From Heptranchias perlo (lineage: Eukaryota), in NCBI RefSeq assembly GCF_035084215.1, contig NC_090358.1, positions 11,532,001 through 11,596,000 on the forward strand: a stretch of 64,000 nucleotides of DNA, read 5' to 3'. This document shows, in pieces, positions 1 through 64,000 of the stretch. Every line of letters starts with the position of its first letter. Position 1 is the first letter of the stretch. The notes below the pieces were generated by a model. The model was not told the DNA's origin. It worked only from the letters and a program-made list of their open reading frames with translations, and did not search any database. The translations under genes were made by a program, and so were the position numbers.

Positions 1-151
1 CTTTACTACCACCTGAGAGGGCAGACGGGGCCTCAGTTTAATGTCTCCTCGGAAAGATGGCACCTCCAACCATGCAGCACTCCCTCAGTACTGCACTGGA
101 GTCTCAGCTTAGATTTTATTCTCCGGTTTCTAGAGTGGGACTTGCACCCAC

Positions 152-182
<31 letters not shown>

Positions 183-190
183 ACTGACAT
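1..190 (-). mobile_element. tRNA-headed DeuSINE (SacSINE1-like), 5' part, runs off the window edge
   Basis: Reverse complement of the head and body of the full copy at 26319-26770 (tcagtggtagcactcttgcctctgagtcagaaggttgtggg...agtcccactc). Confidence 0.8.
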
Positions 191-313
191 ACAGTTGTAA
201 TTGGTTTGCAAAGGGAGAGGTTGTGGCTTTTAGACTCTGTATAAAGATAAAACTCTAATGAATATTTTCTAATTTCACATTTCACTGAACATAAAACCCA
301 CGGATAACATCAG

Positions 314-439
314 CAAAGACTCAAGTGTTAGCAGAATTTGAAGAAACCCAGGATAGGGCCGACAGCGATGGGAGTCAGAACAAAACGCAAGAGGAAGAAA
401 CTACCACAATGAAACAAACATCTAATCTGATAGAGGACC
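314..439 (+). CDS. SLC51B: SLC51B (OST-beta) internal coding exon, acidic/Thr-rich extracellular stalk; acceptor may instead be at 335
   Basis: Open frame ...AEFEETQDRADSDGSQNKTQEEETTTMKQTSNLIED, donor C|GTACGT at 439/440. Its phase-1 end joins the next exon to give IEDPTKWNYS (human OST-beta RVEDASPWNHS). Confidence 0.65.
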
Positions 440-1242
440 GTACGTGTTGTACTTGATTTTTCTTTATTTTTGTATATCATTTGATTAAAAAGCGTAGGAT
501 TGTGTGGACAGACCTTGTACATTACAAGCTGATGAACGATGTAATATTGTTAATGTTTGGTGGCTCAGACTTCAAGGTCACTTGAAAAATTAAAGGAGGA
601 ATATTCCTGATCAGATCTACAATTTCTAAAACCGAGAAGTTAAGGTCTGCAATAGTTAACTGGTCTGAGAATGGCACCAGCTGAGAGCGTCTCAGGGCCG
701 GCAGATCTAAGTTATACCGCTGGCTTCATGTCACTTCTCTGCCCAGTGCAAATGGATCTCTGCACACAAGTGCTTGGAGACAAGCACAGAATTCCACTCA
801 GAGGCATCTAACGTTGGTTAAACTTTAATGTCAGCCAACCTTCCCTGCTAACACTAGAGAGATTTAAAATGAAGGGTTCATTTGCCCCTCCTTTTCTCAC
901 AAATTTACTCCCATCTCTCTTCCTCTCCTGAAGGAGTCAACTCCATAATGGAGAATGGTTCCATGCACAGCGGTCACCCTGTGGTATAACTGATCTATAA
1001 AGAATAGTTAATTGGCATGTCCAGTCACTCCAAGTTCAAAGTATTCACCAATTCCCCTCCCCCCCTTGTCTCCCATCTCCAGGTTAAATATTTAACCAAT
1101 ATTTATTGATAAAAAGATTATCTTGCAGTGAACGGGTTTTCTGCAGCAGCTGTGGAACATCCTTTCATGAGAGTGGATGTGATTTGCTGGTCTGCCGGGG
1201 GCATCATTAGTGAGCGTGTCCATCAGGCTAATTGGAGATTGC

Positions 1243-1400
1243 TAAAATACAATGGGCAGGAAATACACAGCAGGTTAGTTAACATCTGCAAGAGGAAAGC
1301 AGGGTTAACTTTTCAAGTGGAGACCCCCTCATCAGAATCGTTAACCTGTCTCTTCTCTTTAAAAATGGCTTTATATTTCCAGCATTTCCTTTCCTTTTAA
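1243..1400. mobile_element. Collapsed inverted-repeat element, probably Penelope-derived, with hammerhead-like core
   Basis: Arms ggaaatacacagcagg...agggttaac and gttaacctg...tatttccagcattt; minus strand reads CTGATGA-gggggtctccactt-GAAA. Confidence 0.5.
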
Positions 1401-1887
1401 ACTTCAGATTCCAGTTTTTCTTGTCACCCCTGGCCAAAAATCGATTGTGCTCTGGATGCTGATCTCGAGTTGTTGTTCAGTTCTTTAAGTAGGCCCAATG
1501 AGGTTTCCTTGATGGATAATCAATGCTACTTTATAAAGTGAATCTTGGCTCCAGATCAGGGATAATTACTGCAGAATTCTCCAGTCTGCCTGCTATTTAC
1601 TGATGATATTCTTAGCTGACACATGCATATTTGTGTGAAATGTCAATTCATTGGAAGCTGAGCTGTTTGACACAAAATTATTCTACAATTGCAAATGTTA
1701 GTTAAAGTCATAAGCTATGAGAGACAAGAGAAATGAGGGGTAATATGTTAAAAGTTAGGAGTAAGAGGCGTCAATCAGGATGGCTTTAATCATGGAATGA
1801 GTTACCAAAGAAGGCCGTGGAAACAAAAAATATAAATGAGGCATCTGTGAGAGCATCTCATGAGAGAAGGGATTGTGGGAATTTAAA

Positions 1888-2258
1888 AAAATTAATTCTG
1901 GGGATTTGGGTGTCGTGGGCAAGGGCAGTATTTATTGTCAATCTCTATTTTCCCTGAGAAGGCAATGGTGGGCCTGTTTGCTAGGCCACTTCAGAGGGCA
2001 GTTAAGAGTCAACCACATTGGTGTGGGACTGGAGTCACGTATAGGCCACACTGGGTAAGGACGGCAGGTTTCCTTCCCATTAATGAACCAGTTGGGTTTT
2101 TACAACAATCTGACCGCTTCATGGTCACTTTTACTGATACCAGATTTTTATTTCCAGATTTTATTTTGAAAATTAATTTAAGTCCACAAACTGCTATGGT
2201 GGGATTTGAATTTACATCCTCTAGATTATTAGTCCAGTAACATAATCGCTACACTACT
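1888..2258 (-). mobile_element. Bipartite tRNA-headed SINE sharing its 5' region and 3' tail with the LINE at 42538-45862
   Basis: Matches 45540-45860 (ctaggccacttcagagggcagttaagagtcaaccacattg...ttccttccc) joined directly to the LINE tail (catttattg...ccctgagaagg). Confidence 0.8.
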
Positions 2259-2451
2259 GCAGATAGTAGATGGGACTCAATCAAAAAAACGGAGGTTTGT
2301 TGGGCCATGTATCCTTTTGTGCTCCTCAAACCTCTTATTTTCTTGCTTTCAAACACTTCCACTGCTGGCTGTTGTAGATATTACTGTGAATGTGGGGCTG
2401 CCGTGCATGGGTCTCAGCAAATCCTATTTATAGGATTTCAGGGTTCTGATA

Positions 2452-2960
2452 ATGCTAGAAATGCACATGAAGGTTCAGCAGCATCTGACAGAGAGAGGAC
2501 AGGTTAATGTTTTGAGTGTAGTACCCTCATCAGAACTAAAACCTGGAAGGTAAGTTAGTCTCTCAATAGAATGAACAAGATGGAGGGGGAGTGGGTGGAA
2601 AGATGGAATAGAACAGAAAAGGCTTTGTTGTTGCTTCTTTCCCATGTATTGTTTCCACTTTACTTGGCTGTTTTCATGCCCCTTTTTTCCTTTAATGCCT
2701 GTGTATCATCCATTGGTTTTCACTTCTTTCAAATTTAACAAAAAACCTGTTTGTAGCCATTCCGACTGTTTCTCTGTGGCCGAACTAACCTTTGACTTCC
2801 ATCTGCTCTCTTTCTTCTCTTCTTCATTTTGTTCAGTCCTATTAAGGAGCTCTCTTACCTTCCAGCTCTGATGAAAGGTCTGCACCCAATGTGTTAACCT
2901 ATTTTTCTCTTTTCAGATGCTGGCAGACCTACATAATATTTCCAGCATTTGCACTTTTCT
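2452..2960. mobile_element. Inverted-repeat non-autonomous element, probably Penelope-derived
   Basis: 2452-2537 (tgctagaaat...gcagcatctgacagagagaggacaggttaa...ctcatcagaact) is inverted at 2864-2950 (agctctgatgaaagg...gttaacct...cagatgctg...atttccagcattt). Confidence 0.55.
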
Positions 2961-3447
2961 TCTTTTTATTTGTACTTTCAAGATTCTGGTGTGGTTTATG
3001 GTACAGTATTCATCAACAGCATTTTAAAGGATTTTGTGATAGTGCAGTGTCTTGGAAATGCACCACAAAATGCTTTGGGGTCGAGAGGCACCAACTGGTG
3101 CACCACAATTTCCACCTGATGATATCCTGATGTCAGTGGATTGTGGAGAATGCAGGCCAGGCGTTTTCTCATAAATGAGGAAAGGAAAATTTGAGGGATG
3201 GCCACCGTGGGCGGTTCTTCAGGAACGTCAGTGGCCTGTTACTGAGCAGAATTGACAGTGCTTGACCATATGGTCATCCCTCAGCCAAGGCATTGTACTA
3301 AAGACCTACTAAAGCTAGACATTTCTGCTGGTCAGACTTTAGAGATTTCTTTGTCTCCAGGTACCACATGCAACAAACAGTGATTCCATTGAGCAGATTA
3401 CCAGCTATGCTTGTATAATTTGATTGAAATTCCTCTATCTCTTACAG

Positions 3448-3538
3448 CCACTAAATGGAACTATTCTATATTAGTGCTTGCATTCGTGGCACTGTTCCTG
3501 GGATTCCTCATTCTGGCATTAAGCTCTAGGGCAAACAA
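3448..3538 (+). CDS. SLC51B: SLC51B transmembrane exon
   Basis: cttacag| acceptor, |gtaagt donor; encodes PTKWNYSILVLAFVALFLGFLILALSSRANK, i.e. the OST-beta WN(H/Y)SIL motif plus a single TM helix. Confidence 0.9.
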
Positions 3539-4269
3539 GTAAGTCAGACTTTGCAGTTTTCTTCCTAATGTATTGAGTGACATTTTGTAAAACTTTCCAC
3601 ACATTTCTGATTTCTACAGTAAAATATATTTGTAGTTGAAAGATGTTCATTCTGAAGGGTGCATATTGCAAATAATAATCTTTTAGGCCGCGATACTCAA
3701 GCTCAACGTCACGAGGTTCTATTAAGCAGGTTCACCAGTAAATTGTCCTGTTTATTCATTGCTTTTCTCTTCCCCCATCTGTATAAAAATGTTGATATCA
3801 AAATCTAGACATAAATCACTAAGAGGAAGTTAAAAAGCATAAACAAAAGATACAACATTTTTAACAGATTTTTAAGGACACAGAGAAGGAGCGAGATTAG
3901 AAAATGCATTAAACCAAAACAATAGATGCTAAAAAGGATGTCGGAGATGAAAAGAAAAACATTGTTGATTGTAAATTGTAATATTAGGATGTTACAGTAA
4001 AAGATTAGTTGATGCGTTCATAGTAGGCAAATATTTCTTTAAAAGTTGAGTGATGCTGTGGCATTATCATGTAGCAGGTTTGGACACCGATTAAAACCTG
4101 CTGTGCTCAGCTGCTGATCTGACTTGCATTAGGTGGGGCTGTGGCATCTCCCTGCAATGGGAGACACTCCCCCACCCACTAAATGAGGCTGAATCAGACT
4201 GTTTACAATGCCAGCATTCTATTCGACTCGAAGCTGGGCTTCCAACCCATATATTCCCCGTCACAAAGA

Positions 4270-4922
4270 ATGCTTACTTCCACCTCTGTAATAACGCCTA
4301 CTTTCACCCCTGCCTCAGCCCACCTGCCACTGAAACTCTCATCCATGCCTTTATCACATCCAGACTCGACTATTCCAACGCTCTGCTGGCTGGCATCCTA
4401 TCCTCCATAAGCTTCAGCTCACCCAAGACTCTGCTCCTGGTGTCCGTTTCCACACCAGCTCCCACTCACCCATCACCCTGTCCTTGTTCACCTATGTTGG
4501 CTTCCAGTATCCCAAGGCCTCCAATTTAAAATTCTCATCCTTATGTTTAAATCACTTCATAACCTTGGCCCTCCCTATCTCTGTCACTCTTCCAGCCCTA
4601 CAGTGCCCCCCAACTTCTCCGCTCCTCTGACTCTGACCTCGTGTGTATCCTTCCCTTCCTTCACCCCACCATTTCCAATGGTGCCTTCAGCCATCTAGGT
4701 CCCACGCTCTGGAATTCCTTCCCTACACCCCTCTGTCTCTCCACTTCTCTCTCCTCCTTTAAGACTCTCCTTAAAACCCATCTCTTTGACCAAGCCTTTG
4801 GTCACCCCTCCTAATATGTCCTTTGTCTCGGAGTCCATTTTTGTCTGATTGCGCCTCCGTGAAGCTCCTTGGGATGTTTTTCCAAGTTTAACAGGTTATA
4901 TAAATGCAATTTGTTGCTGTTG
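4270..4922 (+). mobile_element. L2-clade LINE 3' fragment
   Basis: Degenerate ETLIHAFITSRLDYSNALLAG, FKILIL and WNS motifs; L2 tail tatataaatgcaa followed by (ttg)n-like repeats. Confidence 0.8.
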
Positions 4923-5044
4923 GAAAGAAGGGGTAAGGATGGCAGTTACAGGAAGTAGACAATGTATCCTCAAAGGACTCACAAAAGAGGGACAAAAGTG
5001 GCCATATGTTCTAACTATGAGTAATAAGCGAAATAATTTAAATT

Positions 5045-5410
5045 GATTCTTATTGAAAGAAGTGAATGATATGTCCTGTCCATTATATCCTGTAACGGAC
5101 TCTTTCAGGAGTCCAAGTTTTTCATGTTCACTGCCCTCTCTGGAAGACCAGCCCAAGTGATCATCACTCTTTGTGTGAAGAAGTTCTTTCTGATATCTGT
5201 CCCAAACTTTCCTTTCACCAGCTTGATCTATGCCCCTTGATCTAGTATTCTGGCATAACTTGAAGTGGTGCTCCAGATTAACCTTATCCATATAATTTAC
5301 CATTTTGTATACCACTATAAGGTGCCTTCTCAGTCACCTTCTGTCAAGGCTAAAGAGCCCCAGCTTCTTCTGACATATTTTGTAACTCAATCGTTTGATG
5401 TGAGGGAGCA
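5045..5410 (-). mobile_element. Old CR1 LINE 3' fragment
   Basis: VYKMVNYMDKVNLEHHFKLCQNTRSRG resembles the CR1 ORF2 C-terminus. Confidence 0.6.
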
Positions 5411-5577
5411 GCGTCGTGTAAAAGGAAACCAGAAAGTTATATGATTCAGTTGGCAATACAGAGATGAAAACTGTTCACATTGGACCCAAAGAGAATAAGC
5501 TTGAAGGGCTTTTCTCATTCATGTTTTATACACTTGGCCAATACCCACCAGTCTCTTTTATCCCTTTGCTATTATAG

Positions 5578-5848
5578 GAAGCGAAAGATCAAGGCACTGA
5601 ATGAAGCAGAGGACAAGAATGCAACAGAGAAAGCGTCAATAAAGAAGGCAATGATGCAGTATGCAGCTGAAGCTGACAACTCTGCAGAGACAGACCAGAT
5701 GTTACAGACCAACCAGGCTTACATTTCCATGAACTCGGTACCGAGTTCTTCTCCAAAAATCTCACCCAAACCTGGAGAGATCATGATCGAGTGGAAGGAT
5801 GGAAATATAAGTACCCTTTTCATGGATGTAAAGGAAGATGATCTGTAA
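5578..5848 (+). CDS. SLC51B: SLC51B last coding exon (cytoplasmic tail)
   Basis: ttatag| acceptor, phase 2 matching the previous donor; KRKIKALNE...PKPGEIMIEWKDGNISTLFMDVKEDDL*, with a basic stop-transfer cluster after the TM. Confidence 0.85.
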
Positions 5849-5929
5849 CACCCCAAGTTACAGGACAGAGCTCAATGTAAAGGATTTCTTTTTAAGATAA
5901 AAAAAAATGATTTTTGTAAAATAGTTTTA

Positions 5930-6808
5930 GTAGATAAAAGGACAAATGGACAGCAAGCTGGCTACAGAACAGAAAATAGAGAGTAGGAGTTAAGGGTAGC
6001 TACTCAGACTGGCACAAGGTGGGAAGTGGTGTTCCACAGGGATCGGTGCTGGGACCACTGTTGTTCATAATTTACATAAGCAATTTGGACTTAAGAATCG
6101 GAAGTACAATTTAAAAATTTTGCGGACAACACCAACTTGGGGGTTATTGTTAATACTGAGGAGGACTACAACAAAATACAAGGATATTAATAAACTTGCA
6201 GAATGGGCGTAATTGGCAATTGAATTTCAATATAGATAAGTGTGAGATGTTACATTTTAGTAGGAAAAATAAGGAGGCCACATACTGCTTGGATAATAAG
6301 TCTAAATGAGATGGAGGAGCAAAGGGATCTAGGAGTACAGATACACAAATCACTAAAAGTATCAGGTTAATAAGTCCATTTTAAAAAAAGCAAACAAAGC
6401 ACTAGGATTCATTTCTAGAGGGATAGAATTGAAAAGCAGATAAGTTATGTTAAACTTGTATCGAACCTTGGGTTAGACCACACTTTAAAATTATGAAGGA
6501 GTTTGATAGGGTAGATGTGGAGAAGAAGTTTCCACTTGTGGGGGAGACCAGAACCAGGGGCCGTAAATATTAGATAGTCACCAATAAATCCAATAGGGAA
6601 TTCAGGAGAAACTTCTTTACCCAAAGAGTGGTAAGAATGTGGAACTTGCTACCACAAGGAGTAGTTGAGGGGAATAAGCACATGAGGGAGGAGGGAATAG
6701 ATGGATATTTGATAGGATTAGATGAAAGGAGGCTCGTGTGGAGCCTAAACGCCGGCATAAGCCATTTGGTCCAAATGACCTGTTTCTGCGCTGTAAATTC
6801 TATGTAGT
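5930..6808 (+). mobile_element. CR1 LINE 3' fragment, degenerate
   Basis: [43 protein letters not shown]; tail ttctatgt. Confidence 0.9.
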
Positions 6809-7165
6809 AAATCTAGACATGTTTCAAATGGAGAAAATTAACCCATTTGTGCTGACTTGTTGCATATAGAGAAGGGAGATTATCCCTTTTGCCCTAAGTG
6901 GTTTATTTTTATAGTTTCAAAAACATCGGCAATATTACATCTGTTTAAACAATCTGTAGCATTTACAAGACTCTTTCCTGGTTTGTAACCAGCCTGCATT
7001 GACAGCATACATCTAGTCTACCTGTGCCGTACCATCAGGCCTGGGCTGTGGCTTCCTTGTAACTGGCTCCATTAATAGGTTGTTCCCAGGTTAGCTGTGC
7101 CTGGGCTATGTTAACGAGCATGCCTGCTGCAGCCTGCTTGCCTCTGCATGGCCAACACTGATATT

Positions 7166-7916
7166 GGGCCGGATCTTGCTGGAAAAATAACGGTGTGTTA
7201 ACGACACACGCTGATATTAATGTGCAGATCAGCCAGCAAGTTGGATGGATTAAGACATTTGCCGTGAGTTGATCATCTCCAGAACTTGCTGGTCGATTTA
7301 TGCTCCGACGTTTGCTTCGCACAAGCTGCATCTCGGCCTTAGCCTCCCTGTTAATTTTAAGAACTTGCTGGATTTGCACATTTATTGCCCATCAAACATG
7401 CCGCAGAAAGTAAAGTCTGGTAATTAAGAGCGTAAGTACCTTTTTAACGACATAATAATTGTTAATGCAATGCCAATCAACCTCTCTGGCCCAGAATGGG
7501 GACAATCTAAACTGATCAATCTCAATCCTGCATGTTAGAGATTTTTAAAATGTCCAATTTTTAATTTTTAAATTAATTTTCTTACTTTTCCTTTCTGCCT
7601 CTTTTTTCTCTTTCTTTTAATCCAGTCTTTCTTTCCCTCTTTTTATTTCTGTTTCTCTACCTGATTTGACTCTAATTCACCCTCCTTCTCAATCGTTCCT
7701 CTGTTTCTTTCTCAATCCTTAAAGCTCATTGGTTAAGGACATACACTGTTGGTCTCACCGTTCACTAAGGTCCCCGATGCCCCCGTTGCCTTTGCCATGC
7801 CGTTATCAGCTCGTACTTCCAGCAAGTTACAGCACAAATAGTTTTTGAGCTGACAGGTGCAGAAAAAAGTCTAACAGCGCATGCCGCGGGATGCCCACTC
7901 CAGCAAGATCCAGTCC
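7166..7916. mobile_element. Non-autonomous TIR element (PIF/Harbinger-type MITE)
   Basis: TIRs gggccggatcttgctgg and ccagcaagatccagtcc, flanked by 3-bp TSD ATT; related copy at 58096-58863. Confidence 0.75.
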
Positions 7917-8959
7917 ATTAGATTTTCTCACTTGTAAATGATTGTTGGATAGTGTAAAGATGCATATAGAATGGATTTATTGCATTAATGTTAGAACATT
8001 ATCCAACAACATAAATAACTTTAGTTAATGGAAAAGGAAAATCTGGAAGGAGAAGTTTTAGCACAAAATATTCCCTGTCTCCCCAGATTCAAAAATATTA
8101 AAGGTGTGGGGTATATGTTGTGCTGTGCATAAAGTTTAAGATTTTTTTTTGGTAACTAGTGTCAGATTAGTAAAAAAAATTTCTATAACTTTACTATTAT
8201 GTTCCTATGTTCGGAAATTACGTCAATTTAATTACGTTTTTCACCCTGCCTCGGAAACTTGCTATTTTCAGTCTTTGCATGGATCCTGTGTCGCTCCAGT
8301 GATGTGCTTTATGGGGCAGCCTATGAATATCCCAAAGAAGCTCCATTTATGTTTGTGGCAATTGACCCTATAGACCAGCCTTCAGGCCAGTCTGGAAGCA
8401 CCTATGCCAAAGTGTTCTAATATTAGCTAGGTACAGCTGTGTACTCAGTGTTTATTAATAGTTTCCAGCTCAGCCTCCAGGCTGGTCTCACAGGAATTGG
8501 CTCGGAAATAAGAGGTCTCACTCTTGGATGCATCTGAAATGGCAGGCCCCTTATGTGAAAGATATCCAATTGAATTAACAATATCATAACAGGTAACAGA
8601 TACCATTTTAAAGCAACTTAAAAAAGGGAGGAATACTTTATATCCTCCTGCAGCTTTTCCTTCTTTGAATTTGTTATTTATTTAGCAAACTTCCTGCATG
8701 ATTTTATGTTTGCGATATAAAAAAGTACCATTTTTAATTTAAATAAACTTCAGTCAACAAATTTAGTTGAATGGAACAACATGGAGCTAGTTGTGCTTTT
8801 GTTTGAACTATGAAGGACCAGCAGGTCCAGGAAGAGAATATTTGGTTACTTCTGAGTTCCAATTAGATACATAACACATTAAAGCATTCTGGAATTTACT
8901 GGAGCCATTGTGTGTGGAAATTACAGGCTTTATACTATTGCCTTCAAAAACAGTATCAT

Positions 8960-9350
8960 CCCGTGACCAAAGTTGAGGAGAGTGATGCCATTCAAAACCG
9001 TCTGCAAGTAGATGGACTAAGAAGTGGCAGATGCCACTTAATGTGGAAAAATGTACAGTTGCACATTGGTGCAAGGCCATGATATATGCATGCAGTGAAT
9101 TGGTCTGGTTTTGAAATAGGCCAGTCAATTGTGGGATTTGTTTGATAGACAGGAGCCTTCGCTTATAGAGAGAACTGTGCCAACATTTGTCCTAAACAAC
9201 TGGCTCCGTTGATTAAATGGATATGATGAGGTATTTTGTGCAGAGGCAGTGGACATGATTTAAAAACTAAAGCAGTCGCAAGGTCAGTTGTTGCTCAATT
9301 CTTCAGCACTAAGGGGGCCCTTATCTGCAGGTTTAGCATTGCTGCAAAGC
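8960..9350 (+). mobile_element. Highly decayed CR1 RT fragment
   Basis: WTKKWQMPLNVEKCTVAHIG-like motif at about 9010-9070. Confidence 0.45.
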
Positions 9351-9605
9351 CGTTTCTGCTTTGTACCAACACTAAAATTACAGAATAAATATAGAGTCAG
9401 GATCAAGGTCCAATTCCACTCCAAAGAGAAATGGTGTGAGACTCCCTGTAAGGGGGACAACACTTTGGTTTGACACTGGATGGAGCATTACTCCAATGTT
9501 TGTGTCAAACCAGGTTTAAAAAATGTCCCTTAGACATCCCAGGAGCTTTTTAATCTATCTGGAGTTATGATTAGACACTGCCACCCATGCGTTCAAAACA
9601 TTTCA

Positions 9606-10225
9606 GGGCCAGAATTCTAGGAGTCCCTCTCCGCTAGTGGAAGTGTGGCAGAGCAGAACCCCCACCTGCACAGGAAGCAGACATCAAATGCCATCCCAAA
9701 TCCCAGGGTTGGGCTCATTTAAATAATGATAGCGGACCACCCGTTCCTGTGAGCGCACTTCAGCAGCACCCTCGCCAGTCCGCTGGTTTATGTCGGAGCG
9801 TCACACAGGGAACTCCGAGCCCCATCCCAGGCTGAAGGCAACGTGACTGTAGTTTAGTAGTTAGCTCCAAAGGGATCAATTTGCTGACATTTTAAAAGTA
9901 ATCAATCCTCTCTGGGATCAACTAACTTTCTCTCGGGACCTGCTGGGGCCTTTCCAAGGTACTCAATGGAACTCAGGTTAGTTCTCAGCTGGTGGGAGTT
10001 TGTTGAAACCTTATAAGAGGGTAAAGGCGGAATTCCTGGGCTAGCCCAGAATTCCCACAGGCATGCCCCCTTGATGTAAGGGGTGGGCAGAAAACTTGCC
10101 CTCTTCCTCCACCCACTGGAATTTAAGGCAGAATCCCATCAGAACTGCGTTCTACCCCAAATTCCTGGTCCTTCCAGGTGGTGGACTCCTTTTCCACCCT
10201 CCCCCAATCCAGGAATTTTGGGGCC
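9606..10225. mobile_element. Possible old TIR element (MITE)
   Basis: gggccagaattctagg versus ccaggaattttggggcc; no clean TSD. Confidence 0.35.
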
Positions 10226-10871
10226 TTGAACTTAACCACTGGGAGAGAGCTCTGTGCGTGCATGTAACCATGCGTGAACTCCTGCACAGGAGCAATGCAC
10301 TTCCTGCTAAGCAGTATAAAATGGGATACTGCTTGGCTGGAACCAGGACTGCAGGACTCAGACCTGTCACTGCAGTGAGAGTGCAGCAGTAATATTGTTA
10401 ATTTATGAAATAGGCTGCCATCTAGTGCAGCAAACGCAAACTCCAAGCATTTAGAAAGGAAATGGACCAATTGCTGATGTAACAGGAAGTATAGGGGTGT
10501 TCATAAGGCACAAGGAGAAGAGAACTGAAAACTGGTCAGGACAGGTCCTGCAAGAGGATCTAAATGATGTGGGGGTGGTCTGAACAGTCTTTATTCATTC
10601 TCCTGTTCCCAGATCATGTTCCAATGACGGTTATAAATCAATAACTCCATTTATGTTAATTAGACTGATCGTTCCCCACCCCACCCCATTTTCTCCCCTG
10701 ATGCCTTATCTTGTCCTCACCCAATGTCCAGACATATGCAGTTTCCATCAACGGTCACTGGCTAGCAATCAGGAGTGGGAGTTTAAGCTGGTGTTCTCTT
10801 TTCCAAGCCTGGCACAGTGAAACCAGTTTTAGCTTCCCCAGTACTGCCGTCATTGAGACCTCCTGAGACAT

Positions 10872-11022
10872 GGAAACATAGAAAATAGGAGCAAGAGTAG
10901 GCCATTCGGCCCTACGGACCTAGTCCGCCATTCAAAATGATCATGGCTGATCGTTTAACTCAGTACCCTGTTCCCGCTTTTTCCCCATATCCCTTGATCC
11001 CTTTAGCATTAAGAAATATATT
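10872..11022 (-). mobile_element. CR1 3' end fragment
   Basis: gaaacatagaaaataggagcaagagtaggccattcggccc...gatcatggctgatc, same family as 62620-63000. Confidence 0.75.
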
Positions 11023-13004
11023 AAACTTGGGGCCTTCACCCACCGGGGAGCTTCAGACAGAAATGTGCATAGATAAGTAAATTAGGAGCACTAATCATTT
11101 TGAAAAAGGGAGAAATAAATAGATATCTATTTGATCTGATTCACTGAGCTCATAGAACTTAAGGGTACATTTTGTATGTTGCTTCTGGGATTTGAACTAC
11201 AGTCTGTGGTGATACACACCAATACTGCATTTCAGTATTTGACAAGACACTACACCTTGGACTGATAGAATGCGGGTTTGTATTTGGGGATCTCTGATAT
11301 GCCGGCACTGGTGTTTATAGTTTCTAGTCATTATTTGGGATCTCTGATATACCGGTATTTTCTCACATGGAATGTGAGTAATACTAATTTCCTGTTGTTC
11401 ACCTAACACCAAAAGAATGATCTGGGAAGAGACCTGGCAGTAAGTCACTTACCTGCTCTCTTGGCTGAGGAAAGGTGCACAGTTCAGGAGCTACTCAAAA
11501 GGGGCAAGATAAATATATATGGGAGAATTTTTTTTAAAAATAGTAAAATTATTTTGGATGCTTATTAATCCAACATTATTGTCAAGTGCTAAGTCACAAA
11601 TTAGCTTCTGTTTTTGTCCCCTATAATCCAGTGAATGATTAGAGATAATTTTGGAAAGTTCGTTATCCTTTCTTGCAAACAATATACTGTAAATAAAAAA
11701 CATGATTTAAGAAATGATGGTGCCTTTTCATTTCACTGATGAGACTTGAATAACAGACATCTGGTGTTATGCACAAAATAATGTAACAATACTGGGAACT
11801 GGTTAATGGTGATTACATTACAATATGTATTTATTGGTTAATTTTTGAGCTTGTCTGGTAATAGGTATCAGGAACACTTTACTTATTTGGACCCTCAAAG
11901 TCAACATTAATTACTCGCAGCCTAATAAAGTACGGCCAGATGCTGAGTAAAGCTGTCTAACCCCAAATTTAGTACAGTACATCCCAATGCACCAGTCTGA
12001 ACATTTCTAGTCTTCACACTGGCCATCCTCATGACCTCGGAGTGAGATTGTTAATTTAGTAATAATTCATGTCAAATTATGGGCTGTGTTGTTTTGTAAA
12101 CTCATACCCAATGTGAAACTGGGCTGTGATTGTCCAAATTCACTTTGTTTGGCAGCACACATAGGTGCCAGCAAGGAAAAGAAAGAAAGGGAGATGGTCA
12201 TCTCCTCAACCTGAGCTGGATTCAAACCTGTAAAGAAGAAAGGACAGTGTCCTTAATTGCAGACTTCCCATTGTTGATGACGAATACTTAATTCTATTAT
12301 CTGCAACAAACATAAAAGTACATCTTAAAACCAGACAGATAAAAGATTACAGATATCATTACATGTGTAAGTTTATTGAGCTTCTGTGAATTCCTCTTCG
12401 TTATCAAAGAAGTAAAATCTAATGTACTTTTGTGAACACTTCTTAATTGGATAATTGAAACATAAACACCATTTTCAATGCTGGTTCTATCTTGGTTCTT
12501 GAAAACTTGTTCTAGATTCCTTTTTACCAGAGTGCCACCTTTACCGCTGAAATGTGCTGGAAAGGTGTGTTTGACTTCCCATTAGTCCCATTGTCATCTT
12601 AAGGCTATTGAGGAACATGATGAATGTGGTTCTTCAGGTTACTGGTCGGATACATCACCTTTTCCTTCCTTGGCTGAATTCCCGCAGCAGATACTGCGAC
12701 AAATGTTCTTCCCTCCAATAATTTTTCCCAAAAGAAGGCTTCAGCTGGCAATTGACAAAGGTAGATACAGGTGGCCATTTGCAGTGCCTGTTGGTCCATT
12801 TACTCAATCCACAATCCACACAGTCTTACCAAAGATCACACCAATACCAGATGAAGTTCTTGGTGTTCAGTTAATTTGGTTGATATCATTAAATTTTGTG
12901 ACAGTTTTAGTTCCATAGTCACTAAAGATAGAACAGAATTTTTGACCTACGTGGATAAGAGAAGGTTACATTGAGCTTTGGTATTCAGAGTGGTGATTAA
13001 TATT

Positions 13005-13395
13005 TTAAAATATTTTAAATCCTTTAAGTAAGGTTAGCGTGGGAGTTCTGCGCTTGGTTTGAGCTCTTGCTGACTTCACAGTAACAAGTTTAGCTGAAGT
13101 GATGGTAGGAATTTCCTTGTAGGGTGCAGTAGACAGTCCTTGTGTGCCAAATACAGGTGAGTGATGTTTAAGGGCCTGGGCAAAGGCAGGAGGATGGGCA
13201 ATACTCAACACGGGCTTCTCCTCAGAAATAAAGAGAGGTCTGACAGGAAGGTGACGCTCAGTCTCTCGTCTCACCTCACGAATCAATTCGTGGAACACAT
13301 GCTGCACAGACTCAAAGTCCAAACAGGCAGATACTTCATAAAATGAGCAATTATATTTGGATGTCAGTGACAGTCCATCAGACTTGCTTACCTGT
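13005..13395 (-). CDS. RASL12: RASL12 exon 5 (last)
   Basis: tttag| acceptor; QVSKSDG...FYEVSACLDFESVQHVFHE (G5 box)...RPLFISEE...AKLVTVKSARAQTKRRTPTLTLLKGFKIF*, the RASL12-type C-terminus without CAAX. Confidence 0.97.
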
Positions 13396-14527
13396 CTAAA
13401 AACAAAAAATTGATTTTTTTTTTTCAAAACATGGTAATAGTAATAGTTAATAAAACGCAAATATCTAAAACACTTTCAGACATTATGGATCTTAAAATGT
13501 AGATTATTTGAAATAAATTTATATTGTTTAGAACGCTACCATGCTTTGATAATTTCTAATATAGATGTTTAAGATAAAATCACAGTCCACCATTTTGTTT
13601 TGATGTGTGCAGAAAATAACATAACCAAAGGCTAGCCTCATAACAGACAAACAGTGAGTATTTTGAATTCATAGATATGTTTTCTGCTGAATGGGAACAG
13701 CAGCGCTATCCATTATTGTTACATAAATAAAGAATATCCCTAAGTCCCCAATTCAAATCCCTTTTAAAGAGTGAATCTCCCATCGGAGCTGTGTCAAAAA
13801 GCAAAATTTGAAAGAATCGTGATCAGGGCAATGCAGTGGTCCAATGCACTGATCTATAAAGTGGTGGGACATAGGTGTGCACCTGCAGTATCCCAGATCA
13901 TCAGTTTCCATTCATAACTGTGCCACTGTAGGGAAGTAGGCTATGCACTTCCATCTAGGGGCGGGGATGAGGCATCTTGAGGTAGGTAGTTGGTTACAGT
14001 GGCACCAAAGGCTGGGAAACTGATCACCTACCATCCCTTTTGGCAAGGAATGGTGTGTGGTGCAAGAAGATCAACAGAAAGAAGGGGGTGAAAAATAAAT
14101 ACATCAGGACGGGAGTCTCAACATTGTTTTTGTTTCTCTTTGTCAATATTTATTGACTTTCTGAATATTTTATTTAAATTATGAGTATTGGTGACATCTC
14201 ATAATGGTAGAATAAGGTTGGCAATGTTATACAAGAGATGAACTGACTGTTTCACAGGGCAAGATCCTAATTCATCTTTCACATTTTCCTTTGCAACACT
14301 GATCCAGCTCTGAGGAATGGCAGAGCCCTGGTGGTGACCATATTGTTTCTTGTGACAGATCTTACCGATATCGCATAAAGAGCAAGTTAAAGTGGCAGAG
14401 ACAGATCACAAAGATAAATATGAATGAGGGAGTCCATTTGGCCCGTCTAGCTCATTCTTCACCAGCTTTTACCACATATGCAGAACCAAAAGTCAGTAAG
14501 TGATTCTGTTATCCCACCAGACTCCAA

Positions 14528-16228
14528 GGGCCCGATATTAGGAAGGAGGCGGGTTACCAGCGGAGGGTCGACTGGGCGTGTGGGTAACCCGCCCAGTAAA
14601 ATCGGTGGGTTCCCCACGCGATCGTAAGTAAATTGAAGCCACTTACCTTGGCTTCCGGGTTTCACGCTGGAAAGCTGCGCAGCGGGTGGACTGCGCACCC
14701 GCATCATAGGCTGTCAGCTGGAGGAGCCCTATTTAAAGGGGCAGTCCTCCACCGACTGATGCTACAGAAAGGAGCCAGAATTACAGCATGGTGCAGCCCA
14801 GGGGGAAGGCTGCTCCCAGGTCCTACTAGATGGGGTGAGGAGGAGGGGGAGGACAGAGATCTTCTCCCCGGCGGACGGGAGGAAGTGGCCTGCCTCTGCC
14901 ACCATGAAGGCCTGGCTCGAGGTGGCAGAGGAGGTCACCAGCACCACCAACATATCGCGCACCTGCATACAGTGCAGGAGGCGCTTCAATGACCTAAGTA
15001 GGTCACCCGAAGTGAGTACACTTACTCATTCCCCTGCACTCGGTCTGCCACATCACCACCCCCACTCCACATTCCCTTCTGCACTGCCAACACTACTCTG
15101 TCACCTCACTCCTCACACCCACTCAAAGCTCATCCTCATCTTACCTGCACTTACTCACCTCGCCAGTACTCATCCCACCACTACCATTCAACCCAATCCT
15201 CATACAATCTCATGGCTCTATCTCATACTCACCCTCTGATGCATCTCTTTCACGGTCAGCCTCACCCAACCTGCCACTACCTGTGCTGCAGCCACAGGGC
15301 ATGCATCATATATGTGCAGTAGGAAGCGTAAGGCAAACGTGTCATGAGCATGAAGGGGATGCACAAGGGTGTTTGAGAGTTTGTCATGGTTTTTACTTAT
15401 ATTTGATTTCTGATCAACTCACATTACATATTATATTGTCACCACTACTGCCACGTCTTGGCCATTCTTGACCGGCTTATGCAATAATGCCCTTTCATGA
15501 GGTTCTCCGTGAACACCCTTGATACCACCCATTGGGTCACCCTACAGTGGGTGTATGTGTAGTTGCACGACTACTTTGTGCAGGTGCCTGTTGCGCAGCA
15601 CTGTGTTGTGTAGCTCCACGTGGTGGAGGTGGACGGCATGCCTGGGGAGGCTGGTGATGTTGCTCGTCCTCCAATGGAGTGATGAATGCAGCAATGGAAT
15701 CCCCCCCCTCTAACCATCCTGACGGTGTGAGTGTGTTTGGACAGCAGAGTTTAGGGTATGATTTAATAATTTGGGGTGTGGAGACAATGGTGTGGCAGGC
15801 AAAACTTTGTCTGAGGTGACAGAGTGCCCTGCTGCAATGAATGAGGGTTTACCCCGCACCTGTTAAATGGACCTTAGCAGCTGCCACTGGCTGCTGGCTG
15901 CAACGCGTCTGTTTAAAAGGGAGTGTTTCCCCCAGCATGGGAAACACGCTCTGGGTAGTCCAAAATCCGAATCCTCCTAAAATCTCCAACTAATAAGGTC
16001 TGTAAACGACCTCAAGTACCCAGATAATGATCTTAAGTGGGATCCCGCCGGCTTTGATTGCCGGTGGGAATCTCGCATGCGGGGGCTGCGCGCGCACCGA
16101 TTTGCGACATTGGGGAACCCGGAAGTGGGCGTGTTGGAGCCGGGCTGCGGACCCTCTCCGGGGATCTCCAATTTTAGGAGCCCCCCCCGCCACAAATGCA
16201 CCCGCTCGGCCACCCGAAAATTGACTCC
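14528..16228 (+). mobile_element. Internally deleted PIF/Harbinger transposon with Myb/SANT-like ORF remnant (RASL12 intron 4)
   Basis: Imperfect TIRs gggcccgatatt and aaaattgactcc, TSD CAA; ATG at 14788 MVQPRGKAAPR/LLDGVRRR...KAWLEVAEEV...RTCIQCRRRFNDL, then gtgagt donor. Confidence 0.8.
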
Positions 16229-17147
16229 CAAAGGAGCAAATCATTTTCAAAAATGTTACATGTTCAAGTGGCGATTTAGATCTGACAGTTAGTTTGCTGA
16301 GGTGGAATGTCCAATTCAGTGATCTGTTCCACATAGTGACGTCACTTGAGATATCAAAATGGAATGCAAGTATTTCAAAAGACCTGAATTCATCTGGATT
16401 TCATAAAAAGGAAAATGGGTGGAAAATGTAGCTGATGCCTTTGTTATTGTGAACATATCATTTTACATATGTACACTTGTATGCAGCTCTGAGGAGAGAA
16501 GAGTTCCAAAGACGTCATGACCATAAATAGCTCAAACTCTGCATCTTCACTTTTTTTTTGTTTTTCTTATTTTTCCCTCGCTCTCCTGGAAGCATTGTGT
16601 TTTGTTCAAATTAATTTTCCGGGAACTTTACTGTTTTTATTTTTTATATCAAACTCATGTGAAAAATTGAGGGGGGTGGGTGAAATATACTTTCTGGGTG
16701 AAAATTGGGGGAAAGTGCAACATTACAAAAAAACTCAGTAAAAAGTTTTGTGTGTCTGTTGACTTAAGTCTCCTTTCCTGGTTACATAGTTTTCTAATTT
16801 ATTTAGATTATACAAATTTTTCGATCATGCACTGGAAAATAGATTAGAGAAAATACTACAGTCCACACCAGCTGGTACTACACAGCAGAAAGAAATGTGC
16901 AGATCCAAGTCTCATGAGACTCACAAAGAAATCGCAACAGTACAGAATTCATAGCTGGCAAGTCACTCCATTTGTGGGTTGAAACCAGTTAAAACTCATT
17001 AAGAATAATTTTGGTATCAGGAAATTTATGAGTGAAAATCTCAAAGTGAAGAACTTATTTATAGACTGAGTGGCAATGAAATAAACAAGCCCTTTAAATT
17101 CTGCCACTCCTGAGTCACTCATTTCTATTTTGAATTATATTTCTTAC

Positions 17148-17338
17148 CTGTATCTCTCCATGTCCAGTTTATTCCCCAGCAAAATAATTGGATAGTCATA
17201 TGGTTGTCCTTTGGCATGACTAGAAATTACATTTAGATAATGCAGGCACCCTTCAAAGCTCTTCCTATTATCAATGCTGTAGACGACAATAAATGCATTT
17301 GCCCAGTTCAGGTAACGTTCAGAGTTGATTGGTTTGTC
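17148..17338 (-). CDS. RASL12: RASL12 exon 4
   Basis: DKPINSERYLNWANAFIVVYSIDNRKSF...PIILLGNKLDMERYR (G4 NKLD); AG/GT boundaries, 191 nt. Confidence 0.95.
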
Positions 17339-19252
17339 CTAGTTTTCAAAATATAAATGATTGTTCAGTGTTATGCAGTGTCATAGCAGGTGCATTATTA
17401 ATTTAGAGAGGTATCTGAAAACTACTTGCAAGAACAAACACACACATATCTAAGCAAAGCATAAACATAAGCACAGATACACTAAAACTCATCTTCGTAT
17501 ATATTCATGCATGCAGTACAATACAATATAGCAATTAACAATTATCCAATACAAATTAGATACTGTAGCTTTATTCTAATATTTGAAGAAAAAATACTTG
17601 TTTTAATCATTTGTTTCTAAAATAAATGGAGATAATGTTCAGTGGACTACAAACCTTTTGGCTAGTCACTTGTGTTGGTACAAGGTTAAAAAAAAACAGA
17701 TTTTATGTAATTGCAACTTACAGATTTTGCTGGGCAGTCTGCTCTGAAGCTATGCTTATGCAGCTGTTGATGCATATCTCATTTACAATGAGATTAAATG
17801 GGATAGAGGAGCAAAAAAAATAAATCACTAAAAGTAGCTACATAAGTTGATAAGGCCGTAAAGACTCTTCTCCAGGGCACTCAATGACAGATTAATGGAT
17901 TAGACTACACGCACTTTCTCATTAAAAGTATTTGTTTCGTTTCTTATCTCTCTCTCTTCATGGTCTCCTCTGTGCTTGTGGCAGTTTTTTTTTCATTTCT
18001 ATTCTTCATTTTTTCTCTTGAGTTCAATTTGTGAAAACTACAACTTGTATTGTTTCTGCACAGACAATTGCGCTGTGTTTAAAGACGAAAATACAAACAT
18101 TCTCCTGCGCAGCAACTAACAATACAGAGGTAAGGATTCCTGAAATTGCTATGTGTAAGTATATTTGTGGAGATTTCCTCTGCTAGTTATTTTTGACAAA
18201 ACCATGTTCTAAAGGAATACCATTTTACTGAAATTAAAAGTCTAAAATATCTTCACAAATGCACTCCCAATGTCTTAAAACGTGTTTTGATTTTATAAAC
18301 TACATCAGTGCCCAGAGTTAATTACATACATGGAGTCAAAGTTATTGTATTCGCTGACAATTAATTGAAAGTGAGAAAATTTAAAAATGTGTCTCTCCCC
18401 ATCACAGTGCATTTGAATTTCGTTCTAAAAACTAAAGCAGGCTTTTGAAGCAGAGGTAAAAAAAATATTATGGCAAAAAACGGTCAGCAAACAAGGCAGG
18501 AAAACCTAAAACATGTAAGATAATTAAAAATGCAGATGCAGTAAACAACTGGAAGTTCCTGTGGAAAGTTGAAAATGGGTGTTATTCCTAGAGTATGCAG
18601 TACAGAAGTTAAGTCTCAACAAAGACTTCACCAGGGACATTTGCATTACCACAGTAAATTATCAGTTTATAAGAAATTTGTAGTGTAATAGGCATTAGTG
18701 TTATATCCATAGATTATCTATGACTGCAGATTATAACAAAGCCCTCTAATTTTACTGGACAAATGTCCATTTCATATTTATCCATTATGATCTTTGTTAA
18801 ATGACACCCTAATTGACATAGTTTATTGTTTAATTGTTTTGATAAAGAAAAAGCTAACCAGAAGCAATGTAGTTTCTGTAACTTGTGATGGCAGATGAAG
18901 AATGTATACAAAATGCAATCTTTCATCTGTCATATAAAATACCAAAAAAATACCTTATCCTACTTCCAGAAAATACAGACTGCACTTAGAAAATTGTCAC
19001 TACATTATCTTGTTACTTTAAAACTCTATTAAATGTTGATCTTAAATGTGTCTTGTGTCATTTATTTGGTCTTCAATTGAAAGGGCATAAGTGTAACCTT
19101 GTAGCCAAGTTAACTAGCTTTAAATTAAATAGCCCAGCAACAATGAGGTATTTGAAAAGTTCAACAACTCAATCTCTTAACTGTCCATTTAATCACTTTT
19201 TTTGGTTCCATGGATGCTCAGATGTGAAAAGTTTGGTTATATGAATCTGCAT

Positions 19253-19390
19253 AAAACAATGATGTGGAGATGCCGGTGATGGACTGGGGTTGACAATTGT
19301 AAACAATTTTACAACACCAAGTTATAGTCCAGCAATTTTATTTTAAATTCACAAGCTTTCGGAGGCTTCCTCCTTCCTCAGGTAAATGTT
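19253..19390 (-). mobile_element. Penelope-like element terminal fragment with minimal hammerhead motif (19349-19385)
   Basis: Near-identical to 28369-28455 and 35200-35288; minus strand CTGAGGA-aggaggaagcctcc-GAAAGCTT. Confidence 0.75.
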
Positions 19391-19467
19391 CAGGTAAATG
19401 GGTGTTTTAGTATTGCAGCTACAATGTCCTGCATATTCCCTTCTTCCACTGCAAAAGCCTTTATTAC

Positions 19468-19541
19468 CTGATCGGCTGTATCCATTATTTTTAAGAGGAC
19501 TGGCTGGTTATCCACGATTTCTTCAGTAGTGTAGGTATCCT
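19468..19541 (-). CDS. RASL12: RASL12 exon 3
   Basis: EDTYTTEEIVDNQPVLLKIMDTADQ (G3-like box); ccag| and |gtaata boundaries, 74 nt. Confidence 0.95.
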
Positions 19542-20688
19542 CTGGAACAGAATAATATTGTCAGCAGTGAACGGTTATTGGATCATCAATATCAATCGTA
19601 ACACAATGAAAACAGAAGAGCAAATAATGTATCCATTTGCTCTTCGTTTTATCTTAGATTGCAAAAGCCTTTGTTGAGAAATGTTGACACAGTGACAATT
19701 TACCTCGGTGATAAGTGAGAAAGTATAGGGTTTCTGATAAACACAGAAGTCATTTCCTCTATTCCCACACACACTTGTCACTTTCTTTAAAAGAAATTCA
19801 ATAATTAATACATGACTACATAGGATAGAGTTTCACATTGATACTCTTGAGTTGAATTACTTCAATAATTTTGTATCAGTGCTCTTAAAGGGTGAGATTA
19901 GACAGATTAATATTGTAATAGCCTCAAAAATAGTGTGGACATCAACTGTTCCTGGTATAGAGCAAGGATATGAGTTGATGTTTTGGAAAATTACGGGCAG
20001 GGACTATAAACTATTACAGAATATGTAATTATTTTCCTTCTACAAAAATAATATAACTACAGATAGATTAGCAGCTGTAACCAAACGGATTAGCTGTGGC
20101 ATTTTTACCCACTAAAGATTCTGCCCTGAAGTGTTCGTGTTACAGAAACTTGATTACCGATAGTGCACATGAATTCTCACCACTTGTACTGGTGCGTTAG
20201 GTGAAGTCAACTTTTTTTTTAAAAAAAGCTTTTATTGTCGATTTAATTACTGATGCCTTTTTATAAATAAATCGTCTCAGGAAAAAAAAGCTTAGACGCA
20301 AAGCTCCAGACTCGGTGAGGAACTAACACAAGACAAACAAAAAATGCTTGGAATCATTGTCATTGCATGGGTAGAAAACTTGTCCAGAGACCGGGGTACG
20401 TTTAACAGTTGTTGACTGTCGCTTACTGAACTAATGGGGTCACTTGTTCCCAGACTTACGGCCCCCAACGGGAATATCTGTAGCTGTATTCAAGAAGCAT
20501 TGGACAGACACAAGAAGAGAATTAACTCACAATGCAATGGAAATAACCGCACCGAGACCGGCTGTAGTGGGACTGACCTCAATAGCAGCAAGTTGTAGCT
20601 TGCTAAAAAATTTCCTTAGGTTAGATTTTCATATGAACAGACGGAAAAACATTCTTAGAAATGTGTAAGAAAATTGTACGGCACTTAC

Positions 20689-20745
20689 CTAGGTAAGGAT
20701 CATACTCGCTTATGAATCTTTTCGTGAGAAACTTCACAGTCAGAG
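20689..20745 (-). CDS. RASL12: RASL12 exon 2
   Basis: ALTVKFLTKRFISEYDPYL; tctag| and |gtaagt boundaries, 57 nt. Confidence 0.95.
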
Positions 20746-21152
20746 CTAGAGAATCAAAACATTAGTGTTTAGTCTCACTAAAACTTTGAAAAGCATCAAC
20801 TATAACGTTAACCGGTATAGACTAACTAATCGATGACATAGGACAGCTCTTGGTAATACCACTAACTCCCTGTAATTCAAAGCATGGTCATTCATGCAAT
20901 TCAACTGGGCATTCCTCTGGTCGCTGTCCATTTGCGAAAATTTCCTCTATTTGCTACTTAGCTAACGAACGACATTCTCCTGTTCCTATTCTCTAATTTC
21001 TAACGAAATCGTCACGTCTACGATTTCGCTAGAAATAGCGACCAGTGGAGATCCTCTGGATGGAATGGGAAATGTTCTGACACCAAGCAGTCCCAGTACC
21101 TGTGCAGAAGGTGGGGGACAGATGCGGACAGGAGGAACGGCGAGTCTCTTAC

Positions 21153-21291
21153 CAGATTTGCCCGACCCAGCGCAGCCGAGGATAACGACGTTACATTCCG
21201 AGGTCGGTGCCTGCAGAGCCCTGTCCCGATCCGAGGCGGCGGACAAAGTAAGGACACCGCCGGATCTGACTTTCCCAAACATCGAAGACAT
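21153..21291 (-). CDS. RASL12: RASL12 exon 1 (coding part); five exons total 852 nt = 283 aa
   Basis: MSSMFGKVRSG...ECNVVILGCAGSGKS (P-loop), donor |gtaag; lies in a CpG-richer region at about 21.1-21.6 kb. Confidence 0.95.
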
Positions 21292-21393
21292 TCTCCGCTT
21301 GGCTAAAACATCGCAACTTCCACCTGCCGATTGGATTTGAAAAGGGAGGAAGCCGCACTGTATCCCCAGCTTCAAGGACCAAAAGCTTCAAAG

Positions 21394-21428
21394 ACACACA
21401 CACCACACACACACACACAAAAAAAAAC
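21394..21428. repeat. (CA)n microsatellite plus A run upstream of the RASL12 start
   Basis: acacacacaccacacacacacacacaaaaaaaaa. Confidence 0.9.
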
Positions 21429-22254
21429 ACGGTCTCCAACTCGGAGAGGCTGTTGGACGGAGCGACGCCCCCCTCGGTCGATTTGCGGGAGCCAGACTCC
21501 CGGGTGAAGTGTTGAAAGGATTCCTGAGGATGTTTGAATCGCAGCCACATTCCTTGTAAGGAAGTCGACGCTTTCTCCTTTACGTGCACATCTGCACAAC
21601 AAACAGAAACAGTGTCTAATCAACAAATAGCTGTGGGGTTAGCAGATGGTCTATAAATGGGGCTTTAAACATCAAAGCGAGCCGCCCCCTGCTTTTAAAT
21701 GCCTGAACATTAATTCAGGGGAGAAATCTACCGCTGATAACACATTCACACCAGGGAGATGTGGGACCGCCTCACCCTCTCAACTCTCAAATCCACAGTC
21801 CTTCTGAGCAATTTGCAGTGATTTTTGAAATGAGATGTTCTCCTCCAGATATCACAAACTGTGGAACAGAAACATTTTTATGCCACCGATTCAGTCGGAC
21901 CCAGGAGCTTCCAAAAGCTACTTCCCAGGGGAAGCTATGAATGATTTTCGCCAGTCCTAAATCGAAATTTCCATTCGAGATTAAAGCACTCGGTCTAACG
22001 TCAAGCACTTCTATTTTCTGCCTTATTCTGTTTCTTTATTGAGAAGCTCGGGAATCATTGAAGATTGAAATTTTCTTGGTGAAATTCGGCTGTCTGTACT
22101 GAGAAGAGATCGACCTTAAACTGGAGGTGAACACTCTTTAACTACCCTTAAAGGGTAACATTATCTAAATTAAATCCCTTCACGAGGGGCCAATATTTTC
22201 TCAAGAACGCCTATTAACTATTGTAGCCTACATGCTGCTGTGTTGTGTAGAAAT

Positions 22255-22470
22255 TAGAATAATACAGAACCCAAAGAGGCCATTCGGCCCCTCGAGCCTA
22301 TGCTGGCTCTTTGAAAGAGTTCTACAAATATTCCCATTCCCCTGCTCTTTCGCCTACAAATTAAGCCTTTTTAATTACATATCCAATTCCCTTTTGAAAG
22401 TTACTATTGAATCTGCTTCCACCACCCTTTCAGGGAGTGCATTCCAGATCATAACAACTCGCTGCATTAA
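22255..22470 (-). mobile_element. CR1 3' end fragment
   Basis: QRVVMIWNALPERVVEADSIVTFKRELD plus ggccattcggccc 3' UTR motif. Confidence 0.85.
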
Positions 22471-22799
22471 ACCCACCTTTTCACTTCTCAGACCCAGGGT
22501 GAAAAGTAGCCGGTTATTTAAAATCTCTGGCTCCTGCTGCCAGGCTTCTACATTGAGTGAGTTCCTACCATGTGAATTAGGCTGAGAGAACATAAATTGG
22601 TGTCGAACTAATATTTTCAATCAATTGGACCATTACGATGGCTGTTGAAGGAAATGTGTTGCAAGGATTGGGGATTGAGACACATTGCGTGGGCTGCATC
22701 AGGAGCTTTAACCCTGAGAAAAATTAGATAACATTTCCGTTTCCTGGGTTACCACCTTGGTGAGTGCAGAAATTCACTAAAAACTAAGTGCTCTTCTTT

Positions 22800-23243
22800 A
22801 AATATGAGGAAAGATTGGATAGGCTGGGATTGTTTTCTTTGGAACAGAGGAGGCTAAGGGGAGATTTAATTGAGATGTATAAAATTATGAGGGGCCTAGA
22901 TAGAATGGATAGGAAGGACATATTTCCCTTAGCAGAGAGGTCAATAACCAAAGGGCATAGATTTAAAGTAGTTGGTAGAAAGATTAGACGGGAGTTGAGG
23001 AGAAATTTTTTCACCCAGAGGGTGGTGGGGGTCTGGAACTCACTGCCTGAAAGGATGATAGAGGCAGAAACCCTCATTGCATTTAAAAAGTACTTGGATA
23101 AGCACTTGAAGTGCCGTAACCTACAAGGCTATGGACCAAGAGCAGGAAAGTGGGATTAGGCTGGATAACATTTTTTCGGCTGGCGAAGACATGATGGGCC
23201 AGATGGCCTCCTTCTGTGCCGTAAAATCTATGAATCTATGAAT
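22800..23243 (+). mobile_element. CR1 3' fragment
   Basis: YEERLDRLGLFSLEQRRLRGDLIE...FFTQRVVGVWNSLP; tail (aatctatg)n. Confidence 0.92.
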
Positions 23244-23319
23244 CAAAAATGTAGGTATTTGTTATGTTTGGGTTGGATGGGGGAATTGTGACTAATAGAA
23301 CAATCCCAAAATCCTTATT

Positions 23320-24800
23320 GATCTAGAAAGCCATTCAGCCCATCTTAATTTATCCTTCCAGAAAAACACTGCACCTCCCCCATTACTACATTTAGTTGTT
23401 TCATAAATGTTTCCAGGGTTTTTGCCTCCACCACTCTGCCTGGAAGTCCATGACTGCATGAAGAAGAACCTTCTGATGTCAGTTCTAAGGTTACCTTTTA
23501 CTAGTTCGAACCTGTGCCCCTTGTCCTACTCCCACAATTTAATTTCCAGGCAGAAAAGCCCAAACCTCTCCATTCTTTCCTCATAACTCAGATCCCTGAC
23601 ATTAGGGATCAGCCTCTCTGCACTGCCTCCAGCACTTGAGTATCTCCCTTGTATCTCAGTGACCAGAACACGGACACAGTATTCAAAGTGTGGCCTGTTC
23701 AGAGCACCATACAGTTTGGATCACAACTTCTTCTGACTTGTAGTCTACTTTTTTGGCTATGTGGTTCAAGGTTCTATTGGTTCTGTTAGTTGCTTCTATA
23801 CATTGTTTGGACATGTTTAGTGTTGAGTCTACTAAGACACCGAGGTAAGAGACTTACAGCTTCTTCCTTAGTTATTTCAACACCATTCATGAAGTATGTA
23901 CGTTGCCCATTTTTCCTTCCTAGGTGCAATACTTTACATTTTTCTGCATTAAATTTCATCTGCCATTGTTTGGCCCACTTATATATTTTGTTTATCTCAT
24001 TATGTAATGTCTGGGCTGCCTCCTTTGAATTCACTGCCTCTCCGAGTTTGATACCATCTGCAAATTTGACCATTTTGCATGGAGTTTCATAATCCAAGTC
24101 ATTGATCTAAATTAGAAACAGTGGTGGTTCCAGTACTGAGCCCTGGGGCACCTCAGTCAGTACTTCCTCCCTCGCTGACATTACCCCTCTAACCAGTACC
24201 TGTTGCTTTCTAACCATCAGCCAATTTCATATCCACACCCAAGATTTGAAATGAAACACCACAGCTTTGAACTTAATCGGTAATTTTTTGAGTAGAAATT
24301 TATCAAAGGCCATTTGGAAATCTAAGTACATAATGTCGTAGGGTTTCCTGCAGTTGACTTGGGTTGTCACTTCCTCAAAAAAATCAAGGAACTTGGTTAG
24401 GCAGGTCCTTCCCCATCTAAAGCTTGACTCTGGGATAAGTACTATTTAACCCTGAAGATTTGTTTCATGGCCTTTCAGTTTGTCTAGGTCTTCAATCTCA
24501 TTTATATCAAAGTCTTGAATTTTGCCTTGGCAATCTTTTTGGGGAGGCCATGTCTTCCATTGTGAATACTTTGCGGAAGCAACCATTCAGAATATTTACT
24601 ATCTTGTGCTCATCCTTAGTTTCAAGACTATTTGCATTTTTTAATGTTCTCACCTTTTCTTGTGCTATTGTAGGACTGAAAGAATTTTTTAGTGTTATGC
24701 TTTTCCTCTGTGGAGATGCTTTATTGCAGGCCTCTCTTTACCCCTCAGATCACCCTTCTAACCTCTGTTTCCATGTAATCCTGCATTGATCCCAGTGAGC
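23320..24800 (-). mobile_element. Decayed CR1 ORF2 fragment
   Basis: KFADG...WAKQWQMKFNAEKCKVLHLG; [13 protein letters not shown]-like and LDFQMAFD-like motifs. Confidence 0.8.
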
Positions 24801-26318
24801 TCCTTTTCCTTTCTCCCTGCACGATTTGTAGAGGTCATTCATTGAAAAGAATAGAAAATTGCTTTGTTATACTTTTTAACACTGTCTAGAGAAAATGATT
24901 TTTGGAGAACTTTGTTCAGGCTCGCACTACTTCACAGTATTTGGCCAGTAACATTCCACATACAGACAAAAAGCAAATACAATCACGTATTTGGCATTCT
25001 TGAATTCAGTCTCAGCACTTATTAGTTGGTGAAAATACTTGAAAAAAAATGCAAAGTATTTTTCTAAGCAAAGAGATGTACAGGAATTCTGCATTTCCAC
25101 ATGTCCCTAGTTGTGATGTTGTACTGAGTATTCACTTACAGAGTTTGTTAACCATTAGCTTGTTCAGTTGCTATTCATGTCAGGTAATGTCTCTTCCTTT
25201 GTGCACTCATGACCCAGGCTGGATAGTGTCACTGCATGTCCTGTAATGTTTCTATTTTTGAATTCCTGCCTTACATGCGGAAAGTGTAACTATAGCAATC
25301 AAATTTTTGCTCGTATTAGTTAAATTGATTAAACATCGTATTTTCCAGCACCAACTCAACAGCTACAGAATTCTTGCTGCAGCTCTTTTAAATCGATGGT
25401 TAGTTGCCTTGGCAATTTCTCAGTGCGTGAAGTAAGCTAAAAAGTTGAACCTTACAGGAATCAAATGTTTTACTGCAATCATCAAAATAACAGAGTAAAC
25501 AGAATCAGCAGCTCAACTAGTTCTCCAAGCAGGACACATCACCATTTATTTCAGGAAAGCTGGGAGAGTCCTAGGATGCGTTTACATTGTAAGTTTCACC
25601 TTGTTGCAAAAACGATTCCAGCTTCACACAATGCTAAACTGGCAGCGTAAATCTCGAGCTGGGGCCCAGCCTGATTCTGGAGTGAAGCAGAGTGAGCTAG
25701 GCTTGCAAGCTTTGATTTGACTGCACTTGGAGAGGAAATCTGATGCCAAACTGCACAAAATGCTCAGGGGAGGGTCCTTTGGATTCCTTGGATGCTGTGT
25801 AAACTTACCTACTGTTACTTTATAGAGCAGAAATTCTCCCCTCCCTGCTCTCTAAATATTTACAATTGTAATTTTTGGGAGAGCTCTCTGCTTATTTATG
25901 TATCCAAGCACTGACACAGCTCTCTCCCAGACAGGACACTTAAAGTTCGAGTCAAGCAGGCGCCAAGCAATGTGAACAAGCATTCTGCCTGGTTGGAACC
26001 TGAGTTGCAGATACTAGTCTGACTGGTAGCTGTGGTGGTGATGCACCTTTACAGACATGCAGATCCCTGGTCCCAAACTGACATTTTTTTCTCACCAGAT
26101 AACAATTAATCTCTAGCAAAACTAATCGAGTCTTATTACCATGGCAACTACAAGCTAAGAGCTAATGGTTGTAAATGTCATCACCCTTATCAATATGTTA
26201 TAACCTAGTCTTTGCCACATGTCTCCTGTTGATCAACCTGATTATTGCTGGGCGAAATACGACTCTGGTATGATCAGAGAAACAACAGAAAACCAGCAAC
26301 AATGATACACTGATAGGT

Positions 26319-26770
26319 GTCAGCTGTGGTTCAGTGGTAGTACTCTTGCCTCTGAGTCAGAAAGTTGTGGGTTCAAGTCCCACTCCAGAAACTTGAACAC
26401 AAAATCTGGGCTGATACTCCAGTGCAGTACTGAGGAGGTGCTGTCAATTGGATGAGAAATTAAACTGAGGCCTTGTCTGCCCTCCCAGAGTGGATATAAA
26501 AGAATCCATGACACTATTTGAAGAAGAGAAGGGAAGTTCTCCCCAGTGTCCTGACCAACATTTAATCCCTCAACTAACATCACTAAAACAGCTTATCTGG
26601 TCATTGTCGCATTGTTGTTTGCGGGATCTTGCTATGTGAAAATTGGCTGCTGCGTTTCTTACATTACAACAGTGACTTCACTTTAAAAGTACTTCATTGG
26701 CTGTAAAGTGCTTTGGGACGTCCTGAGGTTGTGAAAGGCGCTATATAAATGCAAATCTTTCTTTTCTTTA
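26319..26770 (+). mobile_element. Full-length DeuSINE (SacSINE1-like): tRNA head, Deu core, L2-type tail
   Basis: A box tggttcagtgg, B box ggttcaagtcc; core ...ggtcattgtcgcattg...aattggctgctgcgttt...; tail aggcgctatataaatgcaa-tctttctttt. Confidence 0.85.
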
Positions 26771-27744
26771 TAGGATTGTAAGTGTGTTCCTCTTAAATTC
26801 TGTTTATGGAGTATTACCAGAGGAGCCTTTACTTTATCATTGGTCTTCAGCAGCCAATTTACAACCTGTTTTATTTAGGCTCAGTGTATCTAGAAACAGA
26901 TACTAAGGTGTAGAAGTTAGCCCGCAGCCTGTCTTGAGTTTTGTAGTCTAAATACAGGTTCCACAACATCTAACCAACAGTCTGTTCTGGGTTTAATCAC
27001 TGTTGAGTCTGAGCTCTGTTTTTAACAGTTTTTTCCAGCTTTTTCAAATTTCACTGAGTTTACAGCAATGCATTGCCTATGGCCAAAGCTAATGATTATC
27101 AAGGTTGTCTTTCGATTGCTACTGGGCCATCTAATTAATGATGTCACCGAACCACTAAATCAAAGCACTTTTAGTTTTTCAGCTCAAAACTAGCTTTTCA
27201 GTCCATCTGAATTCATCAAGTGAAACCTTGTGTTACAATGCAATGACCCTGTGCACACAAGAAACATGCTCAATACAGCTTTCAGTTCCTGATATATTTA
27301 GCCTCATAATAGCTTCTTTCGGAATATTTTCCATACTGAGATCTCATTTAATTGGCCCCAACCTCTGAATACATATCTAAAATAACCAACTTGGCATCAG
27401 AGCCCAAATTAAAGCTACTTGAAACCCCTAATTCCACATCTAACTGCTTTACCAATATTACATACACAATGACAAACTATGAGATGTTTGTGGTCTGGTT
27501 TGTTATGTTTATTCTGAACTTTGAGCCGCTTTGCCTCCATGTGGTATGGAAAGTTCTATTTGTTACATGCATTATATTGCACAGTGACGCAGATTGTTTC
27601 AGGAAACCAAACGCAATGGGGAGGGGAGGTGCAGTGTGCATAATGCCTCCAGGCGCAAACATGTTTGAATTCTTAGCTTTTGCAGCTGCAATTGTGAATT
27701 TGGCTGCAATGTTACAAAACTGTTTTGAGAACATAAACAATTAG

Positions 27745-28250
27745 GAATGAAGAAGGCCGTCCAGTTCATGAAGCCTGCTCTGTCATTCAGGCCCAACTTT
27801 AGGATGCAAGATGACCATGTACTTTTTTTCTGACTGACCCAATATCCTTCCATTCCTTTTTTGAACCAGAACTTAATCCAATCCCTTTTCGAATGCTTCA
27901 ACTCAGATCAAGTTTGCTGGACAAGGTAAGAGAATTTTGCCCGAAGAAGGTAGAAAAGTCAGGGATGAGAAAAGGCCATTTAGTACATTAGCTCTCTTTT
28001 CATGGCATCTAAATACCTTTCAAATAATCCAAATGTTTTTGCCTCTTGTTCTGCTTGGTGGATTATTCCAAACATTGAACACTTCTTGAGTAAAGAAGTT
28101 TTTCCTAATATTTTTTCTCAATTTACTTTTCACTAGCTTCCAATTTGGTTCTAATTTTCTGGCATGCTTTGAAGCAATAAGACTATTTAATGTTTAATAC
28201 GCTTTGATGAGGTTCCTTCTTAATTATTTTCTTCCTAGGATTTTTAGCCC
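27745..28250 (-). mobile_element. Old CR1 3' fragments
   Basis: KHSKRDWIKF-like segment and aaagaagtttttcctaat (reverse of RKNFF); strongly decayed. Confidence 0.45.
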
Positions 28251-28368
28251 CAAATGTTCTGTCTAAAATATTCGTTGTGAATCTATGGCTGAATTTCAGA
28301 CACCTTTATAAAGAGGTCCCATACTATCATCGAGACAAGCATGATGTGCCCTACTAATGTGAATATAT

Positions 28369-28792
28369 GTAAGGAATCTTACAACACCAGGTTATAGTCC
28401 AACAGTTTTATTTGAAAATCACAAGCTTTCGGAGGCTTTCTCCTTCGTCAGGTGAAGTGTGGGATTCCATGAAGGTTACCGCATATATAGTCAGAGAACA
28501 ATGCCTGGTGATTACAGATAATCTTTCCAACTGCCCGTTGTCAAGGCAATCAAAGTGTTCAGACAGAGAGACATTACATATAGGACCACCGAATATACAA
28601 ACGGCCAGAACAAAAGACAGAGAGAGAGAGAGAGAAACATCCGAAAGGAAGAGAAAGAGAGAGAATGACCCGTTGTATTAAAAACAGATAACTTTTTTTG
28701 CTGGTGGGGTTACGTGTAGCGTGACATGAACCCAATATCCCGGTTGAGGCCGTCCTCATGGGTGCGGAACTTGGCTATCAATTTCTGCTCGA
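28369..28792 (-). mobile_element. Penelope-like element 3' fragment: GIY-YIG C-terminus, 3' UTR with (TC)n, hammerhead motif at 28419-28455
   Basis: Minus 28790-28710 encodes EQKLIAKFRTHEDGLNRDIGFMSRYT*; then tcac-CTGACGA-aggagaaagcctcc-GAAAGCTT-gtga and AATAAA. Confidence 0.85.
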
Positions 28793-29270
28793 ATTTCTAC
28801 AATGGCCTATTTGGACACAACACTCAGCTGTTGACTATTTTTGCAGATCTTTAGGGTGATTTAAGCGGTAAAATTGAAATGTGTACACACTACAGAACTA
28901 AAGCAATTCAACTCCACTAACACAGGCTGGTAAAGTGCGGGAATGGCCTAAAGTTCAATCCACGATAATCTTATTTCTCCTAAAAATACCTGCTGCATTA
29001 GACATATGACAAGCAAGGTCAGCTATCTATAGCCCGAGATATTAATAACTTAATGGCAGAGGCTGTGGACACTGTTAACAGTTCAAAAGAGTTTGTAAAC
29101 AAGCAACTTAAAACAGAAAAGTATGAAGGCAAGTGTTTAGTTTAATTGTTTATCAATCAAGAAGTGGCTCAGTGTTGCATTGGCCCTCAGTGCTACTTCA
29201 AACTACAATTCCAAGAATTTGAAGTGAGTGATCGATAATCTCAGGATCTGAACGAGGCAGCACTGATTGA

Positions 29271-30638
29271 ATGATGCAGCCTCCAGCAGGTTATGTGCGT
29301 GTGAAAGTGGAGGATGAGCTTTTCACTGTTGAGAAGTGCATGCTGATTGAGAGCAGCGACTACTTCAGGGCTCTCTTTGGGTCTGGCATGCGGGAGTGCA
29401 CTCAGGAGGAGATCCAACTGCAGGAGTTACCGGCCCGTGGCTTTGGTGTAATGCTGAAGGTTCTAAGAGGCGATCAGCCTAGTCTGAACAGCGAGGAAAT
29501 CCTTGATGCCATTGAATGTACAGCGTTTCTACTAGTGAAGCCTCTGACAGAGCATCTTATTCATGTTGTCAGTTCAAATAACTGCACTCTAATGTTCCAG
29601 GCTGCAGCTACGTATGGGGTATTCGACTTGATTCATGCTTCAGCTCTGTTTATGAGGGATGTTTATGCCAATGTAAGGGAAGATTTGAGCTTTTTGCCTG
29701 AAGATCAGTTGGATTATATTGAATCCCTGTCTCCCAGTACATTTGTGGCCGTGGCCACTCACTCACCCTCAGTTGAACTTTTGGATGATATTTCTAGAAC
29801 CATCTGCTATTTGGATGAAGAAGAGAACAAGTAGAGAACCTTGACCTCATTACCAGACAAAGCCAGCACTTCTCTGGCCGGCATTGCTGTGCTGGACAAC
29901 AATATCTATATAGTTGGAGGGGTTGGTGGACTGAGGAAGCAGGTAGTAAAGCTTAGTTTTTGCTACGATACTGAAAGAAATAGCTGGAGCGAATTTTCAA
30001 GTCTTCAGCATCTTCGTTACAACCTAACACTGACAGGACAAGATGGTTGCCTCTTTGCCATGGGAGGAATGTACAAGAATACAATGCTTGCAACTGTGGA
30101 GAAGTACCATGTGGCATCCAACACATGGTCCTTCGCTGCACATCTGCCTAGACCTGGAGAGGGTATAGCGTGTACACGCGCAATGGGCAGGATCTTCATA
30201 TGCCTTTGGTTACCAATGGACACCACGGACATCTACGAGTACAGGACCCACAAAGATGAGTGGCTGTTGGTAACCACACTAAAGCGCCAACAAAGTTATG
30301 GTCATTGCATGGTCGCACATATGGACAATCTGTATGTGATGAGAAACGGACCAGCAGATGATTTTTTGAGGTGCATGATTGATTGCTTTAATCTCACTAG
30401 GCAACAATGGACTGCTTTGTCTGGCCAGTATGTGAACAGCAAAGGTGCACTTTTCACAGCGGCCATCAAAGGCGATACAGTTTTTACAGTAAACAGAGCG
30501 TTAACCTTGGTTTATAATATACATGAAGATAAATGGAAGCCAGCAAAGGAAGAGGCTGGATTTCCTCGATGTGGTTCTATTCATACCTTCTTACTTAGGC
30601 TGCCAAAGAATAGACAGTCTGCTCTGCACCAAAACTAA
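29271..30638 (+). pseudogene. KBTBD13: KBTBD13 (BTB-BACK-Kelch, single exon) with one in-frame TAG at 29832-29834; 455 codons if read as Trp. Pseudogene status uncertain
   Basis: SDYFRALFGSGMRE (BTB), SRTICYLDEEENK*RTL, QSYGHCMVAH, RNGPADDFL, GQYVNSKGALFTA, EAGFPR all match human KBTBD13; both ORF halves are in one frame; syntenic with RASL12. Confidence 0.9.
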
Positions 30639-31369
30639 GTTTGGGAAGATATTTGTAATGTCCCTCATGTGCCTTTTAATTCTAGAAACTGATACAAGGA
30701 TAAGGTAGGCATGGGGAAAGGACATTCTGCAAATCTAACTCAACCAATTGTTTAGATTCATCTGTCGGACCTGCTCAAATTATTTTTATCTTTCACTTGT
30801 CCAGGCATTAAAGTGGTCGCACAATTATCCGAATGAGGAATCTGTCCATTTCCTTTTCTGAATGCTTCAATTAAATCATCATTCACAGGTTCAGAAGGTA
30901 ATTCATTCCATAAGTCTTCTAAATGCCAAATTCACAGTTTCCTTAGTTTACAATCATGCCCCCGATTTTCTTCTCCTTGGGAATGTGAATCCTAGATGAT
31001 TAACTCCTGAGAAAGCTAAGATAACGCATATCGATGCTAAACTAAACAAAAGATGATCAGAAAAATAGTTTCGTATGGGAGTCTTGCTTCTAGCATCTGT
31101 CCACCACTCTTCAAATGCTACACCAAAGTATTAAAAGAAAAAAAAAAGTCATTTTCATGATGCTTTCTTCTGACTTGGAGCTGGAAATTTAAGATTCACC
31201 TGCCAATTCTGTAAACTTCCTTCACCAACAACAATTAACCTCTAATTGACGTCAGGATTTAAAGCAATTAGTCTTTGTGCCCTTAAAGGGACAGGCCGAT
31301 TAAACACTATTGCAGCTTAGCGGCAGAATAAAACATTGTGCATTACATGGTCTAATACTCTTGTTGCTT

Positions 31370-31445
31370 TAACAACAGCAACTTGCATTTATATAGCACC
31401 TTTAATGTAGTAAAATGTCCCAAGGCGCTTCACAGGAGCGTTATC
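31370..31445 (-). mobile_element. DeuSINE/L2 3' tail fragment
   Basis: acaacagcaacttgcatttatatagcacctttaatgtagtaaaatgtcccaaggcgcttcac. Confidence 0.65.
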
Positions 31446-31905
31446 AAATCGTCTGACTTGCAGTGAGCAATGCTACATAAGATCTGCTGGTTGCTCACTC
31501 ACAAAACAATAATTGGTGCTTCTGCATATATCCATTGTTTACATCGAGTCGATCTTTATTAAACTAGTATCCAACCATAAATGTAAAATTCTCTTAATTC
31601 TCTTACTTCAGCAAGTTAGACTTCAGAACTAGAAAAACACAGCTGCTTGTAGTTTGTTCTGCATACTGTATTTTCGCACTGATTTCAACCGTTACCTATT
31701 ACATGATGTTTGAACATCAGCCCACAACGGTCTACTGAGCTTCTAAACATCAGAGTTGTGGCTTCTGATCCTTCTAATCCATATAAGAATGACTGTCATT
31801 TTCAGTATCTCTGTTTTGGTCCATAGTACACTTTAAACTATTTTTCAGTGATATTAATTAGATCTATGGTCCCACTCCCAGCAAACACCTTTAGGAAGAA
31901 ATAAT

Positions 31906-32244
31906 GGGGTGAATTTTAACTCCCACCATTACGGGTGGGAGAGAGTTGAGGGAGGGGGAGGGGTGGGGTGGGGTTAAGTCGGCAAATTTGCGAAACCCGA
32001 TCCCATCCCGCCACAAACACGCCTGCATCCGTTTTAACCGCGGTGGGTTTGGGGATGTCCGAGTAACTCACTCTGGAGAGGCGGGTCCGTGATTATAATA
32101 TGTAAATGAGGCTCCAGGGCTCGGGAAACCTGGCAGCTAAAGGGAAAAAAATGATAATGATGCCCCGCTTCCGGCATTTCCAGGCTTCCTCCCCGCAAAC
32201 GCATGGCCCCGCTCCCTCCCCACCTCCCTGTAAATATCGGGGCC
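31906..32244. mobile_element. Harbinger-type MITE
   Basis: Ends ggggtgaatttt and aaatatcggggcc, TSD AAT. Confidence 0.65.
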
Positions 32245-32284
32245 AATATTTCTGGCATTTGTGTTCATGGTATCATGGTAAGTA

Positions 32285-33188
32285 CAGCATAGGAGGAGGC
32301 CATTCGGCCCATCATGCCTGTGTCAGCTCTTTGAAAGAGCAATCCAATTAGTCCCACTCCCCTACTCTTTCCGCATGGCCTTGTAAATTTTTTCCCTTCA
32401 AGTATTTATCCAATTCCCTTTTGAAAGTTACTATCGAATCTGCTTCCACCATCATTCCAGGCAGTGCATTCCAGATCATAACAACTCGCTGCATTAAAAA
32501 AATGTTTCCTCATGTCGCCTCTGGCTGTTTTGCCAATCACCTTAAATCTGTGTCCTCTGGTTACCGACTCTTCTGCCAACGGAAACAGTTTCTCCTTATT
32601 TATTCTGTCAAAACCGTTCAAGATTTTGAACACCTCTATCAAATCTCCCCTTAACCTTTTCTGTTCTAAGGAGAACAACCCCAGCTTCTCAAGTCTCTCC
32701 ACATAATCTAAGTGCCTCATCCCCGGTACCATTCAAGTAAATCTCTTCTGCACCTTCTCTAAGGTCTTGACATCCTTCCTAAAGTGTGGTGCCCAGAATT
32801 GGACACAATACTCCAGTTGAGGCCTAACCAGTGTTTTATAAAGGATTAACATTACCTCCTTGTTTTTGTACTCTATGCCTCTATTAATAAAGCCCGGGAT
32901 CCCATATGCTTTTTTAACAGCCTTCTCAACTTATCCTACCACCTTCAAAGATTTGTGTATGTGCACCCCCAGGTCTCTCCTGCACCCCCTTTCAAATTGT
33001 ACCATTTAGTTTACATTGCCTCTCCTCATTCTTCCTCAAAGTGCGTCACTTCACACTTCTCTGCGTTAGATTTCATCTGCCATGTGTCTGCCCATTTCAC
33101 CAGTCTGTCTATGTCCTCCTGAAGACTGTTACTATCCTCTACACTGTTTACTACATTTCCGTGTTTTGTGTCATCTGCAAACTTTGAA
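32285..33188 (-). mobile_element. CR1 3' fragment
   Basis: KFADDTK...WQMKSNAEKCEVTHF; YVERLEKLGLFSLEQKRLRGDLIEVFK. Confidence 0.92.
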
Positions 33189-35199
33189 GACCTCGGTGAT
33201 TCATTAGGACTTTTCTTGTTACTCACCCCATTCCTTAAACTATTTTCTCTTAACATTTTTAAACCCGTTTTTATCATCATAAGTTGTCCTACCTTCCATA
33301 CAAACAGTACCATACTCTTGGTGAACTGCCTGGTCACCTGTCCCTACTAATTTAAATACTTGCCAATCACAATTTCAGCTCCCAGTGTCAGCAAGTGTTA
33401 GACCTTAATCTATTTAAATATTATCCATACCCCATTTGCCCATCTCCACAAATTCCACCCCCGCACCACTCCTGTTATCCAGAGGGGAATGTGAACTTGC
33501 CCTAATTGTTCATTTTTTTCCCAACGTAACTTTGAACTGTATGCACTGGGGGCTGTACCTTTCTTATTGATCATGCCTGGTTAGTCACAGGATAGTTTTG
33601 GATGAGGATTTTTTTCCAGGATTTAGTATCCGTAAGGATTTTCACATTTTCCATTTGGAACCATTACAGCTGGTTTATTTTTGCAGCACCGCAGTTTGCT
33701 TCAAATGTATTTCTGAGAATTATTTTCAAGTGCTATTAGGTTGAAAATAGTGTTCTAATTGGCAGTTGGATGTAAGCCAAACAGTAAAAGGAATCTAATC
33801 TAAAGCACCTTAAGGAAAACATTTTAACCCTTTTCTGAATAGATTGGTTTCAATACATATAAAAATACACAAACACATATATAGCTATTCAGATATCTAC
33901 CTTGTAGATAATTATACCTGTACAAGTATGATCCCATCTATTTTGTAAAAGTAATAGTAGAGCCTGGTATTATTAAGTAGAAGTAAAGTTGTGTTGGAGA
34001 GTGTTCCCTCCATGATGCAAATTTGTTAGGACGTTTGAAATTCCCTCACCTTGGAATTTACCAGATTACTCATGCCTGTTGTGGTCAGAATAGGACAGAC
34101 TGGGAGCAACACGCCCTTTGATTGAAGAAAATAAGAAAGAAAGAAAATATACAGTTTCCTGAATTGTGCCAAATGTCATTCATTTGGACACAGAGATGAA
34201 CTGGGTGGAAGGTGCTGCAGATAATTTCATTATAATTCGAGTTTTATCTTGTTGAAATCCTTCCATTTGTCCGGTAGCTCGAGGGAAACATCTCCATATA
34301 TAGATCTGTGTCAGCCTTGCCAAATGAGCTGGATCTAAGACCTGGATTTTTTTTGTATAACTGTTTGCCTGCCCCGATAATTTAAGAATCTGACGACCAG
34401 TGCTAAGGAGATTCAGGGTGGAGGTGATGGCGATGGTGATGGTATCTCTCTGCCATCTCTCCAATGTTTCAAACTTATTATAGACAATCCGTTCCGTTTT
34501 TGGCAATAGATGGGCCAGATCAGAAACAAAATCTCCCTCCCACCACAATCCCGGATTAACCTGAAACCAGAAATTCACACTTTATGCTTTTAAAAAACAA
34601 AATAGCAAGCACATTGTTGACTAAAGCAGAGGAAAAACAGGATGAATCTATTATAATCATGTTATATTCATTTTTCATGCACAAGCCAAGTTCAATTGAA
34701 TTCTAGAACCGTTTATGCAACCAGAAAAGAAAATATAATCTTAGACTTGGATTTAGAATCTTATGCTGTGAGTAAATCTGTAACTTTACTGCGTCAATGT
34801 ATTTTTAAACTGCACACAAGCCAAAAACAAATTCAAACCTGTAAGCATGGGTATTGCAAATGCACAGTTGGGATTAAGTCTGGCATTATGGTGTGCACAC
34901 ACATTTCACATACAATAAAGACAGTATGACCATTGGTCACTGGTGGGACACTGAAAATGATAGAGTGTGTGGTGAGCTGCAAGTTTTATAAGTTGAAATA
35001 CATCATGATAGAACACCCACAATGCCATTCTCAATGTCCCTTTATCATGGCAGGTGACGGCTGGTGCCCATGGCTGAAGCCATAGGGATAAAGGAAACTG
35101 CGATACACTTTCTGCAATGGTCCTTTTACATTTGATCTCTAGTGATCTACCAAAGGAGATGTCTGGCCTCGTGCTGGGTATTTGTCTGCCTAATCCTTT

Positions 35200-35290
35200 T
35201 TGTAAACAATTTTACAACACCAAGTTATAGTCCAGCAATTTTATTTTAAATTCACAAGCTTTCGGAGGCTACCTCCTTCCACAGGTGAAT
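35200..35290 (-). mobile_element. Penelope-like terminal fragment, hammerhead core mutated (CTGTGGA)
   Basis: Near-identical to 19297-19385. Confidence 0.7.
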
Positions 35291-36624
35291 TGAGAAAAGC
35301 TCAGCCATATGCTCAGACACGCAGCGGTAAATGTAAAGAGCCTTAGTTTTCTTGGACTTAGTTGTTTTCTCATTGTGATTTGGTCAGTTTGAGAAATTTT
35401 AAACATTATGGGTTCAGATCGTACAGACTATCAACACTGAGTCAGGTTCACTCATTTCTATCTATCTCCAACTCCTCTACCCAGCCATAATCTATATGAT
35501 CATGGCCATTAAGTGCAGATGCCCACCCACCGCCAGAAATCAGAATATCACCTCCTCACACACACTAAATGGTAATAATAATAATTGTTTTTTTTTTCCA
35601 GAAGAATTGAGAGAAATTGGAACTAACCATCACAGTCACCACTTGCAGTAAAATGCAAGGGTCAGCTCAAACACATACATTGAGAATGCCAAACCCCACA
35701 TAAGTTTCAGTGATTCTGCCCCTCCCTGTTGGATTAATGCTGGAGAGGATGTGGCCAAGTATGGCACACCTTCTGGTCCTGCCCCTAAATCTAACCATTT
35801 CGGAAAAGATCTGCCACAAAGGGCACGGCCAGCGTTGACATCTCCTCAGAGCTATTCTCGTCTGTAGGCCTGCTCCCAGGGCTGCAAAGCATACCTGAGA
35901 TGCAAAGACTACCACAACTCCCACTGCTGGTGTCGACGTATCTGTTCCCCGCTATGGCGAAATCTTACCCCTCCCACCTTATTTATGTGGATTAAGCAGT
36001 CGTAGGGCATATGCCAGTCATCTGCCTAGAACTGGGAAAGTGCATGCAGCCTGGACCTCCTGTCCTAGAGGCCTCTACAACAAGTCTCCTCTTACAAACC
36101 CCACTACATACTCCTGTAAAAGAATGGATAGGTTGATTCTTGACTGACATGGACAGTGCACCATCCATGATCCTCAGCTGTCCATAAAGTGACCAAGACC
36201 AAAAAGCACCTCTTGAAATTGTAAGATAGTCCCTGTACCCCCACATCCTGATGTGGTGCCTGCCTGCCCCATGCCAGCCTTCATCCTGAAGTAAGTTAAA
36301 CTACTATACAAACACACACAACTATGCTGACAGTGTGCTCTCCTGTAAGTCAATGCTGAGAATATATATCACCAAATATACTGACTGAGTGTTTAAACTG
36401 CTCCTATCTGCGTCTGGCTGATGTATACAATAGGCAGGAATTCTCACAAGAAAATGAATGGCAGCGAGTGGGAGAGGGAATTGGGACATGAATGGCAATG
36501 AAACAAAGAAAAAAGGGGACAAAGAAAGGCAAGAGGGAAGGGATAGAAGCTTGGAGCAGTTCTTTGGGAGGAAAGGGGAAAATTGGCAGCAGTGCTTTGG
36601 GGTAGCAGAGATAGGAGAATGGCA

Positions 36625-37235
36625 ACATTAACTGAGGGGGAATGAGAGGGAGAGTGCCACCATTAACTGAGGGGGCAGGGAGAAACTAGTGCCAGAATTA
36701 ACTAAGGGGGCGGAATTAACTGAGGGGACGGGGGAAACTAGTGCCAGAATTAACTGAGAGGACGGGGGGAATTAGTGCCAGAATTAACTGAGAGGACGGG
36801 GGGAATTAGTGGCAGAATTAATTGAGAGGACGGGGAAAACTAGTGCCAGAATTAACTGAGAGGACGGGGGGAATTAGTGCCAGAATTAACTGAGAGGACG
36901 GGGGGAATTAGTGCCAGAATTAACTGAGGGGACGGGGGGAATTAGTGGCAGAATTAATTGAGAGGACGGGGAAAACTAGTGCCAGAATTAACTGAGAGGA
37001 CGGGGGGAATTAGTGCCAGAATTAACTGAGAGGACGGGGGGAATTAGTGCCAGAATTAACTGAGGGGACGGGGGGAATTAGTGCCAGAATTAACTGAGGG
37101 GACGGGGGGAATTAGTGCCAGAATTAACTGAGGGGACGGGGGGAATTAGTGCCAGAATTAACTGAGGGGACGGGGGGAATTAGTGCCAGAATTAACTGAG
37201 GGGACGGAGGAAATTAGTGCCAGAATTAACTGAGG
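36625..37235. repeat. 34-bp G-rich minisatellite, about 16-17 copies
   Basis: Unit gaattaactgag(a/g)ggacggggggaattagtgcca, head-to-tail, degenerate at the left edge. Confidence 0.97.
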
Positions 37236-48495: not shown

Positions 48496-51171
48496 AGAAA
48501 GCGGGTTCACTGACAACAGTTGAGAGATAGAATCATTTGGCACTTTTCACAAATGAATATAGTATTATTATTTGGAAGTCTCAGCCCATCAAAGATCCTT
48601 CTTTAGCTCCCGCCATTTCAGCCCCTCATCCAAGAGCCTGCTCAGCCTTTTAACTGCATGGAGCTACTTAAATAGGAAAGTTGCACCCTTGCTCTATCCC
48701 CTTCCCGAATATTCTGGACTCTCTGGTCTATCTGCCACCCCTGCTGTTGGAACACCTTCCCGTATCTCATCAGCATTACTTAAATTAGCTGACCCTCGAA
48801 TTTCTGACGGAGGCAGCTTCCCCCAGCTTCAGTGGGTGTAAGTCCCACTCCACCACACTCACACTGGCAGAGAGGGGCCTCAGGAATCTCCAGCCCATCA
48901 TAATGAGCCCTCAGCACCCACATCACAAAACAGGAAATCTGCTTGTTACAGTCCCCTTCCATATACATTCTCTGGGAGCAGAAGCAGCCATCAGAGTGGA
49001 AGTGACTAATAGTAGAATTACATGGTCATAAAAACTGACCTTTGAGTCACTGGAAAGTTTTGAAGCAATTTGAAGGATACATGAAAGTGGGATTGATGGT
49101 TTGGGAGGTGTCATTAACCTCATGGTTACAACGGAGTTGGAGGTCACATTTTTGACTTTGTTCCTGTTAGTTTTACACAGATTAGTCAAGACCCTTGCTC
49201 CCCATGAATTTGATACATATTAATTTTCCTACCTGCTGAAATATATATCGTACTATTAGAACGGTATGTCAGTGAACCATACAATGGGGCAGTATGGATA
49301 ATGTGCTAATATAAGAACACATTCCACTATTACTTTGATCTATGTGTCATGAGAAGGACACAATAATTGAATTTGCTTTGTGTTGATGTCTTTCAAAGTA
49401 TCCTAAAGAAGGCACTAGTTTAATTTTATCAATGTGAGGTATGAATTCTTCCACATATTTTGGCAGCACCATAGTAAAGTATTTTTTTTAAAGCAGTGAA
49501 TCTCCCTTGGTGTTACTTATGATAAGTTGGGGCATACTCTATTTTATAAGGATAGAAGCATTGAGGTGTAATGCACAGTGCTTTATTATTAATTTATTCT
49601 ACTGCTAATGTGCAGCTATGTGTAACTGGCATATTATTTTAAGGCCACGCGATATAATTTCTGTGCCTTCCTAAGGTCAGTTAGAAGTTAATTGCTCTTA
49701 AGCAAAGCCTGACGTCAATTAAAGTTTCAAAGAAAACAGCAGGAAATGACTGGCTCTCTTTCCTTTTAGTTTTTTTTAAAAGTGTGAAGTTGAAATTTGT
49801 ATATGCGACACCTGCAGTGTGATGGACGTCTTTCAAATCTTTATATATTTCACTTTCGACATGTGTAAATATCTCTGTTGCAGCATTCACAAAGGACACA
49901 ACCCATGTAAACAAGAGAAAAGATGGCAATCCTGAAAGTGAATTTTAAAATACATCCGGCTGTGCTAGCAATACCCTGTAAATCTCTTTCATCTGAAAGG
50001 AAAGCTATGTTGTGTTTCGCACGTTGACATATAAAAGTTAATTACATAAAGTATTTTAGTGCATTAATCTAAAATCTGGATTTTCTCCTATTACTTCCTA
50101 TGGAAACAAAGGCTGGGTAATTAAATACAATAGTGGCTTGTTGTAACACAGCGTTTAGTACAAGCCAGAGAGTACAAAGGACAGATTGTCCCACAAAACC
50201 ATTATCAAAACAAATGTATACAGCATCCAGATTTATGAGTAACATTGTAAAATCTTGCACCCAATATTGAATTATTTTAGCCAATTGTTTAAAATGCACA
50301 GGTTATAAATAGTGGCATTAATTGTGACTTTGGCACTTATTTCAGTACTTAACTAATCCTTAAATACTAAAATATGAAAACTGTAAATACTTAACTGTGC
50401 AAAATACTTAGCTGTACAAAAGTCTAAATTCCCAGTTTTCTATGATCTATGTTTTAAATTAAAAGGAACTTGCTTAACTGAATTTATTCACTGTCTCAAA
50501 GTAAATGTAGATGTTTTGTGGAATTCAGATTGTTTATTATCCTTTTGTCTTGTGAACTTCAGCAGAGTTTGGTCTTTAATAGAAATGGGAAGGAGACTGG
50601 TCTCCTGACTCAAAGTTCAGGCCTCTCCTGTTTAGTGTTTAATATTGGTAAATGTCTGATTCAAGTCCTGATTGCTGAATCTAAGGTTCTCTTGGAAAAC
50701 TAAATGATGCAAACTCAATCAGTGCACTTAAAATCTGAGTTGCCTTTGACTCATCTCTGTCTCGCTCCAGAACGAACTCCGAGTTTGGAAGTTCACTGGG
50801 CTTTAAGTAAGGATGCAGGCTTCAGTCCTGAACTCTATGCTCCATAAAACACGGCTGCCATCTCCCGTGTCTATTCTTTTCCGTGGCCAGTTGACAGTCC
50901 CGGCACATGGTTTTGCCTTGCTAGTTATGTGAGGATTGGCTGAAGAGTTTTGAAAACAAATTACTCCTGCATGCATGTGATTGTTTTATTTTAAACTGCA
51001 CGAGGGTGCAAGCTGGCCACAAAATTCTCCCTATGGCCTGTATTAAAAAGTGCCATAGAATAAATGGGTAGCTTTCAGAGCTGACAAGTAGAAGGATATA
51101 ATTGAAAGGGAATTTTTAATACCAAATGGTTCAATTGTACTTAAGAACTGATATGATATTTTATTCTAATA

Positions 51172-51490
51172 TGTGCCAGTTTAGTGCAGTTGATAGCACT
51201 CTCACCTCTGGGTCAATGACTTGTGGCTTCATGTCCCACAGCAGGATTTGAGTGCACAATCTAGACTGGCAATCCAATGCAGGCCTGAAGAAGTAGTGTA
51301 TTGTCAGAGATGCTGCCCTTTGAACAAGTCTTTAAGCCAAGGTGGAGGTTCAATATCCCATGGCACTGTTTGAAGAGGAGGGAATACTCCCTGTGTCCTA
51401 GCCAACACATCTCCCTCAACCTACATCACAAAAAAAGATAAACTGACCATTCATCTCATTGCTGTTTATGGGGTGTTGGTATGCAAATTA
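51172..51490 (+). mobile_element. Old DeuSINE, 3'-truncated
   Basis: Aligns by eye to 26319-26645 (gatagcactctcacctctg...gtcccac...gtgtcctagccaaca...ccctcaac...cattcatctcattgctgttt). Confidence 0.7.
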
Positions 51491-51803
51491 GTTTAACAAC
51501 AAATTATCTTATTAGTGCTTTATTTACCAAGAAATTATAGTTTTGGTTCATATGTTTACCAATAGATTACGATAATGCTTCATTGGTTTATCAAAAGTTA
51601 CAGCTTTAGCTAAATAAATTTATCAGCCGGCTATGGCTTTGGTTCATACCCATCTCTCCATTACTTTGATTAAATACATCACTTTTTTATTATGAGAAGG
51701 ATTGCGGGATATATACGAATTTCTGAGATTGAGATCCATTTTATCTTTTTTCCTACAGGTCTCGATACACTGGAGTTTGCACATTCTGTGCGATTAAGAA
51801 AAA

Positions 51804-51861
51804 ATGTATGGGTTGAAGAGAGAGCCTTTTGGTTGGCTCATTCTATGTGTGCTGCTGCAAG
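51804..51861 (+). CDS. Signal-peptide exon of a ricin-domain gene (exon begins 51759)
   Basis: Strong acceptor ttttatcttttttcctacag|; MYGLKREPFGWLILCVLLQ(G); donor AG|gtaaag, phase 1, compatible with the exon at 60553. Confidence 0.7.
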
Positions 51862-51980
51862 GTAAAGACTGCTGAATACTTGAAGAGGGGGGTGTTCTGA
51901 AACATTTAACAACAATTTACATCTATATACTGTGCCTCATATGGAAATGATATCTTAGAGTAGCTTACAGGTGCAGAGGA

Positions 51981-54900
51981 ATCATAGAAATCATAGAATA
52001 TTTACAGCACACAAGGAGACCATTTGGCCCATTGTGTCCGTGCAGGCCGAAAATGAGCCTAATCCCACTTTCCAGCACTTGGTCCGTAGCCATGTAGGTT
52101 ACAGCACTTCAAATACACATCCAGATACTTTTTAAATGAGTTGAGGGTTTCTGCCTCTACCACCCTTTCAGGCAGTGAGTTCCAGACCCCCACCACTCTC
52201 TGGGTGAAAAAAGTTTTCCTCAGCTCCCCTTTAATCCTTCTACCAATCACTTTCAATCTATCCTCCCTGGTTATTGACCCCTCTGCCAAGGGAAATAGGT
52301 CCTTCCTATCCACTCTATCTAGGCCCCTCATAATTTTGTACATCTCGAATCACCCCTCAGCCTCCTCTGTTCCAAGGAAAACAACCCCAGCCTATCCAAT
52401 CTTTCCTCATAGCTAAAATTCTCCAGTCCTGGCAAAATCCTCATAAATCTCCTCTGTACCCTCTCCAGTGCAATCACATCTTTCCTGTAATGTGGTGACC
52501 AGAACTGTGCGCAGTACTCAAGGTGTGGCCTAACTAGTGTTTTATACAGTCCCAACATAACCTCCCTGCTCTTATATTCTATGCCTCGGCTAATAAAGGA
52601 AAAAATTCCACATGCCTTCTTAACCACCTTATCTACCTGTCCTGCTACCTTCAGGGATCTGTGGACATGCACTCCAAGGTCCCTCATTTCCTCTACACCT
52701 CTCAGTATCCTCCCATTTATTGTGTATTCCCTTGCCTTGTTTGCCCTCCCCAAATGCATTACCTCACATTTCTCTGGATTAAATTCCATTTGCCACTTTT
52801 CTTCCTGCAGGCTATGGCTTTCCTCCTCACTATCAACCACATGGCCAATTTTTGTATCATCTGCAAACTTTTTAATCATGCCCCCTATATTTAAGTCCAA
52901 ATCATTAATATATATCACAAAAAGCAAGATACCTAGTACTGAGCCCTGCGGAACCCCACTGGAAACATCCTTCCAGTCACAAAAACACCCGTCAACCATT
53001 ACCCATTGCTTCCTACCACTGAGCCAATTTTGGATCCAACTTGCCACTTTCCCTTGGCTTGTACTTTTTTGACCAGTCTGCCATGTGGGACCTTGTCAAA
53101 GACCTTGCTAAAATCCATGTAGACTACATCAAATGCACTACCCTCATCTACCGTCCTTGTTACCTCCTCGAAAAATTCAATCAAGTTAGTCAGACATGAC
53201 CTTCCCTTAACAAATTCATGCTTACTATCCTTGATTACTCCGTGCCTTTCTAAGTGACGGTTTATCCTGTCCTCAGAATTGATTCCAATAATTTGCTCAC
53301 CATCGATATTAGACTGATTGGCCTGTAATTACTCAGTCTATCCCTCGCTCCCTTTTTAAATAACGGTACAACATTAGCAATCCTCCAATCCTCCGGCACC
53401 ACGCCTGTAGCCAGGGAGGATCGGAAAATGATGTTCAGAGCCTGCATTATTTCCTCCCTTGCTTCTTTTAACAGCCTGGGATACATTTCATCCGGCCCTG
53501 GTGATTTATCTACTTTCAAAGATGCTAATCCCCTTAATACTTCCTCTCTCACTATGTTTATCCCATTCAATATTTCACACTCCTCCTTCTTAACTATAAT
53601 GTCTGTATCGTCCCTCTCTTTTGTGAAGACAGACGCAAAGTATTCATTAAGAACCATACCAACATCTTCCGCCTCCACACGTAGGTTATCTTTTCGGTCT
53701 CAAATAAGCCCTACTCTTTCCTTAGTTATCCTCTAGCTCTTAACATATTTATAAAACATCTTTGGGTTTTCCTTGATTTTACTTGTCAGTATTTTTTTCA
53801 TGCCCTCTCTTTGCTTTCCTAATTTCCTTTTTATTTTCACCCCTGCACTTTCTATACTCCTCTGGGCTTTCTGTAGAATTGAGTTCTCGATGTCTGACGT
53901 AAGCTTTCCTTTTCTGCCTTATCTTACCCTGTATGTTCCTTGACATCCAGGGGACTCCAGTCCCACCCTTTATCTTTGTGGGAATATGTTTACTCTGAAC
54001 CCCTTGAATCTTCCCCTTGAATGCCTCCCACTGCTCTGACATTGTTTTACCTTCAAGTAGCTGTTTCGAGTCCATTTTTGCTAAATCACTTCTCAGCTTA
54101 GTAAGATTGGCCTTTCCCCAGTTGAGAACTTTAACTCCTGTTCTATCTTTGTCCTTTTCCATAACTATGCTAAAACTAACTGAATTATGATCACTACCAC
54201 CAAAATGCTCTCCCACTGCTACTCCTTCTACCTGCCCAGCTTCATTTCCTAAAACTAAATCCAGAACTGCCCCCTGTCTTGTTGGGCTAAAAAAGTTCTC
54301 CTGAATGCAATTGAAGAATTTTGCGCCCTCTATACCCTTCACACTGTATCCCAGTTAATATTAGGGTAGTTGAAATCCCCTACTGTTACTGCCCTATTGT
54401 TTTTGCACTTCTCAGAAATTTGCCCACATATTTGCTCTTCTATCTCCCTCTGACTGTTTGGGGGTCTATAGGGCACTCCCAGTAGTGTGACAGCCCCTTT
54501 TTTGTTCCTTAGCTCAACCCATATGGCCTCATTTGATGATCCTTCCAACATATCATCCCTCCTCACAGTTGTAATTGTTTATTTAACCAAAATTGCCACC
54601 CCATCCTCCTTTTTTATCCCCCTCTCTATCTTGTCTGAAAGCATTGTAACCAGGAACGTTGAGCTGCCATTCCTGCCCCTCTTTAAGCCATGTTTCTGTA
54701 ATAGCTAAGATATCGTACTGCCATGTGTCTATCTGTGCTCTCAGCTCATCTGCCTTATTCACTATACTCCTTGCATTGAGGTATATACCTTTAAGCATTG
54801 CCAAACTCCCTTGTTGTTTATTTTCTAACCTTTGTTTCCTCTGCCTTCCAAACTCACTTACTAATTTTCTGCCTTCCATCTCCAGTTGTGATTCTGTCCC

Positions 54901-56120
54901 ACCTGGATCTACACTCAGGTTCCTATCCCCCTGCCAAACTAGTTTAAACCCTCCTCAACAGCAAACCTCACCACAAGAATATTGGTCCCGGCCCTGTTGA
55001 GATGCAACCCATCTGGTTTGTACAGGTCCCACCTCCCCAGAACCAGTCCCAATGCCCCAGCAATCTAAAGCCCTCCCTCCTGCACCATCTCTCCAGCCAC
55101 GCATTTATCTGCTCTATCTTCCTATTTCTATACTCACTAGTGCATGGCACTGGGAGTAATCTGGAGATTACTACCTTTGAGGTCCTGCTTGTTAATCTCT
55201 TTTCTAACTCCTTAAAATCTGCCTGCAGGACCTCATCCCTCTTTCTACTTATGTCGTTGGTACCGATATGGACCACGACCTCAGGCTGTTCACCTTCCCC
55301 TCCCAGAATGTTCTGCAGCCGCTCAGTGACATCCTTGACCCTGACACCAGGGAGGCAACTTACCAAGCTGGAATCATGTCTGCGGCCACAGAAACGCCTG
55401 TCTGCTCCCCTAACTATAGAATCCCCTATCACAATTGCTCTCCTGACGTTTCTCCTCCTCCCCTGTACAGTTGAGCCACCCTTGGTGCTATGGTCTTGGC
55501 TCTGGCTGCACTCCCCAGAGAAACCCTCTCCCCCACCAGTATTCAGAATTGAATACTGGTTAGAGAGTGAGACACCTTCAGGGGACTCCTGCAGTACCTG
55601 CCTGGTCCTCCTTGTCTGTCTGGCGGTCACCCAGTCCCTCTCTGTCTGCACTCTCTTAAGCTGCGGGGTGACCACCTCCTGAAACATGCTATCCACAAAA
55701 CCCTCAGCCTGGCGGATGCACTGCAGTGACGCCAGCTGTTGCTCAAGCTCCGAAATCCGGAGCTCGAGCTCCTCCAGCTGACGACACTTCCTGCACCTCT
55801 GGTTGTCCAGGGCATGGGAAGCATCCTGGAGTTCCCACATGGCACAGGATGTGCACTCGACGGGTCTGAGCTGACCGGCCATGCCTCGATTTATTACATT
55901 AACTGAACTTAACTGGAAATAAACGAAAGACTTAAAAAAAAGACACTCACCAGAAAAAGAAACACTCACCAGCTACCAGCCAATCAGCTCCTTCTCTTCT
56001 AACTGACGTCACTTTTGATCTTCTCACCTCTCTCCCTGAAGCCCCTCGCTCTTTATCCAATCCGATGCTCCGCCCCGAACTCCAACCAGGTCCGCTCACC
56101 TTACCTCAGGCGCTCCAGAG
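51981..56120 (-). mobile_element. Near full-length CR1 LINE (ORF1 + frameshifted ORF2), antisense in an intron
   Basis: ORF1 CxxC..CxxC, coiled coil, GDS...GTND esterase; ORF2 pieces 54879-52059 with APE and RT motifs; tail ttctatgatttctatgat. Confidence 0.95.
54968..55882 (-). pseudogene. CR1 ORF1 (zinc finger/leucine zipper + SGNH esterase), frameshifted near the C-terminus
   Basis: MAGQLRPVECTSCAMWE...CRKCRQLEELELRISELEQQL...AIVIGDSIVRG...HIGTND; the DGLH motif is out of frame. Confidence 0.88.
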
Positions 56121-56194
56121 GAGGACAACAGGGAGAAACAGGTGTAATTTTGGGGGGATGGCGAAGGCTCGGACAGATGAATGAGGTATCCCTT

Positions 56195-56345
56195 AGAATC
56201 TTTCGGCACAGAAGGAGGCCATTCAGCCCATCGTGCCTGTGCCGGCTCTTTAAAAGAGCTATTCAATTAGTCCCACTCCCCCGCTCTTTTCCCATAGCCC
56301 AGCAAAATGTTTCTTTTCACGTGTATGTATACAATTCCCTTTTTA
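56195..56345 (-). mobile_element. CR1 3' UTR fragment
   Basis: gcacagaaggaggccattcagcccatcgtgcctgtgccggctctttaaaagagctattcaattagtccc. Confidence 0.75.
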
Positions 56346-58095
56346 GGCGGCTTTTGAGAACAGCGAGAGAAGTAGCAAGAAAAAATGATTTTGGAAGAGA
56401 ATTCCAGAGGGACAGGGACGTGGTGGTTATTTGCTGCAAATGAATTATACCGATCTACCTTAAAACATATTTGACTTTGTTTTATTTTAATCACGAAAGA
56501 GGAACAAATGTACCCACCCACTTCATACTGTGACAGATCATTGACACATTTGTCCATTTAAAGTCGGCTTAGTAATCCAATATCTAGTTACACAACTAAA
56601 GTCTTTCACTTCTGAGTTGCTTACGTTCATAAATGTCTTAGAAGTTCATGCTGTGGTTGTACTTCAGTTACTGAGATCTGCTGGCTGCATTGCACAATTA
56701 GCTGACCTTTATTATACTGCAGATTGATCTCAGTCTCTAACACTTGCACAGAGCTCCATTCCCCAGAAGCTAATTTTTAATGCTGGCAAAACATGGGCCG
56801 GAGTGTCCACTGTATCCCAACGTTGAAAAGATTCCATACAAAATTTTAAAATTTCCCAGGTGACCCAGTTGACCTGCCAGATCGTGCAGCGGACTGGAAT
56901 TTTACGTCAGCCGGCGTAAACTCGAAATGTGAGATAGGCTGCTTGAGTTAGATTTAGTGTGCTCTGATGTCAGATCAGGATCTGAGTCATGAATTAAACT
57001 GTTACTTTTTACACCAATTCACACTGGAAACTGCTTTGCGTCAAGGCAAAATTACAGTATAACCACACCCTAAGATAAAGAGTTCAGCAGTCTCTCTAAC
57101 ATGGAGCTTTTATGGATCTGCGGGCACAGCCTTTCATGTCAGTTATCCCTTGGAGCAGTAAAAAACAATGGTGCTTTTTTTTGAAAGGTGAACCTCTGTT
57201 TTTAAAGCTTTCCCCTCCTATTTTATCCTTTTCATTTTAATCCTTGAAAAAATATTGCCTTCTAAGCCCTTTCTCCTCCACCTCTCCCCCACGGTGATCT
57301 GCTTCCAGGTCTTTGCTGTTGCTGCTCTTCTGCTGTCACCAAGAGGAGTATAGAGCTGACTCTTCATCTTCTCTAGGAAGTGCTTGCCTCCAATGAGTGC
57401 AGGAAGACTGGGAACTCAGCAGAACAGGGCATCAGACCCACATTCCACCACTGCTGGCATTGTGTGTTGACGCTCCAATGCATGCTGCCACCAAACCGTC
57501 TCTTTCTATTAATGCCCCATGTCACACACAATTATGGCCAACAAATAAGCAGATAACCTTGTCCCAGGCCTTCACCAGTGATGCTCTGAAAGTGGTGTTA
57601 GAAGGTACGGAAGTAGGTTGGGTTAAATGCCCTTCTGGTGTTCCTGAGAAAATGCCTGGCTTCTGCTTGAAGACTTGACATAATGACGCTGCTTAGATTG
57701 GTAACTCAATGCATGGGGATGGCAGCTGTAAACCCTACGTCTCTGTGGCATAGCATGTTGAAGTGCCACTGAGCCCCTGAAACCATAAGGCTTTGTTTAG
57801 TCTATTGACCAAAAACAAGAATAACTTGAACAGCTGTGAATGATCAATTTTGACATGAAGTATATTTAAAATGAATTTGAAAAAGTCTACAATTTATTTG
57901 TAATAACTTCATAATCATTTTAAAAAGGTGAGCAAACTAGTAGGAAATACTTTTGTGATTTTTGTTTTGAGACCATTGTCTCTGGATTCCCTCACCTGAT
58001 CTGTTGCCTCATTATTCCACCATGTGGAAGATGCTCTCAAAATGGAGGTAAGCACCTCCTTTTAGTGCATAAGTGTTTTACAGTAAGGGATATAT

Positions 58096-58863
58096 GGCCC
58101 AGATTTTGCTGCGGCAGGGCATCTAACGGTTAGTTAAACTTGCCCTTGCGTGTTTAGGTTTTTAAATTTTTGCATAGCAAGTTGCTGAAAGTGCGAGCTG
58201 ATAATGTCGCAGCGAGGGAAACAGGGCGTCTGGGACCTGGGTGAACAGGGCAAGCAATTGGGTATCTCCATAACCAATCAGATTGAAGGATTGTGAAATA
58301 AACACAGGAACGACGGAGAAGGAAGTGTAATGGGTGATTTCAATGTCAAATGAGAAATAAAGAGGGAAAGAAAGATTGGATTAAGAGAGAGAAAAAATAG
58401 ACAGAAAGGAAAAGTAAAAAAATGTTTTTAACATTTTAAATTTGACATTTTTTAAAATCTCCAACAACAATTAATATTTGAGGGAATGAGACTCCACACT
58501 TGTAATAGTTAATTTTCAGTTCCAGAGAGGTTGATTGGCAGTAATTAACAGTAATTACGTCATTAAAAGGGTACTTGCGCTTGTAATGACAAGACTTAAC
58601 CTTCTGTGGCGAATTTAGTTTGTATCCACCGCGCAAATACAGCACCTTTACGCCGTTCAACGCATTTCAGCGGTGAGCCAGTAGCGGGACGCCGTTTTTG
58701 CGAAGCTAATGGTGGAACAGCACAACTCGGACAGCAACTTTTGGGATTTGGCATTTAACTGCGCGTCGGCCCTTTGCCTGAAGTTGCTGTACCATTCATT
58801 TACACTTAAATAATGGCGAGCGACATTAGCCTCACTGTTATTTTGACAGCAAAATCAGTGACC
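58096..58863. mobile_element. TIR element related, in inverted orientation, to 7166-7916
   Basis: Ends ggcccagattttgctg and cagcaaaatcagtgacc; internal 58260-58570 is complementary to 7420-7745. Confidence 0.7.
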
Positions 58864-60552
58864 ACGCTACCTTCACTGGAACCATAGAGTGTCATTCCCC
58901 TAGTGCTCTGTGTTTCTCTCCTACCACTTTTCACCTTGTTTTCCTTCCCCAGACAGTTTCCTGATTGTAACTGTATTGGAAGGAATGTCTGGTGTATTTA
59001 TCGATAGCTGGTGTTCTGATTCCAAATGTTGTCAGTGACATCAACCTTCTAATCCCTGATGATATGTAGGTGTGAAATGCAGGGGGATTATGGAGCCCCA
59101 CTGATCTCAGTTCCTTAATCAGATATCTTTGCAGAAACTCTGAGTGCCTTTCAGCAGGTAAGTGTCCAAGGTATGAAATACATGAGGATTAACAAACTAG
59201 TTATCAATGGAGTTTAGAAGATTGGTGTCTGTTGACAGCATTCCGACTCACAACACCAGGTATTGGTGTACCTAGTACTAGTTACCTAACACTTGACACA
59301 TTGCTGCCTGGCTGAGTGAAAAAAATTAGGTGAGACGCCTAGATGTTAGGTAGCAGCCAATGCTGCAGACAGATAATCTTGGGAACTCAGAGGCTAAAAT
59401 CTTGTAAAACAATTTAAAATGAACAATTTTTCTAAACAGTAGCCACCAGTTTAGTGCTGTTTTTATACAGTATTTTAAAAATATTTATTATTTTGAGATC
59501 ACCAAACCCTGGATGGATTTACAGCAGAATCTATTTTCTCATGCTGCAGAAGTTGGCTTTGGGATGCCATCAAATTAAAGGGGCTCTGGTCACTGCTTCA
59601 CCAGGAGGCTCTTCCATTAGCCAGATTTTCATTTATCAGCTGAACCTGTTTCATTAGCTCGCACACTCTGCCAGTTATATGTAATGAAGTCCTATCCTTA
59701 TTGAAAAGAGCTGAGATTGTTCGAACCCTAGTGCTATATAAATTGGAACAGTGATTATTGTTAAAATGTTTAATTGTGAGGGTTGCTGGAGTACGAATTA
59801 ACCTCCAGCTTTATCTGTTATGTCACATAACGTTAATGGAAATAAATAGATGATAGAAATTCTGGTGGCACCATTTCCATGGAGAATGCAGTGGGGCAGA
59901 ACTTCACCTGCTGCTTTGGCTTGTCCATCACCCTGTCCCAAATCCTTGGCAAGGGGTCATTACCATAATAGGGTGGGCACCTATGCCAGTAGTGGTACTA
60001 CAGGGATGCCCACCCCACCTTGGAATGGCAATAAATCCCTCTGGGATTGATTGCTGTTGGAAATTTTCTCGGTGGGATCCACATGTGGCCCAAAATGCCA
60101 CTGACGTCTGCTCTCTGCTGGCGTAGGTGGACCTTACAGCAGCATATCTAGAGGGATTTCTGGTGTAGCCTGGGAATGTCCCCAGACATTCCCTCAAACT
60201 GGGGTCGAAACATCAGTCAGAGGGGCGGACAGAGAAGCATCCAACTGCCTCCCTTAGAATTTGCGGTGGCTGATCAAGAGGGTGGAAACCCCCTGGGTTC
60301 TTTCCCATCTTCTATTCCCTCAACTGTTCCAATACCAGAATTCTGTCCCAAGAAGCAGTGGCATTGTAGGCTAGGATGTCATGGGCTGGAATAACATTAA
60401 GCTTTCTGAAGCGAGAGAGGTGAATCATTTAGACTTATGCTCTTGTGTTGAAGAAAAAAAATCATGCTCAGTTTCTTTTTCCAACCCAAGTGATCTGCGG
60501 TTTACATCATAAAGATTATAATTCTTTTTAAGCTTGTACTTAATATTTACAG

Positions 60553-60924
60553 GAGTGGAAGTATTTATAATAAAAAGTTCTGACAATCAATGCTTGAAAG
60601 CCACTTTGGAAAGCGTTCGAGTGCTGACAGACAAGTGCAACCCTGATTCATTACTCCAAGACTGGGTGTGGAAACAAAACTGGCTTTTCAATCAAGGGAC
60701 CAAAAGATGTCTTTCTGTAGGTCAGGCTCTCAATGTTCAAACTGCAACTTGTGAAAATGTGACGAGTCTAACGTGGAACTGCATCAACCGCCGACTTGTC
60801 CATGTGGACATGTCCTGGTATCTGACTGGCAATGGGAGTACGGTGTTTATTTCCAAAGAAAAAAAGAAAAGTACCAAGTGGAGGTCAACAAATGGTACAA
60901 GCCTGTGCCAAAAGGCCCATCAGG
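60553..60924 (+). CDS. Ricin-type beta-trefoil (R-type lectin / cysteine-rich domain) exon
   Basis: ttacag| and G|gtaag, 372 nt, phase 1-1; FIIKS.DNQCL...C...LLQDWVW...LFNQGTKRCL...C....LTWNC...KW......SLC, the pattern of mannose-receptor-family N-terminal domains. Confidence 0.85.
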
Positions 60925-61668
60925 GTAAGAACGAGAAAGCGGAATGGACCGTGAGCTACTCAGCAAGGGAATTCAGATATTTTATATTATAGTCCTTTCT
61001 ACCTGCATAACAGTCAATTGACCAACTTCTTGTTACATTGGGTGAAAATTGGGATCAAATGATCATGAGTGGTTCTGTACAAGATGGCAATTTAAATGTT
61101 CAACCTTCTGTTTGTGCTGAAGGTGATGGGATTGTGATATTTGTTACTGTTTAAGGTTCTTTGTACCATTTTATGATTCAATGGCTCGAGCACAGTTTCT
61201 GTAAGCAGATTGTATCCCTTATGATCTGAAATCTGCATGGACTCGGGCACTAGAAATGATTCCACTTGGCAGTCCTGCAACCGGATTAAATGTACTTTTG
61301 TGCTCCGATACCATGCTCCACTTCGGATAACTGGGAACAAAGCAGAGATGTCACAGGCTAAAAGTCACTCGTCAAATATATTTACATAATCCAGTTTTAA
61401 AATACCGACTGATATCAGAGTAGAAGGCTGCTTTGAGTTATAATATACAATTCATTAGAGCTCTTACCAGCCCTCCTTAACCTGCTTAAATAGTGTCAGG
61501 CACAGTGAATGCTTACAATCCAACGTCTAGTTATCCTTGGTAACAAAATATTGACTTGAGCTGTACCCCTCAGGCAGTAAATCATATGTAAGTCGAATGC
61601 TTATGGAGCTCTTTCATCTCAACAACTTTCAGAATCCAGCAAGAACCAAGAAACTGCAGAAAGACCAT

Positions 61669-62385
61669 GGGGGTAATTTCAACCCTAAAGAACGGGTGGT
61701 TTGGGGGTGGGTGGGAGATAAAAATAACAGTTTTTCAAAGTGGGACCGCAACTTGGCTCCAACGTTAAAAGGGCAATGTACCTCATTGAAATAGTTGAGG
61801 TACTTAATTTTTTGCGGATTCGAAAGCTGAAGCAAATTTAAGATCACCTGCATGGGTTTCCCGTCGTTTCTGATTCTCGTCAGGTGAAAGCAGGCGAGAA
61901 GGGCAGGATCCATGAGGTGAGTGCCTTTATTGCACTGCTTGTGGGCCCAGAGGAGCATGAGTGTTTCATCCAGGCCCAACAAGCTCACCTGGTGCGATTG
62001 GAGCCCCGTGAACGGCCCCCGCCCCCCACCCCCCCTCGGATGGTAGACCTCCTCCCATCTCCGACTTTTCATCTGACTGCCAATCCGATCATCTCCCTGC
62101 CCCCGATCTTCTCCCAAGACTCCCTTCCCCCCCCCACCCCACATGTCGTCCTTGGCCCACGATCTCTTCCCCCTACCCCCCTCTCCGATTCACGGCTCCT
62201 TTCCATCCTGACAGGTAGCTGGCCTGTCAATTTGGCTGGCTGTGGCACGGGAAACCCGGAAGCAAAAATAATTACCTCCAATTGAGTTGCGAATGCAGAT
62301 TACGACGCACTCATTTCACTTCCTGGTTCCCCCGCAAACATCTACCTGCCTGCTGGGTTCCCGGCTTTCATTAAAAATCATGCCC
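61669..62385. mobile_element. Harbinger-type non-autonomous element
   Basis: Ends gggggtaatttc and aaaatcatgccc, flanks CAT/CAC; internal similarity to 47453-48229. Confidence 0.7.
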
Positions 62386-62619
62386 CACCGCTCCAAAAGA
62401 TGAAACGGAAGCATGAGTTTTAAGCCAATAATACACAAGTTGAAAATGTGCTCCTTCATAGCTGTGCTGACGAGCATAGTTTAAAGCAATCTCTGTGGTT
62501 ATAAAGTGGCTTACAAGCAAAGGACAGGGCATCTGCCAGATCCGCGTTGATTTTCCCTTCCATTTGTATCTCCTTTTCTTCACCTCCCGCCACCTCCGCT
62601 CCTGAAGATGTTGATTCTA

Positions 62620-63000
62620 TAAGACCATAAGAGATAGGAGCAGGAGTAGGCCATTCGGCCCCTCGAGCCTGCTCCGCCATTTAATGAGATCATGGCTGAT
62701 CTGATTTTTACCTCAACTCCATTTTCCCGCCCTTTCCCCATATCCTTTGACTCCCTTGCTGATCAAAAATTTGTCTAACTCAGCCTTGAATGTATTCAAT
62801 GACTCAGCCTCCACAGCTTTTTGGGGTAAAGAATTCCAAAGATTCACGACCCTGTGGGAGAAGAAATTCCTCCTGATTTCCGTCTTACATGGGCGACCCC
62901 TTATTCTGAGACTAAGCCCCCGAGTTTTAGATTCCCCCATGAGGAGTAACATCCTCTCAGCATCTACCCTATCGAGTCCCCTCAGAATCTTGTATGTTTC
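62620..63000 (-). mobile_element. CR1 3' fragment
   Basis: GESKTRG...RRNFFSHRVVNLWNSLPQKAVEA; tail cttatggtcttat. Confidence 0.9.
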
Positions 63001-63094
63001 TCACTGCTGTGTGGTTCCACTAGCAGACAGTTCCCTGGTGCCTCGCCCAGATGACCATTTTTAACGTGTGAGCTTGGACAGTGAATGTCACCAT

Positions 63095-63951
63095 GGGCTC
63101 AATTTTAAAATGAAAGTCCGGGTGGGTTCGGGGGGCAAAGAAAATCGGAGAAATCTGAAGCGGGTAGGATTCCCGGCTCCAACTCGCTGAAGAATGCGCA
63201 TGACCCAGAGTCATCTGGGTGTGCACGCCATTCCCGAACTCGGAAGTCCCACCGGCAATTAAAGCCAGCAGGACGATATTTAAACAAGCAAATGTACCTT
63301 ATTGAGGTACTTAAGGTACTTAATTTTTGCCATATTGGCCACTTAAAACGATTTTGAACTTACTTGGGCGGCTTTCCCACGGCTTCCGATTCACGGCTGG
63401 TGAAGCCGGACTGGAAGGGCTGGATCAGTGAAAAATAAAGTTAATAAATCAAATAAAATTACATTTCCTATTGTAAAGAAATAAATAAACATACCTTGCA
63501 AACTATGTCACCTGTGCCCCTTGCTCCGATGTCCGATGTCGTCTCCCCCCACAATGTCCGATGTCTTCTACACACCCCCCTTCCAATGTCCGACGTTTTC
63601 TCCCCCCCGCCAATATTCGATGTCTTCTGCACACCCCCAATTCCAATGTCCAATGTCTTCTGCAAACCTCCTCCCTTCTGATGTACGATGTCTTCTCCCC
63701 CCCCCACTCCGATCTTTGTTTAACCCCCCCCCCCCACCACTCTCTCTCGCAATGGCCAATAAAGTCTCTCTCTCTCTCTTTCTCCCCTCACCACCTCAGT
63801 CAGGCTGGCTGCCAGGCGCGAAACCCGGAAGAGGCTTTAATTGGCCTCATTAGGGTTGCGATCAGATCACCGACTTGCCTTCCGGGTTTGGCGCCCGCAA
63901 ATCACCCCCCTCCCCCGCTGCCATCTTGCCACCCTTTTAAAATTGTGTTCT
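63095..63951. mobile_element. Harbinger-type non-autonomous element with internal tandem repeats
   Basis: Ends gggctcaattttaaaa and ttttaaaattgtgttct, TSD CAT; internal ~30-bp tccgatgtc..ccccc repeats at 63525-63715. Confidence 0.75.
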
Positions 63952-64000
63952 CATCCAAGGGGATTATGATTTTTTTATCTCTCTTATTGCTAGCCTAGTG

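What the first reader, a model, noticed from the sequence alone, without database searches (positions are those of the whole stretch)
29820..29846. KBTBD13 interrupted by a single amber codon at a conserved Trp
Seen: ...GAG AAC AAG TAG AGA ACC TTG..., with both halves in frame and no other stop or frameshift in 455 codons. Established: human KBTBD13 reads LDEEEDAWRTL here, so the change is TGG>TAG. The Kelch motifs that I recall hosting NEM6 myopathy residues (xRY, NSK, VNR) are retained downstream. Inference, four options: (a) assembly error or heterozygous null; (b) very recent pseudogenisation of a muscle Cul3 adaptor; (c) a BTB-BACK-only protein, since the stop falls just before the Kelch propeller and an intronless mRNA escapes EJC-dependent NMD; (d) A-to-I editing, since UAG is ADAR's preferred triplet and UIG decodes as exactly the missing Trp, as at the HDV amber/W site. 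I see only a weak local hairpin (caag...cttg), and the TAG-A context is not a classic readthrough signal.
Basis: partly seen in the sequence, partly recalled or inferred. Interest (0 to 1): 0.7.

Follow-up and report, generated by a model that had tools for sequence, protein, structure and literature searches.

The report
Broken spare copy of shark gene
The stop codon in this shark muscle gene is real in the sequence, but it most likely sits in one of two nearly identical side-by-side copies of a three-gene block while an intact copy exists, so it is an ordinary freshly broken duplicate or an assembly echo, not RNA editing.

Summary
Observation confirmed: TAG at 29832-29834 breaks an otherwise intact 455-codon KBTBD13 at a Trp kept in 131 of 131 homologues. 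The read-through protein with Trp188 is already in NCBI/UniRef letter for letter, so an intact version exists. The window spans a tandem-duplication junction: SLC51B exons for residues 144-305 lie at 0.3-5.8 kb and those for residues 1-143 at 51.8-60.9 kb, around RASL12 and KBTBD13. Heptranchias perlo records on a contig of the same length list identical SLC51B and RASL12 proteins under interleaved accession sets, implying two loci. Best reading (0.6): a very young segmental duplicate whose KBTBD13 took a nonsense mutation. Rivals: a false duplication with a heterozygous null (0.18), or a base error (0.12). Cis editing is unsupported: the A lies in a hairpin loop, the fold z is -0.75, and 48 of 60 control adenosines have equal or stronger partners. 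The stop lies in the propeller's second strand, not before it, and Pfam finds no BACK domain. Reads were unavailable. Low interest.

The parts
29271..30638 (+). KBTBD13 coding frame, single exon, 455 codons plus stop; the disabled copy ('copy A')
   Evidence: best hits named KBTBD13 at 90%; single colinear tblastn hit
29832..29834 (+). Premature TAG at codon 188 (Trp in all homologues; A at 29833)
   Evidence: the Trp version is in the collection
29271..29834 (+). Predicted 187-aa truncated product: BTB (residues 9-98), helical region to about 152, and one strand of the propeller
   Evidence: Pfam; model; exact sequence not in the collection
29835..30638 (+). Kelch propeller remainder, 267 codons, still open; first in-frame Met is residue 264
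29823..29848 (+). Weak local stem-loop (3 bp + 4 bp) with the TAG in an 8-nt loop
   Evidence: unpaired probability of A29833 is 0.82
313..5848 (+). SLC51B-like gene, upstream copy: last three coding exons (blocks 313-438, 3450-3539, 5579-5845; residues 144-305)
   Evidence: Identical to record P0134, with residue 186 split by a splice junction; OSTbeta Pfam match
13005..21291 (-). RASL12, five coding exons (21291-21154, 20746-20690, 19542-19468, 17338-17147, 13394-13008), intact
   Evidence: 283 of 283 residues identical to record P0258; named
30639..51803 (.). Interval that must hold the duplication junction; no N, and no Pfam-level exon of another host gene found
   Evidence: 167 of 167 non-repeat ORFs of at least 38 aa listed; no hit reached a gathering cutoff; exact breakpoint not located
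51804..60923 (+). SLC51B-like gene, downstream copy: first two coding exons (51804-51863, 60555-60923; residues 1-143)
   Evidence: Identical to record P0134

Best explanation
A block of at least about 64 kb carrying SLC51B-like, RASL12 and KBTBD13 was duplicated head-to-tail very recently in the sharpnose sevengill shark. The window holds the end of one copy, the junction, and the start of the next. In the upstream copy a single G>A transition turned Trp188 (TGG) into TAG. The other copy keeps Trp188 and supplies the protein, so the stop is sheltered by redundancy. This is the first step of ordinary duplicate-gene decay. Shown: the stop; the rotated exon order; an intact identical protein on record; duplicate accession sets for both neighbours. 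Inferred: that the intact record is the second copy on the same chromosome, that the duplication is biological rather than an assembly product, and that the truncated 187-aa product has no role.
For: (1) Exact look-up finds the 455-aa Trp188 protein in NCBI and UniRef on one contig of 33,574,966 b. The two halves, the Gln reading and the one-Met-shorter form are not found, so the look-up is specific. (2) SLC51B exons are in rotated order, all on the + strand: residues 144-305 at 313-5845 and residues 1-143 at 51804-60923. (3) In the H. perlo records on a contig of that same length, the SLC51B-like protein has two non-adjacent accessions (XP_067827520...523) and RASL12 at least four (...521, 522, 524, 525), each set one identical protein and interleaved. 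The other shark and ray RASL12 sequences listed carry at most one XP accession per species and isoform. (4) All window exons match those records: RASL12 283 of 283, SLC51B 305 of 305 counting the splice-split residue, KBTBD13 454 of 455. That is one amino-acid-changing difference in about 2,435 nonsynonymous sites, d about 4e-4 (95% CI 1e-5 to 2.3e-3). (5) No rate excess against Pristiophorus in either half, 8 of 8 relative-rate tests with p at least 0.61. (6) No N in the window, whereas false duplicates are most often separated by a gap (PMC9516828 passages).
Against: The second KBTBD13 copy was never seen as DNA: only one copy lies in the window and the intact record's accession is masked. 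That it is 'copy B' is therefore inferred, and I cannot show the window is from the same assembly as the records. Accession interleaving is indirect evidence for two loci. Near-identity is equally what a false duplication looks like, and PMC9516828 notes that some false duplicates are joined without an N gap. A first amino-acid-changing hit is nonsense only about 5% of the time, though the case was selected for being a stop. The window has more private changes at conserved Kelch columns (8 of 178) than the other 12 sharks (1 to 5), but the intact record shares all of them, so they predate the stop. The breakpoint was not found.
Confidence: 0.6

Rival explanations
1. No biological duplication. 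The two haplotypes of one locus were assembled in tandem, or the window is another haplotype, and TAG is a real heterozygous null allele beside a TGG allele.
For: The copies differ at allele-like levels. Heterotype false duplication is the main kind (PMC9516828 passages). Knockout mice survive to 9 months with a cardiac deficit (PMC10100581 passages), so a carrier is plausible.
Against: No gap in the junction interval (0 N). False duplication favours divergent regions, yet about 1,040 codons differ by one amino-acid-changing site.
Confidence: 0.18
2. The A at 29833 is a consensus base error in one copy of a near-identical (real or false) duplicate, and both copies are TGG.
For: It is the only coding difference found. 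Near-identical duplicates are hard to polish and the site is in a purine-rich run (inference).
Against: It is a clean transition with no indel in any of the 11 coding blocks. Long-read consensus errors are mostly indels (recalled).
Confidence: 0.12
3. The TAG copy is expressed and its 187-aa BTB-bearing product dimerises with, or competes with, full-length KBTBD13 for CUL3, buffering the doubled dose.
For: The BTB domain and following helices end before the stop. BTB mediates CUL3 binding (PMC4067060 passages). The gene is intronless in human (PMC7672584 passage), so EJC-dependent decay would not apply.
Against: There is no sign of time for selection (one difference). The stop leaves a dangling propeller strand. 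The truncated protein is not in the collection. A long 3' UTR can still trigger decay (recalled).
Confidence: 0.05
4. The stop is repaired by A-to-I editing (UAG to UIG, read as Trp) or by ribosomal readthrough.
For: The UAG triplet has a non-G 5' neighbour and editing would restore the right residue. The Kelch half is still intact.
Against: The A is in a loop (unpaired probability 0.82) and flank pairing is at the 33rd percentile of 361 coding adenosines. The best sense-strand partner within 21.7-40 kb is -28.4 kcal/mol, and 48 of 60 control adenosines do as well or better. The 201-nt fold has z -0.75, with 46 of 200 shuffles as good. None of the 25 longest of 145 inverted repeats in 24-36 kb covers the site. 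ADAR sites have about 25 bp of pairing (PMC3185552 passages). The stop is not conserved. An intact copy makes repair unnecessary.
Confidence: 0.03

Closest known systems
Young duplicated (non-processed) pseudogene in a tandem segmental duplication
   Same: Duplicated with its neighbours and their introns; one disabling point change; an intact twin; no measurable decay yet
   Different: Nothing of kind. The biological reality of the duplication is not yet shown.
False heterotype or homotype duplication in genome assemblies (Ko et al. 2022, PMC9516828)
   Same: Adjacent near-identical copies giving duplicate gene models
   Different: No assembly gap between the copies within the window; read depth and read-pair criteria are untested
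Vertebrate KBTBD13 (BTB-Kelch CUL3 adaptor; NEM6 gene)
   Same: Orthologue: 90% to sawshark, BTB plus Kelch, single coding exon, divergent from RASL12, motifs at 249, 391 and 409 kept
   Different: This copy is truncated at codon 188. NEM6 alleles in the passages read are dominant missense changes, not truncations.
HDV amber/W editing and fungal premature-stop-correction editing (CHE1, PMC11169179)
   Same: UAG where Trp would restore the frame; 5' neighbour is U
   Different: HDV's A sits in an A-C mismatch within 8 bp of a long rod, while here it is in a loop. Fungal loop editing uses ADAT with fungal cofactors and the stop is conserved across species; here relatives and the same-species record have Trp.

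Membership tests
KBTBD13 orthologue | N-terminal BTB plus Kelch repeats, no canonical BACK | tested here: met
   Pfam BTB 9-98, Kelch_1 E 1e-17, no BACK hit; top fold matches are KBTBD2 and KBTBD4 complexes
KBTBD13 orthologue | Best hits and tree placement among KBTBD13 | tested here: met
   Top hits 90-82% to shark and ray KBTBD13; short branch next to Pristiophorus, outside the galeomorph clade, fork unresolved
KBTBD13 orthologue | Synteny with RASL12 (opposite strand) and a single coding exon | tested here: met
   human arrangement in PMC7672584 passage
Duplicated pseudogene | Disabling lesion in the coding frame | tested here: met
   TAG at codon 188
Duplicated pseudogene | Intact copy in the same species | tested here: met
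Duplicated pseudogene | Arose by DNA-level duplication with flanking genes | tested here: met
   Rotated SLC51B exon order and two accession sets; met at the assembly level only
Duplicated pseudogene | Relaxed constraint after the lesion | tested here: inconclusive
   No rate excess; only one difference from the intact record, so too young to show; no orthologous DNA for dN/dS
Duplicated pseudogene | No functional product | not testable with these tools
   Needs RNA and protein data
False assembly duplication | Assembly gap between the copies | tested here: not met
   0 N in 64,000 bases, which include the junction interval
False assembly duplication | Haploid or low read depth; discordant read pairs; single-copy k-mers | not testable with these tools
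   No reads available; criteria from PMC9516828 passages
ADAR stop-to-Trp recoding site (amber/W type) | UAG with a non-G 5' neighbour, Trp restored | tested here: met
   true of every TGG>TAG change
ADAR stop-to-Trp recoding site (amber/W type) | Target A inside an extended duplex, ideally an A-C mismatch | tested here: not met
   (sense strand, 21.7-40 kb only)
ADAR stop-to-Trp recoding site (amber/W type) | Genomic stop conserved in relatives | tested here: not met
   Trp in 131 of 131 and in the same-species record; caveat: orthologues with a stop might not be annotated as proteins
ADAR stop-to-Trp recoding site (amber/W type) | G in cDNA where the genome has A | not testable with these tools
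   No RNA reads; must be scored per copy, because the intact copy gives G anyway
BTB-BACK-only protein | BACK domain present and stop before the propeller | tested here: not met
   No BACK hit; strands E178-182 and E187-191 open the beta region and Trp188 is in the second (block pLDDT 68-75)

The most novel reading that the evidence does not exclude
Trans-guided natural repair between duplicates. Any antisense RNA running across the intact copy would pair perfectly with the TAG copy's mRNA except for a single A:C mismatch at the amber A. That is the geometry of engineered ADAR guide RNAs (PMC5389476 passages), so the twin could template editing of the stop back to Trp. My folding tests covered only cis partners on the sense strand, so this is not excluded. 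There is no evidence for such an antisense RNA: the human RASL12 isoform starts 0.1 kb upstream and runs away from KBTBD13.
Probability: 0.02. Interest if true: 0.85.

Novelty: new member of a known kind. Interest (0 to 1): 0.17.

Why it matters
As read, it matters little: one more young duplicate with a nonsense hit, and a caution that this region of the H. perlo annotation holds doubled gene models which may or may not be biological. It also sets a trap. If the duplication is real and the stop is fixed in the species, it would be a small natural test of KBTBD13 dose sensitivity. Only the trans-guided editing case would surprise a specialist.

Tried and rejected
Second KBTBD13 copy inside the window: none. 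Overlap of the window's two ends, to measure the repeat unit: no long self-match and only 4 shared 20-mers at one repeat, so the unit is at least about 64 kb. Look-up of the X reading was negative but says little, because none of 272 stored proteins contains X. Cryptic in-frame intron skipping the stop: 134 GT-AG pairs exist by chance; the best-scoring ones use a donor at 29673 with 6 of 9 consensus matches and would delete at least 89 codons, so this was rejected. Re-initiation: the next in-frame Met is residue 264, which loses more than a blade. Breakpoint search by Pfam for other genes' exons in 30.6-51.8 kb: 167 ORFs, only sub-cutoff noise; ORFs under 38 aa and repeat-covered ORFs were not scanned. 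dN/dS could not be computed because no orthologous DNA was available (genome contigs is prokaryotic and was not used; viral and metagenome contigs stayed unchecked). The de Winter 2020 knockout paper was not held. Literature searches found no description of this locus in sharks: KBTBD13 (40 of 200 listed), H. perlo genome (20 of 20 listed), KBTBD13/RASL12/SLC51B (7 of 7), and KBTBD13 with shark terms (15 of 2,645 listed, none with the gene name). Listings only; no supplements were opened, and gene-loss tables there could bear on this.

Full report
1. Observation. The window reads GAG AAC AAG TAG AGA ACC TTG, with TAG at 29832-29834. It splits a single frame, 29271-30638, into 187 and 267 codons, with no other stop. 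Read through with Trp, the 455-aa protein has 579 homologues; the best are shark and ray KBTBD13 at 90-82%, headed by Pristiophorus japonicus. The sawshark protein aligns as one hit over its whole length. Position 188 is Trp in 131 of 131 homologues: the best 120 hits plus 11 cluster members, with one 46-aa stray dropped. It is less pointed than it looks: 5 of the protein's 7 Trp columns are invariant, TGG>TAG is about 3.5-9% of single-base routes to a stop in this gene, and every such change is A-to-I-reversible by definition.

2. An intact version exists. Exact look-up finds the 455-aa Trp188 protein in NCBI and UniRef, on one contig of 33,574,966 bases; the two halves are absent. Controls with Gln or X at 188, or lacking the first Met, are absent too, so the match is letter-specific. 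The X control is weak, since none of 272 stored proteins contains X. From recalled knowledge, NCBI models that bridge a genomic stop carry X, not a real residue, so a Trp implies a genomic TGG; I could not see the record's notes.

3. The surroundings explain it. An exon at 60555-60923 retrieved a 305-aa OSTbeta (SLC51B-like) protein named from Heptranchias perlo, on a contig of the same length. Mapped back, its exons are out of order, all on the + strand: residues 144-305 at 313-5845 and residues 1-143 at 51804-60923, with RASL12 (minus strand, 21291-13005) and KBTBD13 between them. That is the tail of one SLC51B copy and the head of the next. The records agree. The SLC51B-like protein has accessions XP_067827520 and ...523, and RASL12 has ...521, 522, 524 and 525 (display capped at four), each set one identical sequence and interleaved. 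The other shark and ray RASL12 sequences listed carry at most one XP accession per species and isoform. No accession falls between 522 and 523, where this KBTBD13 copy would lie. That fits a copy without a protein model but is weak, because numbering is not positional in every species listed. All window exons match the records: RASL12 283 of 283, SLC51B 305 of 305 counting one residue split by a splice junction, KBTBD13 454 of 455. The window's ends do not overlap and it holds one KBTBD13, so the unit is at least about 64 kb. The junction lies within 30639-51803, has no N and shows no Pfam-level exon of another host gene among 167 ORFs. It was not located.

4. Age and constraint. One amino-acid-changing difference in about 2,435 nonsynonymous sites gives d of about 4e-4 (95% CI 1e-5 to 2.3e-3). 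With the epaulette shark rate of 7e-10 per base per generation (PMC10587355, abstract) that is roughly 3e5 generations (7e3 to 1.6e6). This holds only if the window belongs to the records' assembly, and purifying selection or gene conversion would make it an underestimate. Relative-rate tests against Pristiophorus show no excess in either half (8 of 8 tests, p at least 0.61). Against my reading, the Kelch half has 8 private changes at 178 conserved columns versus 1-5 in the other 12 sharks. The intact record shares them all, and most other sharks have close kin in the set, which lowers their counts. An intact Kelch half is therefore what a very young lesion gives and is no evidence for rescue.

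5. Editing and readthrough. In the 201-nt fold the TAG lies in an 8-nt loop on a 4+3 bp stem; z is -0.75 and 46 of 200 shuffles fold as well. The A is unpaired with probability 0.82 and its flanks rank at the 33rd percentile of 361 coding adenosines. Its best sense-strand partner in 21.7-40 kb (-28.4 kcal/mol) is matched or beaten by 48 of 60 control adenosines. None of the 25 longest of 145 inverted repeats in 24-36 kb touches it. ADAR1 sites have about 25 bp of pairing, and the HDV type 1 site is an A-C mismatch within eight pairs (PMC3185552, passages). Fungal stop-correcting editing favours loops but uses ADAT with fungal cofactors, and its stop is conserved across species (PMC11169179, passages). 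Here no annotated relative has a stop, with the caveat that stop-bearing orthologues may go unannotated. UAG-A is not among the leaky contexts I recall.

6. The truncated product. Pfam finds BTB at residues 9-98 and no BACK; a review says KBTBD13 lacks BACK (PMC4067060, passages). The AlphaFold model (mean pLDDT 76.5) has helices to residue 152 and then strands at 178-182 and 187-191 that begin the beta region; Trp188 is in the second. The top fold matches are KBTBD2 and KBTBD4. The stop is thus inside the propeller. The BTB, which binds CUL3, would be whole, so a dominant-negative fragment is conceivable but unsupported. [quoted passage not shown]

7. Real duplication or artefact. False duplicates show haploid or low depth, discordant pairs and most often a gap, though some are joined without one (PMC9516828, passages). 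Only the gap could be tested, and it is absent. I put a real young duplication with a nonsense hit at 0.6, a false duplication or alternative haplotype with a heterozygous null at 0.18, a base error at 0.12, a functional truncation at 0.05 and editing or readthrough at 0.03. In the first three, an intact KBTBD13 is present and nothing unusual happens.

8. Novelty and verdict. This is a new member of a known kind: a nascent duplicated pseudogene, possibly an assembly echo. Searches found no description of the locus in sharks (listings only). The boldest reading left open is editing guided in trans by antisense RNA from the intact twin, which would place a lone A:C mismatch on the amber A as engineered guides do (PMC5389476, passages). 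No such RNA is known; the human RASL12 isoform diverges from KBTBD13 (PMC7672584, passage). Probability 0.02. Practical warning: reads from the intact copy will mimic A-to-G editing at 29833. Interest 0.17.

Noticed in passing
window 313-5848 and 51804-60923 (+): SLC51B-like exons in rotated order, marking a tandem duplication (real or assembly) of SLC51B-RASL12-KBTBD13; mirrored by doubled NCBI accessions.
   Followed up: yes
window 60555-60923 (+): Shark SLC51B (OSTbeta) carries an extra N-terminal extracellular region of about 125 aa after a signal-like exon, also in Pristiophorus and Heterodontus. It resembles a beta-trefoil lectin domain by recall; my Pfam scans did not detect one, though the Pristiophorus record lists PF24562.
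   Followed up: partly
window 42610-45426 (-): Non-LTR retrotransposon ORF open for 938 codons with endonuclease and reverse transcriptase domains; it lies inside the junction interval and may be young. A role in the duplication was not tested.
   Followed up: partly
window 45964-46735 and 54596-55972: Two related repeat ORF1-like segments (72% identical), the second with a GDSL/SGNH esterase match, beside reverse-transcriptase-like fragments at 52.3-54.4 kb; CR1-type by recall.
   Followed up: no
window 36713-37234: 34-bp minisatellite, 15.4 copies, 94% matches, inside the junction interval.
   Followed up: no
window 29271-30638, residues 410 and 434: Lineage-specific changes next to the NEM6 arginine (Ala410 where most sharks have Met) and Cys434 for Ser, shared with the intact record.
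   Followed up: no
P0126 (cluster of P0006): A 46-aa protein labelled as an Lrp-family regulator is clustered with shark KBTBD13 sequences; it looks like a clustering or labelling error and was dropped from counts.
   Followed up: no
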